Below are positions 1-64,000 of a DNA stretch of 64,000 nt, in pieces. The stretch spans positions 1-64,000 of the forward strand of contig JAXLYB010000002.1 in NCBI GenBank assembly GCA_046351675.1. The letters run 5' to 3'. Every line of letters begins with the position of its first letter. Positions within the stretch are counted from its first letter, which is position 1. The notes under the pieces were generated by a model. The model had not been told where the DNA came from. It worked only from the letters and a program-made list of their open reading frames with translations, and ran no database searches. The position numbers and the translations under genes were made by a program. The stretch is from Myxococcaceae bacterium. Lineage in GTDB: Bacteria; Myxococcota; Myxococcia; Myxococcales; Myxococcaceae.

Positions 1-25
1 CTCTCCCCCCTGGGGAGAGGGGGTG
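1..25. repeat. REP-like palindromic element (partial, at the window edge)
   Basis: ctctcccccctggggagagggggtg. It supplies the GGAGAG Shine-Dalgarno sequence upstream of the GTG at 25. Confidence 0.5.
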
Positions 26-96
26 TGGACGCACCAGGTTGGGGCACCGGTGCGCCAGCGCGACGCAGCGGCGACGAGGGTCCGCGCGTTTGGGCC

Positions 97-2292
97 ATGG
101 CACGACGCTGGCTCTGCCTCGAGCGCATGGCCGACCGAGACAGCAGAGAGCGCGACATCCTGGTGGCGTCGAACGAGTACGCCTACGTGCAGGACCTCAC
201 GAAGGGCGACATCGTCCTCTACGTCGGCCCGACGAAGATCTCCCTCAGCAACACCGAGCGCCTCGTCGAGCTGAAGAACGACCGCTTCTCCCCGGTGCGC
301 AACGAAGAGGGCAGCGGCGTGCAGCCCTTCGTGACCGCGTCGAGCACGCAGTACGTGGTGCTCGAGAACCCGGCGAAGGACGTGGGCGTGAAGCCGGTGA
401 AGGGCAACAACAGCGCGGTGGAATTGCTGACCGGCCGCCGCGTGGTGGTGCCTGGACCCGCGACGTTCCCGCTCTGGCCTGGCCAGAAGGCGCGCGTCGT
501 CGCCGGGCACGAGCTCTTCGAAGACCAGTACCTGCGCGTGCGCGTCTACGACTCCGTCGAGGGTGAGAAGGCGAGCATCGGCGCCGAGCGCATCGTGCGC
601 GGGTCTGATCAGAGCTTCTTCATTCCGCGCACCGGCCTCGAGGTCGTGCCCGACGAGAAGGGCGGCTACGTGCGCAACGCCGTCACGCTGCTCGACGGCC
701 AGTACTGCGTGCTGCGCGGGCCGCGCGGGCGCCGTCGCTTCGAACGGGGCCCCGCGGTGGTGTTCCCCGAGGCGTGGGAAGACTTCGTGGTGAAGAACGG
801 CGCGCGCGTCTTCCCCGCGTGGCCGCTCAAGCGCGACCGCGGGCTGCACGTGCGCGTGCTGCAGGGCTTCGAGGCGAAGGAAGGCGACGCGGTGCCGGCG
901 GGCCGGTACGAGGCGGGCCAGGAGCTCTTCGTGCACGCGCGCGAGGGCTTCTTCTTTCCCACCGAGGCGCTCGAGGTTTTGGGGGAAGTGCACGCCGTGC
1001 AGCTCGCGGCGAAGGAAGGCGTCTACCTGCGCGACCTGCAGACGGGCGCGGTGCGCACGGTCGAGGGGCCGGCGGCGCTGTTGCCCGACCCGACGCAGGT
1101 GGAGCGCGTGTCCCGTCCGCTCGACGCCGAGACGGTGAAGCGGTGGCGGCTCGCGAAGAGCGACGGCACGCGCGCGCCGACGGTGACGGTGCCTCCGGGC
1201 GAGGCGGTGCTGGTGACGGGCGTGCTCTCGCGCGAGGTGGTGCGCGGGCCGGCGGTGCGGGTGCTCGCGTTCGACGAGACGCTCGAGACGCTGGAGCTGT
1301 CGACGGGCACTCCGAAGAGCACCGACGCGCTGCTGGCGACGTGCTTCCTGCGCGTCGAGGGCAACAAGGTGAGCGACCTGGTGCAGGTGCGCACGTCGGA
1401 CCACGTCGAGCTCGAGGTGCGGCTGTCGTACCGGGTGAACTTCGTGCACCGCGAGGGGGTGGACGACGCGCGGTGGTTCTCGGTGTCGAACTACGTGGGG
1501 CTCTTGTGCGACCACCTCGGGAGCCTGGTGCGCGCGGCGGTGCGGTCGGTGCCCATCGAGCGGTTCCACGCGGCGAGCGCGGAGATCCTGCGGACCGCGG
1601 TGCTCGGTCAGAAGCCGGGTGATGGGGCGCGGGCGCGGGTGTTCGAAGAGAACGGCATGAGCGTGTACGACGTCGAAGTGCTCGACGTGAGCATCCTCGA
1701 CGAGGCGGTCGAGACGTTGCTCACCGACGCGCAGCGCACGGCCATCACCGCGGAGGTGGCGCGGAAGCGCGAGCAGCTGCGGCTGCAGACCGAGGAGACG
1801 CGCGAGGCGGTGGCGCGGGCCATCTCGGCGGCGCAGCGCGAGACGCTGGTGGTCGAGACGGAGCTCGAGGCGAGCCGGCGGGCGCTGTCGGTGGCGAAGG
1901 TGGAAGCGAAGGCCGAGGCAGCGCGGCTCGAGGCGCTGGGGAAGGCGCGCGCGACGGCCGATGCGCTCGAGCTGCAGTCGCAAGCGGAAGCGGCGGCGGG
2001 CGCGCGGCGCGTGCAGGTCGAGAAGCAGCAGCTCGACGCGCGGGCGGAGGCGTTCAAGGCGCAGATGGCGGCGCTGCACCCTGAGCTGGTGGCGACCTTG
2101 AAGACCCTGGGGGATCAGCAGTTCGCGGCGTCGTTGACGTCGAACTTGTCGCCGCTGGCGATCCTCGGCGGCAAGTCGGTGGCCGAGGTCGCAGAGCGGT
2201 TGTTGGCGGGGCTGCCGGCGAAGTTCCCGTCCCCCCTCTCCCCCGATGGGGAGAGGGTCGGGGTGAGGGGAGACGCTGCAGAGCCCAGGTGA
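97..2292 (+). CDS. Major vault protein (MVP) homolog. The alternative starts are the GTG at 25, which has a Shine-Dalgarno sequence from the upstream REP element, and the ATG at 127.
   Basis: Full-length collinear similarity to eukaryotic MVP. N-terminal MVP-repeat region: YAYVQDLTKGDIVLYVGPTKISL vs human [22 protein letters not shown]. Shoulder domain: FSVSNYVGLLCDHLGSLVRAAVRSVPIERFHAASAEILRTAVLG vs [44 protein letters not shown]. Ala/Glu-rich cap-helix coiled coil. Cap-ring tail: LTSNLSPLAILGGKSVAEV vs LKSTLITDGSTPINLF. The last ~15 codons run into a REP element. Confidence 0.8.
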   Translation: MARRWLCLERMADRDSRERDILVASNEYAYVQDLTKGDIVLYVGPTKISLSNTERLVELKNDRFSPVRNEEGSGVQPFVTASSTQYVVLENPAKDVGVKPVKGNNSAVELLTGRRVVVPGPATFPLWPGQKARVVAGHELFEDQYLRVRVYDSVEGEKASIGAERIVRGSDQSFFIPRTGLEVVPDEKGGYVRNAVTLLDGQYCVLRGPRGRRRFERGPAVVFPEAWEDFVVKNGARVFPAWPLKRDRGLHVRVLQGFEAKEGDAVPAGRYEAGQELFVHAREGFFFPTEALEVLGEVHAVQLAAKEGVYLRDLQTGAVRTVEGPAALLPDPTQVERVSRPLDAETVKRWRLAKSDGTRAPTVTVPPGEAVLVTGVLSREVVRGPAVRVLAFDETLETLELSTGTPKSTDALLATCFLRVEGNKVSDLVQVRTSDHVELEVRLSYRVNFVHREGVDDARWFSVSNYVGLLCDHLGSLVRAAVRSVPIERFHAASAEILRTAVLGQKPGDGARARVFEENGMSVYDVEVLDVSILDEAVETLLTDAQRTAITAEVARKREQLRLQTEETREAVARAISAAQRETLVVETELEASRRALSVAKVEAKAEAARLEALGKARATADALELQSQAEAAAGARRVQVEKQQLDARAEAFKAQMAALHPELVATLKTLGDQQFAASLTSNLSPLAILGGKSVAEVAERLLAGLPAKFPSPLSPDGERVGVRGDAAEPR
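2233..2271. repeat. REP-like palindromic element
   Basis: cccctctcccccgatggggagagggtcggggtgagggga. It overlaps the 3' end of the MVP gene. Confidence 0.7.
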
Positions 2293-2354
2293 GCGCAGAC
2301 GCACCGAGGCTGCTGGAGTCCTGACTTCAGGCGATTGGCGACGTCGCAGGTGAC

Positions 2355-2390
2355 TCCCCTCACCCCACCCTCTCCCCAAGGGGGAGAGGG
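2355..2390. repeat. REP-like palindromic element (inverted relative to 2233)
   Basis: tcccctcaccccaccctctccccaagggggagaggg. Confidence 0.7.
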
Positions 2391-2393
2391 AGA

Positions 2394-2828
2394 TCAGGCC
2401 AACACGGCGCGCGAGGCAGTCGACGCTTCGCGCACCGGCTTCGCGCGCGCCTCGAACAGCGGCGCATACGCCGCCCGGTAGCTCCACGCGAGCCACAGGT
2501 GCGCACCGAGCACGAACACCGGCGCCCCGAGCTGCCCGAACTCGACCAGCGTGTGGAAGCCGATGATGTTCACCGTCACCGGCGCCAGCACCACGAGCGC
2601 GAGCGGCACGAAGCGGTTGGTCAACAGCGCGACGCCCACCGTCAGCTCGACGATCTTCACCAGCGTCATCACGTACGTCGCCGCCAACGCCGCCGACCAC
2701 TGCGCCGCGAGCCCCTCGTGGGGCGGCATCGGCGCGAGGTGCAACAGGCCCATGAGCCCGGCCGAACTCAGCAACAGGCCCAACAACACGCGGGGAACGG
2801 CGACCGGCAGATTGAGCTTCGAAAGCAT
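2394..2828 (-). CDS. DoxX family membrane protein
   Basis: Four hydrophobic helices and a DoxX-like N-terminus (MLSKLNLPVAVPRVLLGLLLSSAGL). Start chosen at the internal Met of ORF 2394..2891. Divergent from a LysR regulator gene. Confidence 0.7.
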   Translation of the reverse strand: MLSKLNLPVAVPRVLLGLLLSSAGLMGLLHLAPMPPHEGLAAQWSAALAATYVMTLVKIVELTVGVALLTNRFVPLALVVLAPVTVNIIGFHTLVEFGQLGAPVFVLGAHLWLAWSYRAAYAPLFEARAKPVREASTASRAVLA

Positions 2829-2925
2829 GTGTCTCTCCAGGTGAAAGGTTCGACCGGGAGATAAGGTCGTTGCTCCAGCAGCACCAGCCATGGCACCGGC
2901 AACTCTTTGTTGCTACTTCAGCAAC

Positions 2926-3873
2926 ATGGACTGGAGCCGCGTCCCCGTCTTCCTGAAGGTCGTCGAGACCGAGAGCATCACCCGCGCCGCCGAAGCGCTG
3001 CGCCTGCCGAAGTCGTCGGTGAGCCGCACCGTCACCGCGCTCGAGCGCGACCTCGAGACCCAGCTGCTCACCCGCACCACCCGCCAGCTCAAGCTCACCG
3101 ACGCCGGCCGCCAGTTCTACGAGCGCGCCAAGGCCGCCCGCGCCGCCCTCGAGGAAGCGACCGCCGAGCTCGCGCACCAGAGCGACGACGCGCAGGGCGT
3201 GGTGCGGGTCACCGTCGCACCGAACGCCTGGCCCCTGAGCATCCTCTTCACGCGCTTCACGAAGGAACACCCGAAGGTGCACGTCGAGGTGCTCGCCACC
3301 AACCGCCACGTCAACCTCGTCGAAGAGGGCATCGACCTCGCCATTCGCGCCGGCTCGATGCCCGACAGCTCGCTCATCGCCCGCAAGATCGCGACCTCGG
3401 AGCTCGGGCTGTTCGCGTCACCCACCTACCTCGCGCGCAAGGGCACGCCGCGCCGCGTGGAGGACTTGAACGAGCACGAGGTGGTGATGTTCCGCGCGCG
3501 GCACGGCGCTGCGCAGCTGCGCCTGAGCGGCCCCGAGGGCGACGTGGTGGTCGCGGTGCAGGGACGCGTCAGCGCGGACGACCTGAGCTTCGTGCGCGCG
3601 TTCATCACCCTCGACGCGGGCATCGGGCTGTTGCCGCTCATCATGTCGGCCGGGCCGCGGACCGACGGGCGGCTGGTGCGCGTGTTGCCCGAGTGGAAGG
3701 TGAAGGGCTCGGGTCTGCACCTCGTGATGCCGGCTGCGCGGTATGTGCCGACGCGGGTCAGGTTGCTCGCTGATTTCATCGCCACGCACTTCGATGGGGC
3801 GCAGCTGTGCCAGGTGGCGAAGGAGCTGTCGGGGCCGTCTCAGGCGAAGAAGAAGGTGAAGCGGACAGCGTGA
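2926..3873 (+). CDS. LysR family transcriptional regulator
   Basis: N-terminal HTH (VFLKVVETESITRAAEALRLPKSSVSRTVTALERDLETQLLTRTTRQLKLTDAGRQFY) followed by a LysR substrate-binding domain. Divergent from its neighbour, the classic LysR arrangement. Confidence 0.85.
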   Translation: MDWSRVPVFLKVVETESITRAAEALRLPKSSVSRTVTALERDLETQLLTRTTRQLKLTDAGRQFYERAKAARAALEEATAELAHQSDDAQGVVRVTVAPNAWPLSILFTRFTKEHPKVHVEVLATNRHVNLVEEGIDLAIRAGSMPDSSLIARKIATSELGLFASPTYLARKGTPRRVEDLNEHEVVMFRARHGAAQLRLSGPEGDVVVAVQGRVSADDLSFVRAFITLDAGIGLLPLIMSAGPRTDGRLVRVLPEWKVKGSGLHLVMPAARYVPTRVRLLADFIATHFDGAQLCQVAKELSGPSQAKKKVKRTA

Positions 3874-3874
3874 C

Positions 3875-3911
3875 TCCCCTCACCCCAACCCTCTCCCCAC
3901 GGGGAGAGGGG
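3875..3911. repeat. REP-like palindromic element
   Basis: tcccctcaccccaaccctctccccacggggagaggg. Confidence 0.7.
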
Positions 3912-3919
3912 GCTATGAA

Positions 3920-4162
3920 GTGCACGTGACCCTCGCCCTGCTCATCGCGCTCGTGACCACCACCGACGCCGGCGTCCCCTCGTGTCGCACGGTCAAAGAC
4001 TGCTGGCTCGACCCGAGCGGCACCGCCATCGCGCGCCCGAAGAAGTTCACCGGCTGGTCGCTGCCCAGGCCCGACTGCGGCAAGAACCTGCTCTGGCTGC
4101 GCTACCAGCTGCAGTGCGTCGACCACGTGTGCACTTCGACGTTCCGCGGCGACGCCTGCTGA
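3920..4162 (+). CDS. Small Cys-rich hypothetical secreted protein (GTG start)
   Basis: 80 aa with a hydrophobic N-terminus (LALLIALVTT) and 6 Cys; GC3-biased. No recognisable family. Confidence 0.3.
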   Translation: MHVTLALLIALVTTTDAGVPSCRTVKDCWLDPSGTAIARPKKFTGWSLPRPDCGKNLLWLRYQLQCVDHVCTSTFRGDAC

Positions 4163-4183
4163 TCAGCGTGGTACAGGCCCCTG

Positions 4184-4693
4184 GTGGCCACGCGAAAACC
4201 AGCGAAGAAGAAGGCCGTAGCGAAGAAGGCCAAACCGGCGCCGAAGAAGGCCGCGCCGAAGAAGAAGGCCGCCCCTTCGAAGAAGCCCGCCGCCAGGAAG
4301 AAGTCGCCCGGCGCGCCGCGCAGCTCGCCCCCGCGCGCGCCCGTGCTCCAGCCCGACATCACCGCCCCGCCCGCCCCGCGCCCGGTGCGCGCACGCCGCG
4401 TGAGCATCGGTGAAGCGCTCGCACAGCTGAACGCCGCCACGCTCGAGGGCGTCACGAAGGAGCTCGTGCCCTTCGGCCTCAACCCCGACGCGCCGCTCAC
4501 GCCCTCGGTCTCGCTCGCCTCGCTGCTCGGCCCCGATGCGCGCCCGGTGAGCGCACTGATCTCCGCGCTCGAGCAGTGGGACGGCGAAGGTGCCGACCTC
4601 ATGCTGGTGAACGAGGCGTCCACGCTCCTGCGCGCCGAGCCGCGCGACCCCGCCGCGCTCGAGGCCTTCGTGCGCCGCAACTGCCTGGCATGA
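4184..4693 (+). CDS. Histone H1-like Lys/Ala-rich protein
   Basis: N-terminal 45 aa are an AKKAAPKK-type repeat region typical of bacterial H1/Hc1-like nucleoid proteins, followed by a globular C-terminal domain. Stop overlaps the next gene start. Confidence 0.55.
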   Translation: MATRKPAKKKAVAKKAKPAPKKAAPKKKAAPSKKPAARKKSPGAPRSSPPRAPVLQPDITAPPAPRPVRARRVSIGEALAQLNAATLEGVTKELVPFGLNPDAPLTPSVSLASLLGPDARPVSALISALEQWDGEGADLMLVNEASTLLRAEPRDPAALEAFVRRNCLA

Positions 4694-5508
4694 GCCGCGC
4701 GCGCCGCCCCGCGACGACGCCGGTGCTCGACCTCCGCTCGGTCGACGAGGGCCTGTCGACCGTGCAGCGCCGCTTCTTCGACGAGGCCCTGCCGCGCGAG
4801 GTGCACCTCGCGGCGTTCGAGCGCTTCGACCCCTCCCGCTACGACGACGCCGAGCTCCGCTGGGGCCGCGAGTCGTGGGAATTGCGCACGCTCGACGAGT
4901 ACCGCTCGCAGGTCGGCTTCACCGACTTCCTCCTGCAGCTCACCGAGCTCGGCGGCGCGTTCGACACGCTGACCGCCGCGGTGCGCGTGGTGCGCGACGA
5001 GGCCCGCCACGTCGAGCTGTGCCGCCGCCTGGTGCGCGCGCTCGGCGGCAGCGACGTGATTCCCGGCGAGCCGAACTGGGTGCGCGCCGACGTCACCGAG
5101 AGCCAGCGCGTGCGCGTGGTGATGATGATCACCGGCAGCCTCTGCATCGGCGAGACGCTCTCGACCGCGCTGCTCGCCGCCACGCGCGACGTCACCACCG
5201 ACGCCCTCGCGAAGGGCGTCGTCACCGCGCTCACCCGTGACGAGTCGTTCCACTCGCAGCTCGGGTGGACCCTGCTCGCCCAGCTCTGGCCGGTGCTCAC
5301 CGCGAAGGAGCGCAAGCGCGTCGAGCAGCGCATCACGTCCGACCTCCACAGCGCCCACGAGGCGGTGTTCGAGAACTGCGACGACGACTCCGCCGAGCCA
5401 CGCAACCCGTTCGGCCACCTGAAGACCGCCGAGCGCCAGGTCGTCTACGAGCGCTCGCTCGAGCGCGACGTGCTGCGACGCTTCGCGAAGCTCGGCATCA
5501 AGGCCTGA
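4690..5508 (+). CDS. Ferritin-like (diiron-carboxylate type) domain protein
   Basis: Two ExxH motifs (DEARH, DESFH) in predicted helical stretches. Start ATG overlaps the stop of the upstream histone-like gene. The antisense 480-aa ORF is an artefact. Confidence 0.5.
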   Translation: MSRARRPATTPVLDLRSVDEGLSTVQRRFFDEALPREVHLAAFERFDPSRYDDAELRWGRESWELRTLDEYRSQVGFTDFLLQLTELGGAFDTLTAAVRVVRDEARHVELCRRLVRALGGSDVIPGEPNWVRADVTESQRVRVVMMITGSLCIGETLSTALLAATRDVTTDALAKGVVTALTRDESFHSQLGWTLLAQLWPVLTAKERKRVEQRITSDLHSAHEAVFENCDDDSAEPRNPFGHLKTAERQVVYERSLERDVLRRFAKLGIKA

Positions 5509-5510
5509 CC

Positions 5511-5538
5511 CGACCCACCTCCCCTCGGGGGCAGAGGG
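5511..5538. repeat. REP-like element, degenerate
   Basis: cctcccctcgggggcagaggg. Confidence 0.4.
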
Positions 5539-5566
5539 CGACATGGTGCGTGCGTCGAGAAGGTCT

Positions 5567-5605
5567 TCCCCTCACCCCGACCCTCTCCCCCTCGGGGGAG
5601 AGGGA
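5567..5605. repeat. REP-like palindromic element
   Basis: cttcccctcaccccgaccctctccccctcgggggagaggg. Confidence 0.7.
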
Positions 5606-5701
5606 GACAGGCGCCACCGCGTTCTGAGGTTGAACTCACGAGGGCGGCGGGGCTCAGATGGCGCGGTGCGCGTCCCCGTCCCCCTCCGTCATGCTGCGCG
5701 G

Positions 5702-6232
5702 GTGCTGAACCACGGCCCGACGACGCTGATCAGCTCCGCCGCCGGCGGCCGCCGCAACGTGATGGCCGCCGCGTGGACCATGCCGCTCGACTTCGACCCA
5801 CCGAAGGTCGCCGTCGTCATCGCCGCCGACACCTTCACGCGCGAGCTGGTCGACGCGTCGAAGGAGCTGGTGGTGCAGCTCCCCACGCGCGCGCTGCTCG
5901 ACGAGACGTGGGCGGTCGGCACGTGGTCAGGCCACGACGGCGACAAGTTCGAGCGCCTCGGCCTGAAGACCGCGGCCGCGTCGAAGGTGCAGGCGCCGCT
6001 GCTCGAGGGCTGCGTCGCGTGGCTCGAGGGCAAGGTGCTGCCGCAGCCGCAGCTCGAGAAAGACTTCGACCTCTTCCTCGTCGAGGTCATCGCCGCGTGG
6101 GCCGACGACGCGGTGTGGAGAGACGGCGCGTTCCACTTCGACGGCGCGCCCGACGCGCTGCGCACCCTGCACCACACGACGCGTGGCCGCTTCTTCGTCA
6201 CCGGCGCGGCGGTCGAGGCGAAGAAGCGCTGA
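5702..6232 (+). CDS. Flavin reductase-like (FMN-binding split-barrel) domain protein
   Basis: The sequence NHGPTTLISSAAGGRRNVMAAAWTMPLDFDPPKVAVVI matches the flavin reductase domain signature. GTG start at 5702; the alternative is GTG 5666. Confidence 0.7.
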   Translation: MLNHGPTTLISSAAGGRRNVMAAAWTMPLDFDPPKVAVVIAADTFTRELVDASKELVVQLPTRALLDETWAVGTWSGHDGDKFERLGLKTAAASKVQAPLLEGCVAWLEGKVLPQPQLEKDFDLFLVEVIAAWADDAVWRDGAFHFDGAPDALRTLHHTTRGRFFVTGAAVEAKKR

Positions 6233-6235
6233 GCG

Positions 6236-7396
6236 ATGGGGCGACGACTCGCGCTCCTGGCCGTCGTCGCGCTGGTGGGCATCGCGTGGGCGCTGGCCTC
6301 CACCGCGCCCGAGGAGCCAGCCGTCGCCCCTCCAGCCTCTGCGCCGCCGAGTCCGCCGCCACCGCCCGAAGCCGCACCCGACGCCGCGGTCGACTTCGGC
6401 CGCGCGTTCTGCCCACCTGAGCGGCTCCCCGAGTTCAGGTCTCGCTTCACCGGCGAGCGGGTAGTGGGCGACGTGCTGCGCGACGGCGGCGTGTGGCTTC
6501 ACGCCGAGCTGCCCGCGGGCCCCGAGACCGACGCCCGCCTCGCGCGCAACGAGGAGCCCGTCTTCGCGCTCGCGAAGGGCCTCACCCACGCGCTCGACCC
6601 GAACGTCGACGAGAGCCTCGCGGCGCTGCGCGCGTTCTTGTCGGCGCACGACGACCCCGCGGTGCGCGCGCTGGTGGCCCGGCTCGAGGTGGCCCGCGAC
6701 ATCCGCAAGGACTACGTGGTCGAGGTGGCCGACGGCGGGTTGACGCTGGTCGTGCCCCCGAGCGTGACGCCCGCCGAGCGCGCGCGCCGGTTGGAGCGCA
6801 CCGCCGCGACGCTCGACGAGGCCGCGACGTGGCTCGGCGCTCCGCGGCGCAGAGGCCTCACGCTCGTGCTCTACCCGTCGCGGTCCGAGCTCCTCGCGGT
6901 GAGCTGCCACCCGTTGTGGACCGGCGGCTTCTACGACGGCTCGGTGGCGTTGCTCGTCACCAGCCCCGAGCGCGCACACCGGCACGAACTCCTCCACGCG
7001 ACGCTGGCGACGCTCGGCTTCTCCGCGCCCATCTGGTTCGAGGAAGGCGCCGCGCAGACCTTCGAGCGCAAGCCGCCCGACGCCGTGACGTGGCGCCAGC
7101 TCGTCACGTCACGCACGTGGATTCCCTTCGACTCGCTCGAGCGCTCGCTGGGTGAGTTCGACACCGCCGACGCGCGCCTCGCGTACGCGCAGTCACACGC
7201 GATGGTGCTCTTCCTCGAGCGCTGCGCGGGCTCGGGCGGCCTCGTCACCGCGGCGCACCTCGCGACGTCGCGTCAGCGGCTCGACGCCATCTTCACCAGG
7301 GTGTGCGGCCAGCCGCTCAGCGGCCCCGAGCTGCTCGACTTCATGCAACGCACGCTCAGCGCACTGCCCCCAGCGACTCCGACGACACCCAATTGA
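6236..7396 (+). CDS. Secreted putative zinc metalloprotease (HExxH ... E)
   Basis: Signal peptide (MGRRLALLAVVALVGIAWALAS) and a Pro-rich linker. HELLH motif followed by WFEEGAAQ, a zincin-like arrangement as in DUF1570/peptidase-MA-like proteins. Confidence 0.55.
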   Translation: MGRRLALLAVVALVGIAWALASTAPEEPAVAPPASAPPSPPPPPEAAPDAAVDFGRAFCPPERLPEFRSRFTGERVVGDVLRDGGVWLHAELPAGPETDARLARNEEPVFALAKGLTHALDPNVDESLAALRAFLSAHDDPAVRALVARLEVARDIRKDYVVEVADGGLTLVVPPSVTPAERARRLERTAATLDEAATWLGAPRRRGLTLVLYPSRSELLAVSCHPLWTGGFYDGSVALLVTSPERAHRHELLHATLATLGFSAPIWFEEGAAQTFERKPPDAVTWRQLVTSRTWIPFDSLERSLGEFDTADARLAYAQSHAMVLFLERCAGSGGLVTAAHLATSRQRLDAIFTRVCGQPLSGPELLDFMQRTLSALPPATPTTPN

Positions 7397-8846
7397 GCGT
7401 CACGCGCACGGTGGCGCCGGTCACCGAGCGGTCGAACAGGTCGTCGTCGAACTTGGCGCGCCGAATCGCCATCACCAGGTCGGCGCCGAGCGCGAGGGGT
7501 CCCCAGATGCGCACCAGCGGGCCCGCGGTGACGTAGCTGATGCTCTCCCAGCCGGTGGGCCCGACGTACACGCCGCCGAGGAACCACGAGCGGCCGACGA
7601 CGCGCAGCCACGCGCGGTCGTTCCAGATGAGGCGCGCCTCGAGCGTCACCTGTCCGCCGGGCCCCACGTGGTAGTCGCGGCCGATGTCGTCGAGGCCGAG
7701 TGAGCCCGCGCTCGAGAACGGAACGCCCGAGAAGATGCCGGCGAACTGCAGCGTCAGCGTGTCCGACAGGCGGGTCTGCAGCGAGGTGCCGAACCCGAAG
7801 CTGACCGCCGAGATGCGCACCAGCGACGCCGCCGAGAAGTCGTACTGGCCGAAGACGCCGTACACGCCACGCGTCGAGGCGCCGAGCGCGAACTGCCCGC
7901 CGTAGAGCAACCCGCGCATGAAGAGCGAGACCACCGTCTGGCCCGGTGCGCTCAAGTTGAAGTCGAGATCGAAGTGCGAGAACGGCGCGCGGTACGTGAA
8001 CTTCGGGTCACCCGGCGTGCCGTAGGTGACGCGGCCCTGCACGTTCACCTGCGGCGCGAAGGACTGCACGATGGCGAAGCTGTTGGGGTCGCGAAACGCG
8101 CTGCCGAAGTTCGCGCCCGCGCCGAGCTGCGCGAAGAACGGCGGGTGCTCGTCGACGTCTTCGGCGTCGAGCGTCTCCGAGAAGAGCCAGCGGTTGAGCT
8201 GCCCGACGGGCTCGATGAGGAACGCGAAGATGCTGCGCAGCCACTGTGGCCCCGGGCCTTCGCGCAGCACGAGCAGCGAGGTGCGGTGCAGCACTTCGCC
8301 GAGGTACGTGCCGCCGAGCGGCGTGGTGATCTGGTCGTTGTAGCTGGGCGCGTCGATCTCGAAGAACTCTTCCCACGTGAGTGAGGCCATGAAGGCGTAG
8401 CCGAAGCTCCACCAGAAATTGAGGCCACTCGACCGCGCGGCAGTGAAGGCGATGGAGCCCTGGTACGGGTGGCCGAACTGGTTGATGGCGAAGGAATCGA
8501 CGTCGAACTCCCACGGGCGGCGACCGTCGAAGTGGCTGGCCACCGAGTCGACCGACACCTGCGCGAAGTCGGACCGCAGGAGCAGGTTGTTGAGCGACGC
8601 GAGAATGAAGTGGAGCGCCTCGGTCTCGATGATGGGCAGCAGCACGTGGTACCGCTTCTTCACCTTCGGCGGGATTTCCCCGGGCTCGACCTTCGGCGGG
8701 AGCGGCAGCGAGATGACCGGCTCGGCGCGCGGCGCATCGTCGGGGAGCGCGGCCACGCCGGCATCGACCTCTTCGGGCGGCGGGAGGTCCTGCGCGCGCG
8801 CGGCGCTGATCAACAAGACGCTGATCAGCAACGACGAGCGGATCAT
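7356..8846 (-). CDS. Secreted hypothetical protein
   Basis: Signal peptide (MIRSSLLISVLLISAARAQD). 496 aa, Gly/Phe-rich with beta-rich character. No family assigned with confidence. Confidence 0.55.
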   Translation of the reverse strand: MIRSSLLISVLLISAARAQDLPPPEEVDAGVAALPDDAPRAEPVISLPLPPKVEPGEIPPKVKKRYHVLLPIIETEALHFILASLNNLLLRSDFAQVSVDSVASHFDGRRPWEFDVDSFAINQFGHPYQGSIAFTAARSSGLNFWWSFGYAFMASLTWEEFFEIDAPSYNDQITTPLGGTYLGEVLHRTSLLVLREGPGPQWLRSIFAFLIEPVGQLNRWLFSETLDAEDVDEHPPFFAQLGAGANFGSAFRDPNSFAIVQSFAPQVNVQGRVTYGTPGDPKFTYRAPFSHFDLDFNLSAPGQTVVSLFMRGLLYGGQFALGASTRGVYGVFGQYDFSAASLVRISAVSFGFGTSLQTRLSDTLTLQFAGIFSGVPFSSAGSLGLDDIGRDYHVGPGGQVTLEARLIWNDRAWLRVVGRSWFLGGVYVGPTGWESISYVTAGPLVRIWGPLALGADLVMAIRRAKFDDDLFDRSVTGATVRVTLNWVSSESLGAVR

Positions 8847-9253
8847 CGCCAGCTCCAGCCGAGCGACACGAAGGCCCCGCCGCTGGTGGGCGCGAAGCCG
8901 ACCTGCACGGGTGACGCTGGCTGGTACTGCAACACGATGGCCGAGATGATGCCCATCAGCCCGGCGCCGACGCTGAGCATGATGCCGGCCACGCGATCGC
9001 CGCGCGCTTCGAAGAGCATCTTCTCCTGCGCTTCACCCGGGTCGAGCTTGAGCGCGTCTCCGGTGAGCACCGCCGAGGCGACGAGCGACACGATGCCGCC
9101 CGCGAGCAGGCCAGCGCCGACGGTGAGCGGAATCAGCGCGCGCGCGGCGAACGGGCCCGGCGCGCCGGAGTCGGTGGCCGCGGGCGGCGTGTCGGTGGGA
9201 GGTGAAGAAACCGGTGCCGCGAGCAACGCCAACGCCAGGAGTGCGGAGGTCAT
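8843..9253 (-). CDS. Small membrane protein
   Basis: Signal/TM segment and two further hydrophobic helices. Its stop overlaps the start of the downstream gene by 4 nt, indicating an operon. Confidence 0.5.
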   Translation of the reverse strand: MTSALLALALLAAPVSSPPTDTPPAATDSGAPGPFAARALIPLTVGAGLLAGGIVSLVASAVLTGDALKLDPGEAQEKMLFEARGDRVAGIMLSVGAGLMGIISAIVLQYQPASPVQVGFAPTSGGAFVSLGWSWR

Positions 9254-9337
9254 CGGGACGTCGAATGTAGCCCGGCGCGTGCTTCATCGACGCACGAAGC
9301 GCCGAGGTAGCCACGCTCCCGACGGGCGACTAACTCG

Positions 9338-9940
9338 GTGCGCATGCTCGAGGTGAAGCCGCTCACGCCGGCTCGGTGGAAAGACGTGGAGCGCCTCTTC
9401 GGTGAGAAGGGCGCGTGCGCCGGCTGTTGGTGCATGTTCTGGCGGCTCGAGAAGGGCGAGCGCTTCGACGACGTGAAGGGCGCCACGGCGAAGCGCCGCT
9501 TCAAGGCGCTCGTGCAGCGCGGGAAAGTGCAGGGACTGCTCGCGTACCTCGACGGCACGCCCGTCGGCTGGCTCACGCTCGGACCGCGACGCTCGTTCCC
9601 GAAGCTCGACCGCGCTCCCTCGCTGGCGTGCGACGACGCTGACGAGGTGCACAGCGTGCCGTGCTTCTTCATCGCGCCCGAAGCCCGCGGGAAGAAGGTG
9701 GCGACCGCGCTGCTCAACGAGGCGGTGCTGACGTTGAAGAAACAGGGCGCGCGAATTCTCGAGGGCTACCCGGTGAAGCCGCCGCGACCGAACGAGAAGA
9801 TTCCCGCGGCGTTCGCGTACACCGGCACGGTTCCGCTCTTCGAGAAGGCCGGCTTCGTGCCGACGGTGCGCCGGCCCACGGGCAAGCAGCGGGTGCGCCT
9901 CGCGCTCTCGCTCTCGCGCTCGAAGAAGCAGAAGACCTGA
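9338..9940 (+). CDS. GNAT family N-acetyltransferase
   Basis: Acetyl-CoA binding motif region (FIAPEARGKKVATALLNEAVLTLKKQGARIL) and the GNAT fold pattern. Confidence 0.75.
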   Translation: MRMLEVKPLTPARWKDVERLFGEKGACAGCWCMFWRLEKGERFDDVKGATAKRRFKALVQRGKVQGLLAYLDGTPVGWLTLGPRRSFPKLDRAPSLACDDADEVHSVPCFFIAPEARGKKVATALLNEAVLTLKKQGARILEGYPVKPPRPNEKIPAAFAYTGTVPLFEKAGFVPTVRRPTGKQRVRLALSLSRSKKQKT

Positions 9941-10090
9941 CGCTGCGACAGCCGCGCACCACGCCGGGCGCGACGTGGACGTCAGGGATCAGGTGAGGCG
10001 CCGATGTCAGCGGATCAGCTCGCCGGAGGCCCGCTGGTGGTCCGCCCCCTCGGAGCCGGCTGTGCACGGGCGTTGCAGAGCCGCGCGCGC

Positions 10091-10393
10091 ATGATTCCCT
10101 CGCGTGTCGCGCTGTGCCTCTCGTTGCTCGTGCTGAGCGCGGCGTGCGGGCCGCAGAGCGCCGTGGGCCAGCCCTGCCGCATCTCGCCGTTCGTGCTCGA
10201 GAAGCAGCCCTGCCCGTCGGGGTACACGTGCCAGTTCGACTCGAGCTGCGACACTGCGGAATGCCAGGGCACCTGCGTGGTCTCGTGCGCCGCGGCGCCG
10301 TGCGGTGGAGCCTGCCGGTGCACCAGCACGTCGAGCTCGATGAACGCGTGCTTCCCTCCGGCCGATGCGGGGCCGGAGAGCTGCGAGCGGTAG
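10091..10393 (+). CDS. Cys-rich small lipoprotein
   Basis: Lipobox LSAAC. 14 Cys in about 80 mature residues. Confidence 0.5.
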   Translation: MIPSRVALCLSLLVLSAACGPQSAVGQPCRISPFVLEKQPCPSGYTCQFDSSCDTAECQGTCVVSCAAAPCGGACRCTSTSSSMNACFPPADAGPESCER

Positions 10394-10417
10394 TCCGCTG
10401 CCCCTCGCGCTCGCGAA

Positions 10418-11146
10418 ATGACCCAGGAAATCGGGCTCGCGCGACAGGCGGGCATGCACCTCGCCTTGCTGTGCGTGTTCCTGGCCGCCGCCGACGTGTC
10501 CCTCGTCAACGAGCGGCCGTCGATTCATGTCACCGGCTCTGCGCAGGTGGCGGCGGCACCCGACAAGGTCGACGTGTTCGTCTTCGTCTCGACGGAGGAA
10601 TCGACGCCCGAAGCCGCGATGCGCGAAAACGAGAGTCGCATGGCAACGCTGATGAGCGCGACGAAGAGCGCGGCCATCGCGGGGCCTGACGTGCAGCTCA
10701 CGTCGGTCAACATCAGCCAGCGAGAGGAATACGACCAGGGCGGGCGTCGCACCGGCACGAAGTACCTGGTGCGCAAGGACCTCGTGCTGTGTCTGCGCAC
10801 GCCCGCGAAGCTCGACGCGCTGTTGATCGAGCTGGTGAAGGGGAAGGTCAGCGTGAGCCGCATCGACTTCGCGTCGGAAGCGCTCAAGTCAGCCGCCGAG
10901 CAACTGCCGGTGAAGGCGATGGAAGACGCGCGTGCGCGCGCGGTGAAGATGGCCGCGGCGGTGAATGCCGTCGTCGGGCGAGCGCTCCGCGTTCAGACCT
11001 CGCGTGGCGCGCAGGGCAATCGCGGCATGGAGACGTACTCGACGGGCGGCGGCACGTTCCTCGGCGGGGCGAGCACCGGGGCGCTCAGCGCCGCGTGGGA
11101 GGTCGAGGTCGACTTCGAGCTCGTCGACCCGCCGTCGAAGAAGTAG
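10418..11146 (+). CDS. SIMPL/DUF541-like periplasmic protein
   Basis: Signal peptide. Domain organisation and length match SIMPL-domain proteins (26 kDa periplasmic immunogenic protein family). Confidence 0.5.
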   Translation: MTQEIGLARQAGMHLALLCVFLAAADVSLVNERPSIHVTGSAQVAAAPDKVDVFVFVSTEESTPEAAMRENESRMATLMSATKSAAIAGPDVQLTSVNISQREEYDQGGRRTGTKYLVRKDLVLCLRTPAKLDALLIELVKGKVSVSRIDFASEALKSAAEQLPVKAMEDARARAVKMAAAVNAVVGRALRVQTSRGAQGNRGMETYSTGGGTFLGGASTGALSAAWEVEVDFELVDPPSKK

Positions 11147-11158
11147 CCGCGACTCGGC

Positions 11159-14158
11159 TCAGTTCACCGGCGGCAACCACGCGCACGACCAATCGAGCTG
11201 ACACGCATCGAAGTCGAGCTCCTGCCCGTTGGTGTGCAGGTAGCGGATCATCTGGTTGATCAGCAGCGAGCCGAGGTCGAACGGCTTCTCCGGCTTGGGC
11301 TGCGGAAACCCGTGCACACCGAGCGGATCCATCATCGGGAAGAACTGCGCGCTGATGCCCCCGCCCTGCGCCGCCGAGTTGTGCCGCAGGTTGCGGAACG
11401 CCGGCATCAACCGCGGCACGTCGAAGCCATCACCCGCGTGCCCCGCGCCGAGCGACACGTCCTGGAACGAGTCGATGTCCATCAGCACGTCCTTGCCCAT
11501 CGAGTCCTTCCACCGACCCGAGCTCTCCGCGCCCTCGACGGTGCCGGTGTCGAGCAGCACCTGCTGCTGCGTCTTCCCCCAGCGCGGGTCGACGTTCTTG
11601 AAGTCGATGAGCCCCGCCGCGCGCGCCATCGCCACGCCCGACGCGGTGGGCACGCCCGGGTCACCCATGGTGTTGATGTAGAAGACGCGCGTCTGCACGG
11701 TCTCGCCGGTGCCGTAGGTGAGCGTGCGGTCTCCGTGGAGGAACGGCGCCGTGTTCGCCGGATCCGCGCCCTCGAGCGCGACCTGCGCCAACCCCAACAT
11801 CCGCCGCAGCTCCGGGTTCGCGCGCCGCAGCCCGAAGCCGTCGGTCACCGCGACGAACGGCTCGCCCGCCGCGTACGTCTTCTGCTGGAACTTGGACGCC
11901 GCGTCGAACGCCGCCACCGTCTCGGTCGGAGCGCCCGTCGGCTCACAGCCCTCGCGCTCCCGCGTCGGCAGCTCGCCCGCGTAGAACGACAGCTCGAGCC
12001 CATCGCCCTGGTCGCTCGGCACCGCGACGCGCAGCTTGCCGTCGGGCTGCACGCGCCCGCACCGCCACTCCCCGCTCTTCAGGTTGCGCAGCACCGCGAG
12101 GCTGCCGGGCGCCGGAGAGGTCTTCAGCGCCGCGACGCGCACTTCCTTCCCCTCGACGAGGTCGGGCACGTACTCGAACACCGCGCCGTCGTGCACGAGC
12201 ACCAGCGGCGCCATCATGCGCAGCACCATCGCGTCGCGCACGCCACCGAGCGAGCTGCGCACGCCGATCTCCGCGAGCGTGCCGCCACCGATGATGGGAA
12301 TCGCCGTCTCGACGTTCGGCTCGAGGCCACCGACGTAGCTGCTGATGATGCCGCCCAGCGAGCCGCCGACGAGGTGCACGCTCGCGCTGCCGCCCACGTC
12401 GACCACGCCGTCACCATCGAAGTCACCCGCGAGGTCGGGCTTGCCGTCGCCGTTCGCGTCGTACTTCCACGTGCGCTGGCCATCGAAGCCCTTGAGCACG
12501 CGAATCACCTGGAAGAGGTCCACCGCGGTCTGCCGCACCACGTCGCGCGTGTGGAAGAGGTACGCGGTCCAGTAGTCGACGCCGCTGTCGAGCTTGCCGT
12601 CGCCGTTCTGGTCGAGCGCGCGCCCCTCGACGATGCCCTGCCCCATGCCCTCGAGGCCGCGCTGCTTGAACTGCCCCTTCACCAGCTCGAGCGTGATGGG
12701 GTCGACGTCGACGCCGTGGCTGACCGCGTCGATGCCCAGCGTGGCGATGCCCATGCGCGCGAGGAAACCGGCGACGTTCATCGCGTCGAACTTCGTCGAG
12801 CCGTGGCCGTGCACGAAGATGGCGACCGGCGCCGGCTTGCCGCCGCGGTTCTTCGGCACCATCAGCCAGTAGTTCACGCCCTCGTGGCGCACGAACGCCT
12901 CACCCGTCTCGGCGTTCAACTTCCACACCTGGTCGGTGAGCGGCAGCTGCGTCTTCCCGTCTTCGGCGTAGCGCGGGAAGAACTGCGGCGAGTCGATGGC
13001 GCCCAGCGCGTGGAAGTCGATGAACGCGAAGTTGTCGAAGAAGAGGTTCTCCTGCGCGGTGGAGTTGCCGCTGCCGAACTGCGTGTAGAGCGTCTTCGCC
13101 ATGTCGAGGAAGAGCGCGCCCGGGACGATCTTCGAATTGATGCCCGGCCCCTTCGTGCGCACGTCGCGCATCGTGAAGTCCGCGGGGAACTCGGTCGCCA
13201 GCCGCGCCAGCGGACCCATGCCGTAGAGACCGTCACGCGCCGCGACGAGCGGCTTGGTCCACCGCTGGGTCGTGAAGGTCCACGCGAAGGCCACGTCGTC
13301 GACCGAGCGGCCGAGCTGCGAGAGGCACTGATCAGCCAACGGCCGCAGCGCCGGAGTCTGCGCCGCGTGGTTCACGTCGCTGAAGGGCGAGCGCACCGGT
13401 TCCCCGTTCACGTCGGTCAGCGCCTTCGTCAGCACCACCGCGTAGGTGGTCGCCTCGCGCAGCGGCATCACCGGCCGCGCGATGAGGGTGTGCGTCTGCC
13501 GCTCGTAGAAGGTGATCAGCTCGCCGTTGCTGCGCGTGTTCGGGTGGTCGAGCACGCCGTCCATGTCGGTGTCTTCGCCGGGGTCGAGCGTGCCGTTGCC
13601 GTTGAGGTCTTCCTCGGTCTCTTCGAAGAGGAGGTTGGTCAGCTTCCCGCGCGGATCAGCCGCGTAGTAGTCGGGCCGATCGAGGCGCGCGGGGAAGAGA
13701 CCGTCGCCCAGGTCGAGCGGCATCGCCTGGCAGAAGTCGGGCGAGCCCTTCGTGACGTCGACGAGGAGCACCGTGTCGTCGCTCTGGTCGTAGCGGTCAC
13801 CGCGGTGGCGGCGAATCACGTTCTCGACGTCGAGCTCGGCGTCGAAGGAAACCGTGATGGGCGCGAGCGTGCCCCAGCCGTCGAGGGCATCGAGCTCCTG
13901 CCGCGTCTTCTGTTCCCACACCGTGGGCGCCACCATGCTCGCGTTGAGCCGGCGCTGCGTGCTGCTCGTCGCGTCGAAGCGCGTCGCGAAGTCGTTGGGC
14001 AGCGGAATCTCGGGCAGCGGCCGGTGGTACACGTCGAACTTCACGCGCGCGCCCGTGCCCGCGGGGGTCGGCGCCAGCCCGCTGCTCGCGCTCGGAGTGC
14101 AGTGCAGCGCAGGGACGGCGACGGCCAGGAGAACCAGATGCCTGAAAATGTTTCTCAC
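11159..14158 (-). CDS. Large secreted lipase-like alpha/beta hydrolase lipoprotein with Ca-binding Asp-rich loops
   Basis: GTG start gives the signal/lipobox MRNIFRHLVLLAVAVPALHC. GGSLGG (GxSxG) nucleophile elbow. DxDxDG-like loops (NGNGTLDPGEDTDMDGVLD, DANGDGKPDLAGDFDGDGVVD). The 995-aa ORF on the plus strand is antisense. Confidence 0.7.
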   Translation of the reverse strand: MRNIFRHLVLLAVAVPALHCTPSASSGLAPTPAGTGARVKFDVYHRPLPEIPLPNDFATRFDATSSTQRRLNASMVAPTVWEQKTRQELDALDGWGTLAPITVSFDAELDVENVIRRHRGDRYDQSDDTVLLVDVTKGSPDFCQAMPLDLGDGLFPARLDRPDYYAADPRGKLTNLLFEETEEDLNGNGTLDPGEDTDMDGVLDHPNTRSNGELITFYERQTHTLIARPVMPLREATTYAVVLTKALTDVNGEPVRSPFSDVNHAAQTPALRPLADQCLSQLGRSVDDVAFAWTFTTQRWTKPLVAARDGLYGMGPLARLATEFPADFTMRDVRTKGPGINSKIVPGALFLDMAKTLYTQFGSGNSTAQENLFFDNFAFIDFHALGAIDSPQFFPRYAEDGKTQLPLTDQVWKLNAETGEAFVRHEGVNYWLMVPKNRGGKPAPVAIFVHGHGSTKFDAMNVAGFLARMGIATLGIDAVSHGVDVDPITLELVKGQFKQRGLEGMGQGIVEGRALDQNGDGKLDSGVDYWTAYLFHTRDVVRQTAVDLFQVIRVLKGFDGQRTWKYDANGDGKPDLAGDFDGDGVVDVGGSASVHLVGGSLGGIISSYVGGLEPNVETAIPIIGGGTLAEIGVRSSLGGVRDAMVLRMMAPLVLVHDGAVFEYVPDLVEGKEVRVAALKTSPAPGSLAVLRNLKSGEWRCGRVQPDGKLRVAVPSDQGDGLELSFYAGELPTREREGCEPTGAPTETVAAFDAASKFQQKTYAAGEPFVAVTDGFGLRRANPELRRMLGLAQVALEGADPANTAPFLHGDRTLTYGTGETVQTRVFYINTMGDPGVPTASGVAMARAAGLIDFKNVDPRWGKTQQQVLLDTGTVEGAESSGRWKDSMGKDVLMDIDSFQDVSLGAGHAGDGFDVPRLMPAFRNLRHNSAAQGGGISAQFFPMMDPLGVHGFPQPKPEKPFDLGSLLINQMIRYLHTNGQELDFDACQLDWSCAWLPPVN

Positions 14159-14303
14159 GGGCGCCTCATTGGCATGGCCCCGCGGGTGAGCGCAACGAGT
14201 GCGCTTTGGATTCCCTTTTGAAAGCCGTCGCGCGCTGACTACGAAGTCACCCCGGGCCGCGACTCCCGCGCCCTCATTCCCACTCACAGCAAGGACACCC
14301 CGC

Positions 14304-14876
14304 ATGCGCTTCGCTCTTCGGCACTACCTCGTCGCTGTCGCCATCGCCGCCTTCGCCACCAGCTGTGGCCCGCCGTGGAAGGTCATCAAGGCGTCTGGCC
14401 CGCCGTCGGCGCTCGAGGGGAAGACCGACGTGGGCGTGGCGTTCGACTACTCGGAGCTGGTCGTCGACGGGAAGCCGCTCTCGCAGTGGATGGAGCTGAA
14501 GACCAAGGAAGACCCCAAGTACCCGGAGACCTGGGCGAACCTGATGGGCAAGTTCGAGACGGGCGTGATGAGCACGTTCAGCTCGGGCTTCGCGGGCGCG
14601 CACCTCGCGACCCAGTCGCCGGGCGCGGCGCAGGTCATCGTGTCGGTGAAGACCTTCCAGATGGGCAAGTACATCGTGATTGGGCAGATCCCCACGGTGA
14701 TGAACGTGCACATCCAGGGCAAGGTCGGCGAGGCCGTGACCGATGAGATCATGATCACCCGCAGCTTCCCCGCGTCGGTGGTGCAGCCGTCGGTGTTCAA
14801 CCACGTGCCGCACGTCGGTGAGCAGGTCGGCAACGTCGCCGCGCAGTTCATGAACGCGGCGCAGCCCAAGAAGTAA
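14304..14876 (+). CDS. Hypothetical lipoprotein
   Basis: Lipobox (IAAFATSC). Divergent from the lipase-like gene. Confidence 0.55.
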   Translation: MRFALRHYLVAVAIAAFATSCGPPWKVIKASGPPSALEGKTDVGVAFDYSELVVDGKPLSQWMELKTKEDPKYPETWANLMGKFETGVMSTFSSGFAGAHLATQSPGAAQVIVSVKTFQMGKYIVIGQIPTVMNVHIQGKVGEAVTDEIMITRSFPASVVQPSVFNHVPHVGEQVGNVAAQFMNAAQPKK

Positions 14877-14882
14877 CAAGAC

Positions 14883-14920
14883 TCCCTCTCCTCTTCCGAG
14901 GAGAGGGTCGGGGTGAGGAG
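14883..14920. repeat. REP-like palindromic element
   Basis: ccctctcctcttccgaggagagggtcggggtgaggaga. Confidence 0.7.
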
Positions 14921-14948
14921 AGAACCCTCGCAGCGCAGTCGGTCGTCT

Positions 14949-14986
14949 TCCCCTCACCCCAACCCTCTCCCCCTCGGGGGAGAGGG
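14949..14986. repeat. REP-like palindromic element (inverted partner). It supplies the Shine-Dalgarno sequence for the histidine kinase at 15002.
   Basis: cccctcaccccaaccctctccccctcgggggagaggg. Confidence 0.7.
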
Positions 14987-15001
14987 AGCTCGTTCTCCGA
15001 G

Positions 15002-16603
15002 ATGACCGAGGGCCCTCCTCAACTCCGCCGCAGCGCCGCGCTCACCACGGTGCGCTCGGTGCTCGGCGCGTTGATCCTCGTCGCGCTCTTCGGTTCGATC
15101 GCCGCGGTCGTCAGCTACCGCGCAGACGTCACCGAGGCCCGCCGCCAGGTGCAGGCCCGGGTCGCGCAGCAGGGCCGGCTCTACGCTGACTCCCTCGCGC
15201 TCCACTTCGACGTGCTCGAGGCCGAGCTGCAGCGCCTGGCCGATCGCGGCTTCCAGGCACTCGCCGGCCATGACGAGACCGTGCTCACCACCATTCGCGA
15301 CGACCGCGCGCTCTTCACCGAGGGCGTGGCGTTGCTCGACCTGCACGGCGCGGTGGTGTGGTCCGAGCCCGCGCTCGCGTTCCCCGCCGACGTGCAGCTG
15401 CAGCCCTGGTTCCAGCACGTGCTGGGCCTCGAGAAGTCGACCGTCGACGAGCTGAAGCTGGCCGGCCAGGGCGAAGACAGCTCGCGGCTGGCGGTCGCGT
15501 TGCCCGTGCTCGAAGACGGCAAGCTCGCCGGGCTGCTGGTGGGCGTGGTCGGCTCGAACGACCGCCTCCTCTACGGCGTCGCCGGGCCCGGCGAGCAGCT
15601 GCTGCTCTTGAGCTCGCGCGGTGAGGTCATCTTGCCGGTGCAGGCGCCCGCGTGGTCGAGCAGCACCGAGTTCCAGGTGCGCTTCTCGGCGCTCAAGCAG
15701 CAGCACGACGAGCCGACGATGTGGGACCTCCAGGGCCAGGAGCTCATCGCCGAGGCCTTCGGCGTGAAGGAGACCTCGCTGCAGGTGCTCGCCGTCGAAG
15801 ACTCCGACGTCACCACCGCGCCGATCCGGCGGCGGCTCAACTTCCAGCTCTTCTTCCTGCTCGTGGTGCAGCTCGCCGCGCTCGGCGCGTTCGTGCTCTT
15901 CCTGCGGCGCACGTGGCGCGCCTTCCTCGAAGCCGAGGAGCGCTTCGCCCAGCGCGAGAAGATGGCCGCGCTCGGTGACGCCGCGTCGCTCATCGCGCAC
16001 GAGGTGAAGAACTCGCTCAACGGCTTGAGCGCGGCGACCAGCTTGCTCGAGCGCGGAGGAGATGCCGCGCTGGTCTCGCGCACCGTCACCGGCCAGGTCG
16101 AGCGGCTGGGCCACCTCGCCCGCTCGCTCTTGAGCTTCTCGCGGCCGACCGAGACGCGGCGCGTGAGCGTGCAGCTCGACGCGCTCACCCGCGACACCGT
16201 CAACGCGCTCCACGCGCTGCCCGAGTGGCCGGAGGCGAAGGTCGAGCTCGCGCTCGAGCCCGTGCAGGTGGACAGCGACCCGTTGTTGCTCACCACCGCC
16301 ATCGACAACCTCGTGCGCAACGCCATCGAGGCCGCGGTGCTCGCGAAGGACGTGGGCCAGGTCGCCACGCCGCAGGTGCGCGTCATCGTGAAGCGCGAGG
16401 GAGAGCGCGCCGTGGTGCAGGTCGAAGACAACGCGCGCGCGCCCGCCGAGCTGGAGCAGCGCCTCGGGCAGCCGTTCTTCACCACCAAGCCGCGCGGCAT
16501 CGGGCTCGGGCTGGCGATGACGCAGAAGGCGATGGAAGAGCTGGGCGGCACGCTGCGCTTCGAGCGGCTCGAGGGCGGCAGCCGGTTTCAGCTCACCCTG
16601 TAG
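15002..16603 (+). CDS. Sensor histidine kinase (membrane, HisKA + HATPase_c)
   Basis: Two TM segments flank a periplasmic domain. H-box: FAQREKMAALGDAASLIAHEVKNSLNGL. G-boxes: TTKPRGIGLGLAMTQKAMEELGGTL. A REP element just upstream supplies the Shine-Dalgarno sequence. Confidence 0.85.
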   Translation: MTEGPPQLRRSAALTTVRSVLGALILVALFGSIAAVVSYRADVTEARRQVQARVAQQGRLYADSLALHFDVLEAELQRLADRGFQALAGHDETVLTTIRDDRALFTEGVALLDLHGAVVWSEPALAFPADVQLQPWFQHVLGLEKSTVDELKLAGQGEDSSRLAVALPVLEDGKLAGLLVGVVGSNDRLLYGVAGPGEQLLLLSSRGEVILPVQAPAWSSSTEFQVRFSALKQQHDEPTMWDLQGQELIAEAFGVKETSLQVLAVEDSDVTTAPIRRRLNFQLFFLLVVQLAALGAFVLFLRRTWRAFLEAEERFAQREKMAALGDAASLIAHEVKNSLNGLSAATSLLERGGDAALVSRTVTGQVERLGHLARSLLSFSRPTETRRVSVQLDALTRDTVNALHALPEWPEAKVELALEPVQVDSDPLLLTTAIDNLVRNAIEAAVLAKDVGQVATPQVRVIVKREGERAVVQVEDNARAPAELEQRLGQPFFTTKPRGIGLGLAMTQKAMEELGGTLRFERLEGGSRFQLTL

Positions 16604-16613
16604 ACCCTCAGCT

Positions 16614-16652
16614 CCCTCTCCCCCTGAAGGGGAGAGGGTTGGGGTGAGGGGA
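16614..16652. repeat. REP-like palindromic element
   Basis: ccctctcccctgaaggggagagggttggggtgagggga. It lies immediately after the histidine kinase stop. Confidence 0.7.
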
Positions 16653-16658
16653 GACGCT

Positions 16659-17201
16659 TCAGAACGTCCCCGTCAGCGCAATCGCCGGCGCATTCCCCCT
16701 CATCATCATCGGCATCACCGTCACGCGCGGCTTCTCGGCATCGACCGTCGTGTTGCGCTGCAGCCACTGCGCGGGCTTCGACGCGCCGACGATCGCCGTC
16801 ACCACACCACCCACCTGCACCGCGGTCTCGCTGACCATCAACATCGTGAACCAGAACGCCGCGAAGCCGCGCCAGAACTGCTGGTCGCCCAGGAAGCTCG
16901 ACCATTCCGACGGCTGGCTCGCCCAGTTCCACGCGTTCACCATCGCGATGAGCGGACCCGCCACCGGCACCAGCAGCGTCAGGTCCTGCGTCGGCAGCGC
17001 CCAGAGCGCGGTGGTGGCGTAACCCGCGGCGAAGGCACCGAGGCCGGCGCCGATGACCGCCCAGCGCGGCTGCTCGACGAGGTGGTACCCCTCGGGGACG
17101 AAGCCGTCGCGCGAGACCTTGAGGCGCTCGGGCACGGGGGCTTCGACCATCGGCGGAGGGGTCTGCGCAACGGAGAGCGTGACGAGGAGCGAGAGGAGCA
17201 T
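16659..17201 (-). CDS. Hypothetical membrane/secreted protein
   Basis: Signal-like N-terminus (MLLSLLVTLSVAQ) and several hydrophobic helices. Start taken at the internal Met of ORF 16659..17363. Confidence 0.45.
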   Translation of the reverse strand: MLLSLLVTLSVAQTPPPMVEAPVPERLKVSRDGFVPEGYHLVEQPRWAVIGAGLGAFAAGYATTALWALPTQDLTLLVPVAGPLIAMVNAWNWASQPSEWSSFLGDQQFWRGFAAFWFTMLMVSETAVQVGGVVTAIVGASKPAQWLQRNTTVDAEKPRVTVMPMMMRGNAPAIALTGTF

Positions 17202-17368
17202 GCCGCGAAGGTGTGCAAGCCGGTCGCCTTCGGGGATTAGCGGGGTTGCGCGCCGAGACTGCGCAGTCGGCTGCACACCGTGTGCGTCCCGTTTCAGGGC
17301 TTTCGAGGGCTTTCCGAGGGCCTCGTTCGAGGCGGATCCACCTCGCGCCCGGCAGCAACCCACCGGCC

Positions 17369-18190
17369 ATGAAGCTGACCCTCTTCGCAGCGTGGGCGGG
17401 GCTGACGTTCGGCGCGCCCTTCGCGGTGCTGGCGCTGCACGGTGCGGGGCTGCCGCTCTCCGCCGGCGTGCTCGCGATGACCGCCCTCGCCACGCTCGCC
17501 GTCACCGTCGCCGAACACGTCGCGCCGTTCGAGCCGAAGTGGAGCGTGGACCACGGAGACGCCCGCGTCGACCGGCTCCACGCGCTCGGTTCGATGGCCG
17601 TCGTCGCGGCGCTCGTGCCCCTCGTCGCGCGCGTGCCGAGCCTCGGGTGGTGGCCGACGCGCTGGCCCTTCGTCGCGCAGCTCGCCGCCGCGCTGCTGCT
17701 CGCCGAGCTCGGCGCGTACTGGGCGCACCGGCTGATGCACACCACGCAGCTGCTCTGGCGCGTCCACCTCGTGCACCACAGCGCGCGGCGGCTCCATGCG
17801 CTCAACGCGTCCCGCAACCACCCGCTCGACACCGCGCTCGGGTTCCTCGCCGCCGCCGTGCCGTTGGTCGCGCTGGGAGCGCCGGCGGAGGTCCTCGCCG
17901 CGACCGGCGCGCTCGCCGCGGTGCACCTCCAGTTCCAGCACCTCAACGCCACGCTCGAGCTGGGGCCGCTCAACCTGCTCTTCGCTGGCCCGGAGCCGCA
18001 CCGCTGGCACCACTCGCGCGTCGAGGCCGAGGCGAACGGCAACTACGGCCACGTGCTCAGCCTGTGGGACGGCGTGTTCGGCACGCGCGTCGCGCCTCCG
18101 GGCCGGCCGCCGGTCGACGTGGGGGTCTTCTCTCCTCGTGACGAGGTGCCCGAGCAGCTCGGCGTGCAGCTCCTGGTGCCCTTCCGATGA
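17369..18190 (+). CDS. Fatty acid hydroxylase / sterol desaturase superfamily membrane enzyme
   Basis: Three His boxes (HRLMH, HLVHH, HRWHH) and multiple TM helices. Confidence 0.75.
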   Translation: MKLTLFAAWAGLTFGAPFAVLALHGAGLPLSAGVLAMTALATLAVTVAEHVAPFEPKWSVDHGDARVDRLHALGSMAVVAALVPLVARVPSLGWWPTRWPFVAQLAAALLLAELGAYWAHRLMHTTQLLWRVHLVHHSARRLHALNASRNHPLDTALGFLAAAVPLVALGAPAEVLAATGALAAVHLQFQHLNATLELGPLNLLFAGPEPHRWHHSRVEAEANGNYGHVLSLWDGVFGTRVAPPGRPPVDVGVFSPRDEVPEQLGVQLLVPFR

Positions 18191-18990
18191 AGCACGTCAC
18201 CTTCGACGATGGCCGGCAGATGTGGGCGCTCAACGCGGTCGACGCGGCGATGCTCCACCAGCAGATCTACCGCGCGCAGACGTACGCGCGGCCGGGGTGG
18301 ACGCTGCGGGAAGGCGCGTGCGTGTTCGACGTCGGCGCGAACATCGGCCTGTGCTCGCGCTGGCTCACCGAGCAGCACCGCGGCTTGCGGCTGTTTGCGT
18401 TCGAGCCCGCGCCGGAGACCTTCGCCGCGCTCGAGCGTAACGCGGCCGAGTTCACCGGCGCCGAGGTGACGCTCTTGCGCTGCGCGCTGGGCGAGCGACG
18501 CGGTGAGGCGATGCTCACCTTCGACCGCCTCGCGAGTTCGATGGCGTCGCTGCGGGAAGAGGGGCCGGCGGTCGATGCACGCGCGTGGCAGAGCGCCGTC
18601 GCGGCGGACCTGAAGCTGCCCCGCGTCGCGGTCGCGGCCGTCGAGCTCGCGCGCCGCGTGTTGCGCCGCCGTGTGCCGTGCGAGGTGCGCACGCTGTCTG
18701 ACGTCATCGCCGAGTACGGCGTCGAGCGCATCGACCTGCTCAAGCTCGACGTCGAGGGCGTGGAGCTGCAGGTGCTGCGCGGCGTGAGCGACGCCGACTG
18801 GGCGCGCATCGAGCAGGTGGTGGTGGAGACGGACGACGTGCCAGCAGTGTGCGCGTTGCTCGAGCGGCAGGGCTTCGCGGTCGACGTCACTCAAGACGCG
18901 GGAGCCACGTACCGGCTGCTCGGGCTCTACAACGTGTTCGCACGCCGCCCTCCTCTCCCTCTCCTCCCGAGGAGGAGAGGGTCGGGGTGA
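18187..18990 (+). CDS. FkbM family SAM-dependent methyltransferase
   Basis: Motif FDVGANIGLCS ... LLKLDVEGVELQVL is typical of the FkbM family. Its start overlaps the upstream stop (ATGA). The C-terminal ~14 aa are encoded by a REP element. Confidence 0.75.
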   Translation: MKHVTFDDGRQMWALNAVDAAMLHQQIYRAQTYARPGWTLREGACVFDVGANIGLCSRWLTEQHRGLRLFAFEPAPETFAALERNAAEFTGAEVTLLRCALGERRGEAMLTFDRLASSMASLREEGPAVDARAWQSAVAADLKLPRVAVAAVELARRVLRRRVPCEVRTLSDVIAEYGVERIDLLKLDVEGVELQVLRGVSDADWARIEQVVVETDDVPAVCALLERQGFAVDVTQDAGATYRLLGLYNVFARRPPLPLLPRRRGSG

Positions 18991-18995
18991 GGAGA
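18956..18995. repeat. REP-like palindromic element. It overlaps the 3' end of the FkbM gene.
   Basis: ccctctcctcccgaggaggagagggtcggggtgaggaga. Confidence 0.7.
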
Positions 18996-19006
18996 AACCT
19001 CGAGCT

Positions 19007-19045
19007 GCGGTGCGGATAACGCTGCCACAGCCCATGATCCGCACC
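19007..19045 (+). other. Conserved stem-loop motif, copy 1 (GGTGCGGA-N21-TCCGCACC)
   Basis: gcggtgcggataacgctgccacagcccatgatccgcacc, about 17 nt after the FkbM stop and between two REP elements. Near-identical to the element at 49932-49970 on the opposite strand. Confidence 0.5.
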
Positions 19046-19110
19046 GGCGAGGGGCTGCGTGGGTCGTGCAGTCACGAGACCCGTCACACCGTCGAACGGC
19101 ACTCGGCTTC

Positions 19111-19149
19111 TCTCCTCACCCCAACCCTCTCCTCCTCGGGAGGAGAGGG
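19111..19149. repeat. REP-like palindromic element (inverted partner). It contains the Shine-Dalgarno sequence and precedes the ATG of the sigma-54 activator.
   Basis: tctcctcaccccaaccctctcctcctcgggaggagaggg. Confidence 0.7.
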
Positions 19150-19151
19150 AG

Positions 19152-20522
<1,371 letters not shown>

Positions 20523-20597
20523 AAAGCCCTTTCACCGCGCACCGAAAAACTCTTTCACCACACCCCTGTCGCACCCAGTGGATCAGCGGGTCTGCGC

Positions 20598-21893
20598 GTG
20601 GCCCTGCGCTTGAACAAGGCACCCGCCATGTGGTGCGTGATGTTGGTGGCGTTGGGCGCGAGCCCGCAGGCGCTCGATCTCTCCCAGGTGGCAGACGGGG
20701 CACGGCTCCCCGAGGTGGTGTGGCAGCAGGCGCCCGAGCTGCACGACGCGCGCGTGCGACTCGCGGCGGCCGAGGCTGACCGCAAGCGGGCGCTGCGGCT
20801 GCCCAACCCCGGCCTCGACGTCGGGCTCAACACGCTGCCCATCGGGCCGCTCAACCCGCCCGGTCTCGCCGACCCGTTCTTGAACGTGCCCAACGTGGCC
20901 ATCGGCCTCTCGGTGCTGCTCGAGCTGGGCAAGCGCGAGCCGCGGCAGGAAGCGACCGCCGAAGCCGCGCGCGCCGCCGCGCTCGACGCGCTCGACGTGG
21001 TGCGCCGCCGCACGCTCGACCTCGAGGAAGTCATCGGTGACGTGGCCGCCGCCCAGGTGCGCGTCGACGCCCTCACCAACCTCGCCGACGACGCGCGGCG
21101 CCTCTCCGAGCTGCAGACCGCGCGCGCCAGCAAGGGCGACACCTCGGAGCTCGACGCCGACCGCGCGCGCCTCGAGCTCGAGGGCACGCTCACCGCGTTG
21201 GGCGAAGCGCGCGAGCAGCTGCAGGCCGCGCTGCGCGGGTGCGTCGAAATCGTCGCCGTGCCCTGCGCGCCGTTCGCCGACGTGAAGCAGGCCAACGCGT
21301 GGCTCGACCGCGCGCTCGACGTGAAGTCGGGGCCGGTGGAGAAGCGCGCCGACCTCCGCTCGCTCGAGGCCGCGGTGCGCTCGGCCCGCGCCGCGCAGCG
21401 CCTCGCGCAGAACCGGTGGATTCCCGACCCCACCGTGCGCGTGGGCTACGTGCGCGACCAGTTCGTCATCTCGGGCAACCAGCAGAACTCGCTCTTCGTC
21501 GGCTTCTCGATTCCCCTGCCCTTCTTCGAGCACGGGCAAGACGACGCCGAGGCCGCGGGCGTCGCCGCGCAGAGCGCCGAGCGGGCCCGGGATGCGCTGG
21601 TCGCCGCCGCACGCTCGCAGCTCGAGACGCTGGGCGCCGAGCTGACCGCGGTCGAGGCGCGCCAGAAGCGCGTTCGCGAGCAGTCGCTGCCCCTCGCGCG
21701 CAGCGTCGTCGAGCGCCTCGAGGCCGCCGTCTCGCGCGGCGCCGCCCCGCTGCAGGAGCTCATCTTGAGCCGCCGCACGCTCGCCGAGCTCCTGCTCACC
21801 GCGGCCGAGCTCGACCGCACCGACTTCCACCTCCACGTCGCGCGCGCGCGGCTGGGGTCCTCGCTCGACGCCCTTCCGGAGTTGAATCCATGA
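20598..21893 (+). CDS. TolC/CzcC-like outer membrane efflux protein
   Basis: Signal peptide and two repeated coiled-coil/beta halves typical of the OMF family. First gene of a three-gene RND operon. Alternative start ATG 20628. Confidence 0.75.
   Translation: MALRLNKAPAMWCVMLVALGASPQALDLSQVADGARLPEVVWQQAPELHDARVRLAAAEADRKRALRLPNPGLDVGLNTLPIGPLNPPGLADPFLNVPNVAIGLSVLLELGKREPRQEATAEAARAAALDALDVVRRRTLDLEEVIGDVAAAQVRVDALTNLADDARRLSELQTARASKGDTSELDADRARLELEGTLTALGEAREQLQAALRGCVEIVAVPCAPFADVKQANAWLDRALDVKSGPVEKRADLRSLEAAVRSARAAQRLAQNRWIPDPTVRVGYVRDQFVISGNQQNSLFVGFSIPLPFFEHGQDDAEAAGVAAQSAERARDALVAAARSQLETLGAELTAVEARQKRVREQSLPLARSVVERLEAAVSRGAAPLQELILSRRTLAELLLTAAELDRTDFHLHVARARLGSSLDALPELNP
20599..20613 (+). 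promoter_or_regulatory. Weak sigma-54-like -24/-12 candidate (TGGCCCTGCGCTTGA) at the start of the czc-like operon
   Basis: GG and TTG spaced as in TGGCACG-N4-TTGC, but GC is replaced by GA at -12. It overlaps the candidate GTG start at 20598. A sigma-54 activator gene ends 76 bp upstream. Confidence 0.2.
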
Positions 21894-23005
21894 AAGCCCT
21901 CCCTTTCCTCGCGCTGGCGCTCGTCGCGCTCGGCTGCAGCAAGAAGCCGCTGGAAAAAGACCCCGCCGAGCTGATGAAGGCCGACGCGACCGGCATCACG
22001 CTCGCCGCCGACGCGCCGCAGTGGAAGTACGTCGAGCTCGCCGTCGCCGCCGCGGGGCCCACGCTCGCGCCGCTCCCGGTGCCGGGCCACGTCGACCTCG
22101 ACCCCAAGCGCACCGCCACCGTCGGCGTGCCGCTGCCCGGCCGCGTGGAGGCGGTGCAGGTGCGCCTGGGCAGCCGCGTGAAGCAGGGCGAGCGGTTGTT
22201 CTCGGTGCGCTCGGGCGCGTTCGCCGACCTCGACCGCGAGACCGAGGCCGCGCGCGCGCAGGTCGCGGTGCGCCAGCGCCTGCTCGAGCGCGCCAAGGAG
22301 CTGTTCGAGCTCAAGGCCGCCCCGCAGAAGGACGTGCTCGCCGCCGAGGCCGAGCTGAAGGAATCGGAGCTCGCGCTCAAGGCCGCCGAGTCGAAGCAGC
22401 GCTCGCTCTCGGTCGCCGCCGAGGGTGACAACCTCTTCTGGGTGCGCGCCGCCCGCGCGGGCACGGTGGTCGACCTCGATGTCTTCCCCGGCCTCGAGGT
22501 CGCGCCCGACCGCGAGAAGCCGCTGCTCAAGCTGGCCGACCTCGACGAGGTGCTGGTCATCGCCGACGTGCCCGAGAGCGACGTGGTCGACGTGAAGCTC
22601 GGCGAGGCGGTCACCATTCAGCCGCAGGGCACCGAGCCGCGCGAGGGCGTGGTCGAGTACATCAGCGAGGTCGTCGAGCCGCGCCGCCGCACCGTCGAGG
22701 TGTGGGTGCGCGCGCAGAACCTCGACCGCCACCTGCGCCCCAACGCCTTCGTCGAGGTGGTGGTGAAGCCCGGCGCGGAGAACGAGGTGATTCGCGTGCC
22801 CGACGTCGCGGTGGTGACGCAGGGCACGCGCTCGGTGGTCTTCGTGGCGACGTCACCCGGGCGGCTCGAGCCGCGGCCGGTGAAGCTCGGGCGGCGGCGC
22901 GACGGCCTCATCGAGGTGCGCGGCGGGCTCGAGGTCGGCACGCGCTTCGTGGCGCGCGGCGCGTTGCTGTTGCTCAACCAGGTCGACCTCTCGTCGGACA
23001 CCTGA
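21890..23005 (+). CDS. Efflux RND periplasmic adaptor (membrane fusion protein, CzcB/CusB-like) lipoprotein
   Basis: Lipobox LVALGCS. Coiled-coil hairpin and a beta-barrel C-terminus. Start overlaps the upstream stop. Confidence 0.8.
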   Translation: MKALPFLALALVALGCSKKPLEKDPAELMKADATGITLAADAPQWKYVELAVAAAGPTLAPLPVPGHVDLDPKRTATVGVPLPGRVEAVQVRLGSRVKQGERLFSVRSGAFADLDRETEAARAQVAVRQRLLERAKELFELKAAPQKDVLAAEAELKESELALKAAESKQRSLSVAAEGDNLFWVRAARAGTVVDLDVFPGLEVAPDREKPLLKLADLDEVLVIADVPESDVVDVKLGEAVTIQPQGTEPREGVVEYISEVVEPRRRTVEVWVRAQNLDRHLRPNAFVEVVVKPGAENEVIRVPDVAVVTQGTRSVVFVATSPGRLEPRPVKLGRRRDGLIEVRGGLEVGTRFVARGALLLLNQVDLSSDT

Positions 23006-23012
23006 AGCGGCC

Positions 23013-26000
23013 ATGTTCGAGCGCATCGTCAGCTTCAGCCTCACCAACCGCGTCGCGGTGGTGTTCTTCGCCGTGGTGGTGTTGCTGGTCGGCGCGGTCA
23101 GCTTCCGCCGCCTCACCATCGAGGCCTTCCCCGACCCGACCGACACGCAGGTCAACGTCATCACGCTCTTCGACGGCCAGCCCACCGAAGAAGTGGAGCG
23201 GCAGATTGGCTTGCCGCTCGAGCGCGCGCTCAACGGCACGCCGAACATGACGCGCCTGCGCAACCTCTCGATGTTCGGGTTGTCGATGGTGACGCTCACC
23301 TTCCGCGACGGCACCGACGGCCTGTGGGCGCGCCAGCAGGTGCTGGAACGGCTGCGCGAGGCCGAGCTGCCCGAGGGCGTGACGCCGGAGCTCGGGCCCT
23401 ACGCGACGCCCATCGGTGAGGTGTACCGCTACACGCTGCACGGCGCGCAGGGCGACCCGATGAAGCTGCGCACGCTGCAGGACTGGGTGGTGCGCCCGAT
23501 GATCATGCGCGTCAACGGCATCGCCGACGTCGTCAGCTACGGCGGCCTGCAGCGCGTCATCCAGGTCGAGCCGCGGCCGCAGTCGCTCGCGTCGCTGGGC
23601 CTGACGCTGCAAGACCTCGAGGAAGCGGTCGAGAAGGGCTCGCAGAACGCGTCGGGCGGCGTGCTCGAGCGCGGCAGCGAGCAGTTCGTCATCAGGTCCG
23701 AAGGCCTCTTCAAGTCGCTCGACGACATTCGCAACGTCGGCGTCACCGAGCGCGACGGCACGCCGCTCTTCGTGAAGGACGTGGCGACGGTGACCGAGGC
23801 GTGGGCTCCGCGCCAGGGCGTGGTCAGCGAGGGCGCCACCACCGACGCGGTCGAGGGCATCGTGCTCATGCGCCGCGGCGAGAACCCCTCGGTGGTGCTG
23901 GAGCGCCTCAAGGAACAGCTGGTGAGCATCAACGCGCGGCTCGCCGAAGACGGCGCGACGGTGAGCGCGTTCTACGACCGCCGCGAGCTCGTCGACGCGA
24001 CGCTCGAGACGGTGGGGCACAACCTCATCGAGGGCGCGGTGCTGGTGCTGCTGGTGCTCTTCGTCTTCCTGCTCGACCTGCGCGCGGCGCTCATCGTGTG
24101 CACGCTCATTCCGCTCTCGCTCGCGGTGGCCTTCATCTACCTCGACCAGCGCGGCATGTCGGCCAACCTGCTGTCGATGGGCGCGGTCGACTTCGGCGTC
24201 ATCGTCGACGGCGGCGTGGTCATCATCGAGGCGATTCTCGCGGCGCTGGTGCTCAAGGACCACAACCCGCTCAGCCAGCAGGAACGCATTCGCAAGTCGG
24301 CCTCGGCGGTGGTGCGGCCCACGGTGTTCGCGCTGCTCATCATCATCGCCGCCTACATCCCCATCTTCATGTTGGAGCGCGTCGAGGGCCGCATCTTCTC
24401 GCCGATGGCCAACACCGTCGCCGCGGCGCTGGTGGGCGCGCTGCTCTTCTCGGTCACGCTCGTGCCGGCGCTCGCGTCGTTCGCGTACAGCAAGCCGATG
24501 CACGACCACAAAGACTCGCCGGTGCTCGTGCTCGCGCAGCGGCTCTACCTGCCGACGCTGAAAGCCGCGCTCAAGCGGCCGTGGCTGGTGCTCGGCGCGG
24601 CCACGGTGCTGCTCATCACCACCGGCGTGGTCGGCTCGCGGCTGGGCAGCGAGTTCCTGCCCGAGCTGAACGAGGGCGCGCTGTACATGACCTTCACCCT
24701 GCCCTCGAACGTCTCGCTGTCGGAAGGCCGCCGCCTCGTGCCGCGGCTCAACCAGCTCATCGCCGCGCAGCCGCAGGTCGAGGCGGTGTTGAGCCAGCTC
24801 GGCCGCCCCGAAGACGGCACCGACGCCACGCTGACCAACAACCTCGAGTTCTTCGTGAAGCTGAAGCCCGCCGCCGACTGGCCCAAAGACACGCCCGAGC
24901 TGGGCGACGTCATCCACGCGCTCCACGACGCCATCGACGAGGTGCCGGGCCTCGAGGTGAACTTCAGCCAGCCCATTCGCGACAACGTCAACGAGAGCAT
25001 CTCGGGCCAGTTCGGGCAGATCGCCGTGAAGCTCTACGGCGACGACCTGGTGAAGCTGCAGGCGCAGGCCGAGAAGGTGAAGCTCGTCATCTCCACGGTG
25101 CCCGGCGTCGCCGACCTGGGCATCGTGAAGTCGGGCGAGGTGCCGCAGCTGCAGGTCGAGCCCGACCGCGTGGCGCTCGCGCGCTACGGCATGACGCTCG
25201 GCGAGTTCCAGCACGTGTTCCAGACCTCGGTCGGCGGCCGGCCGGTCGACGAGTTCTGGGAAGGCGAGCGCCGCTTCGACGTGGTGCTGCGCCTGCCGCG
25301 CACCGAGCGCGACGACGTGGAGAAGCTCAAGAAGCTGCGCGTCGCCGTCGAGGGCGGCGTCACCGTGCCGATGGAGGCGCTGGCGAAGATCTCCACCGGC
25401 ACCGGCCGCGCGAGCATCAACCGCGAGAACGGGCGCCGCTACATCGGCATTCGCATGAACGTGCGCGACCGCGACCTGGGCAGCTTCGTCGACGAGGCCC
25501 GCGGCCGCGTGGACAAGGAAGCGCCGCTGCAGGCCGGCCAGCGCATCGAGTGGGGCGGCGAGTTCGAGAACAAGGAACGCGCCATGAACCGGCTCGCGCA
25601 GGTGGTGCCGGTCGCGCTCTTCCTCACCCTGCTGTTGCTCTTCAACGCGTTCGGCAACTTCCCCCGCGCGGTGCTCACGTTGCTGAACGTGCCCTTCGCG
25701 CTCACGGGCGGCGTGTTCGGCCTGTGGCTGGCCGACATGCCCATCTCGGTCGCCGCGGCGGTCGGCTTCATCGCGCTCATCGGGCAGGCCGCGCTCAACG
25801 GCGTGCTGGTCAGCTCGGCCATCGCCGAGAAGTTGAGGGAAGGCATGGTGCTCGAGCACGCCATCGTCGAGGGCGCCCGCGAGCGCCTGCGGCCGGTGTT
25901 GATGACCGCCGCGCTCGCCGCGCTGGGCCTGGTGCCCGCCGCGATGAGCCGCGCCATGGGCTCGGAGACGCAGCGCCCGCTCGCGGTGGTCATCGTGTTC

Positions 26001-26087
26001 GGCACCCTGTCGGCCTGCGCGCTGACGCTGGTGCTCTTGCCGGTGATGTACCGGGAATACGCGAGGCGCTTCGAGAAGCGCGCCTGA
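23013..26087 (+). CDS. Heavy-metal efflux RND permease (CzcA/CusA family)
   Basis: 1024 aa with 12 TM segments and two large periplasmic loops. N-terminus MFERIVSFSLTNRVAVVFFAVVVLLVGAVSF is typical of the HME-RND family. Confidence 0.9.
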   Translation: MFERIVSFSLTNRVAVVFFAVVVLLVGAVSFRRLTIEAFPDPTDTQVNVITLFDGQPTEEVERQIGLPLERALNGTPNMTRLRNLSMFGLSMVTLTFRDGTDGLWARQQVLERLREAELPEGVTPELGPYATPIGEVYRYTLHGAQGDPMKLRTLQDWVVRPMIMRVNGIADVVSYGGLQRVIQVEPRPQSLASLGLTLQDLEEAVEKGSQNASGGVLERGSEQFVIRSEGLFKSLDDIRNVGVTERDGTPLFVKDVATVTEAWAPRQGVVSEGATTDAVEGIVLMRRGENPSVVLERLKEQLVSINARLAEDGATVSAFYDRRELVDATLETVGHNLIEGAVLVLLVLFVFLLDLRAALIVCTLIPLSLAVAFIYLDQRGMSANLLSMGAVDFGVIVDGGVVIIEAILAALVLKDHNPLSQQERIRKSASAVVRPTVFALLIIIAAYIPIFMLERVEGRIFSPMANTVAAALVGALLFSVTLVPALASFAYSKPMHDHKDSPVLVLAQRLYLPTLKAALKRPWLVLGAATVLLITTGVVGSRLGSEFLPELNEGALYMTFTLPSNVSLSEGRRLVPRLNQLIAAQPQVEAVLSQLGRPEDGTDATLTNNLEFFVKLKPAADWPKDTPELGDVIHALHDAIDEVPGLEVNFSQPIRDNVNESISGQFGQIAVKLYGDDLVKLQAQAEKVKLVISTVPGVADLGIVKSGEVPQLQVEPDRVALARYGMTLGEFQHVFQTSVGGRPVDEFWEGERRFDVVLRLPRTERDDVEKLKKLRVAVEGGVTVPMEALAKISTGTGRASINRENGRRYIGIRMNVRDRDLGSFVDEARGRVDKEAPLQAGQRIEWGGEFENKERAMNRLAQVVPVALFLTLLLLFNAFGNFPRAVLTLLNVPFALTGGVFGLWLADMPISVAAAVGFIALIGQAALNGVLVSSAIAEKLREGMVLEHAIVEGARERLRPVLMTAALAALGLVPAAMSRAMGSETQRPLAVVIVFGTLSACALTLVLLPVMYREYARRFEKRA

Positions 26088-26208
26088 AGCGGCCCGAGCG
26101 AAAACGCCAAAATGCAAGGACCACCTGCAGGCCCCTGCTCGCTCGTGCGGAGGCCTCGCTGATCCGCTGGGCGAACGGGTGCACGGCCCATTACGATGGT
26201 CGGCTCCC

Positions 26209-29200
26209 ATGGGCAGTGAAGGGGAACAGCTGGGCCGCTACACCCTGGTGCGCAAGCTCGCGACCGGCGGCATGGCCGAGGTGTTTCTCGCGAAGGCCCA
26301 GGGACCCGGCGGCTTCGAGAAGTCGCTGGTCATCAAGCGCATCCTCCCGCACCTCGCGAAGAACCCCGAGTTCGTCTCGATGTTCCTCAACGAGGCGCGC
26401 ATCGCCGCGCAGTTCGCGCACCCGGCCGTGGTGCAGATCTTCGACTTCGGCGAGATGGCCGGCACCTACTTCCTCGCGATGGAGTTCGTCGACGGCCCCA
26501 ACCTCCGCACCATTCTGCGGGCCATTCCCGACCGCCGGCTGCCGCTCGCCGTCGGCGCGCGCGTCATCGAGGAAGCGTGCGAGGGCCTCGCGTACGTGCA
26601 CGAGTTCGCCGACCCCGCCGGCAAGCCGATGGGGCTCATCCACTTCGACGTGAGCACCGACAACCTGCTCATCGCGAAGAACGGCGCGGTGAAGGTGGTC
26701 GACTTCGGCGTCGCGGTGGCGGGCAACCAGAGCAACGCCACGCAGGGGCAGGTGAAGGGCAAGATTGCGTACATGCCTCCCGAGCAGATCATCGGGGAGG
26801 CCGACCTGCGCGCCGACGTCTACGCGCTGGGCGTCATTCTCTACGAGCTGGCCGCCGGCACGCGCCCGTACGAGACCAAGCCCGACCAGCAGCTGCTGGC
26901 CGACATCATCCAAACCGACCCGGTGCCGCTGCAGCAGCGCCGCCCCGACGTGCCCGGCGAGTACGCGGCCATCGTGCAGAAGGCGATGGCGAAGAACCTC
27001 CAGGCGCGGTTCCAGAACTGCCGCGAGCTCGCCGCCGCCCTCGAGGAGTTCGTCACCAACAGTGGCCAGCGCGTCGGCACCCGGCAGCTCTCGGCCCTCG
27101 CCGCGCACACCGAGGAAGTGCCGGCGGCGCCGAGCAAGCCCGCCACCTCGCCCACGCCCGCCACCGCCACGCCGTACAAGGCCGTCTCGCCCGCGCCCAT
27201 CTCTCCGCCGCGCGGCACGCCGGTCGCCGGCCCGTCGAGCGACCCCTTCGCCTCGTTCGGCGCGCCGCTGCCCCGCGCGTCGTCGGCCCCCGTTCCGCCG
27301 CCGCCCTCGAGCGCGCCCACCGCCCCCTCCGTCGCGCCGGTGACGCTCGAAGTCGGGCTGCCGAAGCAGAAGCAGTTCGACGCGAAGGCCAACGACCTCT
27401 TCGACCAGTTCTTCAGCGACCTGCAGGAAACCGACGGAGGGAAGGCCGCGCCCGCTCCCGTCGCCGCCCCGCCCGCGCCTGCCCCGGTCGCGCCGCCCGA
27501 GCCGGAGCCCGCGCCGGCCGAGGAAGAGACCGGCATGAAGGTGACCGTCGGCTCGACCGGCGCGCCGATGTCGATCGAGGCCTTCAACGCCGCGCGCGCG
27601 AAGTACTTCAGCAGCTCGCCCAGCAACCCCGGCACGCCGCGCCCGGGCCAGGGCATTCCCATGAGCGGCCTGACGCCCGGGCCGGGCAAGGGCCTCACCG
27701 GGCTGACGCCGTGGCCGTCGGCCGTCGCGGCGGCGCCCGCCCCGGGCCTCACGCCGGGCCCCGCCGCGAAGGGCATGTTCGCCGCGGAGCCGGCCCACCA
27801 GGTGCCGACGCACACCCCGGGCACCGCGTCGAAGGGCATGTTCGCCGCGCCGCCGCCCAGCCAGGTGCCGACGCACACCCCGGGCACCGCCGCGCGCGGC
27901 ATGTTCGCGGCGCCGCCGCCCAGCCAGGTGCCGACGCACACGCCCGGCACCGCGGCCCGCGGCATGTTCGGCCCGCCCGGCGCGCCCCCCGCGCCGCCGC
28001 AGCCCTCGCGCAGCGGCACCGCGCCCGCCTTCGTGCCGCCGCCCGCGGCGCCGACGCCGCAGAACGCGCCGCCCGAGGTGCGCGCGCAGGTGCTGATGGC
28101 CGAGGCCACGCACATGCGGCTCTACGAGGCCGGGGCGCCATTGGCCTCCCGCGCGGAGCTCGAGGCGGTGCGCACCGAGCTCGAGCGCGACGAGGGCGTG
28201 AACCTCTTCGCGCGCTTCCCGATGCACGCCGGGCGGCTGCTCAAGGTGGTCGACGAGGGCCCGGTGCTCGAGCGCGTGGTCGGCGCCATCGACGGCCTGC
28301 TGATGGCCGAGGCGTGGGGCGCGCTGGCGACGCTGCTCGAGCGGCTGCGCGCGTCGGCGAGCATCGACCCGCTGCACCAGCGCGTGGCCGACATCGCGCT
28401 CGCCCAGTTCGCCACTGCCGACCAGGCCCGCCGCATCGCCTACCGCCTGCGCGAGGCGCCGCCCACCGACGCCGAGGGCCTCGGGCGCCTGATTCCCTTC
28501 TTCGGCCACGCCTTCGCCGTGACGTGGCTCGAGCTCTTCGAGACGCTCGACCTGCCGGCCAGCCGCGACGCGGTCCTCCCCGGGCTCGCCGGCCTCGCCG
28601 CGCTGAACGCGCCGCCCTTCATCGAGCGGCTGCAGCCCAAGCGCCCGCGCCGCCTCACCGAGCTGACCTACTGCATCGAGAAGGGCCGCGTGCCCGAGCG
28701 CCAGCGCGTGGTGCGCGAGCTGATGGCCCGGCTCGACCCGCTCCGCAAACGCGAGGTGCTCGCCGGCCTCGCGCGCGCCGCCAGCGAAGACGCCTTCCGC
28801 TTCGTCAGCCTCGCGCTCAACGACGACGACGAGGCGACGCGCGTGCACGCCATGCAGTTGCTGGGCAAGCACTTCCCCGACCGGGTGCTGGCGACGCTGC
28901 AGCCCTTCGTCGAGGCGCAGACCGCGGCCACCCGGTCCGACGCCGAGCGCCGCGCCGCGTGGGCCGCCATCGGGCATTCGAGCTCGCCCGCCGCGTTCGA
29001 CCTGGTGTCCGCCGAGCTCTCGCTGCGCGCCGGGTTGCTCAACCGCGGCAAGGCCGACCTCCGCAAGGTCGAGGTGCTCGAGGCGCTCGCGGTGATGAAG
29101 ACCCCGCAGGCCGTCGAGCTGCTCAAGCGCACCGCGCAAGACGGCTCGCAGGGCCCGCTCGTCACCTCGGCGGCCGACGGCCACGTGCGCTCGGCGGCGC

Positions 29201-30405
29201 TGCAGGAACAGACGGTCTCGCACATCGGAGAGGTGCGCCGGTGGGACCGCAACCCGCGCACCTGGCGCGACGTGCTGCTCGACCTCGCGTCGCTCGCCGC
29301 CGCCTCGCGCCTCGTCGAGCTCGACAGCGCGGCCTTCGACGTCGCCTTCACGCGCGTGGCGAAGTCGCTCGCGGCCCTCCTCCCCGCCGGCAGCCAGGGC
29401 GCGGTGACCTGCGGCGCCGAGCTGACGGTGAACGACCAGTCGGTGGCCGAGGGCGCCGACGCCGCGGTGGTGCGCGCGCTCAAGGCGTTCCAGTCGCGGC
29501 AGGTGCTGAGCTTCACCTTCACCCGGCAGCCGCCGCGCGCCGAGCTCGAGCACCTCGTGCGGTGGCTCGCCGCCGGCCCCAACGCCGAGGGCATCGAGAC
29601 CTCTTCCATCGTGCTGCAGTCGGCGACGGTGTCGCGCTCGCGGCCGGCGCCCGACCCGGTGCGCGTCGCGGCGATGGCCGACTTCTCGCGCGAGGCGATG
29701 ATTCGCTACGTCGACCTCGTGCTGGCGTGGCGCGCGTACTTGAACGAGCGCCGCGCCAACCCGAAGGCCGAGCCGCCCGACACGCGCACCTTCTTCACCG
29801 AGCTGGCGGTGGCCGCGGAGTCGCGCGCGGTGCGCTTCCTCGGGCTCTCGCCGCGCGAGCGCAACCGCGACTCCGAGCTGCTGCACGCGGCGAACACCAT
29901 GATGCTGGCGGTGCTCTTCGGCGCCGAGCTGGGCCTCGTCGAGCAGCAGCTCATCGACCTCGCGTCGGTCGCGTTCTTCACCGACGTCGGCAACTTCGAC
30001 CTGGGCGACGACCTCTTCCAGCGCGCCGGGCGCCTCACCGAGGCCGACCAGCAGGCGGTGGTGGCCGCGCGGAAGGCCTCGGCGCGCTACCCGTTCTTCA
30101 AGCTGGGCGACAAGGCGCAGGCCGCCTCGTGGGCCGCGGTCGTCGCCGAGCAGGACCTCGACTGGGGCGCGAAGGACCGCCCGGGCGGCACCGGCCCGCG
30201 CGCCGCGGTCGGCCTGGTGGGCAGCCTCGTCGCGCTCGCCCGCGCGTTCGAGATGCTCACCACCGCGACCGGCACGCGCGAGGCGATGACGCGCGACCAG
30301 GTCATCGAGGTGCTCTCGACGCGCGTGCCGCACCGCTTCCGCCCCGAGCTGCTGGGGCTGTTCGTGCGCTTCCTCCAGCGGCTGTCGCTGCGCCCCACGC
30401 GCTGA
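26209..30405 (+). CDS. Multidomain Ser/Thr protein kinase: atypical kinase domain, Pro-rich repeat linker and a large C-terminal helical-repeat domain
   Basis: Hanks kinase subdomains: GxGxxAEV, VIKRI, DFG, APE-like. The catalytic loop is HFDVSTDN rather than HRDLKPEN. A 63-bp unit repeated three times encodes GMFAAPPPSQVPTHTPGTAAR. The C-terminal roughly 800 aa form a helical region. Confidence 0.85.
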   Translation: MGSEGEQLGRYTLVRKLATGGMAEVFLAKAQGPGGFEKSLVIKRILPHLAKNPEFVSMFLNEARIAAQFAHPAVVQIFDFGEMAGTYFLAMEFVDGPNLRTILRAIPDRRLPLAVGARVIEEACEGLAYVHEFADPAGKPMGLIHFDVSTDNLLIAKNGAVKVVDFGVAVAGNQSNATQGQVKGKIAYMPPEQIIGEADLRADVYALGVILYELAAGTRPYETKPDQQLLADIIQTDPVPLQQRRPDVPGEYAAIVQKAMAKNLQARFQNCRELAAALEEFVTNSGQRVGTRQLSALAAHTEEVPAAPSKPATSPTPATATPYKAVSPAPISPPRGTPVAGPSSDPFASFGAPLPRASSAPVPPPPSSAPTAPSVAPVTLEVGLPKQKQFDAKANDLFDQFFSDLQETDGGKAAPAPVAAPPAPAPVAPPEPEPAPAEEETGMKVTVGSTGAPMSIEAFNAARAKYFSSSPSNPGTPRPGQGIPMSGLTPGPGKGLTGLTPWPSAVAAAPAPGLTPGPAAKGMFAAEPAHQVPTHTPGTASKGMFAAPPPSQVPTHTPGTAARGMFAAPPPSQVPTHTPGTAARGMFGPPGAPPAPPQPSRSGTAPAFVPPPAAPTPQNAPPEVRAQVLMAEATHMRLYEAGAPLASRAELEAVRTELERDEGVNLFARFPMHAGRLLKVVDEGPVLERVVGAIDGLLMAEAWGALATLLERLRASASIDPLHQRVADIALAQFATADQARRIAYRLREAPPTDAEGLGRLIPFFGHAFAVTWLELFETLDLPASRDAVLPGLAGLAALNAPPFIERLQPKRPRRLTELTYCIEKGRVPERQRVVRELMARLDPLRKREVLAGLARAASEDAFRFVSLALNDDDEATRVHAMQLLGKHFPDRVLATLQPFVEAQTAATRSDAERRAAWAAIGHSSSPAAFDLVSAELSLRAGLLNRGKADLRKVEVLEALAVMKTPQAVELLKRTAQDGSQGPLVTSAADGHVRSAALQEQTVSHIGEVRRWDRNPRTWRDVLLDLASLAAASRLVELDSAAFDVAFTRVAKSLAALLPAGSQGAVTCGAELTVNDQSVAEGADAAVVRALKAFQSRQVLSFTFTRQPPRAELEHLVRWLAAGPNAEGIETSSIVLQSATVSRSRPAPDPVRVAAMADFSREAMIRYVDLVLAWRAYLNERRANPKAEPPDTRTFFTELAVAAESRAVRFLGLSPRERNRDSELLHAANTMMLAVLFGAELGLVEQQLIDLASVAFFTDVGNFDLGDDLFQRAGRLTEADQQAVVAARKASARYPFFKLGDKAQAASWAAVVAEQDLDWGAKDRPGGTGPRAAVGLVGSLVALARAFEMLTTATGTREAMTRDQVIEVLSTRVPHRFRPELLGLFVRFLQRLSLRPTR
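27769..27975 (+). repeat. 63-bp coding tandem repeat, about 3.3 copies
   Basis: aagggcatgttcgccgcgccgccgcccagccaggtgccgacgcacaccccgggcaccgc... repeated. It encodes GMFAAPPPSQVPTHTPGTAAR in the kinase linker. Confidence 0.8.
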
Positions 30406-30464
30406 GCTCGGCCGGGCAGGTGGGGAAGTCGCGCCCCGGCCCCCGTTGACTAAGCTTTTTCGCC

Positions 30465-32099
30465 GTGACCGCAGTGGGCGAGACGGTCGAACGCGCGATC
30501 GTCTTCGAAGACGCGTACGGCTACCGGCGAGTGAGCGCAGCGCGCTGCGTCGACATCTGGCTGTCGGCCTTCGACGAGTCGCTGCTGCAGGTCGACCTGG
30601 GGCTGCGCGAGAGCGGCCCGGTGCTCTACGTCATCCTGCGCTTCCGCGAAGACCGCTTCACCGACGGCACGCACGCCGCGGTGGTGAACGCCGGTGAGCA
30701 CGCGGGCGGCGCGGTGGTGGCGCTCAGCGACCTCGAGTACCGCGAGCGCGGCCACTTCATGTCGCGCTTCGCGGAGTGCGGCACCCAGCGGCTGGGGCTG
30801 CAGCCCGACGCGGTGCTCAAGGCGCTCGACGAGGTCTTCACCGTGGTGCCCGAGCGGCGCGCCGAGGTGCGCACGCCCATCGACGCGCCCGCGGTGGTGA
30901 AGGTCGAGGGCAAGCGCGTCTCGGGAGCGGTGGCCAACCTGTCGGCCGGGGGCGCGCTGATTCGCACGCTGACGCCGCCGCCCGTGCTGCACGCCAAGGT
31001 CGAGGTCGAGGTGAAGCTGCCCAGCGGCAACGTCACCGCGCCGGCCACGGTGGTGAACGTCGGCGACCAGGGCGTGTCGGTGCAGTTCTCCCCGGGGCCG
31101 CTGCCCGAGGTGAAGGAAAAGCTCGCCGCGCTGCCCACCACGCCGCTCGACACGAAGCTCACGGCGGCCGCGTTGACCGCCCCTCCCACGGGCGGCGCGA
31201 GCACCGAGCGCGTCGGGCCCTACGAGGTGCTCTCGCTGCTCGGCTCGGGGGGCACCAGCGCGGTGCACTTCGCGCGCGCGGTCGAAGGGCCGCTGGCCGG
31301 GCAGCAGGTGGCGCTCAAGCGGCTGCACAAGCGCCGGTCGCAAGACGCCGCGGCGGTGCGCGACTTCGAGCTCGAGGGCCGCACGCTGGCGCTCATCAAG
31401 AACGCCAACGTGGTGAAGGTGCTCGACGCGGGCGTGTACGACGACCAGCACTGCCTGGTGATGGAGCTGGTCGAGGGCCGCGACCTGGGCCAGGTGTTGC
31501 GCCGCGCGCGCGCGAAGAAGCACCTCTTGCCCATGGGGCTGGCGTGCTGGGCGACGCGCGTGCTGCTCGAGGCGCTGAGCGCGGTGCATTCCGCGAAGGA
31601 CGCGAGCGGCGCGGCGCTGCAGCTGGTGCACGGCGACGTCTCGCCGCACAACCTCTTCATGTCGAAGACGGGCGTCATCAAGCTCGGTGACTTCGGGCTG
31701 ACGCGCGGCGCGGGACAGGTGACGCGCTCGGTGAACGAGGGCCGCCCCACGTACCTCGGCCCCGAGGGGCTCGACGGCCAGGTGACGCAGTCGCTCGACC
31801 TGTGGGCCGCGGGCGTCACGCTCTACGAGCTGTTGACCAACGAGCAGCCCTTCAAGGCCAACTCGCTCGACGAGCTGGTGGAAGCGATTCGCACGCAGGA
31901 CCCGGTCGACCTGCGCGAGCGGCGCGACGAGTGCTCGGGCCCGCTGGAGGCCATCGTGCGCCGCGCGCTCGAGAAGGACCCTGCGCAGCGCTACGCGACG
32001 GCGAAGGACTTCGCGTCGTCGCTGAGTCCGTTCGTCGACGCGGTGCGCACGCTGCGCGAGGTGCCGAAGCTGCTCGAGCAGCTCTTCGGCAACACCTGA
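30465..32099 (+). CDS. PilZ domain - Ser/Thr kinase fusion protein (atypical catalytic loop)
   Basis: PilZ c-di-GMP motifs: RAEVR and NLSAGG. Kinase motifs: LGSGGTSAVHFA, VALKRL, DFG. The catalytic loop is HGDVSPHN. GTG start. Tandem with the upstream kinase. Confidence 0.8.
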   Translation: MTAVGETVERAIVFEDAYGYRRVSAARCVDIWLSAFDESLLQVDLGLRESGPVLYVILRFREDRFTDGTHAAVVNAGEHAGGAVVALSDLEYRERGHFMSRFAECGTQRLGLQPDAVLKALDEVFTVVPERRAEVRTPIDAPAVVKVEGKRVSGAVANLSAGGALIRTLTPPPVLHAKVEVEVKLPSGNVTAPATVVNVGDQGVSVQFSPGPLPEVKEKLAALPTTPLDTKLTAAALTAPPTGGASTERVGPYEVLSLLGSGGTSAVHFARAVEGPLAGQQVALKRLHKRRSQDAAAVRDFELEGRTLALIKNANVVKVLDAGVYDDQHCLVMELVEGRDLGQVLRRARAKKHLLPMGLACWATRVLLEALSAVHSAKDASGAALQLVHGDVSPHNLFMSKTGVIKLGDFGLTRGAGQVTRSVNEGRPTYLGPEGLDGQVTQSLDLWAAGVTLYELLTNEQPFKANSLDELVEAIRTQDPVDLRERRDECSGPLEAIVRRALEKDPAQRYATAKDFASSLSPFVDAVRTLREVPKLLEQLFGNT

Positions 32100-32210
32100 G
32101 CGCGTCGGTTCGCCCCGCTGTGCAAACTGGTCAGGCTGATCTGACGTGCGTGCGATGTGCGCGCACAGGCGACAGCTGATCAGACGCGCAGAACTCCTGT
32201 GCTGGACAGG

Positions 32211-32225
32211 GGGCACGAATCTTGG
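32211..32225 (+). promoter_or_regulatory. Sigma-54-like -24/-12 candidate (GGGCACGAATCTTGG)
   Basis: Good match to TGGCACG-N4-TTGC except that GC is replaced by GG at -12. It lies 19-33 bp upstream of the lipoprotein ATG at 32244, so the leader would be very short. Confidence 0.2.
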
Positions 32226-32243
32226 ACACTGCGGCCACTCCCC

Positions 32244-35243
32244 ATGCGCCTCCTCCGCCCCTCTCATGCCCTTGGTGTGTGCTTCCTCGCTTTCACCCTC
32301 TCGAGCTGCGCCTGCGACACCGTCGGCGTCGGCAATGACGAAGACGGCGGCGCGGGTGGTGGCGCGGCGACGGGCGGTGGCGCGACGGGCGGTGGCGCGA
32401 CGGGCGGCGGCGCGACGGGTGGCGGCTCAGCGACGGGTGGCGGCTCGGCGACGGGCGGCGGCTCGGCGACCGGTGGCGGCTCAGCGACGGGCGGCGGCTC
32501 GGCGACCGGAGGCGGTGACCCGATGGGTGGTGGCTCCGCGACAGGCGGTGGCTCCGCGACGGGTGGTGGCTCCGCGACGGGCGGTGGCTCCGCGACGGGC
32601 GGCGGCTCCGCGACGGGCGGTGGCTCCGCGACGGGCGGTGGCTCCGCGACGGGCGGTGGCTCCGCGACGGGCGGCGGCTCCGCGACGGGCGGTGGCTCCG
32701 CGACGGGCGGCGGCTCGGCGACCGGCGGCGGCGGCGCGTGCACTTCGGACCCTGGCTGCACCGCGGCCAACCAGCAGGCGTGTGACCCGAACGGTACCAA
32801 CGCGCACGGCACCTGCATCGACGTGGGCGGCGGCTGCTTGAAGGTGATGTCACTGATGGCGTGCGCCATCGGCCAGACGTGCTCGGGTGGAACCTGTGCG
32901 TGTCCCGCCGTCGCGGCGATGCCGGTCAGCGGCGGCGGCTGCATGATGCCCGGGGTGACGGCGTGCGAGACCGGCAACACGCAGATGCTGCTCACCTGCG
33001 CGCCGGTGGGGAGCTGCAACGTCTGGCAGCAGACCCGCGCCTGTCCGACGATGAGCCTGGTGTGCGGCACGACCGGCGGCCCCGCGGCGTGCCAGTGCCC
33101 GGCGAACACCGGCACCGCGTTCTACGCCGACCCCGTCAACGGCTCGCCCGGCGGCGCTTCGCCGTACCCCACCGGCGTCAACACGCCCGCGCAGTGCCGC
33201 TTCAAGACGCTGACCGCGGCGTTGACGGCGGCGTCGGCCGCGGCGGCGACGTCGAGCGCGTCGGCGGTGGCGACCGGCTTCACCGGTGCCCAGCCCATCA
33301 CCTTCTCGGCCGAGACCTTCCCGCTGGTGGTCAACCCGCGCGTGACGCTCACCACCAGTGACACCACGCCGACCCCGGCGAACTACGTCATCTCGTTCAA
33401 CGACACCACGCCCAACCGCAGCGCCATCGTGCTGCACGAGAACGGCACGGTGAACGGCGTGACGGTGCAGAACGCCAACGCGCCGGCGAGCTCGACCGGC
33501 ATCTCCACGGCGTGCCCGGCGGCGGGCGGCACGAGCTCCGTCACCAACACGGTGGTCATCGGACAGACTGCCGGCCCCAACCTCGCGGCGGGCCTCGCGC
33601 TGACGTCGAACTGCGGCGTGAGCGTCGACAACTCCACCTTCCGCGCGGCGACCAACGGCGTGCGGCTCGCGGCGACGGCCAACGCCACGCCGCTCACCCT
33701 CGCCAACAGCCTCGTCGAGCAGAGCAGCGGAGTCGGCGTGCTGGTGACGCGCGGCGCCGCGACGGTGACCAACACCCGCGTGCGCAACTGCGGGGGCCAC
33801 GGCATCAGCTTCCAGTCGGGCAACGCGGTGACCGGGAGTCTCTCGGTCACGGGCGGCCTCGTGGAAAGCAACCAGCAGAACGGCATCGACGTCACGGCCA
33901 TCAACGGCAACACGGTCAGCCTCAGCGGCACCGAGGTGCGCACCAACGGCGCGACGAGCGGCGGGCTGATGAACTTCAGCGGCATCAACGTGAGCGGCAA
34001 CCTCACGGTGCCCGTCGCCAACGTGAACGTGCACGAGAATGCGCTCCACGGGATGTCGGTGTCGGCGTTCGCTACCGTGAACGTCACCGGCACCTCGCAC
34101 TTCGACGGCAACGCGACGGCCTCGACGAACGGCGTCGGCATCGTGGTGAGCGCCACCGCGCTGCTCAACGTCGCGCCCGGCACCACGGTGAACGGCAACC
34201 AGGGCGTGGGGCTGCGCGTCGGAGGTGGAGCGCAAGCGACCGTGACTGGCATCACCATCGCCCGCAACGGTACGGGCTTCATGGCGGCCGCCGGGCGCGG
34301 CGCGCTCGAGGTCGAGAACGGCACCGCGACGGTGATCAGCAACGGCACCGGGCTGAGCGCCGTGCAGAACAACGCGTGGCACGGCATCCGCGTGTTCGGC
34401 GGCACGCTCACCCTGCAGGGCGGGTCGGGGCAGCCGGTGGACGTCTCGGCCAACGGGCTCAACGGCCTGCTCAGCGACGCGGCGACCGTCACCTCGACGT
34501 TCGCTCAGTTCCGCAACAACGGGACGCACGGCGTGGAGCTGAACAACCAGGGCCCGCTGGGCGTGGGCCAGCCGATGAGCTTCACCTCGAACACCTTCGC
34601 GACGAACGTGGGCGCTGGCCTGCACGTCAACGCGTCGGGTGGTCAGGCCGTGACGGGCGCCAACTCGCTCGTGGTGAGCGGCAACACCTTCAGCGACAAC
34701 CTCCACGGGCTCAACGTCGCCGCCAGCACCGGTGACGTGCGCGCCCTGTTCCAGAACAACACCGTGACCGGGTCGCGCGACATCGGCGTGATCGTCAACG
34801 GCACGGCGACCTCGGTGCACGCGTGGTCGGGCAACACCATCACCAAGAACCTCGCGACCACCCTGTTCTCGGGCCAGGGCGTCGGCGGCATGGTGTTCCG
34901 CGGAACGCCGCCAGCCAACTTCGCCTTCACCGGCAACCGCGTGTACAACAACGCGTTCAACCAGTTGGTCGCCGTCGGCGGCGGTGCTCCCGCGACGTGG
35001 CTCTTCAACGGCACCAGCGCCGCGTCGTGCAACCCGAACACCGCCAACAGCTTCACCTGCTACGGCACCACCCCGGGGTCGGTGGGCGTGATGGCGCTCG
35101 GCGCGAGCGTCACCGTGCAGGCGCATGGCAACGCCTGGCAGAACGCCGCGCCCGCCGCGGGCGTGGACTATCTCGGCGCTGCTGGCGGCACGGTCACCAC
35201 GCCGGTGGCGGTGTGCGCGGCGAGCACGCTCGTGTGCATGTGA
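32244..35243 (+). CDS. Large lipoprotein with GGSATG hexapeptide repeat linker, Cys-rich module and parallel beta-helix (pectate-lyase-like) repeats
   Basis: Lipobox (FTLSSC). About 21 copies of an 18-bp repeat. Repetitive N/G/T/V-rich ~22-residue periodicity typical of right-handed beta-helix. Antisense ORFs 32264..33115 and 32850..35126 are rejected. Confidence 0.75.
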   Translation: MRLLRPSHALGVCFLAFTLSSCACDTVGVGNDEDGGAGGGAATGGGATGGGATGGGATGGGSATGGGSATGGGSATGGGSATGGGSATGGGDPMGGGSATGGGSATGGGSATGGGSATGGGSATGGGSATGGGSATGGGSATGGGSATGGGSATGGGSATGGGGACTSDPGCTAANQQACDPNGTNAHGTCIDVGGGCLKVMSLMACAIGQTCSGGTCACPAVAAMPVSGGGCMMPGVTACETGNTQMLLTCAPVGSCNVWQQTRACPTMSLVCGTTGGPAACQCPANTGTAFYADPVNGSPGGASPYPTGVNTPAQCRFKTLTAALTAASAAAATSSASAVATGFTGAQPITFSAETFPLVVNPRVTLTTSDTTPTPANYVISFNDTTPNRSAIVLHENGTVNGVTVQNANAPASSTGISTACPAAGGTSSVTNTVVIGQTAGPNLAAGLALTSNCGVSVDNSTFRAATNGVRLAATANATPLTLANSLVEQSSGVGVLVTRGAATVTNTRVRNCGGHGISFQSGNAVTGSLSVTGGLVESNQQNGIDVTAINGNTVSLSGTEVRTNGATSGGLMNFSGINVSGNLTVPVANVNVHENALHGMSVSAFATVNVTGTSHFDGNATASTNGVGIVVSATALLNVAPGTTVNGNQGVGLRVGGGAQATVTGITIARNGTGFMAAAGRGALEVENGTATVISNGTGLSAVQNNAWHGIRVFGGTLTLQGGSGQPVDVSANGLNGLLSDAATVTSTFAQFRNNGTHGVELNNQGPLGVGQPMSFTSNTFATNVGAGLHVNASGGQAVTGANSLVVSGNTFSDNLHGLNVAASTGDVRALFQNNTVTGSRDIGVIVNGTATSVHAWSGNTITKNLATTLFSGQGVGGMVFRGTPPANFAFTGNRVYNNAFNQLVAVGGGAPATWLFNGTSAASCNPNTANSFTCYGTTPGSVGVMALGASVTVQAHGNAWQNAAPAAGVDYLGAAGGTVTTPVAVCAASTLVCM
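32355..32735 (+). repeat. 18-bp coding tandem repeat (ggctccgcgacgggcggt, GGSATG), about 21 copies
   Basis: Direct reading of the sequence. Near-perfect units with occasional ggctcg/ggctca variants. Confidence 0.85.
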
Positions 35244-35246
35244 GCC

Positions 35247-36326
35247 TCACTCTCCGTCGAAGCAGACCTCGACGGAGTTCACGATGAGCGAGGGCGACGA
35301 AGCCGACGGGCTGATGCGGAGCAGCACGCCGGCGTTGCCCGGGCGGAAGGCGCTCGTCGCGTCGGCCGGGTACCAGGCGTAGGGCGCGCTGTTCGACACG
35401 AAGTTGGACGGTGTGGCGCCCGAGCCGTCGAAGGTCATCCACGCGAACGCGCCGCTCGAGGTGGTGTTGAAGCTGCGCCCCTTGATGGAGAGCGTGACGG
35501 AGCGGAGCGTGGTCAGCCCCGCGGTGCTCAGCTCGACGTCGATGAAGTTGGTGCTGCCGAGCTCGAGCCCGCCCACGCCGAGGAAGGTGTCGGTGAAGAC
35601 CGGCGTGTAGCCAATGCTGCCGCGGCTGAAGGCGCCTGCTCTCCAGCGGGAATGATCAGGCAGGTTGTTCACGTCGTAGGTGACGTAGGCGGTCGAGTTG
35701 GGGCCGTTGCCCGACCAGTGGAAGCGCGCGACGTAGTGGCCGCTCACGCCGGTCGCGGTGCAGCCGCCGGGGTACGGAGAGCCCGCGTCGATGGGGCCGG
35801 CGTCGGGGGACATTCCCGCGTCCAGTGAGCCAGCGTCGGTCACCGAGCCAGCGTCATTCACTGAGCCGGCGTCGGTCACCGAGCCAGCGTCATTCACGGA
35901 GCCGGCGTCACTCACCGAGCCGGCGTCGGTCACCGAGCCAGCGTCACTCACCGAGCCAGCGTCACTCACCGAGCCGGCGTCACTCACGGAGCCAGCGTCA
36001 CTCACGGAGCCAGCGTCACTCACGGAGCCGGCGTCACTCACCGAGCCGGCGTCATTCACCGAGCCAGCGTCACTCACCGAGCCGGCGTCACTCACCGAGC
36101 CAGCGTCACTCACCGAGCCAGCGTCACTCACCGAGCCACCGTCGCCCGCCGGTCCTGCATCGAGGGACGAGCCGGCATCGTTCCCCGCGTCAGCCCCTCC
36201 GCCGCCACCGAGCCCGGCGTCGAGAAACGGGAAGCCGGTCCCCGCGTCGTCGTCTTCCGCCGGCAACCCGCACGCGGCCACGAGCCCGAACGACAAGAGA
36301 AGGAGCGCGCGTCGCATCGGCTGCAT
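35247..36326 (-). CDS. Lipoprotein with (DAGSVS)n hexapeptide repeat linker
   Basis: Signal/lipobox MQPMRRALLLLSFGLVAACG. About 18 copies of an 18-bp repeat. C-terminal globular domain. Convergent with the beta-helix lipoprotein gene, 4 bp apart. Confidence 0.7.
   Translation of the reverse strand: MQPMRRALLLLSFGLVAACGLPAEDDDAGTGFPFLDAGLGGGGGADAGNDAGSSLDAGPAGDGGSVSDAGSVSDAGSVSDAGSVSDAGSVNDAGSVSDAGSVSDAGSVSDAGSVSDAGSVSDAGSVSDAGSVTDAGSVSDAGSVNDAGSVTDAGSVNDAGSVTDAGSLDAGMSPDAGPIDAGSPYPGGCTATGVSGHYVARFHWSGNGPNSTAYVTYDVNNLPDHSRWRAGAFSRGSIGYTPVFTDTFLGVGGLELGSTNFIDVELSTAGLTTLRSVTLSIKGRSFNTTSSGAFAWMTFDGSGATPSNFVSNSAPYAWYPADATSAFRPGNAGVLLRISPSASSPSLIVNSVEVCFDGE
35822..36140 (-). repeat. 18-bp coding tandem repeat encoding DAGSV(S/T/N), about 18 copies
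   Basis: Plus-strand units gagccagcgtcactcacc / gagccggcgtcggtcacc. Confidence 0.85.
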
Positions 36327-36370
36327 GACCCCGCAGCGCGGCGCCGAGTGCACGAAACCGAAGCGCCTGC

Positions 36371-37033
36371 TCACGGCGAACAGAGCGACCGGTCGACGCC
36401 GAAGCCGACGTACAGGCACCGCGGCAGCGACGGCGGGCACTCCGCGGCGACGTCACAGAGCGCCGAGCACTTCTTCGGACCGCTCGAGGGCTCGATGCAC
36501 AGCGCGCTCAGGCAGTCTGCTTCGCCGGTGCAGGGGTCTCCCGCCAGCCCGGCCCCGCGCGCGCCCGGCACGCAGAAGACGTTCGCGCCGGTGGCGTCGA
36601 GCGAGTGACAGAAGAAGCCCGGCCCGCAGTCATCAGACGAGAAGCACGGGCAGTCGGCCTGCGCCGCGCACGCCCCGCCGTCCCAGAAGCGGTTGAGCGA
36701 GCCGCCGTCGGGCCACGTGGTGCGCGTCGTGCCAGCGTCGAAGCCCGCGTCGGCACCTCCTCCTCCTCCGCCACCCGCACCGCCGCCGGCCCCGCCGCCA
36801 GCGCCACCGCCGGGCCCGCCGCCGTCGATGTGGCCGACACAGCGCCGGTTGCTGCAAAGGTCGAACGTCGCCGAACACGAGACGCACGCCTGGCCGCCGC
36901 TCCCACACGCGGTCTGCTCGGTGCCCGCGACGCAGGCGCCCGTCGCGTCGAGGCAGCCGTCACACTTCGGCGACGGACACGCCGTCAGGGCCGCCGCCAC
37001 CACCCCCATCATCAGCACTCGCGTCACGCTCAC
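36371..37033 (-). CDS. Secreted Cys-rich repeat lipoprotein (myxobacterial Cys-rich repeat type)
   Basis: Lipobox LTAC. Repeated CxxC/CxxxxC modules and a poly-Gly tract. First gene of a two-gene operon on the minus strand. Confidence 0.65.
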   Translation of the reverse strand: MSVTRVLMMGVVAAALTACPSPKCDGCLDATGACVAGTEQTACGSGGQACVSCSATFDLCSNRRCVGHIDGGGPGGGAGGGAGGGAGGGGGGGADAGFDAGTTRTTWPDGGSLNRFWDGGACAAQADCPCFSSDDCGPGFFCHSLDATGANVFCVPGARGAGLAGDPCTGEADCLSALCIEPSSGPKKCSALCDVAAECPPSLPRCLYVGFGVDRSLCSP

Positions 37034-37098
37034 TTCATGACACGACCCGCGTTCTGAAGTCGCCAGCGGACGACGCGCGTGGAAAAACCTCCTTCCTG

Positions 37099-38730
37099 AT
37101 GTCGGGCCCTCCGTCAGAGACCTTCCTCTCGCAGAGCGCGGCGCTGGCCCCTGGCGCGCTCGTGCTCGACGGCCGCTTCCGCGTGTTGCGGCTGCTCGGC
37201 TCGGGCGGCATGGGCTTCGTGTACCTCGCCGAGCAGGTCTCGCTGGGCCGCCAGGTCGCGCTCAAGGTGCTGCGGCAAGACCTCACGCTCGCCGCGGGCT
37301 TCGCCGAGCGCTTCCGCCGCGAGGCGCTGCTGCTCAGCAGCATCGAGCACGCCGCCGTGGTGCGCGTCATCGACTACGGCACCGAGGGCCAGTCGCCGGT
37401 GCTGGTGATGGAGTACGTCGAGGGCGAGACGCTCGAGGCGCTGCTCACGCGCGAGGCGCCGCTCTCGGTCGAGCGCTGCGAGCGGTTGTTGATGCAGTTG
37501 GCGCAGGGCCTCGCGGCGATCCACGCCAAGGGCATCGTGCACCGCGACCTGAAGCCCGAGAACGTCATCGTCACGCAGGCGGCCGACGGCTTCGAGCAGG
37601 CGCGGCTGCTCGACTTCGGCATCGCGCGGCTGATGGGCCCCGAGGACAGCGAGGCGCAGAGCGGCAAGGGCTCGGTCACGCAGGCGGGCATCGTGCTCGG
37701 CACGCCGGAGTACGTCTCGCCCGAGCAGGGCATGGGGCAGAACCTCGACGCGCGCAGCGACCTGTACTCGCTGGGCACGATTCTCTTCCGCGCGCTCACG
37801 GGGAAGCACCCGTTCCCCGGCCCGTCGCCGCGGGAGTTCATCTCGCAGCACATTCACCAGGCGCCGCCGTCGCTCACCGAGCTCGCGCCGCACCTGCAGA
37901 GCTTCCCGGCGCTGGTCGGCGCGGTGAACAACTGCCTCGAGAAGGACCCGGCGCGGCGGCCGCAGACGGCGGCGGCGTTGTTTCAGCTCGTGACCGCGCA
38001 GGCGCTGCGGTTGTCCGCGCCGCTGCCTCCGCCTTCGGCGCTCGCGGCGCCGGCGCCGGCGTTCGGGTTGAAGGCGAAGCTCATCGCCGGCGGTGTCGCG
38101 CTCGCGGTGGTGACGGCGCTCGCCGTGTCATGGTGGTTCGACCCCGTGCGGCGCGCGCGGCGGCTCATCGACGCGCGGCGCGGGAGCGAGGCGCTGCAGA
38201 TCATCGAGGACCTCGGGGCGAGCGCGCAGAACAACTGGCCGGTGCAGCAGCTCCGCGCGACCGCGCTGCACCAGGTCGGCCGGCACGATGAGGAGTGGAA
38301 GGTGATGGGGGCGGCGCCCGCGGGGTCGACGCTCGAGCCGCTCGCGCTGGAGGCGCTCGCTGATGACTTCGGGCATCAGGAATCGCCGAAGTTGCGCAAG
38401 TTGATGGCGGCGTTGCCCAAGGCGTCGTTGTTGCCGACGTTTCAGCAGCTCGCGCAGGGGACTGATCAGTGGACCCAGTGGGGCGCGATGCGGTTCGTCG
38501 ACCTCGAGTATGCCGGGCAGGGGTTGCCGCTGCAGGAGCTGTATCTGAAGGCGTTGGAGAACAAGGATTGTGGTGTGCGGCGGGTGGCGGCGAAGAGGCT
38601 GATTGATTTTCGAAGCCCTGAGGCGATGCCGGCGCTCGAGAAGTTGAAGGCGTTGCCCCGGAAGAAGGGTGAAGAGGATTGCGGGCAGGCGGCGGCGACG
38701 GCGGCGGTGAAGGAATTGGCGAAGGAATAG
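37099..38730 (+). CDS. Ser/Thr protein kinase with TM segment and C-terminal helical (HEAT/TPR-like) domain
   Basis: Canonical motifs: GSGGMGFVY, VALKVL, HRDLKPENVIV, DFGIARL, SPEQ. Confidence 0.85.
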   Translation: MSGPPSETFLSQSAALAPGALVLDGRFRVLRLLGSGGMGFVYLAEQVSLGRQVALKVLRQDLTLAAGFAERFRREALLLSSIEHAAVVRVIDYGTEGQSPVLVMEYVEGETLEALLTREAPLSVERCERLLMQLAQGLAAIHAKGIVHRDLKPENVIVTQAADGFEQARLLDFGIARLMGPEDSEAQSGKGSVTQAGIVLGTPEYVSPEQGMGQNLDARSDLYSLGTILFRALTGKHPFPGPSPREFISQHIHQAPPSLTELAPHLQSFPALVGAVNNCLEKDPARRPQTAAALFQLVTAQALRLSAPLPPPSALAAPAPAFGLKAKLIAGGVALAVVTALAVSWWFDPVRRARRLIDARRGSEALQIIEDLGASAQNNWPVQQLRATALHQVGRHDEEWKVMGAAPAGSTLEPLALEALADDFGHQESPKLRKLMAALPKASLLPTFQQLAQGTDQWTQWGAMRFVDLEYAGQGLPLQELYLKALENKDCGVRRVAAKRLIDFRSPEAMPALEKLKALPRKKGEEDCGQAAATAAVKELAKE

Positions 38731-38818
38731 GTCGCGACGACGCGACGACGACGCGACGACGACGACGACCGACGACGACGCGACGACCACGCGACGACCA
38801 CGCGACGACGACGACGGA
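38731..38818. repeat. (CGACGA)n-like GC-rich microsatellite
   Basis: gtcgcgacgacgcgacgacgacgcgacgacgacgacgaccgacgacgacgcgacgaccacgcgacgacc... It lies immediately after the kinase stop and before a REP pair. Confidence 0.75.
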
Positions 38819-38820
38819 CT

Positions 38821-38859
38821 CCCTCTCCTCCCGAGGAGGAGAGGGTTGGGGTGAGGAGA
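38821..38859. repeat. REP-like palindromic element
   Basis: ccctctcctcccgaggaggagagggttggggtgaggaga. Confidence 0.7.
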
Positions 38860-38928
38860 AAAACGTCGAAGCTCAGCTTCGTCGCTGCTCGAGCGGTGGT
38901 GCTGTCTCGGCTTCTTCTGAAGGGTTAC

Positions 38929-38964
38929 TCCTCACCCCGACCCTCTCCTCTGAAGAGGAGAGGG
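38929..38964. repeat. REP-like palindromic element (inverted partner)
   Basis: tcctcaccccgaccctctcctctgaagaggagaggg. Confidence 0.7.
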
Positions 38965-38974
38965 AGAGGCGTGA

Positions 38975-40726
38975 TCAGAGTCCTTCGTCGGGCCCCTCGG
39001 TCTTCTTCTTTTCTTCCTTCTTCTCAGGCGACTTCGGCGGCCCCGCATGCGGCGGCCCGAAGTCGACATTCACCACGTCATCAAGCTGCACGAACCGCCG
39101 CGCCAACTCCGGCACCAGCGCATCATCCAATTCGAGCAACACCTTCATCGTCGCCCCCGCCCGCTGCTTGAGCGACTCATCCTTCAGCTCGACCGCCACC
39201 GCATACAGCGCGACCGCCACCTCGGGATCGAAGGGGTTCACCGCGTTCGCATCGAGGTAGCTCTTCTTCGCCGCGTCCCACTTCTTCGCGCGCAGATAGA
39301 TGCGCCCCAAATGCACGCTCGACGGCGCCGACCCGGGGTGCACCTGCAAGCTCGCCTCGAGCACCTTCGCCGCCTGGTCGAACTCCTTCAGCTCGAGCAG
39401 CGCGAGCGCGTACTTGTTCGACACCGACTCGTACTTGTCGCCCACCTGCTTCCACGCGCGCGCATACGCCTCGACCGCGGCCTTCGCGTGCTTGTGCTCG
39501 CGGAACAATTCCCCCAGGTGCGCGTTGCGGCGCGCGTCGACCTCGGTCACCTCGACGAAGTCACCGAAGCTGACCTCGCGCTCCTTCTTCTTCTTCGGCC
39601 CCGCCTCGGTGAGCTCCTTCTTCTCGAACGAGCTGGGCGGAATCAGGTCCTTCGGGAACGGCTGCTTCTTCAAGAACGCCATCCAGCTCGACTCGAACTG
39701 GGGCCACTTGCGCTTCATCACCTGCTCGACCGCCGCCTTGTCGCTCACGCCCTTCGCCATCGCGTCCAACAACCGCTCGAGCGCCTGCGGGCCACCTTCC
39801 TGGTCGACGAGCTTGAGCGCGAAGTACACCTCGGCGAACGCGGTTGCGGCGTCTTCGGCCGTCGGCAACAACGCCATCGAGGGGTGCATCTTCTCGAAGG
39901 GCACGAGCGTGTTCTTCTTCACGCGCATGCCGAGCAGCGCGAGCGTCGGCGGCGTCATCGCCCCGCCCGCCGGCCCACGCCACCGCGACTCGAGGTACTT
40001 CGCGAGGCCCTCGTGCATCCAGATGGGCACGGTGTTGCGGCTCTTGCGGCTGACGACGAGGTGCACGTACTCGTGCGCCATCGTGTCGAGCCAGTCGTAG
40101 CCCATCACCAGCGCGCGCGGCGTCGTCACCATCAGCTTGTTGAACTTGCAGATGGCGATGGTGCCGGTGGTCTTGATGGCTTCCTTGGTGAGCGTCGACA
40201 CCTTCGCGAGCTCAGCGGCGGACGTGACGAGCTCGACGCGCACCTTGCCGGGCGGCGCGTAGCCGAGGTCCTGCACCAGCGCGGCCCGCTGCGCCTCGAG
40301 CGCGTCGAGCGCCCACGGCACGAGCACCGCGTCGCGCCCCTTCGGGTAGCGAATGATGAAGTGCTCGCTCTCGGCCTTCTCGTAGCCGTTGACGATGGCG
40401 CCGGTGTCCTTCGCGAGGCGCACCCAGCTGCCGGGCTTGTCGGTGAGGCCGGCCTTGGTGAGCAGCGCCAGCGCGTCGTCGTAGCGGCCCTCTTCGAAGG
40501 CGATGCGGCCCTGGTAGTAGGCGAGCGGCTCGACGTCGGCGGGGGCGATCTTCTCGAGCTCAGCCAGCTCGCTCTTCGCGGCCTCGAGGTCCCAGTCGTC
40601 GAGGTACTGGTCGAGGTTCTGGATGCGGGCGCGCGCTTCGCCTTTGACCGACGAGAGATCAGGCTCCTCCTGCGCGAACGCCGGGAGGCTGATCAACGCG
40701 CTGATCAACACCAACCGGCACGTCAC
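38975..40726 (-). CDS. Secreted TPR-repeat protein with HExxH zincin-like motif
   Basis: GTG start with GGAG Shine-Dalgarno sequence. Signal peptide VTCRLVLISALISLPAFA. HEYVH ... MHEGLAKYLE. Multiple TPR-like helices. Lys/Glu-rich C-terminal tail. Translationally coupled (GTGA) to the upstream gene. Confidence 0.65.
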   Translation of the reverse strand: MTCRLVLISALISLPAFAQEEPDLSSVKGEARARIQNLDQYLDDWDLEAAKSELAELEKIAPADVEPLAYYQGRIAFEEGRYDDALALLTKAGLTDKPGSWVRLAKDTGAIVNGYEKAESEHFIIRYPKGRDAVLVPWALDALEAQRAALVQDLGYAPPGKVRVELVTSAAELAKVSTLTKEAIKTTGTIAICKFNKLMVTTPRALVMGYDWLDTMAHEYVHLVVSRKSRNTVPIWMHEGLAKYLESRWRGPAGGAMTPPTLALLGMRVKKNTLVPFEKMHPSMALLPTAEDAATAFAEVYFALKLVDQEGGPQALERLLDAMAKGVSDKAAVEQVMKRKWPQFESSWMAFLKKQPFPKDLIPPSSFEKKELTEAGPKKKKEREVSFGDFVEVTEVDARRNAHLGELFREHKHAKAAVEAYARAWKQVGDKYESVSNKYALALLELKEFDQAAKVLEASLQVHPGSAPSSVHLGRIYLRAKKWDAAKKSYLDANAVNPFDPEVAVALYAVAVELKDESLKQRAGATMKVLLELDDALVPELARRFVQLDDVVNVDFGPPHAGPPKSPEKKEEKKKTEGPDEGL

Positions 40727-43700
40727 TTGACGAGCTCCTCGTAGTACTTCTTGTTCTGGTCGCGGTACCGGTCGGGCGCGCCCTGCTTCATCGCGTCCAT
40801 CACGTCCTTGCGGAACTCCCGCGACGCCGCGCTCGGGTCTTCGTCCTGGATCTCGACCTTCTCGTTGCTGGTGCCGCGCCCGCTCCCGCGCCGACGCATC
40901 GGCAGCGGAATGCCCTTCCCGCCCTTGCCCTGGCCCTGCTTCATCGCTTCCTGCAGACCCTGCAGCGACTGCAACGCGCCCTGCTGCTCGCCGTAGCCGC
41001 GGCTGGCGTCCTTGCCCTGCAGCCGCTCGCCGGCGCCCTGCATCTTCTGCCCGGCCTGCATCGCCTGCTGCATCGAGTCTTCGTCGAACAGCGGCGCGCG
41101 CTCGTTGATCGAATCCATCTGCTGCTGGAGCTGCTGCGCCTGCTGCTGCAGCTGCTTCTGCTGCCGCGCGAGCTCGTTCATCTGCGCGCGGTCCTGGTCG
41201 TTCATCTGCTGGCCGGGCTGCGGGAAGAGGTCGCGCAACTTCTCGGCGACCTCCGCGGCCTTCTTCGCGTCCTTCGCGAGGCGGTCGGCCATCTGGCGTG
41301 ACTCGCGGCGCGACTCGGGCGGGTTCTGGTAGCGCTCCTCGAGTTCCTGAACCTCGCGCGCCATCTCGGCCATCTTGCGCGCCTCGTCTTCCATCTCGTT
41401 CGCCGCGTCGCTCGCGAGGTCGAAGTCGCTGGCCTCGAGCGACTGCTCGACGTTGTCGCGCGACGCCATCGCCTTGCGGTGCGGCTCGTCGAAGCGGAAG
41501 CCCAGGCGCTGGTTGTCGAGCTGCGACCAGTCCTTCTCGAGGTCGTCGAGCTTCTCCTTGAGCTCCTTCTTCAGCGCCTCGCCCTGCTTGGCGATGCGTT
41601 CTTTTTGCTGCTGGCGGTACTTGTCGCGCAACGCGCGCGTCTTCTCGCTCAGCGCTTCCTGCTTCTTCACGGTGTCGTCGAGGTTGTCGCCGAACTCCTG
41701 CCACTGGCGGCTCAGCTCGGGGTCGGCGCGCTCGTCAGCCTCTTCCTCGGCCTTGTCGAGCCCGTCGAGGAGCTCGTCCATCTTCATCGAGAGCTCCTGC
41801 ATGGCCTTCATCGCCTCGTCGGCCTTGCCTTCCTTGATGAGCTTCTCCACGTCCTCGAGCGTGGTCTGCATGCCCATCTCTTCCTGCATCTGCTGAACGG
41901 CGTCGGCGTTCATGAACTCGTCGTGCAGGTTGCGGCTGAGGCGCGCGATCTGATCGTTGAGCTCGAGCATGCGCATCTTGAGCGCCTGCATCTGGTCGAG
42001 CAGCTGCTGCTGCGTGTTCGGGTCCTTCGTGCGGCGGAACTCGTCGAGCAGGTCGGTGAGCTGCCGGCGGTCTTCGCGCAGCTGCTTCACCAATTCCTTG
42101 ATGGCGTCCATGCGGGCGCGGTCGAGCAGCGCCTCGAGGTAGAGCACGTTCTTCTCGGCGTGCGCGATGTCGGTCGCGATGCTCGCCGCGACGCGCCGCT
42201 GGAGGTCCTGCGTGTAGCTCCCGTTGCGGTTGTCGGCGAACTGCGTCTTGCCGCTCGGCCCCGCGATGCGCCCCGTGAGCCGCAAGAGGAACGAGCGGTT
42301 GGTGTTCACCTGCGAGACGTCGTGCTTGAGCTCGCTGCCGACGTTGAGCAGCGCGCCGATGAGCTCACGCTGCGGCTCGGGGTCTTCTTCGAGCGTCTTC
42401 GCGAGGTCGCCGAACTCTCCGGCCAGCACCCCGCCGCGCTCGTCGATGGGCTTGCCGGCCACCGCGGCGTCGAGCGGCGTGGGGCTCGCGCGGTCGGGCG
42501 ATTCCATGCGGTCGGCGAGGTGGTCGATGAGGCGGTGCCAGAGCGCCTCGGTCTTCTCGAGCGCTTCCTGGCGGTGCTCGGCCGAGGAGTAGAGCTTCAA
42601 GCGCAGCACGCTCGAGGTGCCCTTCTTCGGGCCCTTCACGCTGTCGTTGTCGGTCGCCTCGAGGAACCACGTCACGGTCTGACCGGGCGTCAGCCCGAGC
42701 GGCGCCAGGTCCCACTGGTAGCTGCCGCGCGTGGTGCGGCCGTCGTCGGGCTTGAGCGAGACGCGCGCCTGCTGCCCGCCCTGCGGCGTGTAGACGAGCT
42801 CGAGCGAGGCGAGGCCGTAGTCGTCGCTGGCCTCGAACTTCACCGTGACCGCCTGCTTGCGCGGGTCGAGCTCGAGGTTGTCGAGCGGCGCCGAGACGCG
42901 CACCTGCGGCGCCTGGTCGGCCTCGACCGTGATGGATTGATCAGGCCCCTCGGCCTTCACCTTCGAGCCGTCGAGGAAGGCCACGTGGTACTGGCCGCTC
43001 TCGCTCAGCACGAACGAGCCGGTGAGCTCGCGCTTGTCGACCTTCAGCGGCACGCGCGTCCCCGAGGGAGAGAGGAGCAGCGCCGCCGCGTCGACGTCAC
43101 GGTCCGCGCGGGTGCGAATCGTCACCTCGGTGCCCGCCGGCGCGCTGACGTCACCCGTGCTGCCGGCGATGGTGCGCGGCTCGAGGCCGGTGTGCACCGG
43201 GTAGCGGTAGGTCAGCTCGATGTCGCCGGTGATGGGCTGGCGCCGCACCACTTCCTCGGTCTTCGTGAAGGTCAGCGCGGCGGCGAGGCCCGCGCGCAGC
43301 GACGCGCCCTTCACCAGCAGCACCGCGAGCAGCGCGAAGACGGTGGCCACCAACCCGAGCGAGACGCGGCGCACCGGGCGCTGGTCGATGAGGGTGTTGA
43401 CGCTCAGGCGGGCGGCGCGCGCGTCGACGTCGCGGAGGAACGCCTTCGCCAGCTCGGGAGAAAAGTCTTCGCCGCTGCGGCCCAGCGCGCGCGACAGCTC
43501 GACCGCGGCGAGGAGATCGAGGTTCAGCTCGGGCAGCTTCTCGGCGAGCAGGCGCGCAGTGCGCTCGTCGTTGCCGACGCGACGGCGCGGGAGCAGCACC
43601 CCGAAGCCGACCACGAGCGCGAGCGCTGCGAAGGCTCCGAGCACGAGCAGCACGCGCGCCGCCGTGACCGAGAGGTGCGCCAGCGCCGCGCCGCCGACGA

Positions 43701-43875
43701 AGCACACCAGGAACACGATGGCGCCGCCGAGCACGCCCTGCGTCCAGAGCGAGCGACCCTGCGCCGCGCGCACCTCGGCGAGCAGCTTCAGCGCCCGGCC
43801 CTGGTGGGCCTTCGGCGCAGCTGGCGGCGGAGGAGGGGCTTGATCAGGCGGGGGGTTGGAAGACGGCTCGAACAC
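40723..43875 (-). CDS. Large membrane-anchored coiled-coil protein (DUF4175-like)
   Basis: N-terminal Pro-rich segment and two TM helices. Periplasmic beta-rich region. Roughly 450-aa Gln/Glu/Lys-rich coiled coil. The N-terminal extension of ORF 41479..45126 on the plus strand is its antisense. Confidence 0.7.
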   Translation of the reverse strand: MFEPSSNPPPDQAPPPPPAAPKAHQGRALKLLAEVRAAQGRSLWTQGVLGGAIVFLVCFVGGAALAHLSVTAARVLLVLGAFAALALVVGFGVLLPRRRVGNDERTARLLAEKLPELNLDLLAAVELSRALGRSGEDFSPELAKAFLRDVDARAARLSVNTLIDQRPVRRVSLGLVATVFALLAVLLVKGASLRAGLAAALTFTKTEEVVRRQPITGDIELTYRYPVHTGLEPRTIAGSTGDVSAPAGTEVTIRTRADRDVDAAALLLSPSGTRVPLKVDKRELTGSFVLSESGQYHVAFLDGSKVKAEGPDQSITVEADQAPQVRVSAPLDNLELDPRKQAVTVKFEASDDYGLASLELVYTPQGGQQARVSLKPDDGRTTRGSYQWDLAPLGLTPGQTVTWFLEATDNDSVKGPKKGTSSVLRLKLYSSAEHRQEALEKTEALWHRLIDHLADRMESPDRASPTPLDAAVAGKPIDERGGVLAGEFGDLAKTLEEDPEPQRELIGALLNVGSELKHDVSQVNTNRSFLLRLTGRIAGPSGKTQFADNRNGSYTQDLQRRVAASIATDIAHAEKNVLYLEALLDRARMDAIKELVKQLREDRRQLTDLLDEFRRTKDPNTQQQLLDQMQALKMRMLELNDQIARLSRNLHDEFMNADAVQQMQEEMGMQTTLEDVEKLIKEGKADEAMKAMQELSMKMDELLDGLDKAEEEADERADPELSRQWQEFGDNLDDTVKKQEALSEKTRALRDKYRQQQKERIAKQGEALKKELKEKLDDLEKDWSQLDNQRLGFRFDEPHRKAMASRDNVEQSLEASDFDLASDAANEMEDEARKMAEMAREVQELEERYQNPPESRRESRQMADRLAKDAKKAAEVAEKLRDLFPQPGQQMNDQDRAQMNELARQQKQLQQQAQQLQQQMDSINERAPLFDEDSMQQAMQAGQKMQGAGERLQGKDASRGYGEQQGALQSLQGLQEAMKQGQGKGGKGIPLPMRRRGSGRGTSNEKVEIQDEDPSAASREFRKDVMDAMKQGAPDRYRDQNKKYYEELVK

Positions 43876-43956
43876 GCGTGTCCTGTTCTAACCGGAAAGC
43901 GGGCCCGACAGTTCCCTCCCGATGGACAGGGTCGTGTGCTTGAGTTTCAGCACGTC

Positions 43957-45126
43957 ATGGGAACCCCCCTTCCCCCCCGCGCGCAGGCCCTGTTCGACTG
44001 GCTGGTCGACGGAGCGCCGGGCGCGACGACCCCGATGGCAGTGGTGCAGCGCATCGCCAATGAGCTGCAGGCGCTCGAGGTGCACATCGAGCGCATCGCG
44101 GCCTTCGTGCGCACGCTGCACCCGCATGTCGTGGGGCGCCGGTTCCTCTGGGAAGCGTCGACCGACAAGGTCGAGGTGGGCGAGCTCTCGTGGGACCGCC
44201 TGAGCTCGGTCGGGTTTCAAGAGAGCCCCATCGCGCACGTGATGAACACCGGGGAGATCGTGCGCGGCCAGCTGCGGCCCGACGCGAAGCTGGCGTTCAA
44301 GGACCTCGTGGAGATGCGGGACAAGGGCTTCACCGAGCTCTCGGTCTTCCCGCTCAAGTTCATGGGCGGCACGACGCACGCCATCAGCTTCGCCACGCGC
44401 GCGCCGGGCGGGTTCGCCGACTCGCAGTTCGAGATGATTCGCGAGCTGATGCGCCCGCTGAGCCGCGTCGCCGAGACGCTCGCGCTGATGCGCACCGCGG
44501 TGAACCTGCTCAACGCGTACGTCGGCAACGATGCGGGCGAGCGCATCTTGCAGGGGCAGATTCGGCGCGGTGACACGCAGCTGATCAACTGCGTCATCTG
44601 GTTCTCTGACTTGCGCGGCTTCACGTCGCTGTCGAGCGAGCGCGCGCCTCAAGACATCATCTCGGTGCTCAACCAGTTCTTCGAGTGCCAGGTGCCGGCC
44701 ATCGAGAAGGAAGGCGGCCAGGTGCTGAAGTTCATCGGCGATGGGCTGCTCGCCATCTTCCCGGTGAAGGCCGACGCGCGGGCGAGCGGTGATGCGGCGG
44801 TGCGGGCGTCACGCGGGGCGTTCGAGGCGCTGCAGAAGCTGAACGCGACGCGCGCCGAGCGGGGAGAGAGTGCGCTCGGGTTTGGCGTCGGGTTGCACCT
44901 CGGTGAAGTCGCGTTCGGGAACATCGGCGGGTCGAACCGGCTCGACTTCACGGCGATTGGTCCGGCGGTGAATCTGGCGAGCCGCATCGAGAGCATGACC
45001 GGGAAGCTCGGCAAGCAGGTGCTGGTGAGCGGTGAGCTGGCGAAGCACTTGTCGGTCGCGACGCGGTCGGTGGGTGATTTCGAGCTGAAGGGCGTACCCG
45101 GTCGGGTCGAGCTCTTCGAGCTCTGA
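43957..45126 (+). CDS. Class III adenylate/guanylate cyclase with N-terminal GAF-like sensor
   Basis: CHD motifs: FSDLRGFTSL, KFIGDGLLAIF, GLHLGEVAFGNIGG. Divergent from the coiled-coil gene. Confidence 0.75.
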   Translation: MGTPLPPRAQALFDWLVDGAPGATTPMAVVQRIANELQALEVHIERIAAFVRTLHPHVVGRRFLWEASTDKVEVGELSWDRLSSVGFQESPIAHVMNTGEIVRGQLRPDAKLAFKDLVEMRDKGFTELSVFPLKFMGGTTHAISFATRAPGGFADSQFEMIRELMRPLSRVAETLALMRTAVNLLNAYVGNDAGERILQGQIRRGDTQLINCVIWFSDLRGFTSLSSERAPQDIISVLNQFFECQVPAIEKEGGQVLKFIGDGLLAIFPVKADARASGDAAVRASRGAFEALQKLNATRAERGESALGFGVGLHLGEVAFGNIGGSNRLDFTAIGPAVNLASRIESMTGKLGKQVLVSGELAKHLSVATRSVGDFELKGVPGRVELFEL

Positions 45127-45137
45127 ACCGGAGAGCT

Positions 45138-45174
45138 CCCTCTCCTCTTCAGAGGAGAGGGTTGGGGTGAGGAG
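45138..45174. repeat. REP-like palindromic element
   Basis: ccctctcctcttcagaggagagggttggggtgaggag. Confidence 0.7.
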
Positions 45175-45201
45175 TAACCGAACTCTGCGCTCTGAGGCGT
45201 C

Positions 45202-45240
45202 TCTCCTCACCCCGACCCTCTCCTCCTCGGGAGGAGAGGG
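45202..45240. repeat. REP-like palindromic element (inverted partner)
   Basis: tctcctcaccccgaccctctcctcctcgggaggagaggg. Confidence 0.7.
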
Positions 45241-45258
45241 AGATGATTACATCGGATC

Positions 45259-45777
45259 ATGACCCCCGAAGCCGCGCAGCAAGAGCTCCGACGCAAGCTT
45301 CGCAACTACTTCCTCGCCGTGGTCGGCCTGCTGCTCTTCTCACTCTTCGGCGCGCCGTTGATCGGCGGCTTCATCGCCGCCGCCGCGCACCTCGACCCCA
45401 ACGTCGCCGGCCGCAACATCGGCATGTTCGCCGCCGCGAGCATGTTCTCGACGGTCGTCATCGCGTGGGTGCTCGTCTACCGCTGGTGGCGCTGCCCCGC
45501 GTGCAACGCCAACGTCTACTGGCTGGTGAGCATGAACATGTCGGCCTTCGCCGGCGCCTACAACCGCAAGGCCTGCCCCTCGTGCGGCATCCAGCTCTTC
45601 CCCGACAAGTCGCCGCGCCGCTTCATGGTGGTGCTCGCCATCATCGCCGCGGTCTTCGTCGTGCTCGGCGCGTTGATGGCCGCCGGCGCCGCGTCGCAGC
45701 GCTCGCGCCAGCAGCAGAATCAGCCCACCCCGACCGCGCCCGCGCCGAACAGCCCGCCCCCCGCGAACCCGGGCTAA
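45259..45777 (+). CDS. Membrane protein with CxxC...CxxC zinc ribbon
   Basis: Three TM helices. CPACN ... CPSCG. The overlapping Arg-rich frame (45243..45920) is rejected. Confidence 0.55.
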   Translation: MTPEAAQQELRRKLRNYFLAVVGLLLFSLFGAPLIGGFIAAAAHLDPNVAGRNIGMFAAASMFSTVVIAWVLVYRWWRCPACNANVYWLVSMNMSAFAGAYNRKACPSCGIQLFPDKSPRRFMVVLAIIAAVFVVLGALMAAGAASQRSRQQQNQPTPTAPAPNSPPPANPG

Positions 45778-45789
45778 AGAGTCGAGTCG

Positions 45790-46335
45790 ATGAGCGACTC
45801 GGGGGAGATCACCGCGCTGCTGGCCCAGTGGCGCACCGGCGGACCCGAGGCGGGCGAAAAACTCTTCGAGCTGGTCTTCGAGAGCCTCCGCCGCATCGCC
45901 GCGAACCAGTTCCGCGGTGAGCGCGCGAACCACACGCTCCAGCCCACCGCGGTGGTGAACGAAGTCTGGCTCAAGCTCGTCGGCCAGCAGGCCAGCTTCA
46001 ACGACCGCGCGCACTTCTTCGCCCTCGCCGCGCAGGCGATGCGGCGCATCCTCGTCGACCACGCGCGCCAACGCCGGGCCCAGAAGCGCGACGCCCCCGA
46101 GCTGCTCGAAGAGCCGAGCAGCGGCGCGCCCAACGTCGACGTGCTCGCCCTCGACGACGCGCTGCAGAAGCTCGTCGCGCTCGACAAAGACCAGGCCCGC
46201 ATCGTCGAGCTGAAATACTTCGCCGGCCTGACCAACGAGGAAGTCGCCGAAGCGCTCGGCACCTCGGTCGCCACCGTGAAGCGCTCGTGGCAGTCAGCGC
46301 GCGCGTTCCTGTTCCGCGAGCTCGAGAAGCGATGA
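45790..46335 (+). CDS. ECF-type RNA polymerase sigma factor (kinase-associated)
   Basis: Sigma-70 region 2 (VNEVWLKLV) and region 4 (IVELKYFAGLTNEEVAEALGTSVATVKRSW). Stop overlaps the kinase start (ATGA). Confidence 0.85.
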   Translation: MSDSGEITALLAQWRTGGPEAGEKLFELVFESLRRIAANQFRGERANHTLQPTAVVNEVWLKLVGQQASFNDRAHFFALAAQAMRRILVDHARQRRAQKRDAPELLEEPSSGAPNVDVLALDDALQKLVALDKDQARIVELKYFAGLTNEEVAEALGTSVATVKRSWQSARAFLFRELEKR

Positions 46336-48782
46336 CGCCCGAGCGCTGGCAGCGCGTTCGCCAGCTGTTCGACGCGGTCGCCGAGCTCGCCCCGCCCGAG
46401 CGCGAGGCGCGGCTGGCACGCGAAGAGCCCGAGCTCGCCGCCGAGGTGCGCGCCCTCTTGAAGGCCGACGAGGCCGCCGGAGAATTCCTCGAGAAGCCCG
46501 CGGTGCTCGTGCCGGAGACCGTGGCGCAGGGCACGCGGCTGGGCCCCTATGAGGTGGTGCGCGAGCTCGGCCACGGCGGCATGGGCACCGTCTTCCTCGC
46601 GCGGCGCGCTGACGACGCCTTCCACAAGCAGGTGGCGGTGAAGGTGGTGCGGCGCGGGCTCGACTCCGAGCACGTGCTCGAGCGCTTCGAGGCGGAGCGG
46701 CGAATCCTCGCGACGCTCGAGCACCCGTCGATCGCCCGCATCATCGACGCGGGCAGCACCAGCGACGGCCGGCCGTGGTTCGCGATGGACTTCATCGAGG
46801 GCCGCTCGCTCACCGAGCACTGCCGCGCGACCTCACCGTCGGTGCGCGCGCGCGTCGAGCTGATGCGCGAGGTGTGCGGCGTGGTGCAGTACGCGCACAG
46901 CCGCCTCGTGGTGCACCGCGACCTGAAGCCCAGCAACATCCTGGTGAGCGCCGACGGCGCGCCGCACTTGCTCGACTTCGGCCTCGCGAAGGTGCTGCGC
47001 GACGACGGTGATGACGGTGCGCGCACCGCCACGCAGCAACGCTGGCTCACGCCCGACTACGCGAGCCCCGAGCAGGTGCGCGGAGAGCGCGTCACCACCG
47101 CGTCCGACGTGCACGGACTGGGGCTGCTGCTGCACGAGGTGCTCACCGGCACGCATCCCCTGCGACGCGACTCGGCCGACGACACGCTCAAGGCCATCGT
47201 CGACACGCAGCCCGCCCCTCCGAGCGCGTCGCTGCGCGCGAGTGGAGCGCCCAACCTCGCCGACCTCGACGCCATCGTGCTCAAGGCGCTGCGGAAGGAA
47301 CCCGAGGGCCGCTACGCCACTGCGGAGGCGCTCGCCGATGATCTCGGCCGCTGGCTCGAGGGGCTGCCCGTGCGCGCGGCGAAGGGCTCGACGCGCTACC
47401 AGCTCGCGCGGTTCCTGCGGCGCAACCGTGGCGCGGTGCTCGCGGTGAGCGCGGTGTTCGTCTCGTTGATCAGCGGTCTCGTCGCCACCCTCTGGGAAGC
47501 GCGCATCGCCCGGCAGCAGACCGCGCTCGCGCAGCGGCGCTACGCCGAGCTCCGCCAGCTCGCGAGCACGGCGCTGTTCGAGATCCACGACGCGGTGCGC
47601 GAGGTGCCGGGCAACACGGTGGCGAGCGCGTTGATCGTCAAGCGGTCCACCGAGTACCTCGATCGGCTCGCGGCCGACGCCGGCGACGACCCCGAGTTGC
47701 TCCGCGAGCTCGCGCGCGCCTGGTCGCGTCTCGGCCTGAGCCTCTCGGCCTCGTCGGGCGGCGGCGTGGTGGGTGACAGCGCGGGCGCGCGCCAGAGCCT
47801 CGAGCGCGCGCTCGAGCTGCAGCAGAAGTTGATCGCGAAGGCGGGTGTCGACGACGACTGGCGCGAGCTCGCGAAGATCGAGATGCGGCTGTCCGACGTG
47901 CTGCTCACGCTGGGCAAGTCAGACGAGGCGCTGGTGCAGGCGCGCAACTCCGTGGCGGCCGCGCTGAAGGACCCGTCACCCGAGCGCCCCACGCGCACGC
48001 AGCTCGCCGGCAGCTACCAGACGCTGGCCTTCGTGCTCGAGGCGCGAGAGGCGCATGGCGAGGCGCTCGAGGCGGTGCGCGCTGGCCGCGCCGTGCTGCA
48101 GGAACTGAGCGTGCGCATTCCCGGTGACGCGGACCTCGAGAGCTCGATCATCGCGTCGCTCCGGCAAGAAGGCGCGGTGCTCACCGCGAGTGATCAGCTC
48201 GACTCCGCGCGAACCGTGCTCGAGGCGGCGGTGGATGCGGGCACGAAGCTCGCGGAGGCGCACCCCACGCGCGTCTTCCGCCGCAACCTCTCGCTGGCGG
48301 AGAACTCGCTGGGCAACGTGCTCCACGAGCTGAAGGACTACGCGGCGGCGCTGGTGCATTACGAGCGCTCGCTCGCGCTGCGGTCGGCGCTGCTCGCTGA
48401 AGATCCGCGCGACGCCGACGCGGGCTGGCTGGTGCTCGCCGCGAACTACGAGCGCGCCGAGTGCCTCGAGCACCTCGAGCGCTTCGATGAGGGGCTCGCC
48501 GACGCCGACGCGGTGAACGCCGCCGCGGTGCAGCTCGCGGCGAAAGATCCCAACGACACCGTGCTCGCCACCAAGCTCGCCAGCTACGAGGCCCTCGTCG
48601 CCGACCTGTTCGCCGATCGCGCGGAGAAGGAGAAGCGGCCCGACGACCTCGTCAGCGCCCGACGGTGGATCGCGCTGGCGCACCAGCGGCTCGAGGCCCT
48701 GGCGGGTGCTGGAAAGCTCTCCGACCGCAGCACGCTCGACGAGGTCGCCGACCGCCGGAAAGAGCTCGAAGCAAAGCCGTAA
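46332..48782 (+). CDS. Ser/Thr protein kinase with TM helix and C-terminal TPR domain, coupled to the ECF sigma
   Basis: Motifs GHGGMGTVF, VAVKVV, HRDLKPSNILV, DFGLAK. TM segment AVLAVSAVFVSLISGLVATLW. TPR-like C-terminal region. Confidence 0.85.
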   Translation: MTPERWQRVRQLFDAVAELAPPEREARLAREEPELAAEVRALLKADEAAGEFLEKPAVLVPETVAQGTRLGPYEVVRELGHGGMGTVFLARRADDAFHKQVAVKVVRRGLDSEHVLERFEAERRILATLEHPSIARIIDAGSTSDGRPWFAMDFIEGRSLTEHCRATSPSVRARVELMREVCGVVQYAHSRLVVHRDLKPSNILVSADGAPHLLDFGLAKVLRDDGDDGARTATQQRWLTPDYASPEQVRGERVTTASDVHGLGLLLHEVLTGTHPLRRDSADDTLKAIVDTQPAPPSASLRASGAPNLADLDAIVLKALRKEPEGRYATAEALADDLGRWLEGLPVRAAKGSTRYQLARFLRRNRGAVLAVSAVFVSLISGLVATLWEARIARQQTALAQRRYAELRQLASTALFEIHDAVREVPGNTVASALIVKRSTEYLDRLAADAGDDPELLRELARAWSRLGLSLSASSGGGVVGDSAGARQSLERALELQQKLIAKAGVDDDWRELAKIEMRLSDVLLTLGKSDEALVQARNSVAAALKDPSPERPTRTQLAGSYQTLAFVLEAREAHGEALEAVRAGRAVLQELSVRIPGDADLESSIIASLRQEGAVLTASDQLDSARTVLEAAVDAGTKLAEAHPTRVFRRNLSLAENSLGNVLHELKDYAAALVHYERSLALRSALLAEDPRDADAGWLVLAANYERAECLEHLERFDEGLADADAVNAAAVQLAAKDPNDTVLATKLASYEALVADLFADRAEKEKRPDDLVSARRWIALAHQRLEALAGAGKLSDRSTLDEVADRRKELEAKP

Positions 48783-48833
48783 CCTGCCGGAACCACGGTT
48801 TTTGAGCCTGTTTTCCGCGCTCCTGCGCGTCTG
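48783..48833 (+). terminator. Possible intrinsic terminator / T-rich tract after the kinase gene
   Basis: ccggaaccacggtttttgagcctgttttcc. The T runs are unusual in this 70% GC context, but the stem is weak. Confidence 0.2.
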
Positions 48834-49778
48834 TTGATGAAGGCCCTCGAGGCCTCCACCAACTCGAACAGGAGCAACTCCATGTCCCTCATCGGCTCGC
48901 TGACCAACAAGGTGTCGACCGCAGTGCAGACCGCCACGCAGAACGTCGAGCAGAAGACCGAGCAGGCCGTCGAGACGCTGAAGTCGACGCCGGCCGTCGT
49001 CGCCGACAGCTTCGAGCACGCGCCCACGCTCTACGACGCCGGCGCGCATCGGCCCGGTCGCCTCACGCACGACGTCACGTTCACGCGCGGCCGCTCGTTC
49101 GACGTCGAGGGCCAGCACGGCCTGGCGGGCGTGCGGGGGCACGCGTTCACGCAGCGCGCGGCGACGGTGGTGAGCGCGGGCGCCGACGCGTTCGCGGGCA
49201 TCAAGGAATCGCAGACGAAGGTGAAGGCCAACGGTGATTCCGACTCGGTGGCCGTGAAGCTCGGCGTCGAGGGCAGCGTGTCGGCGTTCGCGGGCACGGT
49301 GAATGGTGTGAAGGCGCACGTGCAGGCCGGCGCCGAGTTCACCGAGAAGACGGTGACGCGCGAAGACCTGGGCGACGGGCGCCAGCTCAAGCACGAGCAC
49401 ACCGTGAAGGGGTTGTGGGGCGGCGTCGCCGAGGCGGGCGCGCAGGTGGGCAGCGTCACCGGCGCGAACGTCGACCTCTTCGCCGGCGCGCGCGGTGGTG
49501 GTGAGGCGCGCTGGGCGGTGGTGGATGGCAGCCAGGAAGCCGCGGGCGTCGGAGTGCGCGGCATGGGGATGATGGGCGTCGGTGTGAAGGCCGACTTCGA
49601 GGCTGGGTACGACGTCGACCGGCACCAGACGCGCGTCTCGGGCGGCGTCGGCGCGGCGCTCGTCGTCGGTGGCTACGCCGGGGGTGAGGTGACCGTGGGG
49701 GGGCCCGACGAGTCGCCGCGCCGTGAGCCGGAGCTGGGCCGCGCGGTCGACTTCGTGCGCGGGCGAATCACCGGCTGA
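48834..49778 (+). CDS. Hypothetical Gly/Ala/Val-rich protein
   Basis: GC3-biased ORF with repetitive G-x-V/A-x beta-like segments. No recognisable family. The antisense ORF 47976..50075 is rejected. Confidence 0.5.
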   Translation: MMKALEASTNSNRSNSMSLIGSLTNKVSTAVQTATQNVEQKTEQAVETLKSTPAVVADSFEHAPTLYDAGAHRPGRLTHDVTFTRGRSFDVEGQHGLAGVRGHAFTQRAATVVSAGADAFAGIKESQTKVKANGDSDSVAVKLGVEGSVSAFAGTVNGVKAHVQAGAEFTEKTVTREDLGDGRQLKHEHTVKGLWGGVAEAGAQVGSVTGANVDLFAGARGGGEARWAVVDGSQEAAGVGVRGMGMMGVGVKADFEAGYDVDRHQTRVSGGVGAALVVGGYAGGEVTVGGPDESPRREPELGRAVDFVRGRITG

Positions 49779-49931
49779 GCGCTGCGTGCGTGTGACGTTT
49801 CCAGCGCGCGCCGCCGGAAGCGTCGAGGCGCGGCAGGCCTCAGGGGACGCGGGGGTGACGGGTCTCGGCCGTGCACCGCGCGAGCAGCCCCTCGACTGCG
49901 AGCGAAGTTCACGCACGGTGGGGCCGACGCG

Positions 49932-49970
49932 GGTGCGGAAAATGGGCTGTGGCAGCGTTATCCGCACCGC
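49932..49970 (-). other. Conserved stem-loop motif, copy 2 (reverse orientation)
   Basis: The plus strand reads ggtgcggaaaatgggctgtggcagcgttatccgcaccgc. This is the reverse complement of copy 1 with 36 of 39 positions identical. It lies about 180 nt downstream of minus-strand gene 50150..50887. Confidence 0.5.
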
Positions 49971-50149
49971 GGTCGAGGTCGCTGGGCAGAGAAGTTGTTC
50001 TCCCAGAGCATTTTCTCTACCCGGTGACCCGAACGACGACTGAGTGAACGAGTCACGGCCCGCAGCGAGGGGCACCTGCGCTGTTCGGCACGGCCTCAGG
50101 CCACCAGCACGCCCGCCACCCTCGAGGCTGATCAGCGTCCCGCTCGACC

Positions 50150-50887
50150 TCAGAAGCCCACCCCGAGCTGCGCCGAGCCACCCAGACGCACCGGCCCCAG
50201 CGCCGTCGCCTCCACCGCGAACGCCAGGAACGCGTGCTTCACCTGCACCCGCACCCCGACGCGCCCACCGAGCGAGAACGCCGTGCCCTTGTACGTCGCC
50301 GGCTGCCCATCGATGACCAACTGAGTCGTGAGGTGCTCGAAGTCACCGAGCACGTCGAGGAACGGCGTCACGTGCCGAAACGGAAACTCGTACCCGATGC
50401 CGGTGCGCAGGTCCCACATCGACACCGAGCGCACCAGCACGTCGTGGCTCAGCCCGTCTGACAACACGACCGACTGCGCCGAGCTCGACGGCCTGAAGTT
50501 GATGAACGGAAACCGCACGCCAGTCGTGACGCGAATGCCGTTGGTCACCAGCCGCGACTCCAGCGTCGCGCCCGCGAGCACCGACGAGCGAAACGGAGGC
50601 CCGAGGAACGGCTCGGTCACGCTGCCGGCCACCGCGGGGTTCGAGTCACTGGGCGTCAGCTCGAGGCCGCGCACGGTCTCGTCGGTCCACTGCCCGAGGT
50701 AGCCGAACGACAGCTCGCCGTGCGTGCGCTGCCACGTCTTCAGCGCGGGGTCGTCCTCGACCGGCGGCGCGGGCCGGCGCGCGAGACAGTCGGAGACACA
50801 GTCACTCACCTCGCCCGCCTCCTCGAAGAGCGAGGGCTGGGGCGCAGCGGCGACCGACAACGAGAGCGCGAGGAGGAGTGGGGTCAT
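50150..50887 (-). CDS. Secreted beta-rich (outer-membrane beta-barrel-like) protein
   Basis: Signal peptide MTPLLLALSLSVAAAP. Alternating beta pattern. C-terminal aromatic residue (F). Confidence 0.55.
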   Translation of the reverse strand: MTPLLLALSLSVAAAPQPSLFEEAGEVSDCVSDCLARRPAPPVEDDPALKTWQRTHGELSFGYLGQWTDETVRGLELTPSDSNPAVAGSVTEPFLGPPFRSSVLAGATLESRLVTNGIRVTTGVRFPFINFRPSSSAQSVVLSDGLSHDVLVRSVSMWDLRTGIGYEFPFRHVTPFLDVLGDFEHLTTQLVIDGQPATYKGTAFSLGGRVGVRVQVKHAFLAFAVEATALGPVRLGGSAQLGVGF

Positions 50888-50996
50888 GTCCCGCTCCCAC
50901 AGCAACCCGCTCGCCCACGCAGATCCGCGCCACCACGGGGCGTGACACGGGCATGACGTGCGCAACCTGCGCAACCGGGGCAGCCCCGGCAGGCGC

Positions 50997-51008
50997 GTGC
51001 AATTGCAC
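50997..51008. promoter_or_regulatory. Perfect 12-bp palindrome GTGCAATTGCAC in a divergent promoter region
   Basis: It sits between divergent genes 50150..50887 (-) and 51035..51937 (+). A nearby direct repeat (tgcgcaacc x2) and the hairpin ccggggcagccccgg at about 50975-50989 are also present. Confidence 0.3.
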
Positions 51009-51034
51009 CGCAACGTGCGCCCGCGCGGACTACG

Positions 51035-51937
51035 GTGCAGCCCATGCCCGTTCTGGTTTCTGGAGCCCGCCCCCCGCTCGGGGTTGTGGCACTGCTGGCC
51101 TCGACGCTGCTCGCCTCGAGCACACTCGCGCAGCCCGCCCCGTCGACCCCGAAGACCGAGAAGCCGCGCCTGGTGGTGACCGACTTCGCCGCGCAGAAGG
51201 CGCTGCCCGAAGAGGCGCAGGCCATCGGCGACGCGGTGGTGACCTACCTCGCCGCGCGCGGCCTGTTCGAGGTCGTCGGCCCGCGCGACATCCAGACCAT
51301 TCTCGGCGTGGAACGTCAGCGCCAGCTGCTCGGCGCGTGCGCGAGCGACACGCTGGCGTGCAGCGCCGACGTGGTGAAGCTCATCTCGGCGCGCTTCGTG
51401 TTGTCGGGCCAGCTCGCGAAGGTCGGCAGCGCGTACCAGCTGACGCTGCAGCTCATCGACACCGAGAAGTCGCAGACCGCCAGCCGCAGCAGCAAGCTCG
51501 CCGGCACCCTCGAAGACCTCCGCGCGCTGGTGCCGTACGCCGCGTCGGAAGCGACCGGCTCTCCGTTGCCTCCGCCGCCCTCGCGCGCGCTGCCCATCAC
51601 GCTGCTCGCGGTCGGCGGCGTCACGCTGCTCTCCGGCGGCGGGGTCGAGGTGCTCGCCCTCTCGAAGGAAAGCCAGCTCAACGACGAGCTCTGCCCGGGC
51701 GGCCCGCAGCCTGACGGGCGCTGCAGCGGCATCAACCTGCGGCCCCGCACCTTCTACGTGCAGCAGCAGCAGCAGCTCACCGTGCAGAAGATCGTCGGCA
51801 TCGGCGTGATGGCCGCGGGCGCGCTGCTGGTGGGCCTGGGGGTGTGGCTCATGCCGCCCGAAGACGCGCGGGCGAGGATTTCCCTGCGCCTGGTGCCCAC
51901 GCCCACGGGCCTCGCGCTCGCCGGAGGGTTCTTCTGA
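51035..51937 (+). CDS. Secreted, C-terminally membrane-anchored protein. Paralog of 57065..57841.
   Basis: Signal peptide, conserved core and a C-terminal TM segment, ending ...GLALAGGFF. Clear paralogy to 57065..57841 (ERQRQLLGACASDTLAC vs ERQKELLGCKDEAC). Confidence 0.6.
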   Translation: MQPMPVLVSGARPPLGVVALLASTLLASSTLAQPAPSTPKTEKPRLVVTDFAAQKALPEEAQAIGDAVVTYLAARGLFEVVGPRDIQTILGVERQRQLLGACASDTLACSADVVKLISARFVLSGQLAKVGSAYQLTLQLIDTEKSQTASRSSKLAGTLEDLRALVPYAASEATGSPLPPPPSRALPITLLAVGGVTLLSGGGVEVLALSKESQLNDELCPGGPQPDGRCSGINLRPRTFYVQQQQQLTVQKIVGIGVMAAGALLVGLGVWLMPPEDARARISLRLVPTPTGLALAGGFF

Positions 51938-54309
51938 TGATCCGCCGCGGACTGTGGTTGGTGCTGGGCCTCGTCGTCGCGCTCGGCGCGTGCACCGGGG
52001 TGTTCTTCGACAAGGGCAACGCCTTCCCCTGTGACTTCTCGAAGGGGCCGGGCGCGCGCGACGCGGTGTGCGTGAGCGGTGACGTGTGCGGCACCGACAA
52101 CCTGTGCCACCCGTTCATCTACGAAGGCCCGCGCTTCGAGGGCCCGGCGACGATTCCCACCTTCGAAGACAGTGAGTTCGTGCCGCTGCACCCGGTGACG
52201 CTCGATCAGCCCATCATCGCGGTGGTGCGCAAGGCCGAGAAGGACGGCGCCTTCGTGCAGCTCGCCGACGGCTCCTGGTTCGAGGTGAGCGGGCTCGACC
52301 GGGTCACGCGCTCGCCCGCGTGGACGGTGCTCGACGACGGCTTCGCCGCCACCCTCGGGGCCGGCCCGTCAGCGAGCGACGTCATCATCGGGCTCGACGC
52401 GAACGGGCAGATCATCGTGCAGAAGCGCGTCGGACCGACGCTGATGATCAACACCATCCCCACGGGGATCACCGCGCGGCACATTCGCGGTTCGAACGAC
52501 GGCCCGCCGCGGCTCCCGGTCGAGGAACCCGTGGTGCTGCGGGTCAACACTATGAACGAGCTGTCGGAGCTCACCATCGGCGTCGACGGCGGGATGCCGA
52601 CGGTGGCCGAAGTGTCGCTTGGCAGCGGCTTCATGGGCACTGCGCTCGACGTCGCGATGCTGGCCACCGGGCGGACCTTCACGCCCATCGTCACCACCAC
52701 CAACGGGCTCTTCATCGGCGACAACGACGGTGGCTTCGACCTCGTCACCACCCGCGCCAGCGTGGGCCGCGCGAAGTTCCGCCTCAACGACGCCAACACG
52801 CTGCTGGTCGAGCAGGTCGGCGACGACGACATCGCCGCGTGGTTCGTCGACGTCGACCCCACCAAGAGCTACCACCTGCTCTCGCCCGCGTGGCCGCAGT
52901 GCCAGCCGTGTCGAGCCGACGAGAGCATCGAGCTCGCCACGCCCGTGCCGCCGCGCCTGGGCTTCGCGGTCGAGGTGCTGTGCCGCTCGAAGGAAACCGG
53001 CGACCGCACGCTCCACCGCGTCGAAGGTGCAGTGGGCGCGACCGGTCGCCAGCCGTGCCTGTCGACCGAGCTCGACTTCCCGCTCGACGAGGCGCAGCTC
53101 GCGACGGCTCCCGGGCCCGACGGAGGTCCGCGGCTGGTTGGCGCAGCGATCCTCGAAGGGGTCGCCGTGGGCGGGAAGAACGGCGAGCTGTGGCGCGGCG
53201 AGACGCTCTCCTCGGTGCTCCCGGTCGCGCTCGAGCGCGTGCCGACCCACGTCTTCGAGTTGCCCATTCTCAACGACGCGCCGCCGCTGCTGGGCGTGCT
53301 CACCGACCGCTACCCGGCGGCGGCCACCGACGACTTCAAGGCGGGGCTCCCCATGGGCTTCCGCCGCATCAACCTCTCCGAGGGCTTCGGGGCCGCGCAG
53401 GACGTGCGCATCATCGCGCCGGTGCGCGGCGCACCGGGCTGGGTGATCGAGAACAACGGCCTGCTCACCCGCGCCTCGGTCGACGACACCACCGGTGACC
53501 CGCTCATCGAGTTCGGCCCGCACCTCACGACCGCCGCGGGTGACGACATTCGCTCGAGCATCGGCGGCGAGGCGTACTCGCAAGACGGCGGCCTGCGCGC
53601 GCTCTTCGTCGCCGCCGACGACGGCCTCTACTTCGTGAAGGACCCCGAGGGCCCGTCGCTGGGCGACACCTTCGACCTCACGCCCGAGCTCATTCCCGAG
53701 CCGTCGGTGCCGATTCGCAGCCTCGCGCTCGAGCGCACGCCGCTGGGCACTGATGGCCTCACGCGCGCCCGCGGGTACCTCGTCACCTCGCGCAACGTCT
53801 ACGAGTGGAAGTTCGGCGGCACGCCCCCGCGGTGGACCTCGCGGCCCCTGAACATCGCCGGCGGCGAGCCGCTCGAGGTGTGGTTCGACCGCGAGAAGAG
53901 CGCGCTGGGACGCGTGGGCTTCAGCGATGGCCGCATCTTCACGCTGCCCGGCGGCTACCAGCTCGCGGAATCGATTCCCGGCGACGACACCGAGACCGTC
54001 TCGCTCATCGACTACGAGAACTTCGGCGGCTGGCCCGTCGCGCTCGCCACCACTGGCCTCTACGTCGCGCGGTGGGACACCGACGCCAGGGGGAAGCTGC
54101 AGAACCACTTCCCCGACGGCGGCCTCAACCGCCCGATGGAATGGCACGAGATCGTGCTGCCCGACGGCGGCCGCCCGTGGATGAAGGGCGACCAGACCGA
54201 AGGGAAGCTCTTCGTGCAGGACGTGCCGCTCGACGGCGGCACGCACCAGTTCAAGCTCTTCGTCTTCACGCCCAACCTGGTGATGCAGGTCGGCGCGTAC
54301 GAGCGCTGA
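51937..54309 (+). CDS. Large hypothetical lipoprotein
   Basis: Lipobox LVVALGAC. 790 aa. Start overlaps the upstream stop (TGATG). Confidence 0.65.
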   Translation: MIRRGLWLVLGLVVALGACTGVFFDKGNAFPCDFSKGPGARDAVCVSGDVCGTDNLCHPFIYEGPRFEGPATIPTFEDSEFVPLHPVTLDQPIIAVVRKAEKDGAFVQLADGSWFEVSGLDRVTRSPAWTVLDDGFAATLGAGPSASDVIIGLDANGQIIVQKRVGPTLMINTIPTGITARHIRGSNDGPPRLPVEEPVVLRVNTMNELSELTIGVDGGMPTVAEVSLGSGFMGTALDVAMLATGRTFTPIVTTTNGLFIGDNDGGFDLVTTRASVGRAKFRLNDANTLLVEQVGDDDIAAWFVDVDPTKSYHLLSPAWPQCQPCRADESIELATPVPPRLGFAVEVLCRSKETGDRTLHRVEGAVGATGRQPCLSTELDFPLDEAQLATAPGPDGGPRLVGAAILEGVAVGGKNGELWRGETLSSVLPVALERVPTHVFELPILNDAPPLLGVLTDRYPAAATDDFKAGLPMGFRRINLSEGFGAAQDVRIIAPVRGAPGWVIENNGLLTRASVDDTTGDPLIEFGPHLTTAAGDDIRSSIGGEAYSQDGGLRALFVAADDGLYFVKDPEGPSLGDTFDLTPELIPEPSVPIRSLALERTPLGTDGLTRARGYLVTSRNVYEWKFGGTPPRWTSRPLNIAGGEPLEVWFDREKSALGRVGFSDGRIFTLPGGYQLAESIPGDDTETVSLIDYENFGGWPVALATTGLYVARWDTDARGKLQNHFPDGGLNRPMEWHEIVLPDGGRPWMKGDQTEGKLFVQDVPLDGGTHQFKLFVFTPNLVMQVGAYER

Positions 54310-54322
54310 TCAGCCTCACTGA

Positions 54323-55969
54323 TCAGCGCCTGGGCACCACCACGCCACCCGCTGGCGTGTTCGCCTTCGCGAAGTCGACCACCACGTCGAACCACGCGCG
54401 CACCTCGGTGCCGGGCAGGTCGGCGCCCGCGAGCGGGTCGAGGTGCGAGAAGCCGGGGTTCGACACCGCGCGAAAGCCCTCGGGCTCGGACCGCGTGCGC
54501 CCCTCGTTCGGCCGCCCCGCACCGACCGGCGCCATCAGGTCGCGCAGCCCGTCGTAGGCGGTGACGTCGCCCTTCAGAATGCCCGCCGCCTCGGCCAGCA
54601 CCGGCACGGCCAGCTCGCGGCCGCGCGTCGCGCGCACGCCGTAGCCCGTCACCGGCCAGTCGCCGGGCGCGAGCGTGAGCGTCGAGGCCAGCGCGGAGTC
54701 GAGCGCCAACCGCATCGGGAAGTACCACTCACCAAAGTCTGCGCCCGGGCGTGTCCACGTGAGCGCGAACTCCGAGAGCGACGTCGGCTCGGGCGGAGAG
54801 AGCTGGTCGAACTCCTTCCACGTGAAGGTCTGGGTGCTCGGCGCCGGCTTCTGCACCGGGTCGCTGCCGAACAGCGGCGTCGCGGGCACGAGCGGCCCGT
54901 CGGTCGCGCCCGCGTTGACCGCGGCGATGGAGACGGGGCACGTCGTGGCGTCGAACGCCAACCCGAACGCGGCGCGGTTGGTCATGCGCGGCAGGTTGCT
55001 CGAGAGGAAGAGCAGCTCGAGCGCCTCGCGCCGCGGGCGGTCGACCTCCACCGCGTCGGGGTTCCACGTCGCGCGCAGCGCGGTGCCCACGCTGACGGGG
55101 AAGAGCTTCACGTCGAGCAGCGGGAACGCGAAGAACCGCGACGTCGCGCGCACCTGCGCGAGCTGGGGCTTCGCTCCGCCGAACATGCCGCCCGACAGGC
55201 CGGTGGTCTCGTACTCGTCGCGCGTCAGCGTGAAGGGTTGGCCGGGCGAGCCAGTGACGCCGTCGATCAGCACCAGCCCCGCGAGCTCGTCATCGCCGCG
55301 GGCACCGTCGAAGTCCCACGCGGCGAAGGCCGAGACGATGGCCGCTCCGAGCGAGTGGCCGGCGAGCACCACGCGCGCGCGACGCTGGTCGGCCGGCACC
55401 AGCGCGAGCACCGCGCGCAGATCATCGATGGTCGAGACGAGGCCCCATTCCGACTCGAAGGCCAGCTCGTCCTGGGTGTGAAAGCCGGGGAACGTCGTGC
55501 CGTCGGCCAGCGGCGTGCGGTCGACGTAGTAGCTGCCGATGAGGCCGGCGTTCTGCGCCGCCAGCGCCGCGTCGATGCCCGCGCGGTCTTCGAGCCCGTT
55601 GGAGCGCCGGTCGATGGCCCACGCCTCCAGCGCGGCCTCCGCGCTCGAGCGGCGCACGATGGCCCGCGCGAGGGCGTCGAACGAGCCCGCACCGCCGAGG
55701 AAGCCCGGCATCAGCACCACGATGGCGCGCGCGGGCCGCGGGGCAGCGGTGCCGGTGTCGACGCGGTAGCGAACCACGGTCACCGCGTCGAGCTCGTCGG
55801 GCGTCGCGGCGCCGGTGAGCGGGTTGGGCGGCGGCTTCGGGGTGCTCACCCGCATCAATTCCCGGCGAATGGCGACCCCACCCTGCGGCGCCTCGATGAC
55901 CGCGGGGTCAGGCGCCGGCGGAGTGCACCCGCACGCGACGACCAGCAGCGCCCCGAGGACTCTCGTCAT
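54323..55969 (-). CDS. Alpha/beta hydrolase (lipase/esterase-like) lipoprotein
   Basis: Lipobox LLVVACGC. GHSLGAAIV nucleophile elbow. Stop/start overlap (ATGA) with the upstream gene. The antisense ORF 54443..56509 is rejected. Confidence 0.7.
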   Translation of the reverse strand: MTRVLGALLVVACGCTPPAPDPAVIEAPQGGVAIRRELMRVSTPKPPPNPLTGAATPDELDAVTVVRYRVDTGTAAPRPARAIVVLMPGFLGGAGSFDALARAIVRRSSAEAALEAWAIDRRSNGLEDRAGIDAALAAQNAGLIGSYYVDRTPLADGTTFPGFHTQDELAFESEWGLVSTIDDLRAVLALVPADQRRARVVLAGHSLGAAIVSAFAAWDFDGARGDDELAGLVLIDGVTGSPGQPFTLTRDEYETTGLSGGMFGGAKPQLAQVRATSRFFAFPLLDVKLFPVSVGTALRATWNPDAVEVDRPRREALELLFLSSNLPRMTNRAAFGLAFDATTCPVSIAAVNAGATDGPLVPATPLFGSDPVQKPAPSTQTFTWKEFDQLSPPEPTSLSEFALTWTRPGADFGEWYFPMRLALDSALASTLTLAPGDWPVTGYGVRATRGRELAVPVLAEAAGILKGDVTAYDGLRDLMAPVGAGRPNEGRTRSEPEGFRAVSNPGFSHLDPLAGADLPGTEVRAWFDVVVDFAKANTPAGGVVVPRR

Positions 55970-56979
55970 AGGCAGGTGGTCTGGCACATCTCGGAGCAAC
56001 ACTCCTCGGCCGCCCCGCACGTGACGCCACCCGCCTTGCACATCGGCACGTTCACGTTCACCGAGTTCAGGAAGAGCGCCCCCGAGAGCTGCACGGTCAC
56101 CGCGGTCGCGCTCATCGGCGGGTCCACCCCGAGGAAGTACGAGCTGTCGCCCGCGCGGAAACCGCTCGCGCCGCAGTTCGACAAGCCCATGCCGCCCTGG
56201 CGCAGCGTCGTGGTCGGGTTGGTGTTCGCCGCCGCCGGAGCGGGCATGCCGAGGCCGGTCGCGCTCACCTCGAGGAAATTGCACTGGCCGGGCTTCAAGA
56301 AGGTGCCCGCGTCGAGGAAGAGCGTCGCCTGCGCGGTGAAGGTCTGGACGCGGGTGCTGATGGTGAAGCCCTGGTTCGTCACGCCCGCGTACCAGCGGAA
56401 GGTGCCGAAGCGGCTCGTCTTCACCGCGGACGCGTCGCTCGCGGTCGGAGGCTGGTTGCAGCTCAAGTTGCCGAAGTATGCGAAGCCCGGGTCGGGCACC
56501 GCGACGTAGTCCATCGGGAGGTTGCAGAACACGTCGCCGCCGCCCGGCGGGTCGGGCTTGAGTGCCTGCAACGAGAGCTGGATGCAGTCGTTCACCTCGC
56601 CGCTGGTGAAGCCGCCGATGTTGAAGCGGTTGAACAAGCAGCCGGGCATGACGCCGCCGTCGCCCTGGCCAGCTCCTGCGAGGGGATCAGGCCCCGCGTC
56701 TGGTGCGCCGCCACCCGTCGCCATGCCGCCGCCCGTCGCCGTGCCGCCGCCCGTCGCCGTGCCGCCGCCCATCGCCGTGCCGCCGCCCATCGCCGTGCCG
56801 CCGCCCATCGCGGTGCCGCCACCCATCGCGGTGCCGCCACCCGTCGCGGTGCCGCCGCCCGCACCGCCGCCGACCTCGGTGCCGCCATCGCAGCGGCCGG
56901 TCTCGGCGCAGTAGTCGCGAAACGCGCCTGAGAAGTCGCAACCCGCGAGCACCAGCGCGAAGAGGAGCGCGCGCTTCAC
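55966..56979 (-). CDS. Lipoprotein with (GGGTAM)n hexapeptide repeats and Cys-rich C-terminus
   Basis: GTG start with GGAGGTG Shine-Dalgarno sequence. Lipobox LVLAGC. About 9 copies of an 18-bp repeat. Middle gene of a three-gene minus-strand operon. Confidence 0.65.
   Translation of the reverse strand: MKRALLFALVLAGCDFSGAFRDYCAETGRCDGGTEVGGGAGGGTATGGGTAMGGGTAMGGGTAMGGGTAMGGGTATGGGTATGGGMATGGGAPDAGPDPLAGAGQGDGGVMPGCLFNRFNIGGFTSGEVNDCIQLSLQALKPDPPGGGDVFCNLPMDYVAVPDPGFAYFGNLSCNQPPTASDASAVKTSRFGTFRWYAGVTNQGFTISTRVQTFTAQATLFLDAGTFLKPGQCNFLEVSATGLGMPAPAAANTNPTTTLRQGGMGLSNCGASGFRAGDSSYFLGVDPPMSATAVTVQLSGALFLNSVNVNVPMCKAGGVTCGAAEECCSEMCQTTCL
56703..56870 (-). repeat. 18-bp coding tandem repeat encoding GGGTA(M/T), about 9 copies
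   Basis: Plus-strand units gccgtgccgccgcccatc / gcggtgccgccacccgtc. Confidence 0.8.
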
Positions 56980-57063
56980 CACGCACCTCCCAGCGCGAGG
57001 CCGCGCGGCACAGGCGGAGATGGCGCCAACACAAACCGCGCCGACGCGAAAGACGAGGCGCTG
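56976..57063 (-). pseudogene. Duplicated 3'-end fragment of the paralog-B gene (encodes ...APSPPVPRGLALGGAW*)
   Basis: About 85 bp almost identical to the 3' end of gene 57065..57841 (caccacgcacctcccagcgcgag... present twice). The remnant's TGA overlaps the GTG start of the downstream lipoprotein gene. Confidence 0.5.
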
Positions 57064-57064
57064 A

Positions 57065-57841
57065 TCACCACGCACCTCCCAGCGCGAGCCCACCCGGCAC
57101 GGGCACCAGCCACGCGCTCGGCGCCTCGAGCGGAGACGGCGCCAACGCAAACCACAGCGCCCCGACCGCGAGCGCGACGGCGCCACCCGCGAGGAAGCCG
57201 ACACCGAGCCACTGGTCCCGCGGGCCGGTCTGCGCGGCGAGCATCGCGTCGGCGTACGAGAGCGCGTCGGGGCCGCGCCGCTGCAGCGAGGCGAGCGTGA
57301 GGTTGGCGCTGATGACGAAGCCGACGCCCACGCCCGCGAGGCCCACCCCGAGGCCCATGGGAATCAACGGTGCGAGCGAGCGGCTCGGGGGCGCCTGGCC
57401 GGCGATGGCCCACGACCACTCATCGAGCACGAGGAAGACCTGGCGTTCGGTCGACACGGTGCGCGACTTCGCCAGCCGCGCCTTGCCGTTCTGCGCGACG
57501 AGCACCTTCACCACCACCTGGTAGCCGTCGTCGAGCTTGGCGACCTCTCCGGTGATGAGCTCCTTCACGCCGATGGCGCCGGCCAGCTCGAGCAAGCACG
57601 CCTCGTCCTTGCAGCCCAGCAGCTCCTTCTGGCGCTCGAAGCCCATCACGGCCTCGAGGTCCTTCGGGGTGGCGACGCGCACGCCGCGCTCGAGCAGGCG
57701 CGTGGCGAGGTGCTCGCTGAAGAGCTGCGCCTTCTCGGCGGGCTGGCCGACCACGTTGAAGCGGCTCATGCCGAGCTTGAACTCGTCGCTCCCCGGCGCG
57801 GCCGCGATCAGGAACAGGAGGCTGGCAGCGAGGGCCGACAC
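57065..57841 (-). CDS. Secreted, C-terminally membrane-anchored protein. Paralog of 51035..51937.
   Basis: Signal peptide MSALAASLLFLIAAAP. Conserved core and C-terminal TM plus ...GLALGGAW tail. Confidence 0.6.
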   Translation of the reverse strand: MSALAASLLFLIAAAPGSDEFKLGMSRFNVVGQPAEKAQLFSEHLATRLLERGVRVATPKDLEAVMGFERQKELLGCKDEACLLELAGAIGVKELITGEVAKLDDGYQVVVKVLVAQNGKARLAKSRTVSTERQVFLVLDEWSWAIAGQAPPSRSLAPLIPMGLGVGLAGVGVGFVISANLTLASLQRRGPDALSYADAMLAAQTGPRDQWLGVGFLAGGAVALAVGALWFALAPSPLEAPSAWLVPVPGGLALGGAW

Positions 57842-57896
57842 GGGCGGGCTCTATACTCCTCGGCGCGCGCGCGGCGAGCGGAGTAAACGAGGGCGC

Positions 57897-59012
57897 GTGC
57901 GGCTGCTGTCCCTCACCTGCAAGCACTTCAGGAACCTCGAGCCGCTGACGCTCGAGCCGTCGGCGCGCGCGACCATCGCGGTGGGCCAGAACGGCCAGGG
58001 CAAGACCAACCTCCTCGAGGCGCTCTACTTCCTGGCGACGCTCAAGCCGCTGCGCGCCAACCGCCTCCAGGAACTGGTGCGCTTCGGCGAGCCCTCGGCG
58101 ACGGTGACCGGCCGCTTCCTGCTCTCGGGCGCCGAGCGGGAAATCAGCGTCGAGGTGATTCCCGGCGGGCGCACCGCGTTCGTCGACGGCAAGCGCGCGG
58201 CGTCGCTCGACGCGTACTTCGGCGGCGTGTCGGTGGTGGCCTTCACGCCCGATGACCTCTCGGTGGTGAAGGGCGGCCCCGACGGGCGCCGCGCGTTCCT
58301 CGACCGCAGCGTGTTCAACCTCGTGCCGGCGTACCTCGACGAGAACCGCGAGTACGGCCGCGCGCTCAAGAGCCGCAACCGCCTGCTGAAGGACCGCGCG
58401 CCGATGAGCCACCTGCAGGCGTGGGACGCGACGCTCGCGCGGCTCGGCGCCCGGCTGTGGGTGCGGCGGCGCGCGCTGCTGACGGCGCTGGGGGCTCGGG
58501 CGCAGGCGGCGTTCCAGCGCATCGGGCGCAGCCCGCTCGAGGCGAGCTTCGGCTACGAGCCGTCGCACCTGGGCGATGGGCTGCAGTTCAACATGGCCTC
58601 GGAACCGGAGCTCGCCGAGCGCATGCTCGCGCGCCTCGACGAGCGGCTGTCGCGCGACGTGGAGCGCGGCTTCACTTCCGTCGGGCCCCACGCCGACGAC
58701 CTCGACATCACGCTGGGTGAGAAGTCAGCGCGCGCGTACGCGAGCCAGGGCCAGAGCCGCGCGCTGGTGCTGGCGTGGAAGGTGGCGGAGATCGAGAACC
58801 TCGCGGCGCACAACGGCTTCCTGCCGCTCTTGCTGCTCGATGACGTGTCGAGCGAGCTCGACCCCGAGCGCAACGCGTTCTTGATGAACTATCTCGCCGA
58901 GTCGGGCGCGCAGACGCTGCTCACGACGACTGACGCCGAGCTGGTGCGCGCGGCGGCGGGCGGTGAGACGAAGTGGCTGCAGGTGAAGGGCGGCATCGTC
59001 ACCGCAGGCTGA
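57897..59012 (+). CDS. recF: DNA replication and repair protein RecF
   Basis: GTG start. Walker A (GQNGQGKTNLLEALYFL), signature motif and Walker B (LLLLDDVSSELD). Typical RecF length. Confidence 0.9.
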   Translation: MRLLSLTCKHFRNLEPLTLEPSARATIAVGQNGQGKTNLLEALYFLATLKPLRANRLQELVRFGEPSATVTGRFLLSGAEREISVEVIPGGRTAFVDGKRAASLDAYFGGVSVVAFTPDDLSVVKGGPDGRRAFLDRSVFNLVPAYLDENREYGRALKSRNRLLKDRAPMSHLQAWDATLARLGARLWVRRRALLTALGARAQAAFQRIGRSPLEASFGYEPSHLGDGLQFNMASEPELAERMLARLDERLSRDVERGFTSVGPHADDLDITLGEKSARAYASQGQSRALVLAWKVAEIENLAAHNGFLPLLLLDDVSSELDPERNAFLMNYLAESGAQTLLTTTDAELVRAAAGGETKWLQVKGGIVTAG

Positions 59013-59014
59013 GC

Positions 59015-59054
59015 CCCCTCTCCCCCCGAGGGGGAGAGGGTTGGGGTGAGGGGA
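59015..59054. repeat. REP-like palindromic element
   Basis: ccctctccccccgagggggagagggttggggtgagggga. It follows directly after the recF stop. Confidence 0.7.
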
Positions 59055-59132
59055 AGATCCAGCACGGCCGGCGGAGCGATGAATGCAGGTGGCAGTCGCT
59101 GATCAGCGTGGTCGCCAAGCCCGCTCCCTGCC

Positions 59133-59168
59133 CCCTCTCCCCCTGGGGAGAGGGTTGGGGTGAGGGGA
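59133..59168. repeat. REP-like palindromic element (same orientation as the one at 59015)
   Basis: ccctctccccctggggagagggttggggtgagggga. Confidence 0.7.
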
Positions 59169-59271
59169 AAGCCCAGCACGGCGCGCGCGGAGACCTCGGG
59201 ACCAACGATGTGCTGCTGACCGTTCGCCGCCGGCCTCACCTGTTACGCATGTTTCCGGCTGTACACGCGTC

Positions 59272-59307
59272 TCCCCTCACCCCGACCCTCTCCCCGCGGG
59301 GAGAGGG
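59272..59307. repeat. REP-like palindromic element (inverted). It overlaps the 3' end of gene 59277..60302.
   Basis: tcccctcaccccgaccctctccccgcggggagaggg. Confidence 0.7.
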
Positions 59308-60302
59308 GGTGCGTCTCGCCATGCTGCGAGGTCCTGCTCGGCCAGTTGCTGCCCGACCTCGCGCAACCGCTCCTCCGGCAGGTGCGCGAGCACGGTGCAC
59401 AGATCCTCTGCGCTGACGGGCTCGCGCGCACCGAGCGCGAGACACACGCGATCAATCTCACCCGAGGGAATGGTCAACGCGGCCTGCTCTCCCTCGATGC
59501 TGTAGTGGCCGCCCTGCCGTCGCCACGCGCCGACCGGCGTGCGCGACAGCCCCCGCAGCGTCGGGCTCTGCAGCAGCCGCACCAGCCGCACCACGTCATC
59601 CCCCTCGACCTCCACGTCGCCGAAGCGCGCGCTCGCGAGGGTGCTGCGCCGCCCCGAGCCGAGTGTGACCTCCGACCAGGGCCACCGGCGGCCGCGCGCG
59701 AAGAAGCCATCGGCATGCAGCGACCACGGCGAGCGCCCGCGGGCGCTGACCAGCGTGGCGACGATGATCAACAGCCCCACCACCCACGAGCTCGGGTGCC
59801 TCCCGGCGTCGTCGGAGAACGCGAGCATCGCCAGCACGTACGCCCCGATGGCGAGCCCGCCAAAGAGCGCCGAGACCTCTGCCGCGACGCGGCTCTGGCG
59901 AAATCGCGTCTCCGCGGGCCCGGGCGGAGTTCGGCTCTCGACGATGTCCTCCGCAGCACGGACCAGCGAGACCTCGAATCGCAACGTGCCGGAGACGCGA
60001 CGGGCCAACGCGGCGCGCACCGCCTCTCGTTCATGGCGCACCAGCGCACTCAACTCGCCCCCGCTTCCATCAGGCAACGCGTCGACCGCCGCGAGCGCCC
60101 GCTCGAGCTCCGGCCACGTGCGCGCCAGCTCGCGCAAGGTGCCCGGGTCGTCGAGCGACTGCACCTCTCGCTCCAGCGCCGCGCGCGCCGAGGCGAGCAG
60201 CGCCACCCCGTCTTCGAGCAACTCGACCTTGCCCTCGAGGCGCGTGCGGTCATCGGGCGAGATGGCGGCTGATTCCGCGCGGCGCAGGTGCTCGTGGCTC
60301 AT
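59277..60302 (-). CDS. Hypothetical membrane protein
   Basis: Internal Met start (MSHEHL). Coiled-coil N-terminus and two TM helices. The C-terminal roughly 13 aa are encoded by a REP element. Start overlaps the upstream stop (ATGA). Confidence 0.45.
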   Translation of the reverse strand: MSHEHLRRAESAAISPDDRTRLEGKVELLEDGVALLASARAALEREVQSLDDPGTLRELARTWPELERALAAVDALPDGSGGELSALVRHEREAVRAALARRVSGTLRFEVSLVRAAEDIVESRTPPGPAETRFRQSRVAAEVSALFGGLAIGAYVLAMLAFSDDAGRHPSSWVVGLLIIVATLVSARGRSPWSLHADGFFARGRRWPWSEVTLGSGRRSTLASARFGDVEVEGDDVVRLVRLLQSPTLRGLSRTPVGAWRRQGGHYSIEGEQAALTIPSGEIDRVCLALGAREPVSAEDLCTVLAHLPEERLREVGQQLAEQDLAAWRDAPPLPAGRGSG

Positions 60303-60730
60303 CGCTCGAACACCACACCCGCCACCGCCCGCGCCGACCACCCGGGCTCGCGCGCGCCCAGCTCATCGCACAGCACCTGCAGCCGCGCCGGCCCCGCGGG
60401 GTGCGCGGCCCAGTACGCATCGTGCGCGGTCTGCTCGCGCACCAGCTCCTCCCGCACCACGTCGAGCCGCTCGCGCCCGAGCCGCGCCACCGCGTTGCTG
60501 AGCTGCTGCCACCGCATCGCCTCGGCCATCGAGAACGCGCAGCCGCCGACCCAGTGCCCCTGCCGCAGGTCGTTCGAGTCCATCACCGCGCGGTGGGCCT
60601 GCGACCCACACCGGGCCAGGCACTCACACGGCCGAATCAGCGCAGCGCCGCTGCAGATCCTGCAGCCCCAGGTCCAGGCCCCGAGGTCCCACCGGGCGTC
60701 ACAGCCCACGCAGCGCATGCCGTCATTCAA
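60299..60730 (-). CDS. Small zinc-ribbon (CxxC-x13-CxxC) hypothetical protein
   Basis: CVGCDARWDLGAWTWGCRIC. Translationally coupled to the downstream gene. Confidence 0.35.
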   Translation of the reverse strand: MNDGMRCVGCDARWDLGAWTWGCRICSGAALIRPCECLARCGSQAHRAVMDSNDLRQGHWVGGCAFSMAEAMRWQQLSNAVARLGRERLDVVREELVREQTAHDAYWAAHPAGPARLQVLCDELGAREPGWSARAVAGVVFER

Positions 60731-60864
60731 CCGGCTGCGGCGGCCGGCGAACAGGGTCCGTTACACTTGCTGCGTGGGCCCCATCGCTCAACCCGACTGC
60801 GCCGTGACGGCCCGCTTCGGCATTCCTCCTCGTTGATCGCGACCTTCGGGTTAGCATCTCGCCC

Positions 60865-62112
60865 GTGGCGAACGTGACCCGCACCATTGGCCTGTCGCTC
60901 GGCGCTGACATCTGCTGGCCCGCCTGCTTCGAACACATCATGAAGCGGCTGGCCCTTCGCATTCCGTGGAAGGGCGACACCGTCGACTTTCACGTCGAGC
61001 GGGTGAGCATCGAGCCCTTCGACCTCGCGCAGCCCGTCAAATACGACGTGGTCATCGACCGGCTCACGCACTGGTACGACGTGACGCGCGAGTGGATCAA
61101 GAAGGGCGTGTTGATGAACGGGCTGTACGTGTTCAACAACCCCTGGTCGGTGCAGTCGATGGAGAAGCACACCTCGTACGCCGCGATGATGGCGCTGGGC
61201 ATGCCCATTCCCCAGACGTGGATGGTGCCGCCCAAGTCGTACGAGGCGCTGCCCGACCTGAAGCCCACGCTGCGCCAGTACGCGCAGCTCTTCGACCTCG
61301 CCGCGCTCGGCAAGAAGATCGGCTACCCGCTGTTCATGAAGCCGTACGACGGCGGCGGGTGGAAGGGCGTCACCCGCATCGCCGACGAGGCCGCGCTCAA
61401 GAAGGCCTACGACGAGTCGGGCACGCTGGTGATGCACCTCCAGAAGGCCGTCGACCCGTACGACCGCTTCGTGCGCTGCATCGGGTTCGGCCCGCAGACG
61501 CACTGCGTGTTCTACGACCCCGCGGCGCCGCTGCACGACCGCTACACGATGAAGAAGGAAAACGAGTTCCTCGCGACGAAAGACGCGCAGGTGCTCCGCG
61601 ACACGACGCTCACCATCAACGCCTTCTTCGGGTGGGACTTCAACTCGTGCGAGGCGCTGCGCTCGGCGAAGGACGGCGTGTGGTACCCCATCGACTTCGC
61701 CAACCCCTGCCCCGACTCGCAGGTCACCTCGCTGCACTACCACTTCCCCTGGCTGGTGAAGGCGTACCTCAAGTGGGCCATCTTCACCGCGACCACCAAG
61801 CGGCCGATGCGCAAGGCCTTCGACTGGGAACCGTTCTACGCCATCGCGAAGGAAGCGCTGCCGTACGACGAGAAGCTCAAGAAGTACGGCGCGCTGTCCC
61901 GCAAGATCCTGCAGGCCGACGAGTTCGAAGACTTCTGCGGCACGCACCTGAAGCACCTCGACGAGGTGGCGTGGGAATTCTTCGCCACCAACGACGCGAA
62001 GGACGCGATTCGCAAGAAGACCGCCGCGCTGTTCCCCGCGCACGAGGTCGAGCCGTTCACCGAGCTCTTCTTCAAGCGCATTCAGCAGTGGCGCGCTGAT
62101 CAGAAGGCCTGA
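60865..62112 (+). CDS. ATP-grasp superfamily enzyme (unknown substrate)
   Basis: GTG start. ATP-grasp core (KIGYPLFMKPYDGGGWKGVTRI ... GTLVMHLQKAV). Lower GC and rich in Lys/Tyr/Phe/Trp compared with neighbouring genes. Confidence 0.7.
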   Translation: MANVTRTIGLSLGADICWPACFEHIMKRLALRIPWKGDTVDFHVERVSIEPFDLAQPVKYDVVIDRLTHWYDVTREWIKKGVLMNGLYVFNNPWSVQSMEKHTSYAAMMALGMPIPQTWMVPPKSYEALPDLKPTLRQYAQLFDLAALGKKIGYPLFMKPYDGGGWKGVTRIADEAALKKAYDESGTLVMHLQKAVDPYDRFVRCIGFGPQTHCVFYDPAAPLHDRYTMKKENEFLATKDAQVLRDTTLTINAFFGWDFNSCEALRSAKDGVWYPIDFANPCPDSQVTSLHYHFPWLVKAYLKWAIFTATTKRPMRKAFDWEPFYAIAKEALPYDEKLKKYGALSRKILQADEFEDFCGTHLKHLDEVAWEFFATNDAKDAIRKKTAALFPAHEVEPFTELFFKRIQQWRADQKA

Positions 62113-62122
62113 GGAGAGCGAC

Positions 62123-62854
62123 GTGAAGACGACGGCGAAGTGGTACTCGCAGCGCCTGCAGCGAGACGTGTCGATGGTGCGCTGGGGCACGTACGGCGTG
62201 CCGGTGCTGTGCTTCCCCACCGCGGGCGGCGACTGCGAGGAGATCGAGCGCTTCTTGATGGTGAAGGTGCTCGGCCCGCTCATCGACGCGGGGCGCATCA
62301 AGCTCTACTCGTGCGACTCGGTCGCCGGCCAGGCGATGGTGCAGCGCGAGGGCAGCGGGCTCCACCGCCAGTGGGTGCTCAACCAGTTCCACCAGTACGT
62401 GCGACACGAGCTGGTGCCGGCGATTCGCAAGGACTGCCAGAACGAGAACATCGAGGTCATCTCGACCGGCGCGAGCATCGGCGCCTTCCACGCGGCGGCG
62501 GTCATCTGCCGTTTCCCCGACGTGTTCAGCAAGTGCATCGCGATGTCGGGCACCTTCGACATTCGCCGCTTCATGTCGGCTGATCACTTCGTCGACGAGT
62601 TCTGGGTCAGCTCGCCGCTGCACTTCGTGCCCACGCTGAGCGGGCCGCACCTCGAGAAGCTGCGCACGCGGTTCATCCTCATCCCGTCGGGCGAGGGCAA
62701 GGCCGAAGACATCAGCGAGTCGTGGAACCTCGCGCGCGTGCTCGGGAGCAAGGGCATCCCCAACCGCGTCGACTCGTGGGGCAAGCAGACGCCCCACGAC
62801 TGGATGACGTGGCGGGACATGCTGCCGAAGTACCTGAACGAGATGGTGCCGTAG
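62123..62854 (+). CDS. Esterase (alpha/beta hydrolase, esterase D/enterochelin-esterase-like)
   Basis: GASIGAF nucleophile elbow and the esterase family pattern. 11 bp downstream of the ATP-grasp gene. Confidence 0.75.
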   Translation: MKTTAKWYSQRLQRDVSMVRWGTYGVPVLCFPTAGGDCEEIERFLMVKVLGPLIDAGRIKLYSCDSVAGQAMVQREGSGLHRQWVLNQFHQYVRHELVPAIRKDCQNENIEVISTGASIGAFHAAAVICRFPDVFSKCIAMSGTFDIRRFMSADHFVDEFWVSSPLHFVPTLSGPHLEKLRTRFILIPSGEGKAEDISESWNLARVLGSKGIPNRVDSWGKQTPHDWMTWRDMLPKYLNEMVP

Positions 62855-62856
62855 GC

Positions 62857-63180
62857 TCAGTGTGCGTTCGTCTCGAGCGCGCGCAGCCGACGCTCGTGAT
62901 CATCGAGGCGCCCCTCGGTGTTCGAGCGCGCCTCGATCGCGACCTTGATTCCGCGGCTCACCATGACCATCTGTTCGGCGAGGTCACGCAGCGCCGTCTC
63001 GATCGCCTCGAACCGACGCTCGGCGAGCTCGCGTCCCTGACGCATCTCTTCCCGCAGCGCGTCCTGGCCAGACTTCATCTGGCGCATGTCGTCGCGCATC
63101 TCCTGGAGGATCTTCACGGTGAGGTCCGTCGGTTCCATGAGGACCACCCTACCAGCCGGGTCCGACATCACGCCAACCAC
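62857..63180 (-). CDS. Small coiled-coil hypothetical protein
   Basis: 107 aa, Glu/Arg-rich heptads. Confidence 0.4.
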   Translation of the reverse strand: MVGVMSDPAGRVVLMEPTDLTVKILQEMRDDMRQMKSGQDALREEMRQGRELAERRFEAIETALRDLAEQMVMVSRGIKVAIEARSNTEGRLDDHERRLRALETNAH

Positions 63181-63187
63181 CCCGGAG

Positions 63188-63685
63188 CTACAGCTTCATC
63201 GCGTGCGCCCGCAGGTGCATGCGCAGGTCCTGCTGCTTGCCCTTCACCCACATCGGCACCAGCAGCTCGAACATCGCCTGGTCGTACGACGTCGCCGCCG
63301 CGCCGAGCGTGGGCAGCGAGAAGGTGATGAGCCGCGCGCGCACCTTGGTGTTCGGCTCGAGCCGCGCCACCACGTCATCGGGGTGGATGGTGTGGGCGAT
63401 CTGATCAGGCCCCACGATGGTGACCTGCGACCACTGCACCTCGATGGGCTGGGTCGTGTAGTTGGTCAGCACCAGCAACACCGACTCGAAGTTCGCGGGG
63501 TCGACCAGCAGCTCCGCGCGGTACTCGGGCGTGTCGTACACGTCACGTTCCCCGGGCTTGGTCAGGTTGCGCGCCCCCGGGTCGGTGATGTCGAAGTTGT
63601 AATAGTACGACGCGGGCGTGCAGCCGCTGGCGAGCGCCAACGCGAGCGCCGCCGCCAGGACCGAAAACGAGACCGAGGTTCGCAT
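63188..63685 (-). CDS. Hypothetical lipoprotein
   Basis: Lipobox LALASGC. Confidence 0.5.
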   Translation of the reverse strand: MRTSVSFSVLAAALALALASGCTPASYYYNFDITDPGARNLTKPGERDVYDTPEYRAELLVDPANFESVLLVLTNYTTQPIEVQWSQVTIVGPDQIAHTIHPDDVVARLEPNTKVRARLITFSLPTLGAAATSYDQAMFELLVPMWVKGKQQDLRMHLRAHAMKL

Positions 63686-63735
63686 GGCGCCGCTTCTACA
63701 CTGTGCGATGCTTGGAGCACACGGCCGGGAGGGTC

Positions 63736-64000
63736 ATGGGTACCGAGACCACGCGGGCTCACAAGGAAATCGAGGTCGAGAAGAACGCGCGTTCGAGCCG
63801 GGCGTTCATCCGCGCCGTGCTCGCCGACCTGCGGGCGCTCGAGCGCATGCTCGAAGAGGGGCGCTTCGAGAAGAGCACCCACCGCATCGGCGCCGAGCAG
63901 GAGATGTTCCTCACCGACCCGAGCTACCTCCCGGCGCCCGGCGCGCTGCGGATGCTCGAGGCCCTCAAGGACCCGCACTTCACGACCGAGCTGGGCGCCT
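63736..64000 (+). CDS. Carboxylate-amine ligase / glutamate-cysteine ligase family 2-like protein (5' partial, runs off the window)
   Basis: The ORF is open to the window end. Motif RIGAEQEMFLTD resembles the GCS2 family N-terminal signature. Confidence 0.35.
   Translation, partial: MGTETTRAHKEIEVEKNARSSRAFIRAVLADLRALERMLEEGRFEKSTHRIGAEQEMFLTDPSYLPAPGALRMLEALKDPHFTTELGA

Follow-up and report, generated by a model that had tools for sequence, protein, structure and literature searches.

The locus analyzed here raises the question of whether two adjacent Hanks-type kinases with unusual catalytic loops are working enzymes or dead ones, and whether one of them responds to c-di-GMP. Both lie in a 64,000-nt stretch of DNA from a Myxococcaceae bacterium (GCA_046351675.1, JAXLYB010000002.1, positions 1-64,000, forward strand), which we refer to as the window. 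Gene A (26209-30405, + strand) encodes a 1398-aa protein composed of a kinase domain, a Pro-rich linker, HEAT repeats, a small alpha/beta domain and a degenerate HD-GYP domain. Gene B (30465-32099, + strand) encodes a 544-aa protein with an ACT-like domain, a PilZ domain and a non-RD kinase domain. The two open reading frames are present as a preliminary description of this DNA had given them, and both gene calls rest on the reading frame together with orthologs. The orthologs also back the start codons, namely ATG 26209 for gene A (MGSEGEQLGRY) and GTG 30465 for gene B, whose protein opens with MTAVGETVERAIVFE. Gene A orthologs aligned over their full length at 55-64% identity, and gene B was 100% identical to one Myxococcaceae protein from a metagenome-assembled genome (MAG).

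Elsewhere in the window, the two further kinases that had been described as canonical (37099 and 46332) indeed carry the loops HRDLKPEN and HRDLKPSN, and a class III cyclase does lie near the pair (43957-45126, Guanylate_cyc 69 bits). No gene for a GGDEF, EAL or active HD-GYP protein was found within the 64-kb window. The dead HD-GYP and HEAT regions of gene A, the ACT-like domain of gene B and a conserved phosphoesterase-like partner gene, which the window lacks, had not figured in the preliminary description.

Both kinases retain their catalytic core and carry a basic residue in the P+1 loop

The kinase domain of gene A spans 26239-27012 (+ strand, residues 11-268; Pfam Pkinase 106 bits; PknB 134 bits, E 2.6e-38) and that of gene B spans 31221-32000 (+ strand, residues 253-512; Pfam Pkinase 121.6 bits; PknB E 2.2e-24). 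Both match PF00069 by profile and possess the beta3 Lys (K43 in A, K285 in B), the alphaC Glu, the catalytic Asp, the Mg-binding Asn and the DFG motif (165-167 in A, 409-411 in B), as well as an xPE motif and a full C-lobe; the retention of the beta3 Lys, DFG and catalytic Asp agrees with the preliminary description. In a 25-sequence alignment, K285, E304, H389, D391, N396 and DFG 409-411 of gene B were invariant, as were K43, E62, D147, N152 and D165 of gene A across three aligned orthologs. None of the residues whose loss marks a pseudokinase (the VAIK Lys, the HRD Asp and the DFG Asp) was lost in the aligned orthologs of either family. The kinase domain is also the most conserved part of gene A, at 71-84% identity to its orthologs versus 54-62% for the C terminus. 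The invariance of these core residues leads us to predict active kinases rather than pseudokinases.

The catalytic loops read HFDVSTDN in gene A (26641-26664, + strand, residues 145-152) and HGDVSPHN in gene B (31629-31652, + strand, residues 389-396). HMMER places both exactly on HRDVKPAN of Mycobacterium tuberculosis PknB, which means that misalignment does not account for the absence of the Arg and the Lys; gene A is non-RD with Ser at the loop Lys, and neither gene has the canonical HRDxKxxN loop with its RD Arg and loop Lys. The loop is HCDVSTDN in orthologs of gene A and HRDVSSDN in P0136, a basal member of the family, while the gene B family has the consensus H[GCA]DVSPHN. The RD Arg appears to have been lost independently in the two families, since both the basal P0136 and the sister kinases of A are still RD in their sequences.

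We observed a second departure at the conserved "GT" of the P+1 loop, where HMMER aligns "gk" of gene A (G184-K185 in GKIAYMPPE, 26758-26763, + strand) and "gr" of gene B (G426-R427 in GRPTYLGPE, 31740-31745, + strand) with the PknB "GT", putting Lys and Arg, respectively, at the Thr. This Lys is invariant within the A family, and in the B family and its sister kinases a basic residue, Arg or Lys, always occupies the position. Over a wider sample, the loop change covaries with a change from Thr to Lys or Arg at this position in 239 of 240 kinases: a non-Lys loop was accompanied by the basic residue in 123/124 kinases of one set and in 116/116 of another, and a Lys loop was accompanied by Thr in 10/11. 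In PKA, the "GT" Thr hydrogen-bonds both the loop Lys and the catalytic Asp. Given these contacts, the neighboring strand would provide the positive charge by which the gamma-phosphate is steered, through the P+1 Arg in gene B and the P+1 Lys in gene A. From the covariation and the PKA structure, in which the two positions are adjacent, the basic residue seems to have moved from the loop to the P+1 segment rather than to have been lost, although a small number of evolutionary events may lie behind the covariation.

The lysine-less loop had been regarded as a peculiarity shared by the pair, and a search for HxDVSxxN-type loops in other genomes had been proposed. Such a search showed that the change of the loop Lys to Ser or Thr is common across Myxococcota kinases, and that kinases combining a Ser loop with GK are widespread in cultured myxobacteria (Myxococcus, Corallococcus, Archangium and Stigmatella), a distribution that speaks for an enzyme class with a function.

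The PilZ domain of gene B has intact c-di-GMP-binding motifs

Gene B begins with a lineage-restricted ferredoxin/ACT-like domain that belongs to no Pfam family (30465-30839, + strand, residues 1-125). A PilZ domain follows (30852-31127, + strand, residues 130-221), upstream of the Hanks kinase; profile search bears out this earlier assignment (PF07238, 51.1 bits against a cutoff of 22.5, E 1.8e-13). The motifs that had been noted are also in place. The RxxxR motif ahead of the barrel is RRAEVR (30855-30872; R131-R132-A-E-V-R136), and all three Arg are invariant in 55 orthologs, a set with 23-68% identity to the window gene B over the first 250 residues. In the same 55 sequences, S160, G162 and G163 of the [D/N]xSxxG motif, NLSAGG (30936-30953; N158-L-S160-A-G162-G163), are at least 90% conserved. 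The domain has the PilZ fold, a six-stranded beta-barrel with a C-terminal helix, and its closest structural matches are c-di-GMP-bound PilZ domains. A search beyond the window for the PilZ-kinase architecture, which had likewise been suggested, revealed that the arrangement of gene B is common to ~57 full-length orthologs.

We propose that the PilZ barrel would bind c-di-GMP through the linker motif RRxxxR and the barrel motif NxSxxG, and that binding would change how the ACT-like/PilZ module packs on the kinase domain. Gene B would then be a Ser/Thr kinase of the cytoplasm with an output governed by c-di-GMP. Since the kinase is non-RD, control is expected to come from the ACT-like/PilZ module and not from phosphorylation of the activation loop.

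Gene A joins its kinase to a HEAT region and a degenerate HD-GYP domain

Beyond the kinase domain of gene A lies a Pro/Ala-rich, low-complexity linker (27076-28065, + strand) that includes a 63-bp tandem repeat of 3.6 copies (27750-27977, TRF score 307-308); the orthologs have a gap at that place. The helical-repeat, HEAT-like region that follows (28150-29385, + strand) gave an AF2 model with a pLDDT of 80.7 that is all-helical over model residues ~29-440, and Foldseek matched it to karyopherin and alphaRep HEAT proteins. Pfam HEAT_2 was detected in 7/18 A-family members (best E 1.2e-8).

The C-terminal domain (29890-30348, + strand) is homologous to HD-GYP domains by both family profile and fold. 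Pfam HD_5 (PF13487) was found in 16/18 A-family members (best E 2.6e-8), the window gene A itself scoring 17 bits, below the cutoff of 27.2. The A-family profile matched the HD-GYP structures 5z7c (2.7e-8), 4r8z (3e-8), 4mcw (1.3e-7) and 9rbz (6.6e-4), and the model of the domain matched 9rbz with a Foldseek probability of 1.0 and a TMt of 0.60. The metal ligands are lost: HD is replaced by TD and HH by EQ, and both GYP and the final metal-binding Asp are missing (FF(T)DVGN for HDIGK, AEQDLDWG for HHERWDG, and an ALARA segment for the Asp). The 9rbz structure is that of DvhD, whose R650, Y652 and R653 contact the nucleotide. Thr stands at the first two positions in the window gene A and only the R653 equivalent, an invariant Arg, is kept, so nucleotide binding by gene A is doubtful; the basal P0136 keeps SRRSFR at this segment. 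Gene A is a second kinase of the broad Ser-loop/GK class, in which the long linker tethers a HEAT scaffold and a catalytically dead HD-GYP domain, together probably a docking or regulatory module and possibly a residual dinucleotide sensor.

The two kinases are distant relatives in a locus conserved among uncultured relatives

The preliminary description had suggested a paralogous pair. The two kinase domains are 30.7% identical (137 bits), only just above their similarity to K4, a canonical kinase of the window (111 bits with A and 107 bits with B), and they fall in different subclades. The nearest relatives of gene A are HRD[IV]SxDN kinases of cultured myxobacteria, and those of gene B are stand-alone HCDVSPSN kinases of ~300 aa. 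With different subfamilies and 31% identity, A and B did not arise by a recent tandem duplication.

Related MAGs have a divergently transcribed metallophosphoesterase-like gene between A and B; no such gene was found in the 64-kb window. A, the phosphoesterase-like gene and B occur together in 6 distinct loci, in addition to A and B alone in the window. The phosphoesterase-like gene accompanies B in 11 of the 13 loci retrieved, a set in which two places are each counted twice; the B-family identity to the window there is 39-69%. In 4/11 informative loci (L008/L015, L009, L013 and L010/L016), no gene A lies within 10 kb of B. The A family is tiny, with 17 proteins among 5.8 billion clusters, and all A- and B-family members with a named source come from MAGs. 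At the locus of one relative we found a gene for a cNMP-binding GGDEF protein, and hence c-di-GMP synthesis exists in the clade. We interpret A and B as parts of a module that is conserved across a few uncultured, Myxococcaceae-like MAGs. In those relatives it normally includes the phosphoesterase-like gene, which the window genome has lost from this locus.

Alternative readings of the locus

Overall, we favor, with a probability of about 0.55, a reading in which gene B is a kinase set by c-di-GMP with a relocated catalytic charge, gene A is a Ser-loop/GK kinase with HEAT repeats and a dead HD-GYP domain, and the two form a conserved module that has lost its phosphoesterase-like gene here. The preliminary description had also offered pseudokinase scaffolds: A and B would bind ATP without phosphotransfer, and the PilZ and HD-GYP-like domains would make them nucleotide-controlled adaptors. 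The absence of both the loop Lys and the RD Arg fits this idea, as do the acidic D151 of gene A where tyrosine kinases put a compensating Arg, the Ala at its first G-loop Gly and its large, scaffold-like HEAT repeats. However, the invariant catalytic residues in the aligned ortholog sets, the tight covariation of the P+1 Lys/Arg with loop-Lys loss, the abundance of this loop type in cultured myxobacteria and the conserved phosphoesterase-like partner beside B in relatives make it the weaker reading, and we consider it unlikely; to judge from their sequences, A and B are probably working, messenger-controlled kinases and not dead ones. Kinases specific for Ser/Thr are marked by the "GT" Thr, and the loop Lys is absent from tyrosine kinases as well. 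A and B depart from the norm at both positions, and the new arrangement might shift the phospho-acceptor specificity, for example to Tyr or dual, beyond preserving Ser/Thr chemistry. This is the least probable of the readings considered here: neither loop resembles those of tyrosine kinases (HRDLAARN/PxxWxAPE), and the PK_Tyr_Ser-Thr scores are below the Pkinase scores.

Gene B could also be an active kinase whose PilZ domain does not bind c-di-GMP and serves only in protein interaction or dimerization, a role proposed for several M. xanthus PilZ proteins. PlpA has the motifs yet is reported not to bind, and Pkn1 is functional though its PilZ domain has none (PMC8316039, PMC8844925); the window, moreover, holds no gene for c-di-GMP turnover. 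We regard this as improbable, as the invariant RRxxxR and the conservation of S160, G162 and G163 would be hard to explain without ligand binding and the nearest structural matches have c-di-GMP bound. We likewise give little credence to A and B being functionally unrelated neighbors, brought together when the intervening gene was deleted, with B and the phosphoesterase-like gene as the real unit. The loci in which A is missing near B, the distance between the kinase domains and the closer association of the phosphoesterase-like gene with B all point that way, but A adjoins the phosphoesterase/B pair in six distinct loci and B in the window over a wide range of identity, and every full-length member of the tiny A family whose locus was inspected sits beside B. 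The favored reading, a conserved module with a c-di-GMP-set kinase, could tentatively be extended: myxobacterial Hanks kinases with the steering Lys moved to P+1 (HxD[VI]S/TxxN with G[K/R]) may form a large class new to the literature, of which B would be a member gated directly by c-di-GMP through PilZ, with A and a dedicated metallophosphatase completing a kinase-phosphatase-kinase module. To our knowledge, no direct wire from c-di-GMP to Ser/Thr phosphorylation has been described before; if the proposal is true, gene B would be the first.

Comparison with known systems

A and B share the full Hanks fold with PknB-like kinases, and their best PDB matches are PknB, StkP and PknA. PknB differs in having HRDVKPAN with GT, whereas in A and B the loop has Ser, Lys or Arg replaces the Thr, and the RD Arg is gone. 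Kinases annotated as "Pkn6" with HRD[IV]SPDN loops, from Archangium, Corallococcus, Myxococcus, Cystobacter and Stigmatella, combine the Ser loop with GK as gene A does and are 50-58% identical to its kinase domain. RIO and Bud32 proteins have catalytic loops without Lys, HxDLSxxN or HGDLTxxN, and in this they are like A and B, for which we saw weak, sub-threshold matches to RIO1 and Bud32. Membership in that group, which is marked by a truncated C-lobe with neither APE nor activation segment, was rejected: RIO1 scores 15.6 bits against a cutoff of 22, the Bud32 models fall far below their cutoffs, and A and B have DFG, a P+1 loop of the APE type and a complete C-lobe.

DvhD of Desulfovibrio vulgaris is an inactive HD-GYP protein that acts as a c-di-GMP receptor (PMC13090378), and was the only HD-GYP structure among the Foldseek matches listed for gene A, at rank 2 overall. 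Its HD and HH ligands are likewise replaced (by SQ and MN), but gene A has lost the GYP region, has Thr at the two contact positions named above, and carries a kinase and HEAT repeats where DvhD has dCache and PAS domains. Compared with the two-domain PilZ receptors YcgR, MotI and PlzA, the accessory domain of gene B has an ACT/ferredoxin-like and not a PilZN fold, and the output comes from a kinase joined to it covalently, where those receptors bind a motor or DNA. The closest parallel in architecture is M. xanthus Pkn1 (MXAN_1467), a single cytoplasmic protein that combines a Hanks-type kinase with a PilZ domain, with the kinase N-terminal and the PilZ domain C-terminal and devoid of c-di-GMP-binding motifs (PMC8316039, PMC8844925). 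Among the 120 homologs listed for gene B, none with a named source is from a cultured Myxococcus; the full-length ones are labeled as MAGs or stem from metagenome sources. By its published description Pkn1 is set apart from gene B, where the PilZ domain precedes the kinase, keeps RRxxxR and NxSxxG intact and is itself preceded by the ACT-like domain; the reverse order and intact motifs do not fit the Pkn1 type. A fusion of PilZ and kinase is already known from Pkn1, and gene B differs from that one in domain order and in its intact motifs.

Lysine-less catalytic loops in the kinases of genes A and B

Genes A (26209-30405, + strand; 1398 aa) and B (30465-32099, + strand; 544 aa) lie 59 nt apart, and both open reading frames match the preliminary description. 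The ATG at 26209 (MGSEGEQLGRY) and the GTG at 30465 (MTAVGETVERAIVFE) are backed as start codons by the N-termini of orthologues. Pfam placed a Pkinase domain at residues 11-268 of A (106 bits) and 253-512 of B (121.6 bits). In HMMER alignments to PknB, HFDVSTDN of A (residues 145-152) and HGDVSPHN of B (residues 389-396) fell exactly on HRDVKPAN; the original alignment by eye was therefore correct, and both kinases are non-RD and lack the catalytic-loop lysine. The possibility that this lysine had merely been misaligned was excluded by the same alignments, in which both proteins keep the β3 lysine (VIK43 in A, LK285 in B) and the DFG motif. The remaining two kinases in the window are canonical (HRDLKPEN and HRDLKPSN), as had been described. 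Membership of A or B in the RIO or Bud32 groups was rejected by profile comparison.

The lysine-less loop had been read as a peculiarity shared by A and B. We tallied the loops of the 120 best homologues of B and observed H[GCA]DVSPHN in ∼57 full-length PilZ-kinases, HCDVSPSN in stand-alone kinases of ∼300 aa that form a sister set, and HRDVSPHN, HRDISPSN, or HRDVTPSN in remoter large kinases; HRDxKxxN was confined to the remotest homologues. Kinases with 50-58% identity to the kinase domain of A occur in cultured Archangium, Pyxidicoccus, Myxococcus, Corallococcus, Hyalangium, Cystobacter, Stigmatella, and Melittangium, and a serine loop, HRD[IV]SxDN, was present in all 116 readable relatives from cultured species (114 of which kept the RD pair). 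The occurrence of Ser/Thr loops across both sets argues that the lysine-to-Ser/Thr change is a broad myxobacterial trait rather than a property of this pair. In the literature, we found no relevant paper containing the Ser/Thr-variant loop strings, and a 2010 kinase classification paper is silent on catalytic loops.

A basic residue in the P+1 loop accompanies loss of the loop lysine

In the HMMER alignments, the threonine of the P+1 "GT" of PknB (GTAQYLSPE) aligned with K185 of A (GKIAYMPPE) and R427 of B (GRPTYLGPE). We tabulated the loop-lysine and GT-threonine positions over all retrieved kinases. A non-lysine loop occurred together with Lys/Arg at the threonine position in 123 of 124 kinases, and likewise in 116/116 of the set related to A, while a lysine loop occurred with threonine in 10 of 11; these counts come from related sequences and so do not represent independent events. 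In PKA, Thr201 hydrogen-bonds Lys168 and Asp166. Lys/Arg at the P+1 threonine site could put a charge where the loop lysine normally sits.

The sole kinase found to lack the loop lysine yet keep the P+1 threonine was P0099, a retrieved homologue (HRDVTPGN and GTPNYMAPE). Its close relatives P0103 and P0109, which also have a threonine loop, combine HRDVTPSN with GKFAYLAPE. The three proteins are candidate intermediates of the swap.

A and B had also been proposed to be a paralogous pair of pseudokinases. BLASTP aligned their kinase domains at 30.7% identity (137 bits), a score that barely exceeds those of A and B to K4, a canonical kinase of the window (111 and 107 bits), and the two domains fell into different subclades of a rough neighbor-joining tree; a recent tandem duplication was ruled out on these grounds. 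The β3 lysine, αC glutamate, catalytic aspartate, Mg-binding asparagine, and DFG motif are invariant in the aligned orthologue sets of A and B. With low identity, separate subclades, and invariant catalytic residues, the pseudokinase-pair proposal is unsupported. The relatives of A, including P0136 (HRDVSSDN), a basal member of its family, still carry the RD arginine, so the two families apparently lost this residue independently. The covariation of Lys/Arg with the loop, the invariance of the catalytic residues, and the fact that the kinase domain is the most conserved part of gene A together favor A and B being active kinases with a rearranged catalytic center over their being pseudokinases.

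We regard this near-perfect swap as the most useful new point of the analysis, and it is testable in cultured myxobacteria. It covers many kinases of cultured, genetically tractable species, which would be re-scored as active instead of as pseudokinases. It would also supply a further natural case of catalytic-residue relocation, of which the WNK kinases are the well-known example.

The window appears to have lost a phosphoesterase-like gene between A and B

Scanning a single genome for each GTDB species turned up 11 related loci, all from metagenome-assembled genomes labelled Archangium sp., Myxococcaceae, Myxococcales, or Myxococcota. Thirteen loci, two pairs of which were the same place twice, were fetched and mapped by tblastn and gene calls. 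In 11 of the 13, a gene of 336-373 aa stood divergent from B (L001:8826-9836, - strand; L002:8849-9958, - strand; equivalents in L004-L009 and L011-L014), with 66-76% identity among loci. Its product carries the motifs GD, GDHFDWG (GDxxDxG), GNHD, HAG, and GH, on which we base its assignment as metallophosphoesterase-like; the Pfam Metallophos match was sub-threshold (20.2 versus 21.5 bits), and no PDB sequence match was found, even with a 10-sequence profile. Gene A lay immediately upstream of this gene in six distinct loci and was not found within 10 kb of B in four. A tblastn search of the window gave no match to the phosphoesterase-like gene, and among the loci compared only here does A directly abut B. 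From this synteny, we infer that the window genome is a deletion variant that lost the phosphoesterase-like gene from the locus, and that the ancestral arrangement looks like a module of kinase A, an opposite-strand metallophosphoesterase-like gene, and PilZ-kinase B.

Other signaling genes were seen near B orthologues: a further kinase and a PAS hybrid histidine kinase in L001 (11606-13060 and 13074-14915), a stand-alone PilZ protein and a KaiC-like ATPase in L015 (41-379), and a cNMP-binding GGDEF protein in L016 (129-1112). None of these is conserved across loci.

Directly upstream of A, genes for a sigma-54 activator with a receiver domain, an outer-membrane efflux protein (OEP), and an AcrB-type RND pump occupy 19038-26087 (+ strand). 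In L002 the A orthologue is likewise preceded by an ACR_tran gene, but at 32% identity only. Downstream of B is a gene for a secreted right-handed β-helix protein of 1028 aa (32157-35243, + strand; Pfam Beta_helix), in which an 18-bp tandem repeat of 21.6 copies (32353-32732) encodes (SATGGG)n near the N-terminus; a canonical kinase follows. The class III nucleotidyl cyclase noted at 43957-45126 (+ strand) is real (Guanylate_cyc, 69 bits). Its frame is also that of a long spurious ORF (41479-45126) overlapping an opposite-strand DUF4175 gene of 1054 aa (40723-43887). The HRDLKPSN kinase gene (46332-48782, + strand), whose product has C-terminal TPR repeats, starts within the last 4 nt of an ECF sigma factor gene (45790-46335, + strand; Sigma70_ECF, 172.8 bits), and the two look as though they form an ECF-sigma/Ser-Thr-kinase pair with coupled translation. 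A GGEEF motif at ∼61989 (- strand), within a 524-aa antisense ORF (60727-62301), was rejected as a spurious product of the high G+C content (∼71% in the window); the real gene is on the + strand at 60865-62112.

Gene A ends in a degenerate HD-GYP domain

After the kinase, gene A encodes a Pro/Ala-rich linker, in which a 63-bp tandem repeat (27750-27977; 3.6 copies, 87-88% matches) encodes GMFAAPPPSQVPTHTPGTAAR units. The repeat is specific to the window; the L001 and L002 orthologues lack it, leaving an alignment gap. The C-terminal 779 residues form a tiny family of 17 proteins among 5.8 billion clusters, fused to a kinase in all except four shorter records (622-820 aa) without a kinase match, three of which sit on contigs of <3 kb.

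In the AF2 model of this C-terminal part (pLDDT 80.7), a long helical repeat is followed by a small α/β domain and then by a C-terminal domain that is helical. Pfam HD_5 was matched in 16 of 18 family members (best E 2.6e-8) and HEAT_2 in 7 of 18. In PDB profile searches, the whole-family alignment was swamped by the kinase domain and the last 205 residues alone were informative; their profile matched the HD-GYP structures V-cGAP3, PA4781, and PmGH (∼1e-8) and DvhD (6.6e-4). In the alignments, HD is replaced by (T/S/A)D and HH by EQ, and GYP and the last metal-binding aspartate are absent, losses that render the domain catalytically dead.

[quoted passage not shown] In contrast to DvhD, A has threonines in place of the contacts R650 and Y652 and retains R653 alone, and we consider nucleotide binding by A possible, if rather unlikely. 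P0136 (1305 aa), the most divergent family member, keeps one histidine of the HH pair (VVVEHGLDWG) and has an SRRSFR motif matching the c-di-GMP contacts of DvhD; it appears to be at an intermediate stage of the domain's decay. Gene A is a new combination of known kinds of domain: kinase, HEAT repeats, and dead HD-GYP.

Gene B joins a canonical PilZ domain to a kinase

The PilZ domain that had been recognized by its motifs in gene B was borne out by Pfam (residues 130-221; 51.1 bits versus a cutoff of 22.5). Among 55 orthologues, R131, R132, and R136 are invariant, and conservation at S160, G162, and G163 is 90% or higher. Residues 1-250 were modeled by AF2 from 55 sequences with a pLDDT of 91.8 and a pTM of 0.84. 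The ACT-like N-terminal domain belongs to no Pfam family and is restricted to 14 clusters among 1.84 billion representatives. YcgR-type receptors have the same order of accessory domain, RxxxR linker, and barrel, to which B adds a fused kinase. At the level of sequence and predicted fold, the proposal that B is a c-di-GMP-gated kinase is well supported. Its ACT-like domain, canonical PilZ, and non-RD kinase are known kinds of domain in a new architectural variant.

Comparison with known systems

The two signaling systems that have expanded most in myxobacteria are c-di-GMP and Hanks-type Ser/Thr phosphorylation. We know of no Hanks-type kinase shown to be controlled by c-di-GMP, and our literature search returned no paper tying PilZ or c-di-GMP to the regulation of one. 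Pkn1 of M. xanthus, which is important for sporulation, is the one known fusion of PilZ and a Ser/Thr kinase; the PilZ domain sits at the C-terminus, without the binding motifs, and is not known to bind c-di-GMP (PMC8316039, PMC8844925). The gene B family, in contrast, carries a fully canonical PilZ fused to the kinase, and as such offers a clean test case for c-di-GMP control of a Hanks-type kinase.

Follow-up and report, generated by a model that had tools for sequence, protein, structure and literature searches.

Two copies of a candidate two-gene envelope module in Myxococcota: a putative membrane scaffold and its cognate lipoprotein

Introduction

Two related genes for small secreted proteins, A and B, lie on opposite strands of a Myxococcaceae contig, close to genes for larger lipoproteins (Table 1). 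Are these neighbors functional partners, and did a short duplication between gene B and its lipoprotein gene have a part in the pairing? We analyzed the locus within a 64,000-nt stretch of the contig (the window). We suggest, with a probability of roughly 0.6, that a two-gene envelope module, conserved in Myxococcota and not described before, is present there in two copies, and that its predicted membrane scaffold and translationally coupled cognate lipoprotein would form a stoichiometric complex. The functional statements on the module are all drawn from gene order and predicted folds.

Table 1. Coordinates of the features of the A and B modules in the window
Feature	Position	Strand	Remark
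Gene A (scaffold protein, 300 aa)	51035..51937	+	tail LVPTPTGLALAGGFF
Gene A2 (790-aa lipoprotein, lipobox LGAC)	51937..54309	+	ATG overlaps gene A TGA
Divergent recombined block in A2 (~aa 95-415, centered on the N-terminal propeller)	52219..53185	+	window compared with L074
Palindrome GCGCTGATCAG-N8-CTGATCAGCGC	54301..54330	.	holds the convergent A2 and B3 stop codons; left edge of the B block
Gene B3 (548-aa lipoprotein-type putative alpha/beta hydrolase, lipobox VVAC)	54323..55969	-	GHSLG nucleophile elbow
Gene B2 (337-aa lipoprotein, lipobox LAGC)	55966..56979	-	GTG start 56979-56977
Tandem repeat of an 18-nt unit (9 copies) that codes for the B2 Gly-rich linker	56689..56904	-	repeat families D1, D2
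Copy 2 of the duplicated segment, 30-codon bridging ORF encoding VISASSFASARFVLAPSPPVPRGLALGGAW	56976..57068	-	sequence, ORF frame, alignments
Copy 1 of the duplicated segment, true gene B 3' end	57065..57165	-	exceeds copy 2 by 27 nt
Gene B (second scaffold paralog, 258 aa)	57065..57841	-	NCBI locus tag U0228_06420
recF	57897..59012	+	bounds the B block on the right

Results

Genes A and B are paralogs, as an earlier note on this DNA had proposed (BLASTP 25% identity, E=2e-13), and residues 14-258 of gene B align with gene A in tblastn. The core motif described there was recovered in 17 sequences, with G91, R94, Q95, G100, C102 and C109 invariant and E93 nearly so. The NCBI annotation starts gene A 9 nt further downstream, giving 297 aa (locus tag U0228_06400). 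Gene B has the architecture of gene A and belongs to a rare subtype, with just 3 matches among the 5.8 billion proteins searched.

Gene A encodes, in order, a signal peptide, a domain of the TolB-N/PelC/CsgG/LpoB fold, a Pro-rich hinge (GSPLPPPPSR), two hydrophobic helices (residues 182-219 and 238-272 in the AF2 model) and a tail, whose beta-hairpin is modeled with low confidence (pLDDT 56-66). The signal peptides of the scaffold proteins are inferred solely from hydrophobic N-termini and agree with the earlier description; the single C-terminal transmembrane helix given there has to be replaced by the two helices, an arrangement that holds family-wide. The domain is an alpha/beta sandwich superimposable on solved TolB-N/PelC/CsgG/LpoB members, while in sequence the scaffold stays under every family threshold of TolB-N/PelC/CsgG/LpoB/FlgO-type domains, all Pfam matches being below the gathering cutoff: LpoB 13.8 bits (cutoff 22.3), DUF3280 13.8 (30.1), TolB_N 13.5 (22.4) and FlgO 11.7 (22.6). 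The ortholog P0081 bears a precomputed PF11684 match, and the scaffold already has the name 'TolB-like protein' in JGI pipelines, other annotations being 'hypothetical'. We found no published description of the family. In a profile search, 12,688 cluster representatives matched at E<=0.001 and 4,513 of them still at E<=1e-10, and at least 14 genomes, judged from contig names, hold 2-5 modules each.

The prediction that lipoproteins lie downstream was borne out: A2, B2 and B3 all start with lipobox signal peptides (Table 1), lipidation being predicted from the pattern [LVI][ASTVI][GAS]C at the signal peptide end. A2 is a double propeller of WD40-like fold, in which a conserved Cys-rich stalk (~aa 20-90) at the N-terminus precedes two beta-propellers, the N-terminal one variable and the C-terminal one conserved. 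In B2, a Gly-rich (GGTAMG)n linker accompanies a CDFSGAFRDYCAETGRC motif, and the C-terminus is rich in Cys; the B2 ortholog at locus L001 is 48% identical and shares the GTG-KR start. B3 has the GHSLG motif in its translation and scores E=9.9e-6 against Pfam Hydrolase_4 (25.5 bits, cutoff 27). This putative hydrolase does not belong to the conserved part of the module; L001 has no hydrolase ORF after its B2 ortholog.

The overlap of start and stop codons reported for these genes holds for A/A2 and for B2/B3, where the B2 TGA and the B3 ATG share ATGA, and fails for B/B2 (gene B stop 57067-57065, B2 start 56979). At the A/A2 junction, TGATG, the gene A stop (51935-51937) overlaps the A2 start (51937-51939), with GGAGGG 9-14 nt upstream. 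Judged from the overlap together with the internal Shine-Dalgarno sequence, A/A2 would be a coupled pair with putative reinitiation, and B/B2 would be one only through a 30-codon bridging ORF.

The pairing extends through the family. Stop and start overlap in 72 of 77 distinct junctions of uncultured Myxococcota (62 at -4, 10 at -1) and do not in the other 5. At overlapping junctions the gene 1 stop is always TGA and gene 2 starts with ATG, GTG or TTG; a G-rich Shine-Dalgarno-like motif stands at -11 to -7 (GGAGG 19, GGAG 13, GGGG 34). This motif in the tail codons, with a start overlapping TGA, is the ancestral, family-wide junction. The C-terminal residues of 122 scaffold representatives of 240-350 aa (P 59, F 27, W 18, R 8) fit the overlaps CC[AG]TGA, TGGTGA and CG[AG]TGA. 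A lipobox is present in 72 of 78 distinct downstream genes, 69 detected by the regular expression and 3 by eye; loci L048, L049, L070 and L071 have no adjacent lipoprotein gene. Scaffold and lipoprotein distances co-vary over orthologs and paralogs (Mantel r=0.86, p=0.001, 60 modules), and the partner diverges faster, with gene A 77% and A2 44-49% identical to the same relatives. The idea that the family is a dedicated partner of lipoproteins is thus supported as far as the pairing goes.

Overlapping stop and start codons are common in high-GC genomes, and the pairing could reflect operon economy, with independent, co-transcribed envelope proteins that form no cognate complex. The B2/hydrolase junction and, at locus L006, the A2/recF junction overlap as well without being conserved partners, as expected under such economy. 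We consider this distinctly unlikely, since junction type and partner class persist in paralogs as low as 36% identity and whole modules duplicate and diverge jointly, whereas neither the hydrolase nor recF keeps its adjacency in this way.

The whole B block (B-B2-hydrolase, 54323-57841, 3.5 kb) is an insertion into an ancestral A-A2-recF arrangement, since recF lies directly downstream of A2 in at least 16 relatives. The A2-to-recF gap is 23-49 nt in 16 loci, measured from tblastn end to start, and the stop and start were near-abutting or overlapping in all 5 loci inspected. Cassette shuffling, which the earlier note had read from the duplication, finds support in another sense, as the insertion of this block. 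The palindrome at the left edge belongs to a motif over-represented in the window (19 matches, 3.5 expected).

Between B and B2 we confirmed a duplication, of a size other than the 85 bp given before: about 62 nt align, 89 nt separate one GTGA junction from the other, and there is no clean 85-bp unit. In the pairwise alignment the copies are identical at 56 of 62 nt with one 27-nt in-frame gap; the repeat families detected are D6 (47 nt, 85% identity, spacing 89) and D8 (45 nt, 76% identity, spacing 116). The duplication has placed the gene B stop 89 nt upstream of the B2 start, and the duplicated remnant alone abuts B2. The bridging ORF runs from GTG 57068-57066, overlapping the gene B TGA, to TGA 56978-56976, overlapping the B2 GTG, in a frame different from gene B, and copy 2 carries GGAGG 7-11 nt ahead of the B2 start. 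An ORF open for 30 codons is unremarkable at 71% GC.

GGAGGTG and GTGA do stand in copy 2 immediately ahead of B2, and the duplication had accordingly been credited with supplying the coupled start. In L001, a relative with 58% identity, the junction is single-copy and the B2 ortholog has the same GTG start; together with the family-wide ancestry of the Shine-Dalgarno-plus-overlap junction, this shows that the duplication was not the origin of the B2 coupled start. Nor does it look like an assembly artefact: the window sequence from the gene B tail over the stop into copy 2 recurs unchanged in three independent assemblies, two from Logan and one from ENA, as far as their contigs extend, and the 6 mismatches in 62 positions and the 27-nt indel between the copies are unlike an assembler duplication. 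Both explanations, artefact and functional innovation, are highly improbable. The duplicated segment is either the product of a tandem duplication, specific to this lineage, at the gene-1/gene-2 junction or the scar of a foreign B2 cassette import. The bridging ORF, beginning and ending in a GTGA signal, could relay ribosomes to B2, which also retains its own GGAGG.

The window differs from the L074 locus at 257 positions over 11.5 kb, and about 220 of these fall in 52000-53250. Inside the block dS is 0.35-0.57, compared with 0.011 outside, and dN/dS is about 0.5 for A2 aa 111-300. Judged from these substitution patterns, the predicted N-terminal propeller of A2 is a recombined, divergent block between near-identical strains, which points to a strain-variable envelope protein.

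Discussion

We propose that gene 1 of the module encodes a small secreted protein with a periplasmic TolB-N/PelC/CsgG/LpoB-fold domain, a proline-rich hinge, a two-helix hairpin and a tail of about 27 residues. The hairpin would most likely lie in the inner membrane, with its loop of about 42 residues in the cytoplasm. Gene 2 would provide the cognate lipoprotein, a double beta-propeller in the A type and a smaller Gly-linker protein in the B type. The last codons of gene 1 (..V-G-G/V-F/W-W/P) double as a Shine-Dalgarno-like element and as the gene 2 start codon (xTGA), so that both proteins are probably made by termination-reinitiation at about 1:1. In the proposed stoichiometric complex the membrane scaffold would position the lipoprotein, and the variable N-terminal propeller would be ligand-facing.

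The place of the hairpin can be read otherwise. The scaffold could be an outer-membrane oligomer, a dedicated surface-lipoprotein translocon that exports or displays the cognate lipoprotein, its TolB-N/PelC-fold domains assembling into a ring in the periplasm and its hairpins into an alpha-helical barrel like that of TraT or Wza. TraT, an outer-membrane alpha-helical-barrel lipoprotein with amphipathic helices, is a precedent for anchoring such proteins in the outer membrane (PMC11733297). The scaffold helices, by contrast, are hydrophobic throughout (mean Kyte-Doolittle hydropathy 1.9 and 2.1 over 19 residues) rather than amphipathic, and the signal-peptide-like N-termini of A, B and aligned relatives lack a lipobox Cys, so the scaffold, unlike TraT, would have no lipid anchor; the features of a TraT/Wza-type barrel were not found in it. 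By the logic of Sec export, helices of such hydrophobicity should stop transfer in the inner membrane. The inter-helix loop contains 4.5 K+R, compared with 1.4 and 1.8 in the flanks, a weak bias given 5.3 D+E in the same loop. Exactly two Cys are conserved in this loop in the A subtype; the pair resembles a disulfide and fits a cytoplasmic loop poorly, since a disulfide would need an extracytoplasmic location, but it is restricted to that subtype. The tail finishes in a conserved aromatic residue, as an outer-membrane location would favor; this residue is usually not C-terminal, however, since the overlapping start codon adds a P, W or R behind it. The swapping of the A2 N-terminal propeller between strains by recombination is what surface exposure would predict. 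On balance we regard an outer-membrane translocon as unlikely and prefer the inner-membrane scaffold.

Compared with PelC, CsgG and LpoB, the scaffold has no lipid anchor; compared with TolB, it has no fused propeller, and what follows the N-domain in gene A is limited to two helices and a short hairpin. The TolB-N/PelC/CsgG/LpoB/FlgO families show neither its two-helix C-terminal hairpin nor its conserved tail, and in none of them is a coupled lipoprotein gene obligatory. The module resembles TolB, the partner of Pal, in combining a TolB-N-like domain, a beta-propeller and a lipoprotein, and differs in splitting these elements over two polypeptides predicted to be translationally coupled, the propeller protein A2 being itself a lipoprotein with two WD40-like propellers. 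We saw no Tol-Pal genes beside the modules in an unsystematic look.

Partner-plus-cargo pairs include Slam with TbpB/fHbp, PorP/SprF with SprB-type T9SS cargo and TpsB with TpsA, in which the Slam, PorP/SprF and TpsB partners are outer-membrane beta-barrels. The module shares with them a dedicated membrane partner beside each large, variable cognate envelope protein, several paralogous pairs per genome and a cargo that evolves faster than its partner. It differs in that the scaffold has no beta-barrel in its AF2 model or Pfam match to barrel families, and surface exposure of the lipoprotein is putative. TraA is a polymorphic myxobacterial receptor, and the module differs from it in lacking TraA domains (PA14, MYXO-CTERM), which neither Pfam nor NCBIfam detected. 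An unlikely further reading is that the module is an unrecognized display system for polymorphic lipoproteins, in which the scaffold would oligomerize via its PelC/CsgG-like domain and helical hairpin and hold or surface-export the double-propeller lipoprotein, the recombining propeller being a determinant of kin, prey or phage recognition. If so, uncultured Myxococcota would carry this display system in several paralogous copies per genome.

The scaffold family is large and unannotated, yet it is almost always encoded immediately upstream of a start-overlapping lipoprotein gene. Strict gene-order rules of this kind usually mark obligate complexes, which makes the family a good target for myxobacterial envelope biology. 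Protein function, the Shine-Dalgarno-like motif and the start codon overlap together shape the C-terminal residues of the scaffold, a clear-cut case of dual coding in nature. The duplication at the B/B2 junction is in itself a minor curiosity, and serves as a natural experiment on the ability of a short bridging ORF to preserve coupling.

Organization of the locus

The unit formed by a small envelope "scaffold" gene and its downstream cognate lipoprotein gene is a previously undescribed variant architecture of known folds, with a function that we can only infer. Two such modules (A with A2 and B with B2) were detected in the window (GC ~71%), B2 being followed by B3, the gene of a putative alpha/beta hydrolase lipoprotein. 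The earlier note on these cassettes was largely right. The paralogy of A and B, which it had read by eye, was confirmed by BLASTP (25% identity, E=2e-13), with B residues 14-258 aligned to A by tblastn, and the proposed core, G-x-ERQ-x2-LLG-x-C-x6-C, is invariant across 17 aligned members (the E nearly so). The lipobox signal peptides are present on A2, B2 and B3. The suggested stop/start overlaps were found for A and A2 (TGA and ATG in TGATG, with GGAGGG upstream) and for B2 and the hydrolase gene (TGA and ATG), but not for B and B2. No third scaffold copy was found within the window.

Features of the A and B modules and their flanks (locus tags from the MAG labelled 'Myxococcaceae bacterium')
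Feature	Position	Strand	Locus tag
A (scaffold)	51035-51937	+	U0228_06400
A2 (lipoprotein)	51937-54309	+	
B3 (hydrolase)	54323-55969	-	
B2 (lipoprotein)	55966-56979	-	
Duplicated remnant	56976-57068	-	
B (scaffold)	57065-57841	-	U0228_06420
recF	from GTG 57897	+	

A known RNA element at the junction was rejected, no Rfam family being detected in 50000-58500. No sigma-70-type promoters were detected and terminator-like sites did not exceed chance, in a scan that is uninformative for myxobacteria. An anti-phage defence system was rejected, with a PADLOC match for 0/5 proteins.

Upstream of A, a divergent gene (50150-50887, minus strand) encodes a 245-aa protein with a signal peptide and the C-terminal ..LGVGF, possibly a small outer-membrane barrel (weak OMP_b-brl match, E=0.094). 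It is not a conserved neighbour, being present only in the near-identical strain L074.

Coupling of scaffold and lipoprotein genes across genomes

The pattern scan with one genome per species yielded 69 loci, without exception in MAGs of uncultured Myxococcota and frequently with more than one in a genome; with the B-type loci added, 80 family genes were examined by script. Overlap of the scaffold stop and the downstream start was detected in 72/77 distinct junctions, as a 4-nt overlap ([A/G/T]TGA) in 62 and a 1-nt overlap (TGATG) in 10, and the stop is TGA in 72/72 of them. A G-rich motif is located at -11 to -7 of the junctions (GGAGG 19, GGAG 13, GGGG 34). A lipobox was found in the products of 72/78 distinct downstream genes (median length 794 aa). 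The scaffold paralog classes match the lipoprotein paralog classes, and the distances of the two proteins correlate (Mantel r=0.86, p=0.001, 60 modules). Comparative genomics therefore supports, by overlaps, lipoboxes and correlated distances, the earlier suggestion that the family is a partner of lipoproteins, and the association is consistent in the other genomes.

Among 122 representatives, the scaffold ends in P (59), F (27), W (18) or R (8), as imposed by the CC[AG]TGA, TGGTGA and CG[AG]TGA overlaps. This distribution, taken from protein ends only, suggests that the coupling is probably general in the family.

Some genomes have two family modules side by side (L043:5201-6868, L029, L031, L015/L016/L020/L072). 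Some of these are in tandem, L043 having a scaffold gene directly followed by a second one, and in others of them A-type and B-type modules are divergent.

The scaffold family and its predicted topology

The Pfam/NCBIfam matches of the scaffold were all sub-threshold (LpoB, DUF3280, TolB_N and FlgO only), and no sequence relatives of its profile were found in PDB. The AF2 model based on 14 orthologs (mean pLDDT 78) has a domain at 45-175 (~90), then two long helices (182-219, 238-272) and, modelled with low confidence, a C-terminal beta-hairpin. The C-terminal hydrophobic segment of the earlier note is present, but as two helices, not one.

The profile of A-type and B-type members detected 12,688 cluster representatives at E<=0.001, of which 4,513 pass E<=1e-10 and 134 pass E<=1e-30. 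The best 150 representatives are mostly 250-300 aa and have in common an aLVPtxxGxalvGvFP-like tail preceded by the two hydrophobic segments. Family members are labelled 'hypothetical protein' or 'TolB-like protein' in the sources, and no published description of the family was found in the literature search. The 'TolB-like' protein of Myxococcus xanthus papers, TwnR/MXAN_2422, is an unrelated TolB-like propeller, and a link to the SitA/DUF2380 toxin was rejected, the literature being on pfam09533, a different family from PF11684.

The strict overlap, the co-diversification and a fold used elsewhere for partner binding and ring formation point to an obligate complex of scaffold and lipoprotein, which would be ~1:1. 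The helix hydrophobicity (Kyte-Doolittle 1.9-2.1) and the K+R content of the inter-helix loop (4.5 vs 1.4 and 1.8 in the flanks) make it more likely that the scaffold hairpin sits in the inner membrane and that its loop is cytoplasmic. An outer-membrane or surface-display system is kept alive as the alternative by the two invariant Cys in the inter-helix loop of the A subtype, by fold relatives that form outer-membrane rings and by the precedent of TraT, an outer-membrane alpha-helical-barrel lipoprotein (PMC11733297).

Partner lipoproteins and strain variation

For A2, sequence searches of Pfam, PADLOC and PDB gave no match. In the alignment of 24 orthologs, the Cys-rich stalk (~aa 20-90) and the C-terminal half are conserved, and conservation is poor at ~90-310. 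A2 is faster-evolving than A (44-49% vs 73-77% identity in the same relatives). Other paralog classes have N-terminal tandem Cys-rich repeats (DCxxGWxCG...ECHDP) and a C-terminal region common with A2. The partners of the B type are of lesser length and contain a Gly-rich linker and a C-DF...C..G.C motif.

The partners of other paralog classes in L044 (6837-9929), L057, L047 and L031 are 880-1050 aa long with up to ~10 Cys-rich repeats (..DCxxGWxCG....ECHDP..) after the lipobox, and have no Pfam match. In B2, an 18-nt unit in nine tandem copies (56689-56904) encodes the (GGTAMG)n Gly-rich linker; Gly/Ser/Thr-rich linkers follow the lipobox of B-type partners in other genomes too.

The same locus in L074 has 99.9% identity to the window over 3.2 kb and 97.9% over 11.5 kb, and ~220 of the 257 differences over 11.5 kb are within 52000-53250, inside A2. 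The dS is 0.35-0.57 in this 1.2-kb block vs 0.011 outside. The block is a divergent allele imported by recombination, with its centre at the N-terminal propeller of A2, and not a product of local hypermutation. The dN/dS is ~0.5 for A2 residues 111-300 and 0.12 for 301-440.

Duplication at the B/B2 junction

The duplication of the B 3' end is real: 56/62 aligned positions are identical, and the B2-proximal copy has a single in-frame gap of 27 nt. The first 30 nt of B2 are not claimed as part of the duplicated unit (14/30 identical, p ~0.06). An assembly artefact was rejected, since contigs of two Logan and one ENA assemblies are identical to the window from the B tail across its stop into the second copy; all three contigs end before the second junction, and the L074 contig ends within the B2 repeat, short of the junction. 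Two scans of JGI metagenomes detected neither a single-copy nor a second duplicated allele.

The duplication was thought to have created the coupled start of B2, and this did not hold. In L001, a 58%-identical relative, there is a single junction, where the B ortholog tail (..LVPTPRGLALVG..) continues without a break into GTG-AAG-CGC, the first codons of the B2 ortholog; the junction with Shine-Dalgarno sequence and overlap is therefore older than the duplication. In the window, the duplication displaced the B stop 89 nt upstream and the remnant kept GGAGG and GTGA before B2, giving two GTGA junctions 89 nt apart. The remnant is in a different frame from B and has its own 30-codon ORF, whose GTG (57068-57066) overlaps the B stop and whose TGA (56978-56976) overlaps the B2 GTG. 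Because this ORF spans both junctions, ribosomes could be relayed through it from B to B2; alternatively, B2 could initiate independently.

The remnant may have arisen by simple tandem duplication followed by the 27-nt deletion, or a foreign B2 allele may have been imported, bringing along ~60 nt from the end of its own scaffold gene. The remnant 'PRGLAL', which agrees with L001 vs the resident 'PGGLAL', hints at the foreign import without deciding for it.

At L001:8700-8801, the called B ortholog lacks a stop where the two genes meet and extends 50 nt into the B2 ortholog; the overlap there could be genuinely longer, or the MAG could contain a sequencing error.

Insertion of the B block between A2 and recF

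Downstream of the A2-type ortholog, recF follows at a distance of 23-49 nt in 16 loci (tblastn end to start). Stop and start nearly abut in five inspected loci, the overlap in L006 being TGATG. A2 and recF are separated in the window by the B-B2-B3 block (54323-57841), which is inverted; since recF directly follows A2 in at least 16 related genomes (L005-L043), the block is a ~3.5 kb insertion. This supports the cassette shuffling that was proposed from the local duplication, but for the block as a whole. L001 has the B module at another location and without the hydrolase. At the left edge of the block, the palindrome GCGCTGATCAG-N8-CTGATCAGCGC (54301-54330) holds both convergent stops, of A2 and B3.

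The palindromic motif CTGATCAGCGC contains a TGA stop on both strands and occurs 19 times in the window (<=1 mismatch) vs 3.5 expected, often in close pairs on opposite strands. It is placed where the stops of A2 and B3 converge (54301-54330) and at the B stop (57058-57068), with 16 other sites. Downstream of recF, a REP-like GC-rich palindromic element (CCCTCTCCCC..GGGGAGAGGGTTGGGGTGAGGGG) is present three times in 59014-59309; two copies are direct, with a spacing of 114 nt, and the third is inverted (arms of 38 nt with 92% complementarity).
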